64,000 bases of DNA. Source: an uncultured Clostridium sp. (GTDB lineage Bacteria > Bacillota > Clostridia > TANB77 > CAG-508). The DNA lies in NCBI GenBank assembly GCA_930982035.1, contig CAKNJL010000002.1, positions 1,416 to 65,415 on the forward strand, read 5' to 3'. The notes under the pieces were generated by a model, which saw nothing but the letters and a program-made list of their open reading frames with translations, was not told the origin of the DNA and ran no database searches. The position numbers and the translations under genes are program-made. Below, piece after piece: positions 1 to 64,000 of the stretch (position 1 is the first letter of the stretch; every line of letters starts with the position of its first letter).

Positions 1-10601: not shown

Positions 10602-10792
10602 TTCTATCATCCCTTCTGCCACGCAAACGTATAAAATTCACTTCGCGAAAACTTTTCTCTACATTTCTAATTTTACTATATATATTTTATTTTCTCTTTA
10701 AGCCTAAGTACTTTAATTACTTTCTATAATTTATTAAAAGTCAGAAATCAAAAGCCTTAGTTTCTTTGACTTCTGAATCTGACTTCTGATTA

Positions 10793-11296
10793 CTATTTTA
10801 ATTCTTTTCTACTATTTTGTATAGTTTTTATAGTATCTTGCAATGAAATTTCCATTAGCTTTAATGCTTCTGAAATATTTGTTTCTAGCTTTTCTAGAGT
10901 TTCTTTCATTACCTCTTCTGTATTTCCTAATAAACTATCTGCATATTCTTTTGTTCCTTTTGATATTTCTCTTGACATTTCATTTGCTGTTTCTATAATT
11001 TCTGTTTTTTGATCATATGCTTTTCTTGTAATTTCGTGTTCATCTATCATTGCTATTATTCTATTTTCTGCCTCTTTTACTATTCCGTCTGCTTCTTTTT
11101 GTGCTTCTACTAATATTCTTTGTCTTTCCTCTTTTACCCATTTTGCTTGTTTTAATTCATCTGGTAATTTTATTCTAATTTCTTTTATTAAATCTAACAT
11201 TTCATCTTTATCTACAACACTTTTGGCAGAAAAAGGTAAATTCCTACTTCTTTCTAATAAATCCTCTAAAGTTTCTAATAGTGTAAAAATTTCCAT
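10793..11296 (-). CDS. Hypothetical coiled-coil protein, possibly like an ATPase stalk subunit
   Basis: 167 aa helical E/K-rich ORF in an operon position between rsmD and ftsK. Function was not recognised. Confidence 0.5.
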   Translation of the reverse strand: MEIFTLLETLEDLLERSRNLPFSAKSVVDKDEMLDLIKEIRIKLPDELKQAKWVKEERQRILVEAQKEADGIVKEAENRIIAMIDEHEITRKAYDQKTEIIETANEMSREISKGTKEYADSLLGNTEEVMKETLEKLETNISEALKLMEISLQDTIKTIQNSRKELK

Positions 11297-11310
11297 GGTT
11301 TTGCCCCTTT

Positions 11311-11868
11311 CTAAGTCCTATATTTTTTTAAGAATATAAGATATGCTCTTCCATATTTTCTAATATCTTCAATTTCACAATTTATATTATTTATTTTTTC
11401 TATTATTCTTTGTTTATCATCTGTTTCTATTATTATAATTGAATCTTCATTTAAGCATTCTTGTTCTAATATTAGCTTTATAGCTTCAATTGCAAAGTTA
11501 GTTTCATATGGCGGATCTAAAAAAACAATATCTATTTTTTCATTTATTTTATTTTGTATAAGATTTCTAAAATCAGTATTAAATATTATTGCTTCATTTT
11601 CAAAATGTGTCTTTTCTATATTTTTTCTTATTATTTCACAAGCCTCTTTTGATTTATCACATAAGATAGCCTTCTTTGCTCCTCTACTTAGTGCTTCTAG
11701 ACCAATTGCCCCACTCCCAGAAAATAAATCTAAAAAAATGGAGTCTTGTATTCTATTTTGAATAATATTAAATAATGATTCTTTTACTCTATCTAATGTT
11801 GGTCGTGTATTTTCACCTTTTAATGTAAATAATTTTGTTCCTCTTGCTTTTCCTGATATTATTCTCAT
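11311..11868 (-). CDS. rsmD: 16S rRNA (guanine966-N2)-methyltransferase RsmD
   Basis: Motifs RIISGKARGTKL, TRPTLDRVKESLFNI, DLFSGSGAIGLEALSRGA and LDPPY. The start was moved to MRIISG. Confidence 0.88.
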   Translation of the reverse strand: MRIISGKARGTKLFTLKGENTRPTLDRVKESLFNIIQNRIQDSIFLDLFSGSGAIGLEALSRGAKKAILCDKSKEACEIIRKNIEKTHFENEAIIFNTDFRNLIQNKINEKIDIVFLDPPYETNFAIEAIKLILEQECLNEDSIIIIETDDKQRIIEKINNINCEIEDIRKYGRAYLIFLKKYRT

Positions 11869-11985
11869 ATTAAAACCTTTCTTTACTACTAACATTTTAA
11901 ACCATTTTCGTTCAAAGTCAATAGAATTAATAGAAATGTAACATACATTTAACAGTTTTGTAATATATTACCTGTTTTTATAATA

Positions 11986-12019
11986 GTGATAATTTTTTCT
12001 CCGTTCCCAAAATTATCAT
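11986..12019. repeat. Solo degenerate unit GTGATAATTTTTTCTCCGTTCCCAAAATTATCAT
   Basis: Aligns with the 35531 and 41625 units. It lies in the rsmD-divIVA intergenic gap. Confidence 0.65.
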
Positions 12020-12295
12020 TTTCAAATGGACAAATCTCGCTTCGTGAGAACTTTTTTCTACTTTTCTAATTTAACTATATACATTTAAGTTCTCAAAGAA
12101 GCGTAAAGATTTGTCGACGCGAAAAATTGCATAGCAATTTTTCTGTGCAACGTTGCTTTTTATTAAATAGGAAAAACTTGATTTTTCCTATTTAATAAAA
12201 AGACCATCTAACTTATTTAGATAGTCTTTAGTAATTAATGTTTAATTTATTTTTGCTCCAAATCTAAAATCTATTTTTTACTATTTCTTATAAGA

Positions 12296-12748
12296 TTAAT
12301 CTTCTTTGTTAACATCTTTTAATAATTCTAATTGAGATATTAAAAGTGATTCCATTTTAGCTTTGTATATATCAAATTGTTTTTTTACATCATCTAATTC
12401 TTTTGTTTTTAGTGTTATTTCATTTTCCAACTCTTCTGCCTGTTTTTTTGCTGAACCTTTTGCTTCATTTATTATTTGATCTGCTTGTTGTTTAGCTACA
12501 TTTTTAATATCTTCTGCTGTTGTTTGTGCCATAACCAAAGTATCTTGTAATGTTTTTTCAATTGTTTTATAATGCTCTAAACTTTTAGTTAATTCATCTA
12601 CTTTTGTTTTTAATTCAGTTACTTCTTTATAATTCTTACTATAGTCCAATGTTAAGTCATCTAAAAAATCATCTACTTCTTCTACATTGTATCCATTCAT
12701 CATTTGTTTAGAGAATTTTTTATTTTCTATATCTAATGGTGTAATCAT
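12296..12748 (-). CDS. divIVA: Cell-division protein DivIVA
   Basis: The N-terminus MITPLDIENKKFSKQMMNGYNVEEVDDFLD is the canonical DivIVA lipid-binding domain, and it is followed by a coiled coil. Confidence 0.9.
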   Translation of the reverse strand: MITPLDIENKKFSKQMMNGYNVEEVDDFLDDLTLDYSKNYKEVTELKTKVDELTKSLEHYKTIEKTLQDTLVMAQTTAEDIKNVAKQQADQIINEAKGSAKKQAEELENEITLKTKELDDVKKQFDIYKAKMESLLISQLELLKDVNKED

Positions 12749-12793
12749 ATTTCCTCCTTACAGAAAGGCACAAAGACCCCTTGATTTTTTTAA

Positions 12794-13279
12794 CTAATTT
12801 AATCCATTGTTTTTAAGCCATGAAACTGACAGTTTACTTTTTATTTCCTCTCTAGCCATTTCGTTTGTAATTTCATAATTTGATGGTGCTACTAAAAAGA
12901 TAGAATTAGATACTTTTTGAATATATCCATCTAATGCATATACCCCTCCACTTATAAAGTCAACAATTCTTCTTGCTACATCTTTATTTACATATTCTAA
13001 ATTTACAATAACTGATTTTCTTTCCTTTAGGAAACTACAAATTTCATCTGATTGCTCAAATGTTGTTGGTTGAGATATAACCATTTTTATTGCATTTGGT
13101 TGTCCTTGTTGCATATTTACAACTTTATTGTTATTGTTATTTCTTTTTCCAAATATTTTTTTATCTTCTTCCTCATCTTCATTTTCATAATCATAGATAT
13201 CTTCATCTTCATATTCTTCTGGTTCAGCTGAGTCCATTCCAAATAGTCCCCAAACTTTATCCATTAATGCTCCTGACAT
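12794..13279 (-). CDS. sepF: Cell-division protein SepF
   Basis: The C-terminal DUF552 core is present (VISQPTTFEQSDEICSFLKERKSVIVNLEYVNKDVARRIVDFISGGVYALDG). The gene is adjacent to divIVA. Confidence 0.88.
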   Translation of the reverse strand: MSGALMDKVWGLFGMDSAEPEEYEDEDIYDYENEDEEEDKKIFGKRNNNNNKVVNMQQGQPNAIKMVISQPTTFEQSDEICSFLKERKSVIVNLEYVNKDVARRIVDFISGGVYALDGYIQKVSNSIFLVAPSNYEITNEMAREEIKSKLSVSWLKNNGLN

Positions 13280-13494
13280 AAAAAAACCTCCTAAATTACT
13301 TCATTTGTATTCATTTGTACTAAGTATCTACTTTTTTTCCTAATATGTCAATAGTTTTTTAAAATGTAATATTATTTTAATATTTTTGTAACATAATTGT
13401 AATATTTGAATTGTAATATATCTCGACTCAAAATCATATATAATATATTTTTTCTCTTTAGTTGTGTAAAGTGGAATAGATGTACATCACCCCC

Positions 13495-14778
13495 CTATTC
13501 CACTTTACTCAAGTCGGGATTTAATACTATCTCATCATATAGTGCTATCTTTTTATATGATATTATTTCTTCACTTGTAAATCCTAATTCTTTTAATTCT
13601 TCTGTATCATATGGTTCTACAATAGAATATTTTTCTCCTTCTTTTTTTACTTTAACTAGAATTTTATTTAAATACCCAGCTCTATTTTGCACCACATATG
13701 CTAAATCATCTTGTTTTACAATGGCCTGATTAGGAATTTTTAACCCTGTTTCACTCCACCAAATTAAATCAAACGAAATTTTTCTATAACTTAATAATTC
13801 TTCAACACCTTTTTCTATTTTCAAAACTAGCACTTTTTCCTGATTTTCTTCTTGTAAAATGTAAGTTATCTCTGCTGAAACTTCTAAACCACTTGGCAAT
13901 CTTACTTTTACATTATCTCCAACTTGTGCATTTTGTGCCTGTTCTGTATTTGTTGCTACTGCAATATAACAATATGTATTATCAACAATTTTTCCACTTT
14001 CCTCACTAGTAGGTACTACTTTTCCAGTCTTTAAATCTAAATTTTCTAAATATTCTTTTGTCAAAGTAGAAAGACATTCTTCTGTTGGTTTTAACACATC
14101 TTCTAACCCATCAACTTTATATGATACTACTCCACTTTTACTAGAATTAACATACTCAGCCCCAGAATTTAGTTCATTCTCGTAATTTTTTCTTTCTTCA
14201 ATTAATTGTTTTAAATATGAACCTTGTGGACTTAAATCTCCAGCTATATTAGCTTTTTTAGTAATCAATTCATTAATTTCTTTTTTATATTCTTCTAATT
14301 TTGTTGTGTCATTAACATTACTTACTTCTAACAATTTTTGTTCTATTTGTGTTTCTATAGATTTCATATCACTTGTAAATAATTCTGTTTCGTTAGACAT
14401 TGCATCTTGTATTTTTGTATCTAGCTCTGCAATCTTTGATTTTAATGAATCTTCATTTTTTGTGTAATATCTAAATACTGCTTCATTAACAGCAACTTTC
14501 TCTCCTTCTGTCTTTATTTTTTCCATTCCATTTTTATAGTTTTGCCCTTGTATAATCGTCTCATCTCTTATTACATATCCTACGTCTGTTTCCTCTGAGT
14601 ATAATGTTCCTTCCTCTACTGTAAAAATATCTGTTGGTTGTTTGACCAATAAATATATTGTATAAGCTAGATATATTGCTATTAGTGCTATAACTATATA
14701 TATAATTATTTTTTTATTTAATTTTTTTGTTTTTTTCTCTTGTTCTTTTTCGAAAAATTCTTTTTTCTCTTCTTCCAA
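13495..14778 (-). CDS. HlyD-like membrane-fusion-type protein (N-terminal TM, coiled coil, beta-barrel)
   Basis: Assigned from architecture only: one TM helix, a long coiled coil and a C-terminal beta-rich region. No catalytic motif was seen. Confidence 0.45.
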   Translation of the reverse strand: MEEEKKEFFEKEQEKKTKKLNKKIIIYIVIALIAIYLAYTIYLLVKQPTDIFTVEEGTLYSEETDVGYVIRDETIIQGQNYKNGMEKIKTEGEKVAVNEAVFRYYTKNEDSLKSKIAELDTKIQDAMSNETELFTSDMKSIETQIEQKLLEVSNVNDTTKLEEYKKEINELITKKANIAGDLSPQGSYLKQLIEERKNYENELNSGAEYVNSSKSGVVSYKVDGLEDVLKPTEECLSTLTKEYLENLDLKTGKVVPTSEESGKIVDNTYCYIAVATNTEQAQNAQVGDNVKVRLPSGLEVSAEITYILQEENQEKVLVLKIEKGVEELLSYRKISFDLIWWSETGLKIPNQAIVKQDDLAYVVQNRAGYLNKILVKVKKEGEKYSIVEPYDTEELKELGFTSEEIISYKKIALYDEIVLNPDLSKVE

Positions 14779-14811
14779 TTATTTATCATTCCTTTCGATT
14801 GAATGTTAAAA

Positions 14812-14868
14812 ACGTGTGAGATGTGTCCCTTTTGGACATTTTTTGTCCATTTTAACACATCCCCAATG
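14812..14868. repeat. Single unit of the same GGACA/GTCCCCAAT family, overlapping the miaA stop codon
   Basis: TGTCCCTTTTGGACATTTTTTGTCCATTTTAACACATCCCCAATG aligns with the 38658-38709 copy. Confidence 0.75.
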
Positions 14869-15778
14869 ACCTAATGATAATTTCAATGTTTTTTTGTGTA
14901 CCATCTTCTGCATTTAACCATATCGTTTGTTTGTTTTTTCTAAACCATGTCAATTGTCTTTTAGCATATCTTCTAGTTTCCATTTTTATCTTTTCTATCA
15001 TTTCTTCTTTTGTATATATTCCATTAAGATAATCTACAACTTCTTTATAGCCTAATCCTTGCATTGCTGTTGGGAATTTACTGTATTTATTTAAAATGTT
15101 TTTTACTTCTTGTATTAGTCCTTGTTCAAACATAATATCTACTCTTTTATTAATTCTTTCATATAGCTTTTCTCTATCCCAGTTTAATGCAAATACTTTA
15201 TAGTCATATTCCACTTCTTTTTTTCTAGATTCAATTTCTTGTTCTGTTTTTGTTTTTCCTGTTGCATGATAAATTTCTAACACTCGTAATATTCTTTTTT
15301 TATCAGTAGGACTTATTTTTTCTATTGCTTTTACATCTATTTTCTTTGCTTTTTCATATAATGTTTCTAGTCCTTTTTCTTGAACTTCCTCTTCTAATTT
15401 TTTTCTATATTCTTCATCTAATTTTATATCTTGATATTCAATTTCATAAATCAAACTATCTATATATAGTCCTGTACCGCCTACAACAATTGGATTTTTT
15501 CCTTTTTCTATAATTTCTTTTATTGCCTTTTTTGCATCTTTTTTATAATCTGCCACACTATATCTTTTTTCTGGTGATACATATCCTATCAAATAATGTT
15601 TTATTTCTTGCATTTCCTCTAGTGTAGGCTTTGCTGTTCCTATATTCATGTCTTCATAAATTTGCATTGAATCACATGATACTATTTCTCCATTTATTTT
15701 TTTGGCTAGTTCTATTGATAAAGCTGTTTTTCCTGATGCTGTTGGTCCACATATTACTATTACTTTATTTTTCTGCAT
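14852..15778 (-). CDS. miaA: tRNA dimethylallyltransferase MiaA
   Basis: P-loop VIVICGPTASGKTALSIELAK, plus SMQIYEDMNIGTAKP and RRYAKRQLTWFR. The ATG at 15778 is preceded by GAGGTG. The last codons and the stop lie inside a repeat element. Confidence 0.92.
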   Translation of the reverse strand: MQKNKVIVICGPTASGKTALSIELAKKINGEIVSCDSMQIYEDMNIGTAKPTLEEMQEIKHYLIGYVSPEKRYSVADYKKDAKKAIKEIIEKGKNPIVVGGTGLYIDSLIYEIEYQDIKLDEEYRKKLEEEVQEKGLETLYEKAKKIDVKAIEKISPTDKKRILRVLEIYHATGKTKTEQEIESRKKEVEYDYKVFALNWDREKLYERINKRVDIMFEQGLIQEVKNILNKYSKFPTAMQGLGYKEVVDYLNGIYTKEEMIEKIKMETRRYAKRQLTWFRKNKQTIWLNAEDGTQKNIEIIIRSLGMC

Positions 15779-16205
15779 CTTGCACCTCATTATATATATT
15801 TATTATTCCTTCTTGTGTACTTTTTAGATATCCTTTTTCTGCAAATATGCATATTACAAATATTATCAAAATTATTACTATTCTTTTCTTAGCTTGGTCT
15901 TTTTCTATTTCTTCTTCAAGTATTTTGTCAAATAAGTTTGCTATAAATGGTAAAAATATTAAAGAATTTAGACCTGTAAAAATGATAAGCAATGTATTTT
16001 TTACTGTCTTTTGAATTTCTTCACTTGGATATATCACATTTGTATTAGAAAAATTATATATTAATAATGTTATTAGATAAACAATTAGTAAACCAACTAT
16101 TATGAAAATAATTTTTCTTGGTTTTTCTATATTACCTAGATTATGCCATATCCATATAATGCTGATTATAAATATCAGAACTGCTACAATTGTAATTACT
16201 GTCAT
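15765..16205 (-). CDS. Small integral membrane protein, hypothetical
   Basis: 146 aa with 3-4 predicted TM helices, sitting between mutL and miaA. Confidence 0.55.
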   Translation of the reverse strand: MTVITIVAVLIFIISIIWIWHNLGNIEKPRKIIFIIVGLLIVYLITLLIYNFSNTNVIYPSEEIQKTVKNTLLIIFTGLNSLIFLPFIANLFDKILEEEIEKDQAKKRIVIILIIFVICIFAEKGYLKSTQEGIINIYNEVQDAEK

Positions 16206-16231
16206 CTCTTTTCTCCTTCTAAACTTAATAT

Positions 16232-18832
16232 TTATTTTCTGGCAAATTTTCTTTCTATATCATATTTAGTCATTTTTATAGCTGTTGGTCTTCCATGTGG
16301 ACATGTAAATGGATTTGGCAATGATAATAATTTATCCATTAAACTTTCTACTTCTTTTTCATCTAATGCCATATTTGCTTTTACTGCTGCCTTACATGCT
16401 ACTGTCGCAATAAATTTTTCTTCTTTTTCTTGTTTTGCTGTTCTTGCCACTGTGTTTATTTCATCTAAAGTTTCTAAAAATAATTCCTTTGTATCTAAAT
16501 CAATACAAACCGTTGGTACTCCTGTTAGTTTAATTGTATTTTCTCCAAATTCTTCTAATGTGAATCCAGCTTTTTCAAACATGTCCATATTATCTTTTGC
16601 TATATCCATTTCTTTATGTGTTAATGTTATTACATCTGGTAATAAAAGCAATTGAGAATCTTTGCTTGATTCACTATAATAATTTTCTTTTACTTTTTCA
16701 TACATAATTCTTTCATGTGCTGCATGTTGGTCTATAATATACATTTCTTGTCCTATTTCTATTATTATGTATGTTTTAAATACAATTCCTATAAATTTAT
16801 ATGTTGGTTTTTGGTATTCTTCCATACCTTCAAAAACTGATACATTATCTTTTAATATATCAACATCTGTTTCTTCATCTTTTTTATCTAATGGTTCTTC
16901 TACATCTTGTATTGGTAATCTTCCAAATAGTTTTGCATACATTTCATTAAAATCATCTGAAACTACTTTAGGATTATCATTTAATTGCTCCATTTTTTCT
17001 TTAATTTCTTTAAATTCTTGTTTTATTTCTGGATTTTCTATTTGTTCAATAATTTTATCAGTCTCATCTCTTTGCTCATTATTTTTTTCTGAGTTATCCA
17101 CTGTTTGTTCACTATTTGTTGATTTTTCATTCTCTATTTTATTTACTTGATTATTATTACTTTCTTCGTTTTTATTGTTCTCACTATTTTGAGTCTCATT
17201 AGTATTTTCTTCATTTGCATCTTTTTGGATATTGTTATTTTCTTCTGAACTCACAGAAATACCTTCTATATTTTCCTGTACTTTTTGTGGTTCAATGCTA
17301 TTTTCCTGCATTTTTTCATTTTCATTAAACTCTTTTGGTTCAACATTACTATTTTCTAAATCAGATATAGAATTCTCTTTAGAATTTGCATTTACTGTAT
17401 ATTGTTCTTTTTCCTCTTCTAGTATTTCTCCTTTAGGTTCAACATTTTTTTCTTTTAATTCACTTTCCAAGTTTTTCTTCATCTCTTTTAGTTTTGCTAA
17501 TATGTCTGATGTATCAATAGGTTGTCCTATATTTAATTTTGCATCTTTGTTATTATCTCCAACATTATTTTTTGCATTATATACATCTTCTATAATATTT
17601 GAACCTGTTTTATTATTTCTCTCTTGATATACTTCTTCTATTGCATTTGTTTTTATTTTACTTTCTGCATCTGTATAATTTTCAATTTGTTTTTCATTTT
17701 GTTTTCTGAATGCAAATAGTCCTCCTGTATTTTGTCTTTCTTGTTTTTCTTCTTTTAGATTTTTTAGTCTTTCTTCAAAAGTTAACTCTCTTGAAAATTC
17801 TGTTTTTTCCTGATGTAATGTTTTTTCTGAATTTGCTACTAATTCTGTTTTTAATAAAGTATCTTTTATAGCATGATATACTGCTTGGAATATTTTATTT
17901 TCTTCTTCAAATCTTACTTCTAATTTCGCTGGATGGACATTTACATCAACTTTTGCTGGATTCATTTCTATATTTAATATTACAAATCCAAATTTTCCTA
18001 TTGGAATTAATCCTTTATATGCTTGTTCTGTTGCAGCTGTTAATGTTTTATCTTTTATATATCTTTTATTTACAAAAAATAGCTGTCTTGTTCTATTTGA
18101 ACGTGCAATCTCTGGTTTACCAACCACACCTACAATATTTATGTCTTCATATTTATATGAAACTTCCATAATTCCATTTGCAATATCTTTTCCATATATG
18201 CTATAAATTACATTTTTAATATCTCCACTTCCATTTGTTTGAATAACAGTTTTCCCTGTATTTATCAATTTTATAGCAATATTAGGATTTACTAATGCAA
18301 TTCTTGTTATTACATCTTCTACATATCCTGATTCTGTATAGTCTTTTTTTAGAAACTTATATCTTACAGGTGTATTAAAAAATAGGTTTCTTACTGTAAT
18401 TGTTGTTCCTGTTTTACATCCTGCTTCTTCTTTTTCTAAAACATTTCCAGCTTCTACAACTATTCTATATCCAATTTCTTGATCTTGTGTTTTTGATACC
18501 ATTTCTACATTAGCAATTGCTGCAATACTAGCTAATGCCTCACCTCTAAACCCCATTGATGTTACTGTGTCTAAGTCATCTGCACTTCTTATTTTACTAG
18601 TTGCATGTCTTTCAAATGCAATTTCTAAATCATCTTGGGCAATCCCTTTTCCGTTGTCACTTACTTTTATATATGATATTCCTCCATTTTTTATTTCTAC
18701 TGTTATATTAGTTGCTCCTGCGTCTATAGAGTTTTCTACCATTTCTTTTATTACTGATGCTGGTCTTTCAATAACTTCTCCAGCTGCTATTTTATTTATT
18801 GTTAATTCATCTAATAATACAATATTTCCCAT
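16232..18832 (-). CDS. mutL: DNA mismatch repair protein MutL, with an unusually long N/E/K-rich linker
   Basis: GHKL N-terminus LTINKIAAGEVIERPASVIKEMVENSIDAGA, GFRGEALASI, and C-terminal QHAAHERI and CPHGRP motifs. AAGGAGGA RBS precedes the ATG at 18832. Confidence 0.93.
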   Translation of the reverse strand: MGNIVLLDELTINKIAAGEVIERPASVIKEMVENSIDAGATNITVEIKNGGISYIKVSDNGKGIAQDDLEIAFERHATSKIRSADDLDTVTSMGFRGEALASIAAIANVEMVSKTQDQEIGYRIVVEAGNVLEKEEAGCKTGTTITVRNLFFNTPVRYKFLKKDYTESGYVEDVITRIALVNPNIAIKLINTGKTVIQTNGSGDIKNVIYSIYGKDIANGIMEVSYKYEDINIVGVVGKPEIARSNRTRQLFFVNKRYIKDKTLTAATEQAYKGLIPIGKFGFVILNIEMNPAKVDVNVHPAKLEVRFEEENKIFQAVYHAIKDTLLKTELVANSEKTLHQEKTEFSRELTFEERLKNLKEEKQERQNTGGLFAFRKQNEKQIENYTDAESKIKTNAIEEVYQERNNKTGSNIIEDVYNAKNNVGDNNKDAKLNIGQPIDTSDILAKLKEMKKNLESELKEKNVEPKGEILEEEKEQYTVNANSKENSISDLENSNVEPKEFNENEKMQENSIEPQKVQENIEGISVSSEENNNIQKDANEENTNETQNSENNKNEESNNNQVNKIENEKSTNSEQTVDNSEKNNEQRDETDKIIEQIENPEIKQEFKEIKEKMEQLNDNPKVVSDDFNEMYAKLFGRLPIQDVEEPLDKKDEETDVDILKDNVSVFEGMEEYQKPTYKFIGIVFKTYIIIEIGQEMYIIDQHAAHERIMYEKVKENYYSESSKDSQLLLLPDVITLTHKEMDIAKDNMDMFEKAGFTLEEFGENTIKLTGVPTVCIDLDTKELFLETLDEINTVARTAKQEKEEKFIATVACKAAVKANMALDEKEVESLMDKLLSLPNPFTCPHGRPTAIKMTKYDIERKFARK

Positions 18833-19034
18833 CGTTTCCTCCTTCTTGTAATCATTTACACTATTGGTCATATTATATCATTATCTCATTAAATTTGTAT
18901 AGTTTTTTGTAAAGATTTTAATAAAAAAATAGAAACCATTAGCTTGTTAATAGCAAAATGATTTCTACTGTATTAGTTAATTTTTTTATAACTAATATAC
19001 TATTTATTTTATATCTTTCCAATATTTTTGCCTT

Positions 19035-20006
19035 TTATAGAAAATTATACTTAATATTAACACAATTGTTATTATTGGTATTATAATACTTGTTAAACCG
19101 TGCTTTTGGTAGTTTTTTCGTTGCTACTGTTTTGTCATTGTTTTTATTATTATTTTGTGTTTGGTTTTTTTCTTCATTTTGTTGTCCTTGTGGATCTTGT
19201 TCTTCACTTGGCTTTTGTTCATCTTCATTTGGTTTCTGCTCTTCTTCTAAGTTTCCAGTTGATTCAACAAAATTTATTCCATTTTCTTCACAAAATTGTT
19301 TTGCATAAGAATTACTATTTCCATATATTGAAAAATTACTATTTACTTTATTAAAAACATTCTCACCAATATGTGTAACTGTATTTGGTATATATACCTC
19401 TTTCAAGTTGTTACAATTAAAAAATATCTCGTTTCCAGAAATGCTTTTTACATTATCTGTGAATGTAACTTTTTCTAGTCCAGTACAATTATAAAATATT
19501 CCATGCCATACAGTATCTGTTGGTATTATTATCTCTTTTAATGATATACATCCCTCAAATGCTAACCCTTCAATGCTAAAATTAGTATTTGGGAAATTAA
19601 TTTCTTTCAATTCAGTACAACCACTAAAGGCACTTTCTCCTATTCTTTTTATAGTATTTGGAAATGTAACATTTTTTATATCAATTCTATTTTCAAATGC
19701 TCCACTTTCAATAGTTGTAACAGGATTTCCAGCTATTATACTTGGTATATTTATTATTTGCATATTTTCATTTGATCCTATTATTGTTATTTCATTATCT
19801 ATGACTTTATAATATAAACCTGTTGAATTATCAATGTTTGTATTTGTATCTGTTGTATTATCATTGGTTCCTGTTGTGTTATTTACAGTATTTCCTTGTA
19901 TATTCCCTAAGTCTTCTACACTCGCTTTCACATAACTGTTTGTAAACATATTAAACAATATAATTAATATTATTATTGCTATTACTCTTATTTTCTTACT
20001 TTTCAT
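19035..20006 (-). CDS. Secreted BspA-type leucine-rich-repeat surface protein. The 3' end is frameshifted, and a sorting-signal-like tail is encoded in another frame at 19004-19099.
   Basis: Signal peptide MKSKKIRVIAIIILIILF. Repeated LRR units (FxxCxxLxxIxIPxxV), then a Q/E/P/N-rich spacer. Confidence 0.75.
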   Translation of the reverse strand: MKSKKIRVIAIIILIILFNMFTNSYVKASVEDLGNIQGNTVNNTTGTNDNTTDTNTNIDNSTGLYYKVIDNEITIIGSNENMQIINIPSIIAGNPVTTIESGAFENRIDIKNVTFPNTIKRIGESAFSGCTELKEINFPNTNFSIEGLAFEGCISLKEIIIPTDTVWHGIFYNCTGLEKVTFTDNVKSISGNEIFFNCNNLKEVYIPNTVTHIGENVFNKVNSNFSIYGNSNSYAKQFCEENGINFVESTGNLEEEQKPNEDEQKPSEEQDPQGQQNEEKNQTQNNNKNNDKTVATKKLPKARFNKYYNTNNNNCVNIKYNFL

Positions 20007-20129
20007 TTGATTTTCCACCTTTCTTATTTTCTACATGTCGAATTATATCACAACAAAATTAATTTGTACACATTTTTGTACATTTATTTTTAATTTATTT
20101 TTGGGTACAATGTGTAATAGGTGATATAT

Positions 20130-20306
20130 ATGAGAAAATTAAAAATTGAAAAATCTTCAAAATCAAATGATACAGTAACAAGGACAATTCGTATAAGTGG
20201 AAAAACTTTTGACAAAATCAACAAATTAGCGGAAAAAAACGAGTTGAGTTTTAATAGTGTTATAAATCAGATTATTGAATATGGTTTGTCTAATTTGGAA
20301 GAGTAA
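20130..20306 (+). CDS. Small ribbon-helix-helix (Arc/CopG-like) DNA-binding protein
   Basis: RTIRISGKTFDKINKLAEKNELSFNSVINQIIEYGL fits a beta-strand then helix-helix RHH pattern. AGGTGA RBS is present, and a hairpin with a T-run lies downstream at about 20364-20395. Confidence 0.6.
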   Translation: MRKLKIEKSSKSNDTVTRTIRISGKTFDKINKLAEKNELSFNSVINQIIEYGLSNLEE

Positions 20307-20487
20307 AAAAATAGTGATTATAAATTAAATTTTATGCTACTACTAAATCTGCTAGTATATATGTGCATTACTATGCACATACATTTTTTATCGCATCTTA
20401 AAAGCAGAAGCAAACTACAATTTACTTCTGCTTTATACTATCTAATTTTAAAATCATTCACAAATTTGCAATATTTTTAAGTATATC

Positions 20488-21309
20488 TTATGCTGATTTT
20501 AATTCAAGTCTTAATTTGTCAGCTATCATCGCGATGAATTCGCTGTTTGTTGGCTTTCCTTTTACTGCTGAAATTGTATATCCAAAAATATTTTCAACAA
20601 CTTCTTGTTGTCCTCTTCCCCATGCTACTTCTATTGCATGCCTGATTGCTCTTTCTACACGACTTGGTGTTGTATTAAATTTATGTGCAATTTGTGGATA
20701 CAGACTTTTAGTTATTTGATTTATTACATCAATATCTTTTACTACCATTATTATAGCTTCTCTTAAATATTGATATCCTTTTATATGTGCTGGCACACCT
20801 ACTTCATGTATTATGTTGGTTACTAATGCCTCCAAATTTTCTTCTGTCTTATTATTATCTGCTGAAATTTCTATATATTGAGGTTTTGTATCTCTTGATA
20901 TAAAGTTATTATTATTGGTATTTGCTGGTTTATAAAATTTAAATTCTCTTATTCTTTGTATTAATACTTCAATATCAAATGGTTTCACAACATAATATTG
21001 TGCTCCCAATTCTATTGCTCTTTGTGTTATTTTATCTTGTCCAACTGCTGATAACATTATACAAATCGGCTTTTTTGCTATTTTTATTTTATTAATATTT
21101 TCTAAAACGCCCAGTCCATCTAAATGTGGCATTATTACATCTAATAAAATCACATCAGGTACTGTATTTGCAATAATATCTATTACTTCAGTTCCATCTT
21201 TGGCCCTTGCTATTACCTCCATATCTTCTTGTGCATCTATATATGATGCTAATGTCTGACTAAATTCTTGATTATCATCTGCTATTAAAACTGTAATCTT
21301 TTCTTTCAT
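20488..21309 (-). CDS. spo0A: Sporulation master regulator Spo0A
   Basis: Receiver domain ([20 protein letters not shown]) plus the Spo0A-specific C-terminal domain ([34 protein letters not shown]). GAGGAGGA RBS is present. Confidence 0.95.
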
Positions 21310-21422
21310 TTGTTCCTCCTCTACTAAATAAATTGTAAAAATTTTACAGTTCAAATTATATTATTGTCGATGATAATTTGCAATAAAAACTGGTAATTTT
21401 TTCCATTTATTTTATGAAAGTT

Positions 21423-22061
21423 TTATTTTTGTATACTTTTCTCTATATATTTTTTAGATAATACTTTTAAATTCAATAAATTAATATTTTTTAATTCATA
21501 ATCTTTTATTAGTTTCTCTTTTATATCTTCTTCCAACTCTATTTTACAAACAATTTCTTCTGTATAAATAGTATCTTTTATATTTATATCATTATTTTTA
21601 CAGTAATATTTAAATTTCTCAAAATTATTATACTCTAAATTAACTTCACATTCTATACCTATTACAAGTTGTCTGATTTCATTCTCATCTATTGCTTTTA
21701 ATAAACTATCTGAATATGCTCTAACCAATCCACCTGTTCCTAATAATATTCCTCCAAAATATCTTGTTACAACTATTAATACATTAACTAAGTTATTTTT
21801 TTGTAAAATATTTAACATTGGTTTTCCTGCTGTTCCAGCCGGTTCTCCATCATCACTAAATCTTTCTATTATGTTCTCATCCTCTAATACTCTATATGAA
21901 ATACAATTATGTCTTGCATCAAAATATTTCTTTTTAATATTTTTTATTTTTTCCTCAGCATCTTGCTTTGAAGTTACTTTTATAAGATTAGCAATAAATT
22001 TTGATTTTTTTACAACTATTTCTGTTTCTAAATTATTTTTTATTGTAAAAAAATTATTCAT
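21423..22061 (-). CDS. yigZ: YigZ/IMPACT family protein
   Basis: Motifs KKSKFIANL, ARHNCISYR, DDGEPAGTAGKPML and VTRYFGGILLGTGGLVRAY. Confidence 0.85.
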   Translation of the reverse strand: MNNFFTIKNNLETEIVVKKSKFIANLIKVTSKQDAEEKIKNIKKKYFDARHNCISYRVLEDENIIERFSDDGEPAGTAGKPMLNILQKNNLVNVLIVVTRYFGGILLGTGGLVRAYSDSLLKAIDENEIRQLVIGIECEVNLEYNNFEKFKYYCKNNDINIKDTIYTEEIVCKIELEEDIKEKLIKDYELKNINLLNLKVLSKKYIEKSIQK

Positions 22062-22162
22062 TTTACACCCTTTCTTTTTTGTACTTTTCATTAATCACTA
22101 TATTTTATTGTTCAAAGTATTTAATTCTATTACTTTTGCCTGTATTAATTTTATCTAAGCCC

Positions 22163-23425
22163 TTATGCATCTAGTCCAGCTACATATCCTGTAGAATATG
22201 CGATTTGTAAATTAAACCCTCCTGTATAGCTATCTACATCTATTATTTCTCCAGCAAAATACAAGCCTTTTATTTTCTTAGATTCCATTGTTTTTGGATT
22301 TATTTCTTTTATATTTATTCCTCCACTTGTAATAATTGCTTCTTCTATTGGTCTAAATCCTTTTATTTCTATATCAAATTTTTTTATTGATTTTATTAAT
22401 TTCTCTCTTTCTTTTTTGGTTATTTCATTAACTTTTTTGTTAGGATCTATTTGTGCTCTTTTTATTATTATTGGAATTAGTTTTTGTGGAAGTAATTTGT
22501 CCAAACTATTTTTAAATTGTTTATTTTTAAATTCTTCAAAATCTCTTAAAATTCTATCATTTAATTTTTTACTATCTAATGCTGGTTTTAAATCTATTTC
22601 TAAAATTATCTTTTTTTCTTGAAATAATTTCTCAACATTTTTATATCTAACTAAATGAGCTGATGAACTTAAAATTGTAGGACCTGAAACACCAAAATGA
22701 GTAAATAGCATTTCTCCAAAATCTTCATATACCTCCTTATTTTTTTCCAAATCTTTTAACTTTATTGCAACATTTCTTAAACTTAAACCTTGTAGTTGTT
22801 TACATTCATTTTTATCATATACTTCTAATGGAACTAATGATGGCTTTATTGGAGTAATACTGTGTCCTAAATTTTCTGCTAATTTATATCCATCACCTGT
22901 TGAACCTGTTAATGGATAACTTTTGCCTCCTACTGCAAGTATTACTTTGTCTGCATCTAATGTTTCTTTATCAGTTTTTACTCCTACTATTTGAGTAACA
23001 CCATCTATAGTTTTTGTTAATATTTCAATTACTTTTGTATTATATTTTACTTCTATATTTAGCTCTTTTATTTTTCTTGTAAAACACTTCAAAACATCTA
23101 CTGATTTGTCAGTTATAGGAAAAATTCTATTTCCTCTTTCTTCTTTCACTTCTAATCCTTGTTCTTTCAAAAAATTAATAATGTCCTTGTTTGTATATTT
23201 TTGATAAACACTATATAAAAAATTTCCATTTCCTGGTGTATTTTTTATAAAGTCTTTTATTTCTAATGATGAAGTTATATTACATCTTCCTTTTCCTGTT
23301 ATTAATAACTTTTTTCCTAACTGATTATTCTTTTCTATTATTAAGACTTCATTTTTATTTTCTTTAGCTGTTATTGCTGACATCATTCCAGCAGGGCCTC
23401 CGCCTATCACAATTACTCTATTCAT
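22163..23425 (-). CDS. NAD(P)/FAD-dependent oxidoreductase of the HI0933/YhiN (BaiN-like) family
   Basis: The true start is MNRVIVIGGGPAGMMSA (Rossmann GxGxxG). The C-terminus reads GLYFAGEIIDVDSYTGGFNLQIAYSTGYVAG. The upstream 57 codons of the tracked ORF are just translation of a palindromic repeat. Confidence 0.85.
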   Translation of the reverse strand: MNRVIVIGGGPAGMMSAITAKENKNEVLIIEKNNQLGKKLLITGKGRCNITSSLEIKDFIKNTPGNGNFLYSVYQKYTNKDIINFLKEQGLEVKEERGNRIFPITDKSVDVLKCFTRKIKELNIEVKYNTKVIEILTKTIDGVTQIVGVKTDKETLDADKVILAVGGKSYPLTGSTGDGYKLAENLGHSITPIKPSLVPLEVYDKNECKQLQGLSLRNVAIKLKDLEKNKEVYEDFGEMLFTHFGVSGPTILSSSAHLVRYKNVEKLFQEKKIILEIDLKPALDSKKLNDRILRDFEEFKNKQFKNSLDKLLPQKLIPIIIKRAQIDPNKKVNEITKKEREKLIKSIKKFDIEIKGFRPIEEAIITSGGINIKEINPKTMESKKIKGLYFAGEIIDVDSYTGGFNLQIAYSTGYVAGLDA

Positions 23426-23453
23426 AAAAAATTCCTTTCTCTGTTTCTGCCCA

Positions 23454-23579
23454 TTTTGTCCATTTGGGAGGTTTCTCTTTTTGTCCATTGGGGACGTTTC
23501 TATTTGGACATTTTTATAAAAATGTCCAAATAGAAACGTCCCCAATGGACAAAAAGAGAAACCTCCCAAATGGACAAAA
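23454..23579. repeat. 126 bp perfect palindrome (63 + 63 nt, no loop) built from GGACA / TTGGGGACG units
   Basis: The left arm TTTTGTCCATTTGGGAGGTTTCTCTTTTTGTCCATTGGGGACGTTTCTATTTGGACATTTTTA is exactly reverse-complementary to the right arm. It is intergenic between 23596..24831 and the true start at 23425. Confidence 0.9.
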
Positions 23580-23595
23580 CGTCCCAAATTGGACA

Positions 23596-24831
23596 CTATT
23601 TTTTCATTTCTTCTATTGCTTTTAAAACTCCATATTTTCCATATTCATATGTTAATCCACCTTGCAAGTATGCAATATATGGCTCTCTTATTGGTCCATC
23701 ACAACTAAGTTCTATTGTTGATCCTTCTGTAAATGTTCCCGCTGCCATGATTACTTCATCTTCATATCCTCCCATAGGACTTGGTTCTGGTATTACATTT
23801 GAATCTATTGGTGACCCCTTTTGTATTCCTTGGCAAAATCTTATTAACTTTTCTGCTGTTCCTAAATGTATTGTTTGAACTATATCTGCTCTTTCTTCAT
23901 TATATTTTGGCTCTACATCATATCCTAATTCTTCTAAAATGCAACTTGCAAAAATGGCTGTTTTCATACTACTTGCTACGACTTGTGGTGCAAAAAATAA
24001 TCCTTTTAGTAAGTTTGTATTTTGGTTTAATGATGGTCCTATTTCTTTTCCTATTCCTGGTGCTGTTAGTCTTTCTGCACATAATTCTATTAATTTTTCT
24101 TTTCCTACTATATATGCTCCACTTGTTGCAATACCTGCACCTAAATTTTTCATTAATGACCCAACAGCTATATCTGCTCCAACTTCTATTGGTTCCTTAT
24201 CTTGAACAAATTCTCCATAACAGTTATCTACCATTATAATTACTTCTTGATTTACTTCTCTTATAGCTTTTATTGCTTTTTCTATTTTTTCTATTGTTAA
24301 ACTTTTTCTTGTAGAATATCCTCTTGATCTTTGAATCTCAACTAGTTTAACATCTTTTTTTGATAATCTATTTTGTATTTTTTCTATATCAAAGTCATTA
24401 TCTTTTAATTCTATTTGTTCATATTTCACATCATATGCTTTTAGTGAACTCGCACTTACTTCTTTTCCTATTCCTATTACTGTTTGTAATGTATCATATG
24501 GTTCTCCTGTTATGCTTATCATTGTATCATTAGGACGTAATAGTGCTGATAATGTGATTGCCAAGGCATGTGTTCCTGAAATAAATTGTGTTCTTACTAA
24601 ACTATCTTCTGCTTTAAATATTTGGGCATATATTTCTTCTATTTTATTCCTTCCTGCTTCGTCTATACCATATCCTGTAGAACTTGCTAAATGTATTTCT
24701 TGTAAATTGCATTCTTGAAATGCCTCTATTACTTTTATACTATTTTTTTCACATATTTCTTCTATTTGTCTAAATTGTGGCTCTATTTTTTTCTCTACCT
24801 TTTTTGATAATTCTAATAAATCTTTATTCAT
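23596..24831 (-). CDS. YnbB-type PLP-dependent (Cys/Met-metabolism lyase-like, aluminium-resistance family) protein
   Basis: 411 aa. Motifs SSTGYGIDEAGRNKIEEIYAQIFKAEDSLVR and ISGTHAL are typical of the YnbB family. Confidence 0.7.
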   Translation of the reverse strand: MNKDLLELSKKVEKKIEPQFRQIEEICEKNSIKVIEAFQECNLQEIHLASSTGYGIDEAGRNKIEEIYAQIFKAEDSLVRTQFISGTHALAITLSALLRPNDTMISITGEPYDTLQTVIGIGKEVSASSLKAYDVKYEQIELKDNDFDIEKIQNRLSKKDVKLVEIQRSRGYSTRKSLTIEKIEKAIKAIREVNQEVIIMVDNCYGEFVQDKEPIEVGADIAVGSLMKNLGAGIATSGAYIVGKEKLIELCAERLTAPGIGKEIGPSLNQNTNLLKGLFFAPQVVASSMKTAIFASCILEELGYDVEPKYNEERADIVQTIHLGTAEKLIRFCQGIQKGSPIDSNVIPEPSPMGGYEDEVIMAAGTFTEGSTIELSCDGPIREPYIAYLQGGLTYEYGKYGVLKAIEEMKK

Positions 24832-25003
24832 TACTATTTATATCCTCTTTTCTATTCTTATATTTTACTTTATCTATTTTACAACATTTTATATTATTTA
24901 GCAAGATTTTTAAATTTTCAACTTCATATATGGCAAAACAACTTTTATACAATAAAAAAACAGCTATAATTATCTAAATAAAAATAATCTAGCTGTTTTT
25001 TTA

Positions 25004-25282
25004 TTATTTTTGTGCATATGGTAATAAAGCGATATGTCTTGCTCTTTTTATAGCTAATGTTATATCTCTTTGATGTTTAGCACATGCTCCAGTAGTTCTT
25101 CTTGGTAATATTTTTCCTTTATCGCTTATAAATTTTCTTAATTGTTCTGGATTTTTATAATCTAAAACAAAATTTTTGTCACTACATAATACACATACTT
25201 TTTTTCTTTGTTTTCTGAATCTTGGATTATAATCCTCATCATAATTTTTATTATTTCTTTTATTTTGTTTTTTATCTGCCAT
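25004..25282 (-). CDS. rpsR: 30S ribosomal protein S18
   Basis: Motifs [49 protein letters not shown]. Confidence 0.95.
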
Positions 25283-25306
25283 TTTCTATTATTCCCCCCT
25301 AACAAA

Positions 25307-25738
25307 TTAGAATGGTAGGTCATCACTTGAAGACATTTCAAAATCTGAACCCATATTTCCAGGAGCTGTACTTCCAAATGTATTTTCAAAAGAAGTATTA
25401 TTTGATGCATCTGTATCTTTCTTACTATCAGCAAAATATGCTTCTTCTGCTACAACCTCTGTAACATAGTGTTTTTGTCCTTGGTCATCATCCCAAGTTC
25501 TTGTTTGAATTCTTCCAATAATTCCTACTTGTTGACCTTTCTTAAAGTATTTACTACAAAATTCTCCTAATTTACTCCATGCAACAATATTGATAAAATC
25601 TGCCTGTCTTTCTTCTCCTTGTCTTACAAATCTTCTATTTACTGCTAGACTAAATGAAGATACTAATGTATTACTTGTTTGAGTATATCTTACTTCTGGA
25701 TCTCTTGTTAATCTTCCCATTAATATTACTTTATTCAT
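25307..25738 (-). CDS. ssb: Single-stranded DNA-binding protein
   Basis: MNKVILMGRLTRDPEVRYT opens an OB fold, and the acidic tail ends in DDLPF. The gene lies between rpsF and rpsR. Confidence 0.95.
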   Translation of the reverse strand: MNKVILMGRLTRDPEVRYTQTSNTLVSSFSLAVNRRFVRQGEERQADFINIVAWSKLGEFCSKYFKKGQQVGIIGRIQTRTWDDDQGQKHYVTEVVAEEAYFADSKKDTDASNNTSFENTFGSTAPGNMGSDFEMSSSDDLPF

Positions 25739-25790
25739 TTTTATCACCTTTCTTACTTTAAATAAAGGCCCCTTCTTTATTTAATTTTTT

Positions 25791-26075
25791 CTATTTCTCT
25801 TTTTTTACTGTGATGAATTTTAAAATATCATCTGTAATTCTGTAAACTCTTTCAAGTTCAGCAATTAATTCTGGATTAGCTTCAAAATTGAATAACATAT
25901 ATGTAGCTTCTTTGAATTTTTTGATTTCATAAGCTAGTTTTCTTTTTCCCATGTTTTCAACTGATTCTACTTTTCCATTTTCATTAATTAATCCTGTGAA
26001 TTTTTCTTCTAAAGCTTTTAAACCTGCTTCATCAACATTTGGATTAACAATGATAATACTTTCATATTTATTCAT
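25791..26075 (-). CDS. rpsF: 30S ribosomal protein S6
   Basis: Motifs MNKYESIIIVNPN and GKRKLAYEIKKFKEATY, in the order rpsF-ssb-rpsR. Confidence 0.93.
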   Translation of the reverse strand: MNKYESIIIVNPNVDEAGLKALEEKFTGLINENGKVESVENMGKRKLAYEIKKFKEATYMLFNFEANPELIAELERVYRITDDILKFITVKKEK

Positions 26076-26166
26076 TATCATTCACCTCCCTATGGATTTT
26101 ATAACCTGCTTTTTGGCAAGTAGAGATTTTTATAATGTAATTTATTCATAAAGCATAGCTATTTTA

Positions 26167-27840
26167 TCACACTTTTTCACATAATGCAAGCAATTTTTTG
26201 CTTTTCTTTTTTATCAGCAACATAACACATAAAACAAAAGTTACTATACTTATGATATTTGCAATTTTCATGATAGGTGTTTTTTTATAAGTCAATGTAT
26301 AAGTTCCGCTTTCATCAATTGTTGCCTGCAAAAATCCATTATCACTTTCTGTTAATTCTATGTCTTGTCCATTTATTTCTAAGTTATATCCCATATAATA
26401 AATTCTTGGTAATTCAATAGTAAGTGGTTCTGAAGTTTTGACTTCAAAAGTTAAATCTGGTACATCATCTAATATTTTTGTAATTTCTCCTGTACCGCTT
26501 TCAATTATTATATCTTTATTTCTATTATCAAAATATTCTCTATTTTTCAGTGCTTTTTCTGATAAATATTCTGCTTGATTTCCCATACATTTAGAATTAT
26601 TTATATTATTTATATCAATTTGTGATTCTTCTAAATGGTCAATATAAATGTATGTTCCTAATAGTGAAAGAATCAATAATATATAACACAATATATTGAA
26701 ATATTTTTTGTTCTCTATTTGCTTTAAACAAATTCCAGATATTAATATAGCTCCAAATGATATATATAGTACTAATCTCCAAGGAAATTGCAAGGTTTGT
26801 AAAATGTCTGGTGTATAATACCATGGAAAAATTTTTGTAACCATTATTGTTGATAAGACTGTAAAAGTTAATAAAAATAGCCATAATTTTTCTTTCCATA
26901 ATTTTTTCTTTATAATAAAAAATACACTTACAAAGAACATTATTGTGACAAATAGTTGGAGATTATATCTCACAAAATGATAATCAATATCTCTAAAAAA
27001 TGCAAATAATTCTAATATTGATATTGTGCTAAATCTTAAATCTCCTTTTCCTGTCATGTAATATGGCATAAATACTCCATAACTTCCTTTTAGTTTTATT
27101 TCTAACATCGGTAACCAAAATGATGCTGTTAGTAAAAGAATTATCACAGATGCAGATACTAAGTATAATATATTTTTCTTTGTAAACATTTCTTTAAAAT
27201 AAATTGTAAAAAAGCTTACTATAAGTATTAATGTAAAATATATTGTCATTGCTAAATGTGAATAAATTGCTAGTGTGTATCCTCCTACAAAGTACAGAAA
27301 AAATAATTTATATCGTTTTTCTTTTAAATATAATAAACCTAATATTATTAATGGTATTGCAATTGGTATAAACATTTCTGAAAAAGAGTCTCTGACAAAT
27401 ATCTGTGCCAAATGATATGGTGCTGTCATATAAAAAAATGATAAGAACATTGCTATTTTTTTATTTTTAAATATCTTTTCTCCTAAAAGATAAAATGTCA
27501 CTCCTGATGCAAAAATTGTTAACCATTGTGTTATACGCATTCCAATTGCTACATTGTCTATATTAAATATTGTTAGTAATTTAGTTATATATCCTGCCGT
27601 TAAATGTGGTAATGGTGGATAAAAAAATCTTGTTCCATATCCTAAGTCATTTCCTATATATTTTAATGGCTCTTGTACTGTTAGATTATCCCAAGATAAT
27701 TGGTCAACAATTGCTGTTATTGTTGCTAAGTGAAAATCGGTGTCATGACCTTTGATATATCCATTATGTACATCCATTATCATAATTATTATACTAAATA
27801 TAAATATTGCTAATATGAACTTTATTGTTCTATGCTTCAT
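26167..27840 (-). CDS. Large polytopic membrane protein; a GT-C/YfhO-like glycosyltransferase fold is suspected
   Basis: About 13 TM helices, an N-terminal GHDTDFHL motif and a C-terminal extracytoplasmic domain. The functional call is weak. Confidence 0.45.
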   Translation of the reverse strand: MKHRTIKFILAIFIFSIIIMIMDVHNGYIKGHDTDFHLATITAIVDQLSWDNLTVQEPLKYIGNDLGYGTRFFYPPLPHLTAGYITKLLTIFNIDNVAIGMRITQWLTIFASGVTFYLLGEKIFKNKKIAMFLSFFYMTAPYHLAQIFVRDSFSEMFIPIAIPLIILGLLYLKEKRYKLFFLYFVGGYTLAIYSHLAMTIYFTLILIVSFFTIYFKEMFTKKNILYLVSASVIILLLTASFWLPMLEIKLKGSYGVFMPYYMTGKGDLRFSTISILELFAFFRDIDYHFVRYNLQLFVTIMFFVSVFFIIKKKLWKEKLWLFLLTFTVLSTIMVTKIFPWYYTPDILQTLQFPWRLVLYISFGAILISGICLKQIENKKYFNILCYILLILSLLGTYIYIDHLEESQIDINNINNSKCMGNQAEYLSEKALKNREYFDNRNKDIIIESGTGEITKILDDVPDLTFEVKTSEPLTIELPRIYYMGYNLEINGQDIELTESDNGFLQATIDESGTYTLTYKKTPIMKIANIISIVTFVLCVMLLIKKKSKKLLALCEKV

Positions 27841-28024
27841 ATATATCATCCTTTATTTCTAACTATATTTTGCCAATTCATTATATCATAGATTCCATTC
27901 TTTTTATAGTCTTCCCATTAAATTACTATACCTAAATATTTCAATTATAATAAAAATCTAAATATAATGTATTTTTTATTTTTTTATGTTATAATTTAGA
28001 TAAATCAATTGTGTGAGGTATAAA

Positions 28025-29008
28025 ATGAATAGTAACGAAAAATTTGAAAAAATATATTCCAAACTAGTAGAAAATAATCTTAGTGATTTAGAAAAAGCAA
28101 GAGAAAATGCTAATCGAGAAAAAATCATAAATACTATAATATCAATAATATGCGTTATTGCAATAGTGGCTTTATTTTTTTCATTTTGCCTAATTTTTTA
28201 TACAAAAAATTTAATAATTGCACTTGTCGTTTCTCTATCTGTTTCTATCGCTTTTATTGTACATACAAAATTCAAACCTCAATATAGCAACCATAAAACT
28301 TATCAATATAACGATAAATTCAAATCAGAAGTCATTACAGCACTTTTAAATTCATTTAATGAAACCATTGAATACTTTCCATATAGAGGTATTAAACCTA
28401 CTATTTATGATGAGGCTGAATTTGAAAATTATGATAGATTTAGCTCTGAAGATTTAGTATATGGAAAATTAAAAAATAATTGTAATTTTCTTATATCAGA
28501 GGTATTAACAGAATATGAAATTCAAGATAGTAATGGTAATCGACATTATAATCCAATATTTTGTGGAATATTTTCTAAAGTTAAAACTCCTAAGCCATTT
28601 AATGCTAGTTTATATTTACGAAAAGATAGAAAAGATAAAAACTTATTCGATAGAGCCTTTAGAACAAAATTACCTTTTGACAATTTAAGAGTAGAGACAG
28701 ATTCACAAGAATTTGAAAAAGTATTTGATGTATATTGTACTGATAAAATAATTGCAATGCAACTCCTTACAGCTGATATTATGCAACTACTAATTGATTT
28801 CCAGGAAGAAATGAACATGGATTATGAGTTAACAATAAAAAATAACTGCATATATGTCAGATTTATGTCTGGAAAAATGTTTGAAACTTCAAAATTAACA
28901 AAATCTTCTTTAGATAAAGAAACTTTGTATAAATATTATAAAATGTTAGACTTTATTTTTTCACTAACTGATAAATTAATAAATCTAATAAAAAATACAG
29001 AATATTAA
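28025..29008 (+). CDS. DUF3137-like membrane protein (LemA-associated)
   Basis: Two TM helices after an N-terminal helix. The gene sits immediately upstream of lemA, the usual partner arrangement. Confidence 0.5.
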   Translation: MNSNEKFEKIYSKLVENNLSDLEKARENANREKIINTIISIICVIAIVALFFSFCLIFYTKNLIIALVVSLSVSIAFIVHTKFKPQYSNHKTYQYNDKFKSEVITALLNSFNETIEYFPYRGIKPTIYDEAEFENYDRFSSEDLVYGKLKNNCNFLISEVLTEYEIQDSNGNRHYNPIFCGIFSKVKTPKPFNASLYLRKDRKDKNLFDRAFRTKLPFDNLRVETDSQEFEKVFDVYCTDKIIAMQLLTADIMQLLIDFQEEMNMDYELTIKNNCIYVRFMSGKMFETSKLTKSSLDKETLYKYYKMLDFIFSLTDKLINLIKNTEY

Positions 29009-29022
29009 TTAGGAGGATTAAC

Positions 29023-29553
29023 ATGATAATAGCAATAATTATAGTTTTTGTTTTAATATTACTTGTTTTTATACAATACAACCAATTGACAAAATTAAAA
29101 TTAAGAGTTGAACAATCTAAAAGTGGAATAGATGTCTATTTACAGCAGAGATTTGATTTAATACCAAATTTAGTAAATACTGTAAAAGAGTATATGGATT
29201 ATGAAAAAGAAACTTTTGAAAATATTACAAAACTAAGAAATCAATATAATGAAACTAAAAATATAAAAATTAGTGAGGAATTAAATAATCAGATAAACCA
29301 AATAGTTGCAGTTGCTGAAAATTATCCGGAGTTAAAAGCAAGTGAACAGTTTTTAAATCTACAAAGAAATTTGTCTAAAATAGAAAGTCAATTGCAAGCA
29401 GCTAGAAGAATATTCAATAATGATGTAACAAAATATAATACTAAAATTAATATTGTCCCTTACAATATTATTGCCATTTTATTCGGATTTAATGAAGAAT
29501 CTTTATTTCAAATTAATGATGAAACTAAAAATAATATTTCTGTAGATCTTTAA
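29023..29553 (+). CDS. lemA: LemA family protein
   Basis: N-terminal TM, then YNQLTKLKLRVEQSKSGIDVYLQQRFDLIPNLV, ENYPELKASEQF and ARRIFNNDVTKYN. Confidence 0.88.
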   Translation: MIIAIIIVFVLILLVFIQYNQLTKLKLRVEQSKSGIDVYLQQRFDLIPNLVNTVKEYMDYEKETFENITKLRNQYNETKNIKISEELNNQINQIVAVAENYPELKASEQFLNLQRNLSKIESQLQAARRIFNNDVTKYNTKINIVPYNIIAILFGFNEESLFQINDETKNNISVDL

Positions 29554-29555
29554 AA

Positions 29556-29588
29556 AAGATGGAGAGTTTTTATAACTCTCTCCATCTT
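29556..29588. terminator. Hairpin between the convergent lemA and NUDIX operons
   Basis: The stem is AAGATGGAGAG / CTCTCCATCTT. An A-run lies 5' on the plus strand, which is a T-run 3' on the minus strand. Confidence 0.6.
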
Positions 29589-29740
29589 GGTAGGCTTGGA
29601 ACTCATACAAGCCTGCAATCAAAATTTGAAGAATAAATAGAAAAAGTTTGATTCAATTCATTGATACTTATGCTCCTTATTAAATAATAAACTGTATATT
29701 TTTTTAATATTATTTTATAATATTCGTTGATATTCATCTA

Positions 29741-30262
29741 CTATAAATAATTTTTATCAAATAAATATTTCATTACTACAGAATAATCTGTTTTAAATAA
29801 ACTAGGTTCATTTTTCATTAGTTCTTGGATTTCTTGCTTAGACTTATAATATATTTTTTCAATACCATCTCTATCAAATTCACGTATTTCACTAGTATAT
29901 CTTAATAGATATACTTTTTGAAAAGTATTGCTATCACTATTAAATGGAGAAAAATATGCTACTTCTTGTAGTTCAACATTTTCTATTCCTAATTCTTCTT
30001 TTAATTCTCTATATGCAGATTCTTCATAGTCCTCTCCAGAATTAACATGCCCTCCTACTGAAAAATCATAACAATTAGGAAATAATTTTCTATTAGAACT
30101 TCTTTTGGGAACAACTATCATATCATCATTATTAATAACTATTATATTAATAAATCTTAATTGTGATGGTTTTACAGTATTTTGCTCATTCTCTCTTATT
30201 TTTCCTATAATCTCGTCTTTTTCATTTACTATATCAAAAAATTCAACACTATCTTTCTTCAT
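29741..30262 (-). CDS. NUDIX hydrolase
   Basis: Nudix box GGHVNSGEDYEESAYRELKEELGI. The gene overlaps the 3' end of the upstream ORF. Confidence 0.85.
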   Translation of the reverse strand: MKKDSVEFFDIVNEKDEIIGKIRENEQNTVKPSQLRFINIIVINNDDMIVVPKRSSNRKLFPNCYDFSVGGHVNSGEDYEESAYRELKEELGIENVELQEVAYFSPFNSDSNTFQKVYLLRYTSEIREFDRDGIEKIYYKSKQEIQELMKNEPSLFKTDYSVVMKYLFDKNYL

Positions 30263-31088
30263 TTCCTTCACCTACTTCTTTGTATCTCAATCTTTCTGGT
30301 ACAATAACTTCTGGAACTAAAACTTTTCCATTTTCAATTTGAGCAATTGGAATATATTCTTTATAATGTCTTTGTAAGTCCTTACTGTCATACATTGGAA
30401 TTATTACTTTATCTACTACTTGTCTAAAATAATCATTCTTTATCCCGTTATAATTATTAGGAACTGATTCTTCTGCTATTTCTCTTGGAATTCCGTTTTT
30501 TACTAATTTATTAATCCTATCCATTCTTAGCTCATTATATTGAGTTTGGCTTACTATTTGCTTTCTATATCGCATTCTATTAGTATCATCTAAAAACAAT
30601 ATATCTTCCCAAGGTATTACATAAGTTTCGTGACAAGCAGTTCCATGACTTAAAAATGAACCATCCCATCCTTTGCCAATATAATCTATAATTAACTCTT
30701 GTCCTGTTCTATAATCTAAATAAAAACATCCATCTGTTTCGTATGTTGGACAAAACTTCCCGTTATCCCAATATATTATTGCTACTCCTTTTGTTCCTTT
30801 TTCTTCTGCTTTTTCCATAATTTGCCTCATATATTCAAATATAGTAACTCTATTTCCGTTTTGCCCTCCTACTCCAATAGGTACATTTCCTATTTGAGTG
30901 TCTGATCTCATACAAAATTCTTCTTGAGCTTTATATGTATCTAATAATGCTCGTATTTCATCTTCATTTTCTACTATAAAAAAGTTAGAATATGTTGGTA
31001 ATTTATACCTTTTGGCAAGTAAGTATCCATTTCCTTTTCCATATTTAGAAATTTCTTTAATATCACTTATTTTATTTCCATCTAGCAT
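30249..31088 (-). CDS. Hypothetical protein, translationally coupled to the NUDIX gene
   Basis: 279 aa ORF with no motif recognised. Any resemblance to an ATP-grasp/PEP-utilising fold is only a guess. Confidence 0.55.
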   Translation of the reverse strand: MLDGNKISDIKEISKYGKGNGYLLAKRYKLPTYSNFFIVENEDEIRALLDTYKAQEEFCMRSDTQIGNVPIGVGGQNGNRVTIFEYMRQIMEKAEEKGTKGVAIIYWDNGKFCPTYETDGCFYLDYRTGQELIIDYIGKGWDGSFLSHGTACHETYVIPWEDILFLDDTNRMRYRKQIVSQTQYNELRMDRINKLVKNGIPREIAEESVPNNYNGIKNDYFRQVVDKVIIPMYDSKDLQRHYKEYIPIAQIENGKVLVPEVIVPERLRYKEVGEGNEER

Positions 31089-31285
31089 ATAACTTCTCCT
31101 TTTTACGCTTATTATGACAAAGAATATTCAATAAATTCTTTCTCTCCTAGATTTTTTAGTTGCAATATTTTTGCAAAATGTCTATATATTATTCACAGAA
31201 TTAGTAATAAAATTCATACCCTGGTTTTGCCAAAACTTTTGTTTGCTCTGTGTGGCTAAAATAAAATACAAGTTTCCTTGTATTT

Positions 31286-31371
31286 TGGTGGGCAGGGAAG
31301 GATTCGAACCTTCGTACTCAAATGAGAACAGATTTACAGTCTGCCGCCTTTAGCCACTCGGCCACCTACCC
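31286..31371 (-). tRNA. tRNA-Tyr (GUA), with a long variable arm and an encoded CCA
   Basis: The reverse complement is GGGTAGGTGGCCGAGTGGCTAAAGGCGGCAGACTGTAAATCTGTTCTCATTTGAGTACGAAGGTTCGAATCCTTCCCTGCCCACCA. It folds as a cloverleaf with anticodon loop CTGTAAA. Confidence 0.9.
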
Positions 31372-31386
31372 AAATATAAATAAAAA

Positions 31387-31463
31387 TGGTGCTCCCTCAA
31401 GGATTCGAACCTTGGACCCACCGGTTATGAGCCGGTTGCTCTGACCAACTGAGCTAAGGGAGC
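31387..31463 (-). tRNA. tRNA with a CAU anticodon (elongator Met, or Ile2 if lysidine-modified), with an encoded CCA
   Basis: The reverse complement is GCTCCCTTAGCTCAGTTGGTCAGAGCAACCGGCTCATAACCGGTGGGTCCAAGGTTCGAATCCTTGAGGGAGCACCA. Base pair G1-C72 is intact, so it is not an initiator. Confidence 0.88.
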
Positions 31464-31563
31464 ATTTATCATGTAAAAATCCTTAACGCAAGATAAAGTA
31501 TAAACTATTTATTCGTAGTTGTCAATAGCTTTTTGCAAATTTTCTATTTTTTTTTGTAAATTG

Positions 31564-31646
31564 TAGTTACTATTCACAGTCTCAAATTTATTTTATAGAA
31601 TGTATATATTATTCTTGTTAAGCATATTTAAACTATGAATTGTAAC
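31564..31646. repeat. MITE-like element, family 2, copy 2
   Basis: GTTACTATTCACAGTCTCAAATTTATTTTATAGAATGTATATAT ... AAACTATGAATTGTAAC. Confidence 0.7.
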
Positions 31647-31762
31647 AAATTATAACATTGAAACATATAACAACCAAGTATTAAGGAGCTAGATTTTTCT
31701 AACTCCTATATTTTCATTTGTAAATCGCAAGTAATTTTATACTTTCATTACTATAAACATTA

Positions 31763-32653
31763 TTAGTTATTTGCACCTTTTCCTTCTGGTAAAGCTGGAT
31801 ATTCTATTACAATTCTTATCTTTGTAATATATCTAATAGCTCTAACAATTTTACTATTTTTAATTCTTTGCCATAAGCTTGGTTTTGCATCAAATGTAAC
31901 AGATTGTTCATATTCTTGTTGAGCCACATTTTGCTCTACATTTTGAACAGCTTTTACTTTTTTAGCTTTTTGTTTTGTTTCAGCTTTTTCTACTACTTGC
32001 TCTGTTGTTTCTACAGGTATTGTATCTTCTACTGGTGCTGGTATAGATTTTAATGCATCTGCAACTTCTATTCCTATATAACTTAGAGCTTTTGATCTAT
32101 CTTCTATTCTTTCCATATCAATCTCTATATGTAGATTTGATTCAAGATTAGTAACCCTTGCATTCAAAAGTTTCATTGCATCTTGATAATTTTGAGATTT
32201 CTTTCCTTTTGATTTTCCAACAATATTTAATGTTTCGATTATATCTTCTGGAAATTCTTCTTCTGCTTTTTTTACTTGGTCTTTCCAATCTTTTTCTTTA
32301 TTATCTACAGTATTGATTAATTCTTTTAATTTTCCTGATAAAGCTATATTTTGTTCTCTTTGTCTAATTAATTCTTCTATTTTTTTAGTATTTTCTTCAA
32401 ATTGGTTTGTAGCATATTCTACTAACCCGTAAGCAGCTTTATAAACACTTACTGGAAAATTTTTCTTTTTAGGATATTCAATTAAATATGTTTTTATAGA
32501 TTCTATCAAATCTTTAAAATATGTATCATCCTCTAATTGTACAATTTGCTTCTTACTGTTAGGGTTTATAAGTTTATGTACTTTATCTATATTTGATAAG
32601 ATTTTCTCCTCCGTGATAACCATTCTCACATTTACTATGCCAGATCTAGACAT
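31763..32653 (-). CDS. Hypothetical protein
   Basis: 296 aa ORF with a strong AAGGAGGT RBS. No motif was recognised. Confidence 0.6.
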   Translation of the reverse strand: MSRSGIVNVRMVITEEKILSNIDKVHKLINPNSKKQIVQLEDDTYFKDLIESIKTYLIEYPKKKNFPVSVYKAAYGLVEYATNQFEENTKKIEELIRQREQNIALSGKLKELINTVDNKEKDWKDQVKKAEEEFPEDIIETLNIVGKSKGKKSQNYQDAMKLLNARVTNLESNLHIEIDMERIEDRSKALSYIGIEVADALKSIPAPVEDTIPVETTEQVVEKAETKQKAKKVKAVQNVEQNVAQQEYEQSVTFDAKPSLWQRIKNSKIVRAIRYITKIRIVIEYPALPEGKGANN

Positions 32654-32973
32654 GTAAATTACCTCCTTTTTATCTTAAGCATGTTTTTTCTTAATTACAA
32701 TTTACAATTTACAATTATAATTATACATTAACCTACAAAAAACTACAATAGCAACGGAAGATTTTTTTTTTAAGTTTTTGTTACAAAATTGTTACATTTA
32801 TGTTACAAGACAGTTTTTTTCCACTTTTGCTTAAATTCATTTTATCCGTAGGTAGTTTGTTTTTCTTTATTTATCAGATCCTGAATTATTTTTTTATTAT
32901 TACTATTCACAAAAAATCTTTGAAAGCCAAAAATTATATTATAATATAACTTTTGGCTATATAACTTTTCATT

Positions 32974-34686
32974 CTATAATACAGTTTTTATTTCTTCAAA
33001 TCTTTTTACCTTTTGAGTTGTTGTTTTTATTAATTCTTTATTTGTTACTGTTATATCTCTTACATATTTATATGCTGGCATTGTTTTATTTATCTTTTTA
33101 ACTTCTTGCCATATTTTTTCTTTTAGCTCATCTGGATTTTTTGTTCCAAATACTTCTTCTACTGTTTCTTCATCATAAACAATTTTTGCACATATTTTAT
33201 AATCTCCGTCATCTTCTGGTCTTCCATATACAAATGATTCTTTTACACCTTCAATTTTATTAATTAATGTTTCTATTTCTTCTGGATAAATGTTTTTTCC
33301 ATTTTTTAATACGATAACAAATTTCTTTCTTCCTGAAATAAATATATATCCATCTTTATCTATCCTTGCTAAATCACCTGTATGTAGCCAACCATCTTCT
33401 AAAGCTTCTTTTGTAGCTTCGTCATTATCATAATATCCAAGCATAATAGATGGTCCTTTAGCAAGCAATTCTCCGACTCCTTCTTCATTTGGATCTGCAA
33501 TTTTAACATCTAAACTTGGAAAAGCTTTTCCTATTGAACCTAACCTTTGATATTTATCATCTTCTGCTGCTATAACTGGCGAACTTTCTGTTAATCCATA
33601 ACCTTGATACATTGTAAATCCTAGTTGATTAAATCCTTTTTCAGCTTCTGGATCAAGCGCTGCACCCCCAGCTACAAATATTCTTATCTTTCCTCCTAAA
33701 GTATCGTGTATTTCTTTGAATATTTTTTTTCTAATGTCAATTCCAAATTTTAATAAAAATTGACTGATTTTTATTCCTTTTTGTACTGTTTTTAATTTTC
33801 CTTGTTTTTCTATGGTTTTCATCACTTTTTTATACATTGCTTCAAACAATATTGGAACTGAAACCATTACAGTTGCTTGATATTCTTTTAGATTTTCTGC
33901 TATATGTCTAATCCCTTCACAAAATGCAATTGAAGATCCTCTTGACAAAGGATATAAAAATCCTGTTGTACATTCAAATGTATGGTGTAATGGTAAAAAA
34001 GATAAAAATCTATCATTTTCATCTATTCTAATTACAGATGTTATATCCATTAAATTTGCACAGATATTTTTGTGTGATAACATAACTGCTTTTGACATAG
34101 CTGTTGTTCCTGATGTAAATAACATTATTGACATTTTTTCTGCATCAATTTTTGCATCTAAGAACTCTGTATTTCCTGATTCTAGCAATTCATTTCCTTG
34201 TTTTATTAATTCATATTCTGAATATACATTATCTTCTTCTTTTTCTAAATCCATTGAAATAAAGTATTTTACTTTTGTGTTATTTTCTTTTTTTATTTTG
34301 TTCATAACTTCATCATATTTTTTAGAATAAAATATAGCTTCCACTTCTGAACGTATTATTAAACTTTCAATTTCATTTTCTGGTAATGATTTATCTAGTG
34401 GAACAATTATACCTGTACCTGTGACTACTGCTAAATATACAATTCCCCACTCATATCTATTTTCTGATATTACAGCGATTCTTTTATCTTTTAAGCCCAT
34501 GTTTACTAATTTTGTTCCAAGTGCTTTTACATCATCTCTAACTTGTTTATGTGTAATTTCTCTAAATTTTCCCTCTTCTTCAGTCTTAAAAACATATGCA
34601 GGTCTATCACCATATAATTTTCCTGATTTTTCTAACATATCTCTTAAATCTGTAAATTTCATAAATTCATGTATTGGCTCTCTCAT
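32974..34686 (-). CDS. AMP-dependent synthetase/ligase (long-chain fatty-acid-CoA ligase type)
   Basis: AMP-binding motif MLFTSGTTAMSKAVMLSH, plus YGLTESSP, WLHTGDLARIDKDGYIFISGRKK and IYPEEIE. Confidence 0.88.
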   Translation of the reverse strand: MREPIHEFMKFTDLRDMLEKSGKLYGDRPAYVFKTEEEGKFREITHKQVRDDVKALGTKLVNMGLKDKRIAVISENRYEWGIVYLAVVTGTGIIVPLDKSLPENEIESLIIRSEVEAIFYSKKYDEVMNKIKKENNTKVKYFISMDLEKEEDNVYSEYELIKQGNELLESGNTEFLDAKIDAEKMSIMLFTSGTTAMSKAVMLSHKNICANLMDITSVIRIDENDRFLSFLPLHHTFECTTGFLYPLSRGSSIAFCEGIRHIAENLKEYQATVMVSVPILFEAMYKKVMKTIEKQGKLKTVQKGIKISQFLLKFGIDIRKKIFKEIHDTLGGKIRIFVAGGAALDPEAEKGFNQLGFTMYQGYGLTESSPVIAAEDDKYQRLGSIGKAFPSLDVKIADPNEEGVGELLAKGPSIMLGYYDNDEATKEALEDGWLHTGDLARIDKDGYIFISGRKKFVIVLKNGKNIYPEEIETLINKIEGVKESFVYGRPEDDGDYKICAKIVYDEETVEEVFGTKNPDELKEKIWQEVKKINKTMPAYKYVRDITVTNKELIKTTTQKVKRFEEIKTVL

Positions 34687-34855
34687 TTTTTACCCCTTTC
34701 TTTTTTATTACATAGGAAAAAAATTCATAACACTAAATCAAAATTAAAATCTTGTATTTTTCCTTCAAAGGAAAATTGACTTTTATTTTTGACCTATGTG
34801 ATTTTCCGTATATTTTTTATATTCGCACTAATTAATCAAGACTATTTATTATAAG

Positions 34856-35425
34856 CTATTTTATCTTTAAACCTTCAATAACTGTATTTTCAAATTCTTT
34901 ATATAAATTCATTATATCAAATTCATCTTCGTTTCTTAATTTATATATTAATGTTGAGCATATTAATCCATATATTTCAGATGCTATTACTTTTGGATTT
35001 CCTTTTTTAATCTGTCCTTTTTCTATTCCTTCTTTGACAATCCCTTCAATCTTAGTTATATACTCATATATATGGTTTTTACATTTTTGATTTCTTGCTT
35101 CATTTCCCCAAAATTGACTCAACAAAATTGTTATCAAATCTTCATATTTCATAACAATTTTTATTTGTATCAATACTATTGCTTTTATTTTGTCTATATA
35201 ATGTTCATATTTAGCTGTTTTTATGTCTATACTATTTTGTAATAGTTTCATACCTTCTTCTATTAAAAAATTAAATATTTCTTCTTTACTTGAAAAATGA
35301 TAATACAATGTCCCTTTTGCTACTCCTACTGTTGCAGTAATTTCTTCTATACTTGTTGCATCATACCCTTTTTCAGCAAATAATTTCATTGATGTTTCAA
35401 AAATTTTTCTTTTAGTTTTATTCAT
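34856..35425 (-). CDS. TetR/AcrR family transcriptional regulator
   Basis: N-terminal HTH segment FAEKGYDATSIEEITATVGVAKGTLYYHF. Confidence 0.88.
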   Translation of the reverse strand: MNKTKRKIFETSMKLFAEKGYDATSIEEITATVGVAKGTLYYHFSSKEEIFNFLIEEGMKLLQNSIDIKTAKYEHYIDKIKAIVLIQIKIVMKYEDLITILLSQFWGNEARNQKCKNHIYEYITKIEGIVKEGIEKGQIKKGNPKVIASEIYGLICSTLIYKLRNEDEFDIMNLYKEFENTVIEGLKIK

Positions 35426-35530
35426 TTTCTTAACATCCTTTCAATTTGATATATCAATGGTTATATTATATCTTTAAACATGTAATTTTGCAATATTTTT
35501 TTATGCTTTTATACTAACTATTCGGAAATT

Positions 35531-35559
35531 GATGATTTTTTCTCCGTCCCAAAATCATC
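35531..35559. repeat. Solo unit GATGATTTTTTCTCCGTCCCAAAATCATC
   Basis: Same unit as the arms at 41552-41657. It contains the TGA stop of 35555..36244. Confidence 0.75.
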
Positions 35560-36244
35560 TAAATAATGCTATTATACAAAATGCTAAAATTTCTAATATT
35601 ACATTCATAAATAATAAATAATTAGTGCTTTTTATTCCTATATTATTTAACTTATCAAATGCATTTACCATAGCATTTATTTCTTCTTTTGTAGATATTT
35701 TTTTATTTTCCATATATTCTTTTGCTAAAAATCTTGCTTTAATCATTGCGTCATTTTCTAAATAACTTCTCACAAAATAATATATAAATCCACTAATAAT
35801 TAGAATTGCTAAAAACATCATTTTATAAGGTAACAACTTTAATATTGCAAGTATCAATATTACAATAAAATACAATATATATATGTTGGAATATATAAAA
35901 TTGAACATAAGCATTTTTCTATCTTGAATTGAATGTAGACATTCATGTGCTATTGTTTGAATACGTGTATAACTTTTTCTAACATTTGCAATTAAAATTT
36001 TGTTAGATACTGCTATATATAAAGAATTTACAGCTTGTTTATCTTCTTCTATTTCTACGTTTTCGTTATTTAGCATTTTTAGATATTCCTTACAGATTTC
36101 AATATTTTCAGGATATTTTTCTGCTATTTCATCTAATTCTTTGTTTTCTGCAAGTTGCTTTATTTGCTTTTTACTATACCCAAATATTATTTTCAAAATA
36201 AATAATGTTATAAATAAAAATATTATAATTACCAAATACTCCAT
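35555..36244 (-). CDS. Membrane protein with an HExxH zinc-metallopeptidase motif
   Basis: An AHECLHSIQD motif with TM helices on either side. The TGA stop lies inside a repeat unit. Confidence 0.55.
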   Translation of the reverse strand: MEYLVIIIFLFITLFILKIIFGYSKKQIKQLAENKELDEIAEKYPENIEICKEYLKMLNNENVEIEEDKQAVNSLYIAVSNKILIANVRKSYTRIQTIAHECLHSIQDRKMLMFNFIYSNIYILYFIVILILAILKLLPYKMMFLAILIISGFIYYFVRSYLENDAMIKARFLAKEYMENKKISTKEEINAMVNAFDKLNNIGIKSTNYLLFMNVILEILAFCIIALFR

Positions 36245-36270
36245 TTTCTATCCCCTTCTTAACATATAAT

Positions 36271-36414
36271 ACTATTTATAGTTTCAGTTCTATTTTATAG
36301 AATGTATATATATTAATATTGAATTTATTTTTTTATCATTGTACTGAGTTTAAAAATTATGAAACATTAATATACTTTCCTTCTTATTAAATATATTAAA
36401 CTATGAATCGTAAC
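36271..36414. repeat. MITE-like element, family 2, copy 3 (longer internal part)
   Basis: ACTATTTATAGTTTCAGTTCTATTTTATAGAATGTATATATATTAATAT ... TTAAACTATGAATCGTAAC. Confidence 0.65.
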
Positions 36415-36451
36415 CTAAGGTAATAGGGATTTTAGTTAATCCCTAAAATCC

Positions 36452-36787
36452 CTATTGCATTACATCTCTTACAGCTTCTCCGATGATTTTATTCACATCT
36501 GTCAAAACTATATTAAATTTCATTTCTGCATCAAAATATTTTTTTGCATCATCTAATTGTATTAATTCTGCATATAATTCTTTCATTTTATTTGTTTTTG
36601 TTTCATCTTCTTTTCCAGTTTGTATTTGTGTCAATTGGGCATCATATCTTGCCACCTCAAATTCTCCTATTTTCTTTTTCAAGTCTGGATTTAAGGCTAG
36701 TGTTTCTCTTGCCATTTTATAATTTATATATTCCTCTGATTGTTTTATTTCTAATGCTAGTTTGTTTGCTGTATCATATACATTCAT
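36452..36787 (-). CDS. YlbF/YmcA family regulatory protein
   Basis: 111 aa. MNVYDTANKLALEIKQSEEYINYK is followed by a helical bundle pattern typical of YlbF. Confidence 0.65.
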   Translation of the reverse strand: MNVYDTANKLALEIKQSEEYINYKMARETLALNPDLKKKIGEFEVARYDAQLTQIQTGKEDETKTNKMKELYAELIQLDDAKKYFDAEMKFNIVLTDVNKIIGEAVRDVMQ

Positions 36788-36867
36788 ATTTCACATTTCC
36801 TTATACATGTATTTAGGTTTTTATAATGGTTTTACCTATAAACACTTTCATAAATTTTATATAGAAT

Positions 36868-37956
36868 TTATGAATTTGTACTATTTGCAGTAGAATTTGT
36901 TGTTAGTGTTGTTTCTGCTGTTCCTTCTATTTCGACATCTGCATCAGTTGGACAAATATTTACAAAAGTATTTCCATCATTTACATTAATTTCTTTTCCA
37001 TTCATATCTTGATATACTGTCTTTTCATCTCTTTCATTTTTTATACATTGTATTTTGATTGCTTTACCATTTGTAATATAATATCCATCAAATGTTCCAA
37101 TATTTTTCAATCCTTGTCTTCCTTTGTTTTCTTTATCTGATAATGTATAGTTGTCACAGAATGTGATAATAATATTTTTTGTTGTAACTGGTTCATCTGT
37201 ATCCCAGTCTGTTTGCTCTTCTCCTCTTGCATATCTTACATATACTTTATTTTCTTCATCATATTCATATTCTACTGTTTGTAAATCTGAATGTGGTATT
37301 GTAATTGTAGTTGCTACTTCACCATCTTCTAAATTTACTTCATCTGTCACATAATTTAGCACACTTTCTTCTGTTGATGTTGTTCTATAATTTTTGCTTT
37401 TTGCAGATTCTAATAATTTTTGTGTACTTGTAACAGCATTGTGTGGTGCTGATTTGTCTTTTACTCTCCAGAAAGTTGTTCCATCTTCTGCTATTCCATT
37501 TATATCATGTATACTATATTTCTTTATATCACTTTCAGCTTGTGGACTTTGTCCAAAATGTACATATATAGCATCATTTTCCATTGCATAATCTAGAAAA
37601 TAATGTCTTGCACTTCTTACTGGTCCTATTTTTTCTAAATCTACTCCTTTAAAAAGTGCCATTAATCTAGTCTCTCCACCTTCTACTATAATCTCATATA
37701 CCATGTATGCTTGGTTTAATCCTGCTTGTGGCCATGCACCACTATGGTTGTCTATCATAACTGCTATAGGTCTATCATTTCCACTAAATATTTGAACTTG
37801 TTTTTCTTCTACTGCTTCTACTGGTTCATTTTCTTTTTCTCCTGATATTGTTTCAGTATTTTTATCTTGTGTTATTTTGTATGCCAGCACTACTCCTGCT
37901 ATTATTATTAAAATTACTAGTATTACAATTAATACTTTAACTCCACCTTTTTGCAT
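36868..37956 (-). CDS. DUF3048 (YerB-like) secreted or lipid-anchored protein
   Basis: RPIAVMIDNHSGAWPQAGLNQAYMVYEIIVEGGETRLMALF and GPVRSARHYF match the DUF3048 signature. An N-terminal TM helix is present. Confidence 0.75.
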   Translation of the reverse strand: MQKGGVKVLIVILVILIIIAGVVLAYKITQDKNTETISGEKENEPVEAVEEKQVQIFSGNDRPIAVMIDNHSGAWPQAGLNQAYMVYEIIVEGGETRLMALFKGVDLEKIGPVRSARHYFLDYAMENDAIYVHFGQSPQAESDIKKYSIHDINGIAEDGTTFWRVKDKSAPHNAVTSTQKLLESAKSKNYRTTSTEESVLNYVTDEVNLEDGEVATTITIPHSDLQTVEYEYDEENKVYVRYARGEEQTDWDTDEPVTTKNIIITFCDNYTLSDKENKGRQGLKNIGTFDGYYITNGKAIKIQCIKNERDEKTVYQDMNGKEINVNDGNTFVNICPTDADVEIEGTAETTLTTNSTANSTNS

Positions 37957-38026
37957 AAGTATCTCCCTTCTTATTTTTTCCTTATTCTGCCTGAATATTC
38001 TAAAATTGATTGTACTAAATTCATGG

Positions 38027-38503
38027 TTATCTTACTATTTTTAATTGTTCAAGTATTTTTTCTTCTTTTTGTCTCATTTCTTTTTTATCTTCTTCTTCAA
38101 TATGATCATAACCCATTAAATGATAAAAACCATGAACTAGCATGTAGCTTAATTCTCTTTCAAAGCTATGCCCATATTCTTTTGCTTGTTCTTTTACTTT
38201 TTCTATAGATATTACAATATCTCCTAATATATCTTCATGTACAAAATCTTTTTCTTGTATTTTATTTTCTAATTCTTTCTTCTCAAACATAGGAAAAGAA
38301 AGTACATCAGTTGCTTTATCTATGTTTCGATATTCTTTATTTATTTTTTGTATGTTTTCAGGATTTGTAAATGTTACTGTAATATACAATTTTGAATCTT
38401 CTATCTTCTCCTCTTCAAAACATTTATCAAAAACTTTTTTTACTGTTTCTTCATACTCATCTACTTCTTCAATATCTTTATATATTATTTCATATCGGTT
38501 CAT
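38027..38503 (-). CDS. ybeY: rRNA maturation endoribonuclease YbeY
   Basis: The zinc motif HGFYHLMGYDH is present, and the size (158 aa) fits. Confidence 0.9.
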   Translation of the reverse strand: MNRYEIIYKDIEEVDEYEETVKKVFDKCFEEEKIEDSKLYITVTFTNPENIQKINKEYRNIDKATDVLSFPMFEKKELENKIQEKDFVHEDILGDIVISIEKVKEQAKEYGHSFERELSYMLVHGFYHLMGYDHIEEEDKKEMRQKEEKILEQLKIVR

Positions 38504-38523
38504 TTTTTTATCCTTTCATTGAA

Positions 38524-38709
38524 CATTGGGGACGTGTCAAATTGGACATTTTTTGTCCAAAAGGGACAGGTCCTTTTTCCAATTACAAATTTGAAGTAAC
38601 AAAAAAATATTCAATTTGATGTTACTCTAGTTTATTAATTTTTACTTATATTTTTCTGGGTCCTGTCCCTTTTGGACAAAAAATGTCCAATTTGACACGT
38701 CCCCAATAG
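38524..38709. repeat. MITE-like unit: ~50 bp inverted repeats (38524-38572 and 38658-38709) flanking an 85 bp spacer
   Basis: CATTGGGGACGTGTCAAATTGGACATTTTTTGTCCAAAAGGGACAGGTCC pairs with its reverse complement with 1-2 mismatches. Confidence 0.85.
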
Positions 38710-39894
38710 CCTACCTTCTGATATATATGAATTTTTTAATTCTCTCATTGCTCCATAGTCTATTAATTTTCTTTTGTAATATTTAATTAATTTACTATAG
38801 TCAGTTTTTGGTTTATTTTCACGAATATTTTTCATGTCATTTTTTATAAATAAAATTTCTTTTTGCCTTACATATTCTATGAAGTTTGTTTCTTTCAATT
38901 TGCAAATTTCTTTATATTTATTCCAAAATGCTTTAAATTCTTCTCTGTCCTTTGGATTTTCCCAATACACTTTTGTTGATAATAATTTTACATTATAATC
39001 TTCAAATAGATTTATAAGCATACTATAGGCTTTTTCTCTTTTGGTTGCTATTTTTGTGTCTTGAACTAGAATTCTTGCATCTTTTAATAATTTTTCATAA
39101 CATTGTATTGCAACTATTAGTGGTAAACTATGTGTAAATAATTTTCTACTAATGCTTAATAATACTACATTTTTCTCTATATTGTCTTTTGTATCCAATT
39201 TTCCTACTGTGTAAGTTTCATAATTTTCGTATTCTTTCATCACGTCTTTTGTATCTTCGTCTTTACCCATTTTTATTTTTAATGATAAAATATTTTGAAT
39301 ATATTCTTCTAGTGTATAAAATATTTTTGTATATATCCATTCTTTTGAACTTTCATAAGCATTAGTTGTGTCTGCAAGTTTTATTGAGTAGTTTTTTAAT
39401 ATTGCTTTATATAATGTATCCATTTTAGATATATAAAACTCATTAAATCTTGATATTAATTTTTCTTTTCCTGATAATTGGATTCCATCATTATCTAATT
39501 CTAGTAAATATTTTTGTTTTCTGTTTTTATATTCGACAAATTCATTTTCTTTAAGACTTGTTACTTCATAATATTTAGATAATGCATTTTTTTCAAATTC
39601 TGATGCTGTATTATTTTTTACTTTTTTATAAATTGAGTCCATTACATATTTATCTAGTGTTTCTAAATAATGTTCATATGCCATATCATATTTTTTTTCA
39701 GCATCTTTTTGATTATAATTTTCATCACTTTTTTGATATGTTTCAAATGCTTTTAATAAGTTATTTCTTTTTATAGAAATCAACATTCCATTAATTCCTA
39801 TTTTTGTTGGTATTAACATTTTTGTTAAAGTTTTTGTTATTTTATTAAAAAATGTTTTATCTGTTCCTGTAATTCTCAAGCTTTTTTCTTCCAT
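38635..39894 (-). CDS. Hypothetical protein occupying the slot where phoH/yqfF usually sit. The last ~20 codons are supplied by a repeat element.
   Basis: 419 aa helical K/E/Y-rich ORF. The C-terminus LLGTCQIGHFLSKRDRTQKNISKN is translated from repeat 38658-38709. Confidence 0.55.
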   Translation of the reverse strand: MEEKSLRITGTDKTFFNKITKTLTKMLIPTKIGINGMLISIKRNNLLKAFETYQKSDENYNQKDAEKKYDMAYEHYLETLDKYVMDSIYKKVKNNTASEFEKNALSKYYEVTSLKENEFVEYKNRKQKYLLELDNDGIQLSGKEKLISRFNEFYISKMDTLYKAILKNYSIKLADTTNAYESSKEWIYTKIFYTLEEYIQNILSLKIKMGKDEDTKDVMKEYENYETYTVGKLDTKDNIEKNVVLLSISRKLFTHSLPLIVAIQCYEKLLKDARILVQDTKIATKREKAYSMLINLFEDYNVKLLSTKVYWENPKDREEFKAFWNKYKEICKLKETNFIEYVRQKEILFIKNDMKNIRENKPKTDYSKLIKYYKRKLIDYGAMRELKNSYISEGRLLGTCQIGHFLSKRDRTQKNISKN

Positions 39895-39907
39895 TTATAT
39901 CATCCCT

Positions 39908-41092
39908 TCAAAACACAATTTTTTCATTAGTCCCTATATTCTCAAGTACTTCATATGTAACATAAATATCTATACTATTTTCATTTTCATAAGTATTTAT
40001 ATTTTTGTTTACAATATTTTCTTTGTTTTCTATTTCTTTTTCCAGTTCTTCCTCTAACTGCTGTATCCCTAAGTTTTTTGCCTCTTCTACTGTATATGTT
40101 TTTTTAACTTCTTCATATTCCTGATTTGTTGTTTTCACTACGGAAATCGGCAAATAAAAATTAGAAAATAACTTAATTTTGTCTTCGGTTTCTATTGTAT
40201 CATAAAATTTAAATTTTGAAACCCCTTTAGGAAAATTTATTTTAAAATTATTAATTTTTATTCCATAATTTGTTTCTTCGTTTCCTGTACTTTGCTTTTC
40301 CGTAGTATTATATTGAATCGTTTTTTTCTTTGTATACCAAACTCTTGCTTCTATTTCCCCTTTTGCATGTACATATCTAACACCTGTATATTTTCCTTCC
40401 ATCCAACCATTTATTAAGACATCTCCTTCACTTACTGTATCTCCTACCTTCACATTTGCTGTTCCATCTTGTGCATTTATTTTTGTTATTACTCCATTTT
40501 TATTAGAAACTATATTGCAGTATTCATCTTCATCAACTATTTCAGGTTTTTCTTCTGCTTTTACTAATTTTACTATTGCATTTGTACCTTTTAATTCAAT
40601 TCCCATCCATGCTATATCATTTCTTTCTAATCTTACTTTATTTATTATTTCTTTTGTATCTATATTACTTTTAAATTCTCCTATTGTTAATCCAGCAGTA
40701 TTTATACTTTCCATTATATTTTCTATTTCTAATCCATTTTCTTCTATTATTTCTATATTCCATACAAAATTAGAACTTAAAAACACAAGAAAAATTATTA
40801 ATATTAAAAATAACACAAATATCTTTCTTTTCTTATATTTATGTAATAAAAATGGTAACCCTCTTTTTGTTTTTATTTTTACTTTACATTGTGTCTTTTT
40901 TGCTATTTTACAAATCTCTCTAAAATCTTTTATTTCTATATTTAATGCTACTTTTATATCACTATTCTTTTTTAAATTCCACATTTTGTATTTTTTATTT
41001 CTACAAATATTTATAAATCTTTCTATATAATATCCTTCTACTATTATTCTTAAATATCCAGATATGTAATTTATAATTCTTTTTATTATCAT
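39908..41092 (-). CDS. yqfD: Sporulation protein YqfD
   Basis: The N-terminus GYLRIIVEGYYIERFINICRNKKYKMWNLKK, a central TM helix and a C-terminal beta domain are present. The gene follows yqfC. The internal start at 41092 (AAGAGG RBS) is preferred. Confidence 0.8.
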   Translation of the reverse strand: MIIKRIINYISGYLRIIVEGYYIERFINICRNKKYKMWNLKKNSDIKVALNIEIKDFREICKIAKKTQCKVKIKTKRGLPFLLHKYKKRKIFVLFLILIIFLVFLSSNFVWNIEIIEENGLEIENIMESINTAGLTIGEFKSNIDTKEIINKVRLERNDIAWMGIELKGTNAIVKLVKAEEKPEIVDEDEYCNIVSNKNGVITKINAQDGTANVKVGDTVSEGDVLINGWMEGKYTGVRYVHAKGEIEARVWYTKKKTIQYNTTEKQSTGNEETNYGIKINNFKINFPKGVSKFKFYDTIETEDKIKLFSNFYLPISVVKTTNQEYEEVKKTYTVEEAKNLGIQQLEEELEKEIENKENIVNKNINTYENENSIDIYVTYEVLENIGTNEKIVF

Positions 41093-41251
41093 TTGCCTCT
41101 TGTATGATATATTTAATAACTTAAATACAACATACACTCCTTTCTTCATTTATTTTATAGTAACTTGCCTTTTAAACTTTAAAATTAAAAAATTTTGTGA
41201 CACTTCTTATATGACATGACTGTTCTTATTTTTTTGCAAAATCAGCTACTT

Positions 41252-41530
41252 TTAATCTGTAACTCTCTCTAAATCAAAGCTCTCTATCTTTCCTGTTATT
41301 CTGATATCATCATTTGTCATTGTTTCTAAATTTAAATTATATCCATTAATATTTACTGTTCCAATATGTGTACTAATTCTTACAAAAAATTCTTCATATT
41401 CTAATATTCCTTTGTAGTTTTCTATTATCATTTCGTCAAATCCCATTATTGTGATTTTAGGTATGTTAGAATATACCTCTTGTGGTAGCTCTAAAATTTT
41501 ATCTATTTTGCTTATCTTTTTTCTTTTCAT
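41252..41530 (-). CDS. yqfC: Sporulation protein YqfC (YabP/YqfC family)
   Basis: Motifs LPQEVYSNIPKITIMGFDEMIIENYKGILEYEEFFVRI and GKIESFD. Confidence 0.85.
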   Translation of the reverse strand: MKRKKISKIDKILELPQEVYSNIPKITIMGFDEMIIENYKGILEYEEFFVRISTHIGTVNINGYNLNLETMTNDDIRITGKIESFDLERVTD

Positions 41531-41551
41531 TTTTATTACCAACCCTTTCAG

Positions 41552-41657
41552 AAATGATGATTTGGGGACGGAGAAAAAATCATCGTTTTTTATTACTATT
41601 TATATAAATTTTTTTCTAAAAATGATGATTTTTTCTCCGTCCCCAAATCATCATTTT
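41552..41657. repeat. 33 bp perfect inverted repeats (AAATGATGATTTGGGGACGGAGAAAAAATCATC) flanking a 40 bp spacer
   Basis: Read directly. It sits between the yqfC start and the deacetylase gene, and contains that gene's stop codon. Confidence 0.85.
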
Positions 41658-42469
41658 TCAAATTCATCAAGTGATTTGAATTCATATCCCATATTTTTTG
41701 CTTCTTTTATAACACTATCTAAAATATTGGTATTTGTTTTTGAGTTACCATGTAATAACATTATTTCTCCATTATGTAAGTTTTTTAGTATTTTTTGTTT
41801 TGATTGTTCTTCATCTGGTTGTTTTTCTTCATTCCAGTCTTCATATGCAAATGACCACATGACATTTTGATATCCTAATGAATTTGTAATCTGTAGTGTT
41901 TTTTCACTAAATTCTCCTTTTGGAGGTCTTATATATTTCATTTCATATCCGAATTTTTCATATACTCCTTGGTGTAAATCCATGACTTCTTTTTTTATTT
42001 CTTCTTCTGTTAAACTTGGCATACTTTTATGATTCACTGTATGATTTCCTATTATATGTCCTTCATCTATCATTTGTTTTACTAAATCTTCTTGCGTATT
42101 TACATAGTGTGCTGTTAGAAAAAATGTGGCTTTTACATCATTTTCTTTTAATATTTTTAATATTTCACTTGTATAACCGGCTTCATAACCTTCGTCAAAT
42201 GTTAGATATATTACTTTACTATCCTTGTTTCCTAAACATATTCCATTATTTTCTTCTAATATTTTTCTGTTTTCACTTCCTACATCTGGTTGTTCGTGAT
42301 TGTCATTTCTTTTTATTCCCCATTCTATTTTTTTAGTGCTAACAACTTCTGTATTGGTATTTATAGCCTTTTCCTTCTGGCTTGTTATAACACTTATTGA
42401 TATAACTGCCATAAGCAATACCATTATAGTTATATTTCTAACTAACTGTTTTTTTATATTATTATGCAT
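41651..42469 (-). CDS. Polysaccharide deacetylase (NodB homology), PdaA-like spore-cortex de-N-acetylase; this is the intact copy
   Basis: N-terminal TM helix, then IYLTFDEGYEAGYTSEILKILKENDVKATFFLTAHYV and GHIIGNHTVNHKSM. The TGA stop lies within a repeat. Confidence 0.8.
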   Translation of the reverse strand: MHNNIKKQLVRNITIMVLLMAVISISVITSQKEKAINTNTEVVSTKKIEWGIKRNDNHEQPDVGSENRKILEENNGICLGNKDSKVIYLTFDEGYEAGYTSEILKILKENDVKATFFLTAHYVNTQEDLVKQMIDEGHIIGNHTVNHKSMPSLTEEEIKKEVMDLHQGVYEKFGYEMKYIRPPKGEFSEKTLQITNSLGYQNVMWSFAYEDWNEEKQPDEEQSKQKILKNLHNGEIMLLHGNSKTNTNILDSVIKEAKNMGYEFKSLDEFEK

Positions 42470-42530
42470 GATATTCCTCCTCTTGTTTTCTTTTGTTTAA
42501 TTTTATGATTGATATTTAAAATTATTACTC
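42038..42530. repeat. Left copy of a ~0.5 kb direct repeat (deacetylase 5' coding part plus proximal leader). The right copy is 51448-51940, an offset of 9410 bp.
   Basis: The nucleotide strings are identical wherever compared by eye, and the two ORFs share an identical N-terminal 143 aa. Confidence 0.85.
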
Positions 42531-42624
42531 TCCTATTAAGGTCTGTTACAAAATATCAAAATCGGACAAATTTTGTAAATTTTATTTTAAAATCGCAAAA
42601 AAGAGATATCATTTTGATACCTCT
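42470..42624 (-). repeat. Cassette-junction repeat, copy 1 (terminator hairpin + promoter-like region + 5' leader)
   Basis: On the minus strand it reads AGAGGTATCAAAATGATATCTCTTTTTTG ... TTTACAAAATTTGTCCGATTTTGATATTTTGTAACAGACCTTAATAGGAGAG ... RBS-ATG. Homologous copies are at 46976, 48431 and 51880. Confidence 0.75.
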
Positions 42625-42741
42625 AACACCATGTATTTTATCTAAAATAGTAACTTATAATTCTTCAAATTAATTTTCACAAAAAAGCAGAGCCTAAAGT
42701 AAGAATTCCCTAAACTTCAGACTCTACTATTAAAAATACAA

Positions 42742-43233
42742 TCAATTAAACTTAATTTTTTTTAACCTTTTGTCAAACCACTTTTCTTTTTCTTCATTTT
42801 CTATTTGACTCGCGTCTATCATTATAGCTAAATCATAGCATAACTGAACTTTATCATTATTGATTAAAGTAGACTTTTTTTCTTCCAAAGGGTTACAATA
42901 AGATACAGAATCTAGCGCAAACAATAAAACTGTAAGTTCATAAAAACTCTTCTTATTTTTTTGGTGAGATATAACATTTATTCTCTTTATTAAAACTTTT
43001 TCTATGTCTTTTGCTATTTTGGTAATACTATCAATATTTACAATTTCAAAATTTTTTCCAATAAAATAAGAAAGTGCTTTTTCAAATTCCTTTTTTAATT
43101 GAGTATTTGATAAACTTTCATAAAATTCCCTGTCATCATACAATACACTACTTAAATGATTCAAAAGATTAGATGCTTTGATTGGTTCGTTTAAAATCCG
43201 AGTTATTATTCGTTTCTTAATTGATTTTTTCAT
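42742..43233 (-). CDS. Hypothetical protein (island)
   Basis: ORF of about 163-174 aa. No motif was recognised. Confidence 0.5.
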   Translation of the reverse strand: MKKSIKKRIITRILNEPIKASNLLNHLSSVLYDDREFYESLSNTQLKKEFEKALSYFIGKNFEIVNIDSITKIAKDIEKVLIKRINVISHQKNKKSFYELTVLLFALDSVSYCNPLEEKKSTLINNDKVQLCYDLAIMIDASQIENEEKEKWFDKRLKKIKFN

Positions 43234-43312
43234 TCTATATATCCTCCTTTGAGTTGATACAATCAATTATAACATAAACTATTACTATATTCAATTTTAA
43301 GCGACAAATTAT

Positions 43313-43624
43313 TTATTTGATACTTTCTAAATAAGAAATTCTTTTTCCTTTTTCTTTTGCATACTCTATTTCTAGTTTTGTACTTTCTCCAATGTATCCA
43401 CCAACATTAATTACATAAATCTCATCCGACATATCTATTTTTTGTTTATGCATTTCATCTAACATCTTTTTAGTTTTTTTATCTATATCTTCTTTTTTTA
43501 TCCTATTAAAAAAATTAGGTGTTAAAACTATATTTCCATCTAATGTAAGTTTCTCTTGAATTTTCATAAATTCATCTTCAAATTTAATTGAGCCACATAG
43601 TGTTATTATTTTATATTCATGCAT
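43313..43624 (-). CDS. Small alpha/beta protein of ~104 aa, paralog A of three; tentatively like a nucleoside 2-deoxyribosyltransferase/SLOG fold
   Basis: The pattern is YKIITLCGSIKF ... HKQKIDMSDEIYVINVGGYIGESTKLEIEYAKEKGKRISY. The fold assignment comes from this motif pattern only. Confidence 0.55.
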   Translation of the reverse strand: MHEYKIITLCGSIKFEDEFMKIQEKLTLDGNIVLTPNFFNRIKKEDIDKKTKKMLDEMHKQKIDMSDEIYVINVGGYIGESTKLEIEYAKEKGKRISYLESIK

Positions 43625-43664
43625 CAATTCTAATCACTCGCTTTCTTTTTTATTAGTTCTTTAT

Positions 43665-43782
43665 AAAAGGCAGGAAAGAGATACAGAATGTATCTCTCAA
43701 ACACATATAAAAACAAGTTTTCTAGTTCTCTGCTTTCTGTAAAATAATACAGAGAAAATCCAGAGTTCCCACTTCGGTATAT
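43665..43782 (-). ncRNA. Conserved ~115 nt structured element, copy 1 (candidate cis-regulatory leader, small RNA or miniature insertion)
   Basis: About 90 percent identical to 50484-50601. On the minus strand it ends in the hairpin GAGAGATACA-TTC-TGTATCTCT followed by TTCCTGCCTTTT. It sits 40 nt upstream of small-protein paralog A. Confidence 0.4.
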
Positions 43783-45201
43783 TAGTCATTTTTTAATATT
43801 TTCCAACGTCCTGTCTTTTTTGATCCTTCTCTTTCAATATATCCTTTTTCTTTTAATTCTTTTATATTTCTTTTTATTGTTGGTTCAGAAACTCTTAATT
43901 TTATAGCAATATCTTTTTGTTTCATATTAGGATTTATTTTTAACAAATTTAAAGTATCATTTAAAGTATCATTTAAAGTATCATTTGCTAAATTAATTAA
44001 ATCTTTTTCATCCAATTTTTCATCTCTTAATAGTGGAATTGTTACTCTAAACATCTCTTTATCTTCAAAAATAGGCGGTTTTCCCGAATACAAATATGAA
44101 TTTTTTGTAATTTTTATAAAACCACTACCTAACTCATCTGCATATCCTATTTCTCTAAAAATTTTTGCAATCGTTGGATTTTTTGCAAACGGTGTGTAAT
44201 TTTTTATAGTAAGTAATCCATTTGTTCTAAAAGAATTTGGATTTTCGCATATTAATTTATCTTTATAAATAATCACCCTACTTGTATGACCATCTGTTAT
44301 ATCTCTATGCATAAGAGTATTCAAAACTATTTCACGTGCCATTACATTTCTTGGGCTCACTCTTCTTGCATTTTCATCTAATGCAAACCTGTCCATTGTA
44401 TATTTTGCTATAAAATCAATTAATCTATCATACATATCTATTAAATTGGTTTCTATAAAATCTCTATCATCATATCTGTCTAAATCATCTACTCTATATA
44501 AAGCATCTGTTCTACAATAAGGGTTAATATTTGAAATCACATTATCTTTTCCAAATAGCATAACTCCAGCAAGTGTTACGCCTTGTTTACCAGTTTCCTT
44601 ATCAACTTTATATAATCCCGCACTTTTTAGCAATTCTAAATCTGTCATATCCATCCAAATATGTCTTTTCTTGACATTTGAATTAGCTAACTTTCTTGCT
44701 TTTCCTATTAAATCAAGTCTTAAATCTTCTTCTATTGAAACATATGGATAAATTGTATCTTCATCAAATATTTTTCGTTTTTTATTATGAATACTCGCAA
44801 TTAATGGAATATTATTTGATATATCAAAATCCCCTTCATAATTACGAACAAAAACCTTTCCTTTGCATTTATGAATTTCTGTTGATTCTTCAATATGAGT
44901 ATATAAAAGTATTTTTCCATCTACTTTTATCTCATGCAATTCTGATAAAATAGTTGGATTTATAACTTCTTTATTGTTGCATTGTGTTGTATAATCCTTT
45001 TTTAATTTTCTCTATTAATTCCTCTTTTATTCCAATAATCTCTTTTTTATCATTTGCCCCTAAAATAATATATCCTCCTGTAGTATTTAAAAATGAACAT
45101 ACAGATTCAAACACACTTTTAGGTAATCCATTAGTGGCTTCTTTTAATTCTGTATTAACATTTTCGCCTAATAAAATAATATTTTTAATATTTTCTTCCA
45201 T
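43782..45201 (-). pseudogene. Schlafen/AlbA_2 + HATPase_c_4-like + wHTH regulator (COG2865 type), split by a frameshift near 44955-44975
   Basis: ORF 44971..45201 carries the AlbA_2 pattern (ELKEATNGLPKSVFESVCSFLNTTGGYIILG). ORF 43782..44939 carries the rest, with a C-terminal HTH (IAIKLRVSEPTIKRNIKELKEKGYIER). The second frame is open across the TAA of the first. Confidence 0.6.
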
Positions 45202-45356
45202 AAAGGCTTGTCTCCTTTTTCTCGTTGTTATTTTGAAATTATAATATCACAAATTCCTTTTTTATACAATTAAATTTGAAAAATCAATATTATTTATTCA
45301 TATATCGAAATATTTAAATTTTCATTCATACATTTTTCAAAAACTCTAATTGTTTT

Positions 45357-45432
45357 GATTTGCTCTAAATAGGCTATTACTCTAGCATTTTACCTTTATA
45401 TTATCTCCGGACATTAAGGAAATAGGTGTATG
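45357..45432. repeat. att-like junction repeat, copy a
   Basis: GATTTGCTCTAAATAGGCTATTACTCTAGCATTTTACCTTTATATTATCTCCGGACATTAAGGAAATAGGTGTATGGTTTCCTA is about 90 percent identical to 51379-51452. Confidence 0.7.
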
Positions 45433-45504
45433 GTTTCCTAATTTCTTAATGGCAAAAAATTTTATTAAATAATTTCAAAATAACTTGTCTGCTACATTTT
45501 TAAA

Positions 45505-45531
45505 ATGGCATCTTAAAAATTAAGATGCCAT
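45505..45531 (-). terminator. Intrinsic terminator hairpin downstream of 45548..46324
   Basis: A 12 bp perfect stem (ATGGCATCTTAA / TTAAGATGCCAT) with a 3 nt loop, followed on the minus strand by a T-rich tract. Confidence 0.65.
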
Positions 45532-45547
45532 CTTTTGATTTGATTTA

Positions 45548-46324
45548 TTATTTTATTAAATATTTTTCTGGAACAAAATTTTCAAAAAATTTTGGATTTA
45601 AGTTAATATAGTTTAAATATATTTTTTTTATATTTTGTTCTGAATTTCTTATAACTTTTTCAGCTTGTTTTACTTCTTTTTTATATACCTTCTGTTTTCT
45701 GTAAAAATGTATTTCTCTTGTTTTTAATTTAAAATAAATTATAGTATGTATATATTTTGGAACTTTATATTTTTTACTATACTTATCTATTAGCCAAAGA
45801 GTTAAAAATTGATTCATTCCTTCTTTAAACGCTTCTACAAAAATCCCTTCATTTAATCTTAAATTTTGTGCATGCAATATTTCATGTACTACAATCTCAA
45901 AACATACATCTTTATTTTTATTCAAATATCTATCAAAAGGTATAAAAATGTTCAATTCATGTGTATCTTCATCATAATCAAACCATCCGTCTTTTATATG
46001 TTTTACTTTATATACATTAAATTTTGCAAGTTCTATATTTTCATCTACACTTTTAATTAACTTTATTGCATCTTTAACAATTTCTATCTCTTCTGCATTA
46101 AACTCTTTATTTCTCTTGCATTTTTTTCTCGTTAATGTTAGGTATTGTTTATATGCCTCTTTTAAATAATAAAAACATATCTCTACTAATATTAATATTG
46201 ACAAGAGTTTTATCAATGGATTATAATTTTCTTCTTTTAACGATAAAATTATAATTATAGTTGCTATGCTTACTACTACTAATCCAACGATTAATTTGAT
46301 TTTTATTATTGTCCGATGTTTCAT
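45548..46324 (-). CDS. Membrane-anchored protein with an HExxH motif (putative metalloprotease)
   Basis: Two N-terminal TM helices and the motif VVHEILHAQN. Confidence 0.5.
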   Translation of the reverse strand: MKHRTIIKIKLIVGLVVVSIATIIIILSLKEENYNPLIKLLSILILVEICFYYLKEAYKQYLTLTRKKCKRNKEFNAEEIEIVKDAIKLIKSVDENIELAKFNVYKVKHIKDGWFDYDEDTHELNIFIPFDRYLNKNKDVCFEIVVHEILHAQNLRLNEGIFVEAFKEGMNQFLTLWLIDKYSKKYKVPKYIHTIIYFKLKTREIHFYRKQKVYKKEVKQAEKVIRNSEQNIKKIYLNYINLNPKFFENFVPEKYLIK

Positions 46325-46580
46325 TTTCTTATTCTCCTTTTCTTTTTAATATAATAAAATAATAATATCAAACCTTTTTAGTATTGTGCTATTCACACAA
46401 TTAAATACCAATATACATTTCTCGTATATATAATATTATATATCATTTTACATAATTTTTCAACTTTAGATTCTAATTGAGATTAGTCCACAAGTACTAA
46501 AATATGTATTTAGAAAATTTCATTAATTAGTATTATTTTTGAATGTTAATTTTATTTTTATATTTTTTTCTTTATCAAAT

Positions 46581-46724
46581 TCAATTCTTTCGATTAACTT
46601 TTCTAATATCATTAATGTCTCTTTTATTTTCAACACTTTCGCTTTCTCGGTCATCTCCATCTCCTCTTGAAAGTCTTATATATTTTGCAACTCTTATGTT
46701 TCTATAACTATTTACCCTATTCAA
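46581..46724 (-). pseudogene. Remnant of the N-terminus of a large serine recombinase (47 codons)
   Basis: A TTG start after GAGAGGTGAG. IRVAKYIRLSRGDGDDRESESVENKR matches the YxRLSxxDg...ES.S..NQ catalytic-serine region. The ORF then stops and no further recombinase sequence follows. Confidence 0.45.
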
Positions 46725-46855
46725 TTTTACTCACCTCTCTTTTTAAGTTCAAATAAGAATTGCTATTTCTATTTGAACTTTTCGAGAGTAAATAGCCTAT
46801 CTAAAGCATCTTGATTATAACATGCTCTTTTATAATTATCAGCCTTAAATAAGCG

Positions 46856-46975
46856 TTATTTTTCATTCATAGTTATATAATTTATGTATTGTTCTTTTAG
46901 TAATTTTGTAATTATCTCTTTTAACCTTTCTTTTCCATATTCAATTTGTATATTTACATTTTGTCCGTTTTCCAT
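46856..46975 (-). CDS. Untracked 39 aa ORF (MENGQNVNIQIEYGKERLKEIITKLLKEQYINYITMNEK)
   Basis: AAAAGGAG RBS. It occupies the same position after the cassette-junction repeat as the deacetylase gene does in other copies. Confidence 0.3.
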   Translation of the reverse strand: MENGQNVNIQIEYGKERLKEIITKLLKEQYINYITMNEK

Positions 46976-47133
46976 TTTCTCTTTGCTCCTTTTTAGTTTT
47001 GTTTAATCTTATGAGAAATCTTTAAATTTATTCCTCTACTATTAAGGTCTCTTATAAAATATAAAAATCGGACAAATTTTAAAAATTTATTTTTAAAATC
47101 ACAAAAAAGAGATACTAATTTCTTAATATCTCC
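46976..47133 (-). repeat. Cassette-junction repeat, copy 2
   Basis: Aligns with copy 1 across the AATCGGACAAATTTT and TTAAGGTCTCTTATAAAATAT region, and includes its own hairpin plus T-run. Confidence 0.7.
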
Positions 47134-47186
47134 AATTTTATATTCATTTTTGTTTTCATTTACAATAACAATTATAAGTTGTAACT

Positions 47187-47663
47187 CTAGTTATTTAAAA
47201 TATATTTTTCATCATCTTTTTTAAAACCAAATTTTTCATATAATTTTATTGCATGAGGATTAACTGCATCAAGTTCAATTTTTTTACATTCAATTTCTTT
47301 AAGAAAATCTAAAATCTTTTTCATTAATACATTTTGTATTCCTTTACATCTATAATCTTCATCCGTATATACACTTGTTATATATGCTTTTTTGCCATTA
47401 AGAAAAAAAGCAGAAGGGACCATCTGCTGAATAACTACTCCATTACTGGCAACTGTTCTATTATTACTTTTATCTACTGCTATAAAAAAATATATTGTTT
47501 TATTTAGTTCCTGTAATAATACCCTTTTTATATTTTCTCTTGCTATCTTTTCATTTTGTAATATTATTCCATCTCTATTGCAAGTATATATATTTTGTTT
47601 TATTTTTAATTCTACTAAATCCTCTATATCGTTTACATCTGCTTTTTTATATATTAATTCCAT
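47187..47663 (-). CDS. GNAT family N-acetyltransferase
   Basis: 158 aa. RCKGIQNVLMKKILDFLKE (acetyl-CoA binding Q/RxxGxG/A-like) followed by YEKFGFK. Confidence 0.75.
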   Translation of the reverse strand: MELIYKKADVNDIEDLVELKIKQNIYTCNRDGIILQNEKIARENIKRVLLQELNKTIYFFIAVDKSNNRTVASNGVVIQQMVPSAFFLNGKKAYITSVYTDEDYRCKGIQNVLMKKILDFLKEIECKKIELDAVNPHAIKLYEKFGFKKDDEKYILNN

Positions 47664-48270
47664 TTTTGTATATTCTCCTTTTCAAGTAAGTATTTTTAAA
47701 TAAATCATTTAAGTATTCACTTTTTTCTTCTGTTGTTTTTAAATATAATATATATGGCATTCCACCGTAAGTCATATAATCCTTTAATGCCCTCTTTTTG
47801 TCTTCATATGCATTATAAAATTCAGAAAATGATAGAGGATAAATTCTAATTTCATCTCCTCTGCCTCTAAATTCTGTAATAATACCTGTAGAAAAAAATT
47901 TTGAATTGCTTCCTGTTACATAAACATCTAAATTATTTTTTCTTAAAAAACTATTTAAAACGCTTTCAAAATCTTTTACCCTTTGAATTTTATCAAGAAG
48001 AATATAATACATATAATCATCTTTAATTTTATTCATAATATATTTATATAAATTTAATCCATCTGTTGTTAATTCTCTATTTTCAATAGAATCTAAGTCA
48101 ACTTTTATAATATGATCTTCTTTTACTCCATCTGCTAATAATGAATTTTTAAACATAGGATCAAGTAAATATGATTTTCCACTTTTTTCTAAGTCCTGTA
48201 ATAATTTTTATTAATTTATTATTTTTTTATTTTTTAACTTTGTTAAATACAAATCTCTAGCTATTTCCAT
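47647..48270 (-). pseudogene. AAA ATPase of the COG1373 type (AAA_14/DUF4143 family), frameshifted in poly-A tracts at the 5' end and truncated at the 3' end
   Basis: The upstream frames read MEIARDLYLTKLKNKK / IKIITGLRK / SGKSYLLDPMF, which is a P-loop split over three frames. The DUF4143 part is missing and the GNAT gene overlaps the end. Confidence 0.55.
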
Positions 48271-48430
48271 TTTATACTCTCCATTTATTTTTTTTGTGTA
48301 TATACACATTTTATGATAATATAATAATTTAAAAAGATAGATTAGTCAATTATATTTTTTACTTTTTTGTGTTGAAACACGTTTTTTGTTAATAGTATAT
48401 TTCATATCAAACAAAATATTCACATTTTGT

Positions 48431-48587
48431 TTTTTTATTTTCGCTTTGTTCTTTTAGTTTTATTTAATATTATAAGTGATATTTTAAATTATTCTTCTAT
48501 AATTAAGGTCTGTTACAAAATATGAAAATAGGACAAAATTTAAAATGATTGTTTAAACCACAAAAAGAGATATCTCTTTGATACCTC
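48431..48587 (-). repeat. Cassette-junction repeat, copy 3
   Basis: TAATTAAGGTCTGTTACAAAATATGAAAATAGGACAAAATTT ... AAAAAGAGATATCTCTTTGATACCTCT. Confidence 0.7.
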
Positions 48588-48599
48588 TATCACATTTAT

Positions 48600-49286
48600 T
48601 TATACATCTATTTTTTTAATATATCTTTTCCCTTCTTCATCTTTTTCTACTTTTAGAATAAAATCAAATTTATTTATTTCTGTGCATAAATAAAAATCTC
48701 TTTCAGGAAAATCCTTTTGTTTTGATTTATCAAAGAATTTAGAGCCAGTTGTATTTTTTAATTGATTAATTTGTTCTCCTAACTTATTCAATGGATTATT
48801 TTCTAACAAACTTTTTATATAGTTTGCACATAATATATCTTCATCAAATGGATTTTCTCCTGTTTTGCATAAAGTCAATAGTGAAATTTCCTCTATTTCA
48901 TTTTTAATAATATATCTGACAATAGCTTTTGCATTTACCAAACTACCTGTTATAATTTGTTTCGCATTTATAGATTTTACAATTCCTTGCGTCCCACAAC
49001 TCGTTGTATGTATAGCGGTTTTTTCAGAAAAATCAACATTTTCAATTTGAGATGGAGAGTTACCATAGTCAAATCCTGGCAATATTATTCCATTTCTTTC
49101 TCCAATTAAAATTATATTATTATCTTTATTTTTATAATCGTATGCTACTTGCATATCACCAACTGGAATTATTTTTTTTACACCATTGTTAATCAAATAT
49201 GGTTCAACTGTAAATGCCCTAAAGACATCTATTACTACAGTTAGTCCAGTTGCTTTGTTTGCATCACTAACTATTTTTATATTCAA
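48600..49286 (-). CDS. 2-phosphosulfolactate phosphatase (ComB) family protein
   Basis: Motifs VVIDVFRAFTV and GERNGIILPGFDYGNSPSQI. TTG start after GGAGGAG. Confidence 0.8.
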   Translation of the reverse strand: MNIKIVSDANKATGLTVVIDVFRAFTVEPYLINNGVKKIIPVGDMQVAYDYKNKDNNIILIGERNGIILPGFDYGNSPSQIENVDFSEKTAIHTTSCGTQGIVKSINAKQIITGSLVNAKAIVRYIIKNEIEEISLLTLCKTGENPFDEDILCANYIKSLLENNPLNKLGEQINQLKNTTGSKFFDKSKQKDFPERDFYLCTEINKFDFILKVEKDEEGKRYIKKIDV

Positions 49287-49298
49287 ATTATTCTCCTC

Positions 49299-49815
49299 CT
49301 ACAATTTCTCTATATCATTATTATAAAAAATTGTTTCTTCAAATTCTTCAAATGTACATTCTTTGTTTTCAATCATTGATTTAATTTCATTCAAACTTAC
49401 ATATTTACACTTCATAACTTCACCATCATTGTATTTTAATGAATATAAAGATATATCTTTTCTTAGTATATAAATATATCTAAATTTATTTTTTCTTTTT
49501 AGAATCTTTATTAATTTTAATTCATTAGTTTTAACATTTATTCAAATTTCTTCTTGTAATTCTCGTATAATGCCATCAACACTCTTTTCTCCAGTTCTTA
49601 GTCCTCCATGTGTTTATTCCCATTTACCTCCACGATTTTTGTTAAGACTTCTTTGAGTTAATAATATTTGATTAGATGAATTAATAATAAAGCAATGCTC
49701 TGTTATTATATATTCATTATTTATTCAACTACCTATATCTTTTCTATTTATTATTTTACCAGTTGTGTTTCTATTTTGATTATACACATCGATTAATTCT
49801 TCTTTCTCATTCTCT
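49299..49815 (-). pseudogene. NUDIX hydrolase pseudogene with multiple stops and frameshifts
   Basis: The fragments read ELIDVYNQNRNTTGKIINRKDI, EHCFIINSSNQILLTQRSLNKNRGGKWE(stop)THGGLRTGEKSVDGIIRELQEEI(stop). This is a broken Nudix box. Confidence 0.6.
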
Positions 49816-49828
49816 ACCCACTACTATT

Positions 49829-50434
49829 TTATTTAACACTTTCCAAATAAGAAATTCTTTTTCCTTTTTCTTTTGCATATTCTATTTCTGATTTTGTACT
49901 TTCTCCAATATATCCGCCAACATTAATCACATAAATCTCATCAGACATATCTATTTTTTGTTTGTGCATTTCATCTAGCATTTTCTTAGTTTTTTCATCT
50001 ATTTCTTCTTTTTTTATACTATTAAAAAAATTAGGTGTTAAAACTATATTTCCATCTAATGTAAGTTTCTCTTGAATTTTTATAAATTCATCTTTAAATT
50101 TGATTGAACCACATAAGGTTATTATTTTATATTTATTTTTATTAAGAGATTCTGAACTTTGTATTCTTCCTTCTCTTGCATATTTAAAGAATAAATGAGC
50201 ACCCTTTTCTACTATCTCTCTAAATTCTTTTATCTCTTCTTAGCTGTAATTTCCATCTTGTTCTACTATCTCATAACTTGGTAGTTCAAAAACTACATTA
50301 TCAAACCCATTTTCTGTTGGTCTTTCAAAAGAAATTTTTATATATTCTTCACCATTATCTTTTTTTCTAATATCTGAAAAAACAACTAATGTTTCATCAG
50401 GATATTTAGCAAATTCATATACCATTACTATCAC
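49829..50434 (-). pseudogene. In-frame fusion of a ~94 aa family protein with small-protein paralog C, interrupted by one in-frame TAA (50240-50242)
   Basis: A single 606 nt frame reads ...EQDGNYS(TAA)EEIKEFREIVEKGAHLFFKYAREGRIQSSESLNKNKYKIITLCGSIKF...ISYLESVK. The homolog at 50884..51156 has D where the TAA sits. Confidence 0.6.
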
Positions 50435-50483
50435 ATTCCTTACAATTTTTTAGCATTGATGCATAGACTTTATTTAAAATCCT

Positions 50484-50601
50484 AAAAGGCAGGAAAGAGA
50501 TACAGAATGTATCTCCTAAACACATAGAAAAACAAGTTTTCTAGACCTCTGTTTTCTTTAAAATAATACAGAACAAATACAGAGTTACCACTTCGGTATA
50601 T
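50484..50601 (-). ncRNA. Conserved ~115 nt structured element, copy 2
   Basis: Same sequence family and the same terminal hairpin. It sits 50 nt upstream of 49829..50434. Confidence 0.4.
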
Positions 50602-50611
50602 TTTATAGGTA

Positions 50612-50875
50612 TTAACAATAAAATCTGACTTCTTGATCTGGGAAGTGTTTTTTCCACTCTGATATTATATAAAAATAGTTATTATCTACTGATTCCAACA
50701 ATTCTGTTAATTCTTTACTTGGAATTTTACTTTTATTATTTGCTAAAATACAACCACCACTTTTGGTTAGCCATACTTTTGTAGAATTAGGTGTTGGCTT
50801 TCCTTTTGAAATATGTATATGTATTGGTTCATTATTTTCATTTGACCAAAAATAAATTTTATATCCGTAAAATTT
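50612..50875 (-). pseudogene. DUF4160-like ORF lacking a canonical start codon
   Basis: The stop-to-stop frame reads KFYGYKIYFWSNENNEPIHIHISKGKPTPNSTKVWLTKSGGCIL...ISEWKKHF, matching the YG.kI.f.snE...P.H.H pattern. There is no ATG, GTG or TTG near its 5' end. Confidence 0.45.
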
Positions 50876-50883
50876 CTAGTATA

Positions 50884-51156
50884 TTAGGCACTAAGAATCC
50901 CTCCTTGTCTTGCCCATCTATAAAAAGATGGCAAACCTCTTTCCACTACAGTTCTAAACATTTCTATTTCTTCGTCTGTATAGTTTCCATCTTTGTATAA
51001 TATTTTACAACTTGGAAGTTCAAACCTAACACTATCAAAACCTTTTTCAGTAGGTCTTTCAAAATGCACATGTAAAATTTCTTCTCCATTTTCATTTTTC
51101 ATAATATGTGAAAAAACAACTTCTGTTTCATCAGCATATTTACAATAAGGATACAT
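50884..51156 (-). CDS. Hypothetical ~90 aa protein, paralog of the N-terminal part of 49829..50434
   Basis: MYPYCKYADETEVVFSHI...FERPTEKGFDSVRFELPS aligns with MVYEFAKYPDETLVVFSDI...FERPTENGFDNVVFELPS. Confidence 0.6.
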   Translation of the reverse strand: MYPYCKYADETEVVFSHIMKNENGEEILHVHFERPTEKGFDSVRFELPSCKILYKDGNYTDEEIEMFRTVVERGLPSFYRWARQGGILSA

Positions 51157-51378
51157 CACTTTCATCACTCTCTTTCTTTTCTATTTTTATTATTAATCAA
51201 ATTTATTTAAAATGCTTGTCTACTATTTCATTAAAGCTAATCCTTTTATATACTATCATTAGTATATCATAATTTGTTTAAATTTACTATATTTTTGGAT
51301 AACTTTAGAAATTTTTATTGAAATTTTAAAGTATCATTTAATGTATCATTTATAGTATCTTAAAGTATCATTGTATAT

Positions 51379-51452
51379 GATTGCTCTAAATAGGCTATTA
51401 CTCTACCATTTTACCTCTATACCATTTCCGGACATTAAGGAAATAGGTGTAT
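51379..51452. repeat. att-like junction repeat, copy b, abutting the truncation point of the deacetylase duplicate
   Basis: The same ~75 bp sequence. Identity with the intact deacetylase gene begins right after it, at GTATGATTTCCTAT. Confidence 0.75.
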
Positions 51453-51879
51453 GATTTCCTATTATATGTCCTTCATCTATCATTTGTTTTACTAAATCTT
51501 CTTGCGTATTTACATAGTGTGCTGTTAGAAAAAATGTGGCTTTTACATCATTTTCTTTTAATATTTTTAATATTTCACTTGTATAACCGGCTTCATAACC
51601 TTCGTCAAATGTTAGATATATTACTTTACTATCCTTGTTTCCTAAACATATTCCATTATTTTCTTCTAATATTTTTCTGTTTTCACTTCCTACATCTGGT
51701 TGTTCGTGATTGTCATTTCTTTTTATTCCCCATTCTATTTTTTTAGTGCTAACAACTTCTGTATTGGTATTTATAGCCTTTTCCTTCTGGCTTGTTATAA
51801 CACTTATTGATATAACTGCCATAAGCAATACCATTATAGTTATATTTCTAACTAACTGTTTTTTTATATTATTATGCAT
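51403..51879 (-). pseudogene. Truncated duplicate of the polysaccharide deacetylase gene (first ~143 codons identical to 41651..42469)
   Basis: Identical protein sequence up to ...MIDEGHIIGNHT, after which it diverges into the junction repeat (PISLMSGNGIEVKW, stop). Confidence 0.85.
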
Positions 51880-52029
51880 GATATTCCTCCTCTTGTTTTC
51901 TTTTGTTTAATTTTATGATTGATATTTAAAATTATTACTCTACTATTATGTCTTTTAAAAAATATATAAAATGAACAAATTTTTAAAAATTTTTTTATCA
52001 TAAAAAAGAGATATCTTTTTGATACCTCT
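51880..52029 (-). repeat. Cassette-junction repeat, copy 4 (upstream of the truncated deacetylase copy)
   Basis: The first ~60 nt are identical to copy 1, and the distal part has diverged. Confidence 0.75.
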
Positions 52030-52077
52030 TTTTATTTCCATTCCCTATGACCTTTGTAGGTTTTTAGCTATATTAAA

Positions 52078-52431
52078 TTATCTTCCATCATCAATAAGCC
52101 AGTTTCCTTTATTTACAATATTTCTACCTTTAGATATCTTTTGTTCATTTTTAGCAATGTTTTCTCCTATTCGCCCATTCATTTTTCTTATATTTTCTTC
52201 ATCAGTCAAGCTACTCGTATCAAAAGCACCTTCAGTTCTTATTGATGTTATTATTTGTTTAGTTGGTGATACTTCAACTTTAGCACCTTTAGTCCAAGTT
52301 ATCTTCTTCCCAGTTTTTTGTTCTATGTATCCCTCTATTTCTTCATCTTTCATTTCTTTCAATTTTTCATATGGTATTCCTATTCTTTTCGAAAGTAATT
52401 CTTTAGTTTTATTTGATAACTGAAAACTCAT
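52078..52431 (-). CDS. Hypothetical protein
   Basis: 117 aa ORF directly downstream of paralog B. No motif was recognised. Confidence 0.5.
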   Translation of the reverse strand: MSFQLSNKTKELLSKRIGIPYEKLKEMKDEEIEGYIEQKTGKKITWTKGAKVEVSPTKQIITSIRTEGAFDTSSLTDEENIRKMNGRIGENIAKNEQKISKGRNIVNKGNWLIDDGR

Positions 52432-52455
52432 TTTTCTTTCCTCCTAAATAAATTC

Positions 52456-52773
52456 CTATTCTGATTTCTTATTTTCCAAATAAGAAATCTTTTTTCCTCT
52501 TGCTTCGGCATATTCGATTTCATTTTTTGTACTTTCTCCAATATATCCTCCAACATTAATTACATAAATCTCATCAGACATATCTATTTTTTGTTTATGC
52601 ATTTCATCTAGCATTTTCTTAGTTTTTTCATCTATATCTTCTTTTTTTATATTCCTAAAAAAATTAGGTGTTAAGACAATATTTCCATCTAATATAAGTT
52701 TTTCCTGAACCTTCATAAATTCATCTTTAAATTTAATTGATCCACATAGAGTTATTATTTTGTATTCATGCAT
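52456..52773 (-). CDS. Small alpha/beta protein, paralog B of three
   Basis: About 85 percent identical by eye to 43313..43624 (YKIITLCGSIKFKDEF...YVINVGGYIGESTKNEIEYAEARGKKISYLE). Confidence 0.6.
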   Translation of the reverse strand: MHEYKIITLCGSIKFKDEFMKVQEKLILDGNIVLTPNFFRNIKKEDIDEKTKKMLDEMHKQKIDMSDEIYVINVGGYIGESTKNEIEYAEARGKKISYLENKKSE

Positions 52774-52849
52774 CAATTTTAGTCACTCGCTTTCTTTTTT
52801 AATATTTTCCAATATCCAGTCTTTTTTGAATCTTTTCTTTCAATGTACT

Positions 52850-54214
52850 CTATCGTGTTTTCTTATTTTGAGCTTCATCTAGCCATATATCAGCTAAAGT
52901 TATATTCCTTAATCCATCTTGACTTTTTCCTAAAGATACTGCACTTAAATTAACATTTCCCATTTTTAGTCCATTCTCTATTAACTCAAAATATGCCATT
53001 TCTTCTTTTTCAGTTGTATTCATATTTATTGCCTTTAATACAAAATCACTAATCTCATCATTTCTTATTTGTTTTCTTAATTTCCTTATATACATCAAGA
53101 ATGATTTTTCTTTATCCTTACTAGAAAATTTATCGCAAACTTCTTTTGCTCTTTCAAAGTCTTTTGTATTAGTCAAATTTTTTATTACTGTTCTTATTGC
53201 TTGCTCTAATTCTCCATCACATAACTTTTGTATTTGCATAATAGTTTTTTCTGGATTCTCTATATGATATTGCTCTGCCTTTTCCATTAACACAGTCTTT
53301 ATTTGTATTAAAATTTGTCTTTTTTCTTGTTCTTCTGTTATACTAAATCTGTTTTTGGGCTTGTTTACAATTCTTCTTTTTGCTTCTTTATCAATAATTT
53401 CATTTGCTATTTGAATATCTAAGGTTCCATTTGCTAAATCTCTTACAAGAGCTCCTATATCTTCAGAAATGTCATTTCTAACTCTATCTATAGCTTTCTG
53501 TTGAGTTATTTTTGATATTTTATTTTCTATTCTGCTTTTTACTGCTCCTACAACTATTGGATTATTTTTTTGCATTTCCATTGTTATTTTTTTCTTTAAC
53601 ATCTTTAATTCTTCTAATTTATCGCTTTGAGATTGTGCAACGTCAATAGCTTCCACTAATTTTTTAACTATTATTTTTCTACTTTTATTCATGTAAAAAT
53701 CATTTTTTTCTGTTTTATTTGAATTTAATTTTTTTAATTCTTCTGCGTGTGTTATAAAATATAACTTCTCTGCTTGTTCAACAGTTAATTGTTCATCTTC
53801 TATTTGCTTTACTTTAGTTAATATTGCCTTAACTTCTTTTCTTATTTCACTTTTAGGTGATTGTTTTATATATCTAGCCATTTCTTCGATTTCTGCTACA
53901 ATTAAATTTATTTGTTCAACTTTTTCTCTTGGTAATTCTTTTGGTTGCTTAACTTCAATTTCATTGCTTGTAAAATACAATTTTTTATATCTTTCTCTCA
54001 TTTGTTGCATTTTTGAGCCTGTCTGTTTATTTTTATCACTAGTTGATTTTTGAGTACTATAAGTTTTAGCTAAATTAGATTTTTCTAACATTTTTAATTC
54101 TAATTCACATTGTTTAATTTCTTCTATTGGTATATCTAATTCAAAAGATATCAATTCTAAATCAAATCCATGTTTTATTAATTTTTTTATTTCTTCTTTT
54201 TCAATATGTTTCAT
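52850..54214 (-). CDS. Hypothetical helical K/E-rich protein
   Basis: 454 aa ORF. A consensus promoter (TTGAAA, 17 nt spacer, TATAAT) lies on the minus strand at about 54300-54335. Confidence 0.55.
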   Translation of the reverse strand: MKHIEKEEIKKLIKHGFDLELISFELDIPIEEIKQCELELKMLEKSNLAKTYSTQKSTSDKNKQTGSKMQQMRERYKKLYFTSNEIEVKQPKELPREKVEQINLIVAEIEEMARYIKQSPKSEIRKEVKAILTKVKQIEDEQLTVEQAEKLYFITHAEELKKLNSNKTEKNDFYMNKSRKIIVKKLVEAIDVAQSQSDKLEELKMLKKKITMEMQKNNPIVVGAVKSRIENKISKITQQKAIDRVRNDISEDIGALVRDLANGTLDIQIANEIIDKEAKRRIVNKPKNRFSITEEQEKRQILIQIKTVLMEKAEQYHIENPEKTIMQIQKLCDGELEQAIRTVIKNLTNTKDFERAKEVCDKFSSKDKEKSFLMYIRKLRKQIRNDEISDFVLKAINMNTTEKEEMAYFELIENGLKMGNVNLSAVSLGKSQDGLRNITLADIWLDEAQNKKTR

Positions 54215-54510
54215 CTTATTCCCACTTTTCCTTATTTTTTTGTCCTCTTATAAAATTTTATCTATGTAACTTTAGAATCTATCTTTTGTTAATCTCATAA
54301 ATTTATTGAAATTATAACATAAGCTTATTGACTTTTCAATATTTATTGAACAAATCGGAAAGCCTTAAAATTTATATTAACTGTATCTTTCCTCGTTGGC
54401 TTTCCGTAAATTTGTTCTGTGCCAATTTTACGCTAGTAAAATTGTGTGCAACCATTGGAGCGTAGCGACTTTTATACAATAGGAAAGTATCACTTTCCTA
54501 TTGTAGTATA

Positions 54511-54547
54511 CAAAACACCACCAGATACATCTAGTGGTGTTTTGTTT
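54511..54547. terminator. Bidirectional intrinsic terminator hairpin after 54588..55784
   Basis: The stem AACACCAC / GTGGTGTT has a 12 nt loop and is flanked by an A-run and a T-run. Confidence 0.6.
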
Positions 54548-54587
54548 TAATACCAAGATTATTAAAAGTTTTAGTAAAGCTTGAAAA

Positions 54588-55784
54588 CTATTTCAATTCA
54601 TTCTCAAGCATTATAATTTTCTGCAATTCTGAAAGGAAAGTCAAAAGTTTTACTTTTCTTTCACTTTCATATTTCTGCACAAAATCATTGAGAAACTTTG
54701 AGAATGCCATATGAGCTATCTCTTTCTGTTCAACAGGAATCTTCGTTTCTCCCAGAATGATATCCCAATCCATTCTTTTCTTTCTAATCGCTATACTTGC
54801 GATTTCAATAATCTGTTTTTGTTCTTCATCAGACAATTGATTTAATTCCATAGCTTCCAGAACATAGCGAACTTTTTCCTCAACCGCCTGTGTCTTATCG
54901 ACACTCGCCAAAGTTTCCTCAAAATTTTTAATCTCAGGCATACATTCCATTTTTACTCTTGGTTTTGAAAAAACATTTTCTTTAGCCTCTTCTGAAATTT
55001 CTTCAATATTTCCTGTTGCTTCTTCTGCCAATTGTTCAGTAGATTCATCATATTCTTCAGTTTGTTTAAAAGAATAATCTTTATACTCTACAACTGCTTT
55101 TAAAAATGGTATCATTGTTATATTAAACTTTAATGAAACCTGCTTACGAGCCCAAATTTTATCCCATTCTGCACAAAGAATTTTCTTCTTTTCCAAGCCT
55201 TCTTCTAATTTTTTCCATGTGATAGTATCAACATCAGCTGATACTATTATTAAATTTTTAAAAAAGCTCTGCCTCTTTTCGTCTATTTCCATCCATTTTA
55301 CTATCAAGTCTGCAAAATTATCAAACGAAGTTGCTTTTTTTGCAATTTCTTTTAATTCTGGAATATTAACAGGTTTAGTCGCAGACTTTGTAACTTGTTT
55401 CTTTTTAGTAGTTGGTCCGTCTTTTTTCTTTTTAGCTTGTCCAGTCCGTTCAGAACCTTCAATTTCTTCAAACGTCCGTCCAACCTGCTCAGAATTTTCA
55501 TTCTCCTTGCTTTCCTGTTCAGGGTTCAGTTTGCTTTCAATCTGTACATGCTCATCTTCTCCGCTTTCTTTGAACTTCTTTCCACTGTGGAATTCAATCA
55601 CTTTGCAATTGTTTATTGCCTCCACAATTTCCATAGGAGGTTTCTGGAAAACAATTTTCATTTTTACCTCATTGCCTTCTATTGCAATGCTATTTTCATT
55701 ATCAAAGTTCTGAAAATATGCCCTAATCAAACGTCCAGCACTTCCCTCCTGTTTAATTTTTACCTTTGCATAAAACTCACTCAT
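54588..55784 (-). CDS. Hypothetical protein, visibly G+C-richer than its surroundings (probably foreign)
   Basis: 398 aa ORF. Stretches such as CCAGTCCGTTCAGAACC and CGTCCGTCCAACCTGCTC are atypical for this genome. No motif was recognised. Confidence 0.6.
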   Translation of the reverse strand: MSEFYAKVKIKQEGSAGRLIRAYFQNFDNENSIAIEGNEVKMKIVFQKPPMEIVEAINNCKVIEFHSGKKFKESGEDEHVQIESKLNPEQESKENENSEQVGRTFEEIEGSERTGQAKKKKDGPTTKKKQVTKSATKPVNIPELKEIAKKATSFDNFADLIVKWMEIDEKRQSFFKNLIIVSADVDTITWKKLEEGLEKKKILCAEWDKIWARKQVSLKFNITMIPFLKAVVEYKDYSFKQTEEYDESTEQLAEEATGNIEEISEEAKENVFSKPRVKMECMPEIKNFEETLASVDKTQAVEEKVRYVLEAMELNQLSDEEQKQIIEIASIAIRKKRMDWDIILGETKIPVEQKEIAHMAFSKFLNDFVQKYESERKVKLLTFLSELQKIIMLENELK

Positions 55785-56025
55785 CTTGTTTCTCCTTTCA
55801 TTGTTAAAAAGTTAATTGATGCAAATGTATCTTGGTATTTCTTCACTTTTTTGATGTTTAGTAAATAACTTACTAAAATACAATAAATATTTGAAAATAT
55901 TCCAATATATATCATATTATACTATGGTTCTACATAATTTTCAATGTATGATAAAAAATAGTGGATATAAAAAACTAGATAGTTCTTTTGTATTTATGAT
56001 TTTTATAAATTTCATATATTTTTAG

Positions 56026-57144
56026 TCATATTAAATTTTCTGGATTTAATCCTTCTAATTCTTTTAATACAAACCTTCCATCTTTTCTTACCAAAACATC
56101 ATCAAAATATATTTCTCCACCACCATATTCTGGAGTTTGAATATTTACTATATCCCAATGAATACTTGAACGGTTACCATTATCGCTCTCTTCCAAGCTA
56201 TCACCTGGTGTAAAGTGAAAACTTCCCTTTATTTTTTCATCAAATAAGGTATCTCCTATTGGCTTTTCTATATATGGATTTAATCCAAAGGCAAACTCTC
56301 CTATATATCTTGCTCCTTCGTCTGTATCTAATATCTCATTTAGTTCTTTTGTTTTGTTGGCTGTTGCTTTTATTATTTTACCATCTTTAAATTCAAATCT
56401 TATATTATTGAATAAAACTCCATTATAGCTTGTTTCTGTGTTATATGTTATATATCCATTCACACTTGTTTTTACTGGTGCTGATGCTACTTCCCCATCT
56501 GGTATATTAAATGTGCCTGTATATTTTTCTGCTGGTATTCCTTTTACGCTAAATGTTAAATCTGTTCCTTCACCTATAATATGAACTTTATCTGTCTTAT
56601 TCAACAAATCTTTTAGTGAATCCATTGCTTTTGACATTTTTGAATAATCTAAATTGCATACATTAAAGAAAAAGTCTTCAAAATCATCTTTATTCATTTT
56701 GCTCATTTGCGCCATTGAATTGTTTGGATATCTTAGAATACACCATTTTGTATTTTTTACTCTCTCTTCAAAATGGACTGGAACAGTATAGTATTTGTTA
56801 TATAATTCCATTATTTCTTTTGGTATTCCACTAAGCTCACTAGTATTAGGCGTTGCTCTTATTCCAATATATGCTTGCATATCTCTCATTCTTGCCTCAT
56901 CATGTTTTCCATACATTTTTATTTGCTCTTCTGTTGCATTTTTCAACATTACTCTTAACATTTCATAGTTTACTATATTAAAATATGGTTTTGCTTCTAA
57001 TTCTTCTGCTCTTTTTATTAATTCTTTTGCAAGTGGTATTCCATCTTCTCCTAATACTTCTATTAAAATATTATCTCCTTTTTGAATATTTACAGAGTAT
57101 GTTAATAAGTTATTTGCTAGTTTTTCAATCCTTAAATCTTTCAT
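56026..57144 (-). CDS. Aminopeptidase of the M29 family (AmpS/PepS type)
   Basis: 372 aa. The N-terminus is MKDLRIEKLANNLLTYSVNIQKGDNILIEV, with IPDGEVASAP and GSFHFTPG / HWDIV near the C-terminus. Confidence 0.85.
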   Translation of the reverse strand: MKDLRIEKLANNLLTYSVNIQKGDNILIEVLGEDGIPLAKELIKRAEELEAKPYFNIVNYEMLRVMLKNATEEQIKMYGKHDEARMRDMQAYIGIRATPNTSELSGIPKEIMELYNKYYTVPVHFEERVKNTKWCILRYPNNSMAQMSKMNKDDFEDFFFNVCNLDYSKMSKAMDSLKDLLNKTDKVHIIGEGTDLTFSVKGIPAEKYTGTFNIPDGEVASAPVKTSVNGYITYNTETSYNGVLFNNIRFEFKDGKIIKATANKTKELNEILDTDEGARYIGEFAFGLNPYIEKPIGDTLFDEKIKGSFHFTPGDSLEESDNGNRSSIHWDIVNIQTPEYGGGEIYFDDVLVRKDGRFVLKELEGLNPENLI

Positions 57145-57521
57145 AATTTTATTCTCCTTTATTCCATAGTTTTATATGCATTTTGTAAAATATCATATCT
57201 ATATTTTATTACTCTTTTATAAAATTCTTTTCTTTCATTTATAATTATTAAATTCTTCTACTGCATTTGTAAAATCTATCATTTCTTTCATCCTTTCTAG
57301 AAACTTTATATGCCTTAGTATATCATATTTAATAAAAATTTACTATACTATTTATTTAAAAAATTCAAGTGTAAATTATGATAATTTCTTTTATTTTTTT
57401 AGTTTTTTATATCTAACTATTTAACCCCCTTCTTGTAACTCTATCTCTTTGACTCTTTATTTACACTACTATTATCTCTTTTACTATTCAAATAAATTTG
57501 TCGATATGGTATTGACAATAT

Positions 57522-57550
57522 GAATTTTTTAGAATATATTGTTGTTGCAA
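57522..57550 (+). promoter_or_regulatory. Sigma-A type promoter for the LytTR regulator and kinase operon
   Basis: TTGACA (57522-57527), an exact 17 nt spacer, and TATATT (57545-57550). It lies about 85 nt upstream of the ATG at 57634. Confidence 0.6.
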
Positions 57551-57633
57551 CTGGAAAAATAAGGTAATTATTTTTTTATTGTCAAATTTTATGTTTTTTT
57601 AAAACGTATATTTTTTAGGAGGGGATTTTATAT

Positions 57634-58350
57634 ATGTTAAATTTTGTAATTTGTGATGATAATTTAAATATTTTAGATAGGTTGGAGAAACTCTTAGAAA
57701 ATATATTTACAAAAAACAACCTTGAGGGTCAAGTTTCTTTTAAGTTTAATAATTTTGAAGATTTACTAGAATGTTTTGATAATGGAAATCAAGTGGATGT
57801 TTTGTTATTGGATATTAATTTAAAATCTCAGAAAACTGGCTTAGATTTGGCTGAAGAAATTAGAAAAAAGAATAAAAATGTTTATTTAATATTTACTACT
57901 GGTCACTTGGAATATGCCATGATTGCTTATAAATATAAAACTTTTGATTATTTAGCTAAACCGATTACTTACGAAAGATTAGAAGATACTGTTAAAAGAC
58001 TTTTTGATGATATTTATGGATTACCAAAAAAGTATATTAAGATTGATAACAAGAATACACTGGTTGATGAAAGTCAAATTCAGTATATTAAAAGAGATGG
58101 TATGAAGCTTGATTTTCATACCTCTTCTAAAGATTACGAATCTTACAGTTCATTTAATAAAATACAGGATAATTTACCCGATAATTTTGTAAGATGTCAT
58201 AAGTCTTATATTGTTAATTTGAATAATATTAAGAATGTTGATCCAGTTACTTTAACTATTTATTTTGATGATACTAATTTTTGTAGTATCGGTCCTAAAT
58301 ATAAAAAAGATTTTATGGAGGTTATGAAAAATCATGGAATTATTAAATAA
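57634..58350 (+). CDS. LytTR/AgrA-family response regulator
   Basis: Receiver domain (FVICDDN, DVLLLDINL) plus a C-terminal LytTR domain (FVRCHKSYIVNLNNI). Confidence 0.9.
   Translation: MLNFVICDDNLNILDRLEKLLENIFTKNNLEGQVSFKFNNFEDLLECFDNGNQVDVLLLDINLKSQKTGLDLAEEIRKKNKNVYLIFTTGHLEYAMIAYKYKTFDYLAKPITYERLEDTVKRLFDDIYGLPKKYIKIDNKNTLVDESQIQYIKRDGMKLDFHTSSKDYESYSSFNKIQDNLPDNFVRCHKSYIVNLNNIKNVDPVTLTIYFDDTNFCSIGPKYKKDFMEVMKNHGIIK

Positions 58351-64000: not shown

Follow-up and report, generated by a model that had tools for sequence, protein, structure and literature searches.

At positions 23454 to 23579 of the window, the whole stretch of 64,000 nucleotides analyzed here, the two strands read identically across a gap between two protein-coding genes. 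The locus raises the questions of what kind of sequence this is, whether the assembly renders it faithfully, and how its two arms came to be the same. The original prediction described a perfect 126-bp palindrome with 63-nt arms and no loop, and a repeat search together with a separate script that found the 126-mer identical to its own reverse complement bore this out: the arms, 23454-23516 and 23517-23579, are 63 nt each and 100% complementary with a 0-nt spacer. Each arm is built from a direct repeat of 25-nt modules, TTTTGTCCATTTGGGAGGTTTCTCT and TTTTGTCCATTGGGGACGTTTCTAT, with 88% identity between them, followed by TTGGACATTTTTA. The modules belong to a dispersed repeat that we call family A, and the features of the locus are the following.

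23454..23579, palindromic, no strand: perfect 126-bp palindrome of head-to-head family-A REP-like units (3' tails facing), two modules per arm.
23479..23516, plus strand: inner full unit of the left arm, TTTTGTCCATTGGGGACGTTTCTATTTGGACATTTTTA (nhmmer match C2:24895-24931, 42.3 bits, E 1e-10).
23517..23554, minus strand: inner full unit of the right arm, exact mirror of 23479-23516 (nhmmer match C2:24932-24968, 42.3 bits).
23454..23478, plus strand: outer degenerate 25-nt module of the left arm, TTTTGTCCATTTGGGAGGTTTCTCT, 88% identical to the inner module.
23555..23579, minus strand: outer degenerate module of the right arm, exact mirror of 23454-23478 (direct-repeat search).
23580..23595, minus strand: truncated third module, CGTCCCAAATTGGACA (minus strand TGTCCAATTTGGGACG), the first 16 nt of the unit (direct reading).
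23441..23453, plus strand: possible third-module remnant beside the left arm, CTGTTTCTGCCCA, with a weak likeness limited to GTTTCTG of the unit tail.
23596..24831, minus strand: upstream gene, a PF06838 'Met_gamma_lyase' (YnbB/aluminium-resistance-like) PLP enzyme of 411 aa (Pfam 570.9 bits).
22163..23425, minus strand: downstream gene, an HI0933-like/TIGR00275 FAD flavoprotein of 420 aa (TIGR00275 480.7 bits over residues 4-417; PF03486).

The palindrome occupies the gap from the stop codon of the PF06838 PLP enzyme gene to the ribosome-binding site of the HI0933-type flavoprotein gene. The stop codon, TAG at 23596-23598, is also present at the empty sites of relatives and is thus native to the gene. 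The true start of the flavoprotein is ATG 23425, in agreement with the starts of its orthologs, and its ribosome-binding site, GAAAGGAA at ~23432-23440, lies within the 28 nt that separate the palindrome from the ATG. A longer ORF, 22163..23596 (477 aa), opens at a GTG, but its TIGR00275/HI0933 match starts only at residue 3-4 of the 420-aa form. In forward orientation none of the three frames of the family-A unit is interrupted by a stop, and the family match sets in at the start of the 420-aa form; the N-terminal extension is spurious, as had been proposed. Partial units on both flanks had been claimed too, and of these the right one is confirmed: read from 23595 to 23580 it begins on the first base past the TAG stop (listed C2 - 52169, distance 0), whereas over 23441..23453 the unit profile gave no nhmmer match.

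Within the arms, the inner unit (23479..23516 on the left) has a TGTCCA/TGGACA stem around a 17-nt loop carrying GGGGACG, followed by a T-rich tail. Its sequence type has two copies genome-wide, both inside this palindrome. The outer module (23454..23478) is without the closing TGGACA, differs from the inner module at 3 positions, has 2 mismatches to the unit 20-mer, and in this form, TTTTGTCCATTTGGGAGGTTTCTCT, is restricted to the palindrome locus. The unit 20-mer gave 5 matches in the 64-kb window against 0 in 100 shuffles, which excludes chance for the modules of the palindrome, and GGGGACG occurred 6 times against 0.15 expected. As single-stranded DNA, either strand is predicted to fold into a hairpin of -74 kcal/mol (z -22).

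The element had been treated as singular; instead, it is one of about 60 loci. The genome-wide family count proposed as a check was done with an nhmmer profile of the family-A unit, which returned 75 matches at 59 loci, and a stricter pattern yielded 64 full units in 30 sequence types. The unit is ~35-42 nt long, with the consensus (A/T)2-TGTCCA(A)TTGGGGACGTTTCyn(T)TTTGGACA-TTTT(T)AT(G), comprising a TGTCCA(A)/(T)TGGACA stem, a 17-nt loop with the box TTGGGGACGTTTC, and the T-rich 3' tail. The stem is A/T-rich and 6-11 bp long, with DNA folding energies of -3 to -8 kcal/mol (z -4.6 to -4.9). Across the genome, GGGGACG was found 291 times against ~9 expected, and 262 of these 291 occurrences (about 90%) lay outside ORF calls. 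The box is common to at least five further families that have different stems, GGGGACGTGTCAAA (found in MITE-like elements), GGGACGGTCC, GGGGACGGAGATTT, GGGGACGGAGAAAA, and GGGACGGGCCAAATCG. At least five GGGGACG-box families with ~290 boxes coexist in 2.2 Mb. A search of Rfam at a permissive E-value gave 25 matches, all below gathering scores (generic long-hairpin miRNA models and a Phe-leader).

Palindromes of dispersed repeats are also what a short-read metagenome assembler might manufacture, as a fold-back chimera or by collapsing slightly different arms into perfection. The source genome is a 107-contig MAG (88% completeness, 26% G+C, 2.2 Mb) of an uncultured Clostridia bacterium found mainly in chicken-gut metagenomes; some of its contigs end within repeats (the end of C41 and the starts of C86 and C94), and De Bruijn graphs put both arms on the same nodes. 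We therefore scrutinized Logan contigs from four chicken-gut runs of four studies, which cover 23250-23483, 23502-23579, and 23550-23800 with 0 differences. In all four runs the locus-specific outer module is joined to each unique flank, and the contig covering 23502-23579 crosses the palindrome center and continues through the locus-specific outer module. These are short-read contigs built at k=31, with which an extra copy of the inner unit would be compatible. All four samples carried the filled site, and no empty allele within the species was seen among them. The two flanking genes are adjacent in relatives, and imperfect doublets in the same MAG were assembled as imperfect (C36:9280-9400 and C5), which argues against systematic collapse of arms. 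Taken together, the contigs of four runs, the adjacency of the flanking genes in congeners, and the retention of imperfect doublets make a fold-back artifact of one assembly very unlikely, and an assembly origin of the palindrome or of its perfection has, in our estimate, a very small probability. The concern voiced at the outset, that reads would reveal a chimera or that an independent assembly would lack the palindrome, is thus largely refuted, the contigs of the four runs carrying both the arms and the center.

If family A is mobile, a cognate enzyme may be encoded in the genome. Seven Y1_Tnp matches were found: one true IS200 TnpA (150.6 bits, NF033573) and six RAYT-like genes encoding proteins of ~240-262 aa, one of them fused or run together with a ComF-like phosphoribosyltransferase. 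The six paralogs share 25-31% identity, and N-H-x-H (the HUH motif) and Y-I-x-x-N-P are invariant among them. When the proteins on C32 and C10 were scanned against NCBIfam, the best model was NF047646 (REP-associated tyrosine transposase) at 71.5 and 77.1 bits, just under its cut-off of 80, while the IS200 model scored 26.5 and 19.6 bits. A profile of the six paralogs found 4ER8 (E. coli TnpA-REP) as its best match in the PDB (E 2.6e-4), in an alignment that pairs both the HUH and the Y motifs; searched against the PDB on its own, the C32 sequence returned nothing relevant. All six paralogs extend ~110-130 residues past the Y1 core. In the tail of the C10 paralog, Pfam reported HTH_DeoR, HTH_11, and HTH_23, all below threshold, and none was reported for the C32 protein; the sole HTH match above threshold was in the fusion protein on C67 (HTH_26, 29.9 bits vs 22). 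The gene that concerns family A lies on C32.

C32:13709-14494: single-copy RAYT/TIRYT-type transposase gene, with inverted family-A units at 13337(+) and 14497-14537(-).

The upstream unit stands 364 nt from the transposase, behind the stop codon of the next gene upstream, and the downstream unit, 2 nt past the transposase stop codon, comes right before radA. On C10, C53, and C38, each gene lies between inverted copies of a family of its own, three further GGGGACG-core families in all, and the gene on C25 has a GGGGACG-core unit at only one of its ends. Such an arrangement is the REPtron layout known for RAYTs, with one repeat family per paralog (PMC6006769). Because the C32 gene is on a different contig from the palindrome, the link between the two rests on shared sequence only.

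Relatives extend this association. The C32 protein had 732 homologs at E <= 1e-10, many of them on contigs of ~1 kb, as is expected for a gene bracketed by repeats. Orthologs at 69% and 55% identity keep the order MreB, MiaB-like, small ORF, transposase, RadA, DisA, which points to vertical inheritance of the transposase gene; one ortholog, at 57% identity, has another gene context. The 69% ortholog (L135) is flanked by family-A units. The 57% ortholog (L137) has tandem TGTCGCA-N17-TGCGACA units on both sides, retaining the design of a stem and a 17-nt loop, and the 55% ortholog (L139) has the flank TGGGGACAGTCCCCA, which fits the published TIRYT motif GGGGWSAS (PMC3733652; PMC6006769). Judging from these flanks, the hairpins covary with the orthologous transposase across species. 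The gene junction that holds the palindrome is variable in content: in five congeners it measures 5-57 bp and is free of repeats, seven have an extra gene of ~1 kb there, and in four others it is occupied by different hairpin-repeat families, namely a GGGGACGGAGAAAAA palindrome (G010), TGTGTCA-N17-TGACACA tandems (G024), a short repeat with a AAAGACCAGTCCTTCAATCCC core (G016), and, in a mouse-gut MAG, a ++- cluster of TTGCCA-N17-TGGCAA units. The junction would thus be either a site of repeated landing or the home of a long-standing element whose turnover goes along with that of the transposase. When empty and filled orthologous sites were sought at 107 loci in related MAGs, alignable intergenic pairs were too few to define insertion boundaries.

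A second kind of mobile element to be weighed is the classical MITE, a deletion derivative of a DDE-type IS with terminal inverted repeats and target-site duplications. The same genome does hold MITE-like elements of 180-440 bp whose 45-50-bp terminal inverted repeats share the GGGGACG box (for example, at window 38519-38710). Known MITEs (Correia/NEMIS, RUP, bcr1, and ERIC) resemble family A in being small noncoding intergenic repeats that form long hairpins when transcribed and can alter the expression of neighbors. Unlike family A, however, they have terminal inverted repeats matching a DDE IS and target-site duplications, and neither was seen here: the palindrome is without a flanking direct repeat (left ...TTTCTGCCCA, right CGTCCC...), the flanks of 62 units have W-W alone at the 5' end and a T-run at the 3' end, and no full-length IS with family-A ends was seen. 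The genes that the units flank encode Y1/HUH enzymes, a family without target duplication. We regard a MITE origin as very improbable.

Weighing this evidence, we conclude that the palindrome is most probably a cluster of nonautonomous REP/REPIN-like elements of the TIRYT type, whose mobilization by a transposase we infer from comparison with known systems. This agrees with the earlier suggestion of a mobile palindromic element, now specified as a head-to-head cluster of a dispersed hairpin repeat that flanks a single-copy Y1/HUH transposase gene. By analogy with E. coli TnpA-REP and IS200/IS605 TnpA, folded single-stranded units would be recognized, cut, and rejoined in trans by the single-copy, vertically inherited HUH/Y1 transposase of C32 with its putative C-terminal helix-turn-helix tail. 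At the palindrome locus, the module array fits exactly into the space that a stop codon leaves before the ribosome-binding site of the following gene. The arms would be made identical through inverted duplication or template switching across the hairpin, either at their origin or as upkeep. In a read-through transcript the two cistrons would be separated by a 63-bp perfect hairpin, more likely a processing or stability element than a classical terminator. Catalysis by the C32 enzyme, the origin of the symmetry, and the effect on RNA are all what we infer from these analogies and from the sequence features described here.

The symmetry itself follows a rule in this genome. Single units outnumber doublets. 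The seven head-to-head doublets are homodimers without exception, their arms identical, whereas random pairs of units are identical in 6.8% of cases (permutation p < 1e-5), and no doublet of the opposite polarity was found in the genome. Three unit variants, that of the palindrome locus among them, are confined to doublets. Two doublets on C36 share the architecture of the palindrome, with an outer stemless module and an inner full unit on each side. At the palindrome, the three private differences that set the outer modules apart from the inner ones (TTTGGGAGG...TCT vs TTGGGGACG...TAT) are mirrored exactly. Exact mirroring of private differences, together with identical arms in 7/7 doublets, indicates that the arms arose via inverted duplication or were later homogenized, rather than by two independent insertions. 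A 62-bp family-A heterodimer recurs at many loci of related MAG species, which shows that doublets can also propagate as units.

Exact preservation had been read as a sign of recent origin or active maintenance, on the argument that long perfect palindromes are unstable. The mirrored substitutions and identical arms support this in part, as origin by duplication or upkeep by homogenization, but the argument from instability is weaker than claimed. A length of 126 bp is at or below that from which perfect palindromes are strongly unstable in E. coli, and a crude motif screen of the 88%-complete MAG, a weak negative, found no canonical SbcCD; it yielded only SMC, an AddB-like protein, an ABC ATPase, and a Metallophos + AAA_27 (YhaO/YhaN-like) pair at C60:3555-6730. 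Template switching at quasi-palindromes can perfect inverted repeats, and identical arms could stem from template switching in ordinary replication, without the transposase. A bolder reading makes the identical-arm doublets direct products of the Y1 enzyme rather than of replication slippage, through a rolling-hairpin-like HUH 'turn-around'. The enzyme would cut at the T-rich 3' tail of a unit and join the end to the complementary strand, such that the adjacent sequence is copied into its mirror image; the same enzyme, or coupling to single-stranded DNA at the ends of expressed genes, would set the 5' end of the unit on the first base past stop codons. We consider this reading doubtful. If true, the system would not only make palindromes at gene junctions but keep restoring their perfection.

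Placement relative to genes is likewise far from random. At 16 of the 39 single-unit loci, the TGTCCA end lies 0-4 nt past a same-sense stop codon, where random placement within the same intergenic gaps predicts 0.83 (p < 5e-6). Abutment to ribosome-binding sites was considered as a second rule and rejected (7 vs 3.7 expected, p = 0.06, not significant). Relative to the G-rich (leading) strand, single units are distributed 26:16, with 85% of genes on the leading strand; from so weak a bias, an IS608-like preference for the lagging template is not evident.

Attachment to stop codons is what would be expected if the units were host cis-regulatory RNAs, selected as terminators or as hairpins acting on mRNA stability or translation, with the palindrome a strengthened version and the link to the transposase incidental or historical. 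Of 62 units, 57-59 have a T4-5 run behind the stem, and a pattern scan flagged the TGTCC-N5-GGACG stem with its T-rich tail as terminator-like. As RNA, the palindrome is predicted to form a 63-bp perfect hairpin of -116 kcal/mol (z -17), and E. coli REPs near stop codons are reported, in work cited by PMC6006769, to affect translation and mRNA stability. A unit with an A/T-rich stem of 6-11 bp, a 17-nt loop, and -3 to -8 kcal/mol is nevertheless a poor intrinsic terminator, and behind the 126-bp palindrome there is no T-run on either strand: AAAATGGGC follows it on the sense strand and CGTCCC on the other, which with the 17-nt unit loop does not describe a Rho-independent terminator, with its G+C-rich stem, 3-8-nt loop, and U-tract right behind the stem. 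The terminator-like matches within the palindrome consist of 5-bp inner stems only. Since the hairpin has no U-tract behind it and no promoter-like site is nearby, processing or stabilization is expected over classical termination. No Rfam family was matched at threshold, occupancy of the junction depends on the species (empty, other families, or an extra gene), and a purely regulatory account leaves the flanking of Y1 transposase genes unexplained. We thus judge it unlikely that regulation is the primary nature of the repeat; as a secondary co-option, it is compatible with a REP-like element.

The 25-nt period and the repeated GTCC/GGAC half-sites could also be taken for an array of iteron-like sites bound by a nucleoid or regulatory protein, with the palindrome as a high-affinity site that regulates both neighbors. 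The associated transposases do have a C-terminal tail that may be helix-turn-helix-like (weak Pfam HTH matches; PMC6006769 for subclass 2.1). Copies of the unit, however, adjoin unrelated genes of all functions, the junction is empty in congeneric species that conserve both genes, and no promoter-like site was found in or beside the palindrome. Such a binding array is very improbable.

For the REP/REPIN-like cluster that we favor, the closest described systems are TIRtrons (Di Nocera et al. 2013, PMC3733652), with their TIR-associated tyrosine transposases (TIRYTs) and the inverted-repeat motif GGGGWSAS. According to Quentin et al. 2018 (PMC6006769), TIRYTs, TnpA-Y1 subclass 2.1, and RAYT Group 1 (Bertels et al. 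2017, PMC5581495) are equivalent. Clostridia are among the bacteria in which that group occurs, and the C32 enzyme may be termed subclass-2.1-like. Shared with TIRYTs are a Y1/HUH transposase of ~250 aa with a C-terminal extension, which here may be HTH-like and in subclass 2.1 resembles Bac_DnaA_C, HTH_23, or HTH_28, a gene placed between inverted repeats with a GGGG-A/T-C/G box, and flanking repeats dispersed as singles, dimers, and clusters, with several paralogs each having its own repeat. The flank of the L139 ortholog, GGGGACAG, matches GGGGWSAS in full. In contrast, the box in the present genome is GGGGACG(T/G), with flanks GGGGACGT or GGGGACGG that agree with the first 6 of the 8 positions of that motif; in place of long TIRs there are short hairpins that bear the box in a 17-nt loop; and at least five families with ~290 boxes share the 2.2-Mb genome of an uncultured chicken-gut Clostridium.

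Against the REP/BIME/REPIN-RAYT systems of E. coli and Pseudomonas (Nunvar 2010; Bertels & Rainey 2011, PMC3116915; Ton-Hoang 2012; structure 4ER8), the likenesses are short hairpin repeats that lie outside genes and number tens to hundreds, inverted doublets that form long hairpins (7 head-to-head doublets here), and a single-copy, vertically inherited Y1 gene flanked by its own family (a REPtron), with one family per paralog. Repeats in both tend to sit just past stop codons, and the enzymes have the HUH motif and catalytic tyrosine, those described here being closer to TnpA-REP than to IS200 TnpA. Unlike those systems, family A is without a 5' GTAG/GTGG foot (W-W only in 62 units) and has its conserved box in the loop, short A/T-rich stems, and a long conserved loop; its transposase has an added, putatively HTH-like tail and falls just under the NCBIfam RAYT cut-off, and singles outnumber doublets, all of which are homodimers. 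A further comparison is with the CGTC-tagged REPs (Di Nocera et al. 2013; Rickettsia RPE and Neisseria dRS3). CGTC is the reverse complement of GACG, and these repeats too are mainly head-to-head dimers with several families per genome. Theirs, however, is an unpaired tag on one side of a stem of 8-9 bp that closes a loop of 4-5 nt, and a transposase dedicated to them has not been found, whereas here CGTCCCC sits within the loop and Y1 genes have the families at their flanks. The tetranucleotide in common could be a coincidence.

The locus is accordingly a REP/REPIN-like cluster in a little-studied host, a kind of element already known. REP/RAYT systems have been well studied almost only in Proteobacteria, and this genome pairs a subclass-2.1-like Y1 enzyme with clear cognate hairpin families, whereas the systematic survey of Quentin et al. 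2018 reported no REP-like sequences beside genes of the HTH-bearing subclass 2.1 (PMC6006769). For annotation, such repeats matter in that they break MAG assemblies and fill operon junctions with very stable hairpins and, being without stop codons, give rise to false N-terminal ORF extensions. For the biology of the family, attachment to stop codons and the invariably identical arms of doublets provide two clean, quantifiable regularities.

Family A, the dispersed hairpin repeat with a TGTCCA/TGGACA stem and a 17-nt loop, often abuts stop codons in the Clostridium MAG under study. At 16 of 39 single-unit loci in this genome, the TGTCCA 5' end of the unit lay 0 to 4 nt past a same-sense stop codon, versus 0.83 expected, with ...ATAA followed at once by TGTCCA a frequent junction form. 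At the window's palindromic family-A cluster the stop codon is native and was not contributed by the element. Examples of the single-unit loci are:

C4:61245, C11:17434, C15:13591, C31 and C32:13337, family-A single units, own genome

In four further species (L003 in G010, L007 in G016, L008 in G024, and L021:5090-5230), the PF06838/HI0933-like gene junction that holds the window cluster carried hairpin repeats of other families, three of the four families sharing the design of a stem and a loop of ~17 nt (TGTGTCA/TGACACA, TTGCCA/TGGCAA and GATGAT/ATCATC). In other congeners the junction was either empty or held an additional gene, ~1 kb. The orthologous P0002/P0001 junction of species G010 was filled by a unit of a second doublet family found in the window, and a unit of this doublet also flanked the RAYT-like Y1 transposase paralogue on contig C38. 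The GGGGACG box was also present in the inverted ends of a MITE-like element in the window.

41553-41655, window, doublet of a family other than A: AATGATGATTTGGGGACGGAGAAAAAATCATC, a 40-nt spacer and the mirror of AATGATGATTTGGGGACGGAGAAAAAATCATC
38519-38710, window, MITE-like element of ~190 bp with inverted ends of ~47 bp (TTGGGGACGTGTCAAATTGGACATTTTTTGTCCAAAAGGGACAGGTCC)

Around 44 such MITE-like ends were found in the own genome, including those of 350-440-bp versions, and several contig termini fell within these ends. For this family, no Y1 gene could be recognised as cognate. Alongside the six RAYT-like genes, the genome encoded a canonical IS200-type transposase whose own end hairpins are rich in G+C and bear no relation to the GGGGACG families. 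GGGGACG repeats did not flank one of the six RAYT-like Y1 ORFs, which may be a genuine fusion or two genes run together. No canonical SbcCD emerged from a crude motif screen of the MAG, which is 88% complete; a Metallophos/AAA_27 gene pair, whose ATPase carries a predicted membrane segment, resembles YhaO/YhaN.

C84:369-866, IS200-type tnpA, 166 aa, 150.6 bits to NF033573
C67:2160-3530, 457-aa ORF: RAYT-like Y1 domain, HTH and ComF-like phosphoribosyltransferase domain with double zinc ribbon
C60:3555-6730, own genome, Metallophos (Mre11/SbcD-like, 351 aa) and AAA_27 coiled-coil ATPase (676 aa) genes

Comparison of C9:36726-36790 (own genome) with L114:100-160, near-identical strains with 98% flank identity, hints at rearrangement at family-A unit ends: homology ended exactly at the unit's 3' tail, after ...TTTTTATGTAAATGT, and the unit itself differed by a one-base stem indel. 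At C55:6498-6685 (own genome), a palindrome of another family (GGGATTGAGGGACGGTCCTTGAATCCCTG...) was exactly central in a family-A doublet and replaced its TGGACA-spacer-TGTCCA core, which suggests that doublet centres are sites of insertion or exchange. The dominant family-A form in a related species was a 62-bp heterodimer, TGTCCATTGGGGACGTTTCTTTTTGGACA-AAAA-TGTCCATTTGGAAACGTCCCTATTGGACA, often followed by TTTTTGTCCAC.

L029, L034, L037, L054, L069, L070, L085 and L101, related MAGs, 62-bp family-A heterodimer

Given its occurrence at many loci, the doublet rather than the single unit appears to be the spreading entity in that species.

Follow-up and report, generated by a model that had tools for sequence, protein, structure and literature searches.

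A probable stack of decayed serine-recombinase elements with a duplicated gene front half at a pdaA-type locus of an uncultured gut Clostridium

Sporulation genes are known to be interrupted by intervening elements, namely skin (sigK), SPbeta (spsM), vfbin (spoVFB), vrin (spoVR) and gin (gerE), which use large serine recombinases (LSRs) and are often decayed and prophage-like (PMC4191935, PMC5595907). These elements reside in mother-cell-expressed genes and are excised in the terminal mother cell (PMC4191935). Layered remnants have been described for CIMEs and tandem accretions of the ICESt1/ICESt3 type, in which the integrase is lost, the att sites are kept and the elements are stacked in tandem at a single target, separated by hybrid att sites (PMC5704250). 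Furthermore, the Dehalococcoides ssrA islands are described as repeated site-specific insertions at one conserved gene, with tandem islands and remnant direct repeats (PMC3146451). Here, we describe a locus of an uncultured gut Clostridium which shares features with these systems. It was analyzed within a stretch of 64,000 nucleotides (the window) and compared with related loci, designated by L numbers. All genes of this region lie on the minus strand.

The pdaA-type gene, its duplicated 5' half and the island

The deacetylase gene is followed by yqfC and yqfD, a synteny kept in 80 related loci. Its product matches Pfam Polysacc_deac_1 (PF01522, E=2.4e-39; NodB-fold deacetylase domain) and, barely above the cutoff of 298, NCBIfam TIGR02884 (delta-lactam-biosynthetic de-N-acetylase, 298.3 bits), and the gene is assigned to the pdaA type. 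A pdaB-type identity was rejected, as the PdaB model gave 169 bits, below its cutoff of 237. The features of the gene and its repeats are as follows.

41651..42469, minus strand: intact pdaA-type deacetylase gene (ORF list), 272 aa
42038..42532, minus strand: repeat copy A, 63-nt leader and codons 1-144 of the intact gene, 100% identical to 51448-51942
51448..51942, minus strand: repeat copy B, leader and codons 1-144, a dead 5' half ending at the core in an attL-type junction
51403-51879, minus strand: truncated ORF, 158 aa, residues 1-144 identical to the intact protein and the last 14 from element DNA
42038-42051 and 51448-51461: core TGTATGATTTCCTA, with a third, variant copy TGTATGGTTTCCTA at 45427-45440
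42038..42051, no strand: unoccupied core (attB) in intact pdaA, encoding IGNHT
51362..51461, no strand: core and element arm p, left end of module EA, 86% identical to 45341-45440
45412..45451, no strand: internal attP-like site CATTAAGAAATTAGG-AAACCATACA-CCTATTTCCTTAATG, dividing module EA from module EB

An initial annotation of this DNA had pointed out that the 5' half and its leader occur twice in direct orientation and had called for a base-by-base alignment; pairwise alignment and a repeat search gave 495 bp of 100% identity at an offset of 9410 bp. Beyond the repeat, a similarity of ~60-70% continues through the adjoining terminator/promoter module to about 42625 and 52029. Its description of the upstream copy as truncated and the downstream copy as intact is correct in gene orientation (minus strand), and the target gene is preserved as it had supposed, the 272-aa ORF being intact. 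Copy B breaks off precisely at TAGGAAATCATACA, the core sequence coding for the IGNHT motif of NodB. The element junction lies at codon 144/145, and core repeats bound the element DNA. Approximately 85 bp of common element arm precede the cores at 45427-45440 and 51448-51461. The truncated 5' half, the core (51448-51461) and arm p (51362-51447) together form an attL-type scar. The internal site of 40 bp, in which 15-bp inverted repeats, imperfect at 13/15, flank 10 bp, has a fold z-score of -2.5 and is an intact attP-like joint of two modules.

In place of the single 9.4-kb element proposed initially, there are two modules split by this internal site and a third, older layer upstream of the truncated copy. 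Their gene contents were assigned from the ORF list, Pfam searches and tblastn against the window. The description of the island as decayed and accessory stands, with genes, pseudogenes and a recombinase remnant between the copies.

45441..51447, minus strand: module EA, 6.0 kb, also holding the small ORF and the recombinase remnant
50884-51168, minus strand: p94
50615-50875, minus strand: DUF4160
50153-50434, minus strand: p94 pseudogene
49832-50137, minus strand: DUF4406 pseudogene
~49300-49800, minus strand: NUDIX pseudogene
48600-49286, minus strand: ComB-like phosphatase
47647-48156, minus strand: truncated AAA_14
47187-47663, minus strand: GNAT
45548-46324, minus strand: p258
42052..45426, minus strand: module EB, 3.4 kb, with arm p, cargo, D2 module, leader and pdaA 5' half
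44971-45201 and 43782-44939, minus strand: frameshifted AlbA_2/HATPase_c_4/HTH gene
43313-43627, minus strand: DUF4406
42742-43266, minus strand: p174
52003..57460, minus strand: older layer upstream of the truncated copy, with M29 peptidase, p398, p454 and the three genes below
52794-52847, minus strand: last 18 codons of an AlbA_2-type gene (tblastn against the window)
52456-52776, minus strand: DUF4406
52078-52431, minus strand: p117

EA is bounded by core and p (51362-51461) and by p'' and core (45427-45451); as in a CIME, both flanking att sites are kept and integrase and transfer genes are absent. Pfam scans of the annotated ORFs of the island, three minus-strand gap regions and 10 other ORFs of the window yielded no recombinase. 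The older layer (52003-57460) is missing from empty-site relatives; in L005 the spacer between LytTR and pdaA measures ~360 bp, and its two halves match window positions 57460-57597 and 51880-52002.

A recurring component of the island is the D2 module, defined as a repeat family in the window and aligned with relatives.

42480..42625, minus strand: D2 upstream of intact pdaA, with terminator hairpin, promoter, leader and RBS
51890-52029: D2 before the truncated pdaA copy
46986-47121: D2 before the small ORF and recombinase
48447-48601: D2 before the AAA_14 pseudogene

An integron-like cassette array was considered since D2 follows each cargo gene. This reading was rejected, as no tyrosine recombinase was present in the scanned ORFs and as D2 consists of terminator, promoter and RBS and shares homology with the leader that precedes pdaA in all relatives. 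D2-like sequence also precedes the small ORF and LSR in L111 and L109. The D2 copies are mutually only 67-83% identical and should consequently be a poor RecA substrate. Strain L130 differs from the window by the absence of precisely the 4.5 kb that separate the D2 copies at about 46997 and 42614; homologous recombination between D2 copies thus visibly rearranges the locus from strain to strain.

Occupied and empty sites in relatives and the recombinase remnant

The initial annotation recommended comparison with related genomes, and the empty site (LytTR, ~360 bp, pdaA) was indeed found in the majority of 80 related species as well as in the same-species strain L128, which has a single intact pdaA and neither EA nor EB. 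The junction of a species-specific 5' half, TAGGAAATCATACA and arm p is identical in the window, L088 and L089; arm p is 98.8% identical across species, while the 5' halves share only some 76% identity with that of the window. In total, at least three species besides that of the window show the junction of gene front half, core and element arm. The arm of L109 is a variant, and in L008, L019 and L092 genes of the element's left end are immediately followed by an intact pdaA, an old 5' half being absent.

Relatives with a full recombinase, which the initial annotation had suggested searching for, are represented by L126 with an intact 541-aa LSR (domains Resolvase, Recombinase and, weakly, Zn_ribbon_recom). 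The order in L126 is LSR, LSR, GGAAATCAT, pdaA 3' half, and that in L116, L119 and L120 is pdaA 5' half, GGAAATCAT, large ParA/ParB/adhesin element. As L116 stops at window position 42041 and L126 begins at 42049, the 9-bp sub-core 42041-42049 (ATGATTTCC) corresponds to the direct repeat used by this element. In these same-species strains pdaA is thus split at the same core by a large element with intact LSRs. Evidently, the same junction across species and an intact-LSR element at the same core argue that the island is the scar of a site-specific integration, which bears out both the proposed integration at a core within the gene and the suggested kinship with intervening elements of sporulation genes. 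The family to which the intact L126 recombinases belong is a sister one, differing in its arms and lacking homology to D2; among the compared loci, no intact canonical member bearing both p and p'' was found.

46614..46694, minus strand: LSR remnant, N-terminal catalytic-serine region RVAKYIRLSRGDGDDRESESVENKRDI, remainder of the gene deleted
46856..46975, minus strand: conserved ORF of 39 aa, situated after the promoter module and ahead of the recombinase start

About 27-31 N-terminal codons with the catalytic-serine motif are all that survives of the recombinase. The remnant is 56% identical to TndX residues 11-37 over 27 aa (E=1e-3 within the window) and was the only match of a TndX tblastn over the whole window; Pfam, NCBIfam and PDB searches gave no match owing to its shortness. 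Its assignment as an LSR rests on homology running through L110 and L126. Window positions 46613-46916 are 92% identical in nucleotides to L110, which runs on into a Resolvase and Recombinase ORF (38% identity to TndX over 263 aa), and the remnant is 79% identical to the 541-aa recombinase of L126; the serine-recombinase remnant reported earlier is therefore genuine. An intact LSR beside an att site is absent from the window and present in the sister-strain element L126. In L109 and L126, too, the recombinase is immediately preceded by a small ORF homologous to the 39-aa ORF, which is a candidate directionality factor or regulator, as judged from its position and conservation.

Origin of the duplication

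With a probability of roughly 60%, the interval represents a stack of decayed, immobile LSR-family elements that were site-specific for the IGNHT-encoding sequence of pdaA, the duplication of the 5' half having arisen by in-place repair. We infer that a canonical member would comprise arm p, cargo, the D2 promoter module, the small ORF, the LSR and arm p''. Integration via attP x attB would split pdaA, and the element would have its own copy of the pdaA promoter/leader, D2, ahead of its recombinase operon. Homologous recombination between this D2 and the one preceding an intact pdaA allele, supplied by the sister chromosome after excision or by incoming DNA, could then restore a complete gene. 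This step would also duplicate the 5' half, drop the recombinase side and leave an immobile remnant, and the 4.5-kb piece 42614-46997 would act as a circular permutation of an element, which D2 x D2 recombination could insert or delete. Gene conversion would afterwards hold the two 5' halves identical.

Three genomes contain both copies on one contig (window, L100/L127 and L116); the copies are identical within each and differ at 8 sites between them, keeping in mind that short-read assembly may inflate within-genome repeat identity through bubble popping, although differing copies seem to have come out of one sample (L099 and L118, provided that both are of one genome). Identity within genomes together with difference between strains indicates gene conversion, and the perfect identity of the copies looks like the result of this process rather than of recent import. 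The truncated copy of L099 differs by 2.8% from that of the window, yet the flanking EA is 99.83% identical. Mosaic signals between the 5' and 3' halves of pdaA are weak among the species.

A tentative and rather improbable alternative is that the 5' half is imported by the element. In this case the right end of each element would consist of its own promoter and leader with a pdaA 5' half, the attachment site would consist of 5' half, core and arm p, and integration would push the resident 5' half upstream, following the logic of gene-end-replacing tyrosine-integrase elements. EB of the window, E1 of L098 and L099 and the short EA form of L130 do end in D2, leader and 5' half, then core, and two species share an identical linkage (haplotype H2) of p117 through D2 and leader to the 5' half. 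L098 even carries three different stacked 5' halves, two of them foreign and placed ahead of the resident pdaA; identity to the 5' half of the L092 species is 97% for one, identity to that of the window is 97% for another, and the third reaches only about 75% with any compared locus. A further argument for import is the difference of ~2.6% between truncated and intact copies in L099 and L118 of one sample, which counts as a difference between copies only if both stem from one genome. L098 and L099 share a 4.6-kb block (98.9%) spanning a junction, and pdaA 5' halves thus travel between gut Clostridia species in island DNA, which would fit import as well; the crossing of the junction, however, indicates homologous recombination instead of core-mediated transfer. 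Likewise, the L098 array may simply sit upstream of the strain's own pdaA, which has a variant core and two halves equally distant from every other locus. Canonical LSRs recombine attP with attB or attL with attR and are not known to recombine an attL-type joint with attB, and an LSR is the only recombinase associated with this element family. Moreover, the sole intact joint in the window (45412-45451) carries arm p'' and not a pdaA 5' half.

It is very improbable that the 495-bp duplication or the module order results from a mis-join of strain variants. The comparison data are mostly short-read metagenome assemblies, contigs L085 and L087 end exactly at the repeat boundary, and L086 links the p174 context to the EA junction, possibly by a mis-path through the repeat. 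Against such an artefact, the exact 158-aa junction protein was found in three other metagenome assemblies and the junction sequence in many samples, the junction at the conserved core is common to other species, and the 15-kb arrangement recurs at 99.5-99.6% in long contigs of other samples (L100/L127, L116, L117/L129, L122), of which the 57.7-kb contig L100/L127 matches window 57508-42078 colinearly (99.47%), both copies included. Homologous recombination acting alone, through segmental duplication or cassette shuffling and with an incidental core similarity, would fit the many internal repeats (DUF4406 x3, p94 x2, D2 x4) and the strain variants that recombination between them yields, but can practically be dismissed, being contradicted by a breakpoint that is the same to the base in several species with a near-identical arm, by the palindromic attP-like joint and by intact recombinases adjoining the same core in L126 with its 9-bp direct repeat.

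Returning to the stack of decayed elements, one might speculate, at long odds, that intact members, with their recombinase operon behind a copy of the pdaA promoter and leader, were excised in the forespore at the time when pdaA is needed, persisted as a circle in the spore and reintegrated at germination, the 5'-half duplication being an escape of the host. Such members would be a germline-compartment counterpart of skin, and the duplication would heal the gene and kill the element.

Comparison with known systems

In analogy to skin-type elements, element DNA lies in the coding sequence of a sporulation gene, and the intact-recombinase element of the sister strains splits pdaA. In contrast to them, pdaA of the window is uninterrupted, the spare 5' half makes excision needless and the recombinase is lost. 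The described intervening elements all reside in mother-cell genes, where excision is costless to the germline. In C. difficile, pdaA is under sigmaG/forespore control (PMC3789822). By analogy, the rule of mother-cell excision may fail here. The B. subtilis pdaA is likewise sigmaG/forespore-controlled. Since the product of pdaA forms the muramic delta-lactam that germination requires and the gene is expressed in the forespore of the model species, elements specialized on it would face a different conflict, of which the locus seems to record one outcome: the duplicated 5' half restores the gene and strands the element.

The succession of EA, attP-like joint and EB, together with the older upstream layer, resembles the CIME arrays. 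The classical cases, however, involve tyrosine integrases, gene ends and short duplicated ends, whereas the window shows a serine recombinase, a mid-gene target and a duplicated segment of 495 bp including the promoter. At the 5' end of prfC, SXT/R391 elements keep their target gene functional by providing it with another promoter and 5' coding end; the SXT integrase is of the tyrosine type, and only few codons are replaced, compared to 144 of 272 codons duplicated in the window, whose supply by the element is only putative. Tn4451 and Tn5397 (TnpX/TndX), with TndX as the best annotated match to the remnant, are clostridial as well and are small non-conjugative elements with an LSR as their only recombinase, but use a GA dinucleotide at several targets, whereas the present family uses one conserved pdaA sequence. 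The Dehalococcoides islands have the tmRNA gene as target in place of pdaA.

With respect to serine integrases, the locus offers a 40-bp attP-like site, a conserved attB in a conserved motif and a candidate small directionality factor, and two related recombinase families use overlapping cores at pdaA. As far as sequence comparison can tell, the locus adds a new variant both to the intervening elements of sporulation genes and to the arrays of decayed elements.

The duplicated pdaA 5' half and the layout of the island

The minus strand carries every gene in the island part of the window, including both copies of the deacetylase gene:

41651-42469, minus strand: intact deacetylase gene (272 aa), with yqfC and then yqfD downstream
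51403-51879, minus strand: truncated ORF, residues 1-144 the same as in the intact deacetylase, then 14 unrelated residues

The deacetylase was assigned by NCBIfam to PdaA (TIGR02884, 298.3 bits at a cutoff of 298) rather than to PdaB. Base-by-base alignment of 42038-42532 with 51448-51942 gave 100% identity over 495 bp (63 nt leader and 432 nt coding), corroborating the repeat coordinates, the offset of 9410 bp and the description in the initial annotation; beyond the repeat, similarity drops to ~60-70% over ~90 nt. Identity stops at TGTATGATTTCCTA on the plus strand, i.e. TAGGAAATCATACA on the gene strand, and this core encodes IGNHT, which belongs to the metal-binding motif of NodB. The pdaA sequence continues past the core in the intact gene, and at 51448-51461 arm p is found instead. 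A third core with one mismatch (45427-45440) has a different arm, p'', ahead of it and another copy of arm p behind it; the two core-plus-arm p segments (100 nt each) are 86% identical. At 45412-45451 p'' and p pair as imperfect 15-bp inverted repeats (13/15) separated by 10 bp, which is, judged by its sequence, an attP-like palindrome. The order in gene orientation is 5' half - core - p [EA, 6.0 kb] p'' - core - p [EB, 3.4 kb] D2 - leader - 5' half - core - 3' half. The duplication and the island are real, and the core part of the initial interpretation was right, but the structure is more layered than described, modules EA and EB being joined by the attP-like site.

A 12-nt tandem repeat, AAAGTATCATTT, was observed at 43939-43998 and 51304-51363. 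It encodes NDTL repeats near the C-terminus of an AlbA_2/HTH protein, and in EA it is the sole remaining trace of that gene. Between pdaA and yqfC (41546-41662) lies a 45-nt inverted repeat (93% complementary, 27-nt loop), partly copied at ~35526-35559 and ~11975-12021, which could represent a strong terminator or a palindromic element of the REP type. A Spo0A gene (20488-21354, receiver domain and Spo0A_C) is consistent with a spore-forming organism.

The hotspot is flanked by an agr-type quorum-sensing locus (LytTR regulator, GHKL kinase and AgrB, 57634-60659). Over 62496-57279, which includes this locus, the comparison contigs L099 and L101 are just 91.7% identical to the window, compared with 98.5-99.8% for the adjacent island. 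The intergenic stretch 57204-57347, upstream of an M29 peptidase gene, is 77-90% conserved in other species, and its counterpart lies ~1 kb upstream of pdaA in the loci L006, L007, L027, L033, L036, L040 and L052. Rfam gave no family match for this stretch and no RNA family in the pdaA/island region.

Recurrent junctions and recombinase genes

The 80 related species compared are uncultured gut Clostridia, with pdaA at most 86% identical; their usual order is AgrB - HK - LytTR - ~360 bp - pdaA - yqfC - yqfD; against this empty site, LytTR (57634) and intact pdaA are ~15 kb apart in the window. Scanning metagenomes with the arm-plus-core pattern unveiled contigs L088 and L089, whose pdaA 5' halves are ~76% identical to that of the window and unlike one another; the base of joining is the same as in the window and the arm is 98.8% identical to 45360-45440. 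L109, from another species, shares the junction with a diverged arm. The same junction in the pdaA of other species bears out the proposed site-specific integration at the core. The alternative raised earlier, a one-off artefact of assembly, can be dismissed, because the junction protein and the whole 15-kb arrangement were found again in independent assemblies. A search with the junction-tail protein returned three fragments only, one of them from contig L108. Scans of viral contigs gave no relatives of arm p, arm p'', p385 or p94, and a scan with the recombinase of contig L110 gave just phage integrases (41-42% identical). A mosaicism test comparing the pdaA 5' half with the 3' half among species gave a weak signal: the nearest neighbours of the two halves differ, by only ~2 percentage points. 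Protein p258 is shuffled cargo, located on the chromosome in L091 and immediately upstream of pdaA in L092, and was rejected as a marker of intact elements.

Two further features concern the recombinase:

46614-46694, minus strand: recombinase remnant, reading RVAKYIRLSRGDGDDRESESVENKRDI
46856-46975: small conserved ORF (39 aa) between the promoter module and the recombinase start, with homologues in L109 and L126

Pfam found no recombinase domain in the annotated ORFs or pseudo-translated gaps of the island and returned NUDIX, DUF4160 and DUF4406 pseudogenes instead. The remnant is too short to be recognised by Pfam (pseudo-translated gaps), NCBIfam or PDB sequence searches. Among the 80 related species, none showed a recombinase within 10 kb of pdaA, and 10 further ORFs scanned elsewhere in the window were negative as well. 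The remnant shares 56% identity with TndX residues 11-37 (E=1e-3 within the window), and all plasmid hits with an annotated feature were serine recombinases. Furthermore, 46613-46916 is 92% identical at the DNA level to L110, which runs on into a Resolvase and Recombinase ORF. The matches to TndX and L110 therefore show that the serine-recombinase remnant noted initially is genuine, with ~95% of the gene deleted. In L110 (4-513) the 5' part of the recombinase gene is present as a tandem duplication, and in contig L111 (558-1012) as an inverted duplication. The window has a piece encoding DNYKITKRTIHKLYNYE inside the small ORF that immediately precedes the remnant; the start of the recombinase gene seems prone to rearrangement.

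Intact recombinase sequence is present in L126, a contig of the same species that is 99.7% identical to window 42049-31336. Its order is PemK toxin - small ORF - 541-aa large serine recombinase - second recombinase (two pieces) - GGAAATCAT - pdaA 3' half - yqfC, and the 541-aa recombinase is 79% identical to the window remnant and 80% to L110. An IS91-family (Y2 transposase) gene accompanies the PemK toxin at L126 1-736, inside the large element. In L116, L119 and L120 a window-like array is followed by a pdaA 5' half (144 aa) - GGAAATCAT - DUF4406 - ParA - ParB - SpaA-type surface proteins and more. From these structures it follows that pdaA is split at a 9-bp sub-core (42041-42049) by a large element whose recombinases are intact. 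The arms of this element are unlike p and p'', yet are also inverted repeats. L108 is the left junction (attL) of this second family in yet another species; consequently, the cores used by the two related recombinase families overlap within one set of conserved codons.

The D2 module and possible sources of the spare 5' half

D2 (~130 nt, four copies in the window) consists of a terminator hairpin, a conserved promoter-like stretch, a leader and an RBS. Its copies precede both pdaA copies, the small ORF plus recombinase, and the AAA_14 pseudogene; D2-like sequence also lies ahead of the recombinase operon in L111 and L109. An integron-like reading of these repeats was rejected, since D2 is the pdaA upstream region conserved among relatives. 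The same-species strain L130 corresponds to the window without the 4.5 kb between two D2 copies (~46997 to 42614). This unit (small ORF - recombinase remnant - p258 - attP-like joint - AlbA_2 gene - DUF4406 - p174) looks like a circularly permuted element that would have been inserted or deleted via D2 x D2 recombination. Strain L128 has one intact pdaA with merely an AlbA_2 remnant and DUF4406 upstream, and in the relatives L008, L019 and L092 genes of the element's left end lie directly upstream of intact pdaA, with no old 5' half.

In the three genomes with both copies on one contig (window, L100/L127 and L116) the copies within a genome are identical, although repeats may be homogenised by short-read assemblers; yet the haplotypes of L099 and L118 differ, with both contigs coming from one sample. 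Between the three genomes the copies vary at 8 sites. Because the truncated copy of L099 differs from that of the window at 14/494 positions though the adjacent EA is 99.83% identical, the comparison points to gene conversion, not recent duplication, as the probable source of the copy identity.

L098 stems from a distant species (yqfD ~67% nt identity to the window) whose own pdaA is intact with a variant core. Upstream of it lies the array 5' half - core - p - cargo - p117 - HEPN-like 584-aa gene - D2 - 5' half - core - p - p94. The first 5' half is 97% identical to that of the L092 species and the second 97% to that of the window; L099 shares a 4.6-kb block across the second junction at 98.9% identity. 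Thus, pdaA 5' halves travel between species, and since the block crosses the junction, its sequence suggests homologous exchange.

For the spare 5' half of the window we favour in-place repair, with a probability of about 0.45-0.5, because canonical large serine recombinases are not known to integrate an attL-like joint into attB and because the locus demonstrably recombines at D2. Import of the spare 5' half by the element, as the initial annotation had it, would require such a joint and appears less likely.

In sister strains the HEPN-like gene (L098 10597-12351; also in L099, L102, L105 and L107) is located between the truncated pdaA copy and p117; the window lacks it. Its product has two RNxxAH motifs and no Pfam hit on record, and could be a defence-type RNase.

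Comparison with known elements

The nearest known kind are the intervening elements of sporulation genes (skin, SPbeta, vfbin, vrin, gin), all of which were described in mother-cell genes (PMC4191935, PMC5595907); pdaA of C. difficile is under sigmaG/forespore control (PMC3789822). In its stacked recombinase-less modules with att sites kept, the pdaA locus matches CIME accretion (PMC5704250). Elements with serine recombinases usually disrupt the gene they target, while those of the tyrosine type duplicate a gene end (PMC5704250); the pdaA locus pairs a family of serine-recombinase elements with a gene end duplicated over a very long stretch, and represents known kinds of element in a new form.
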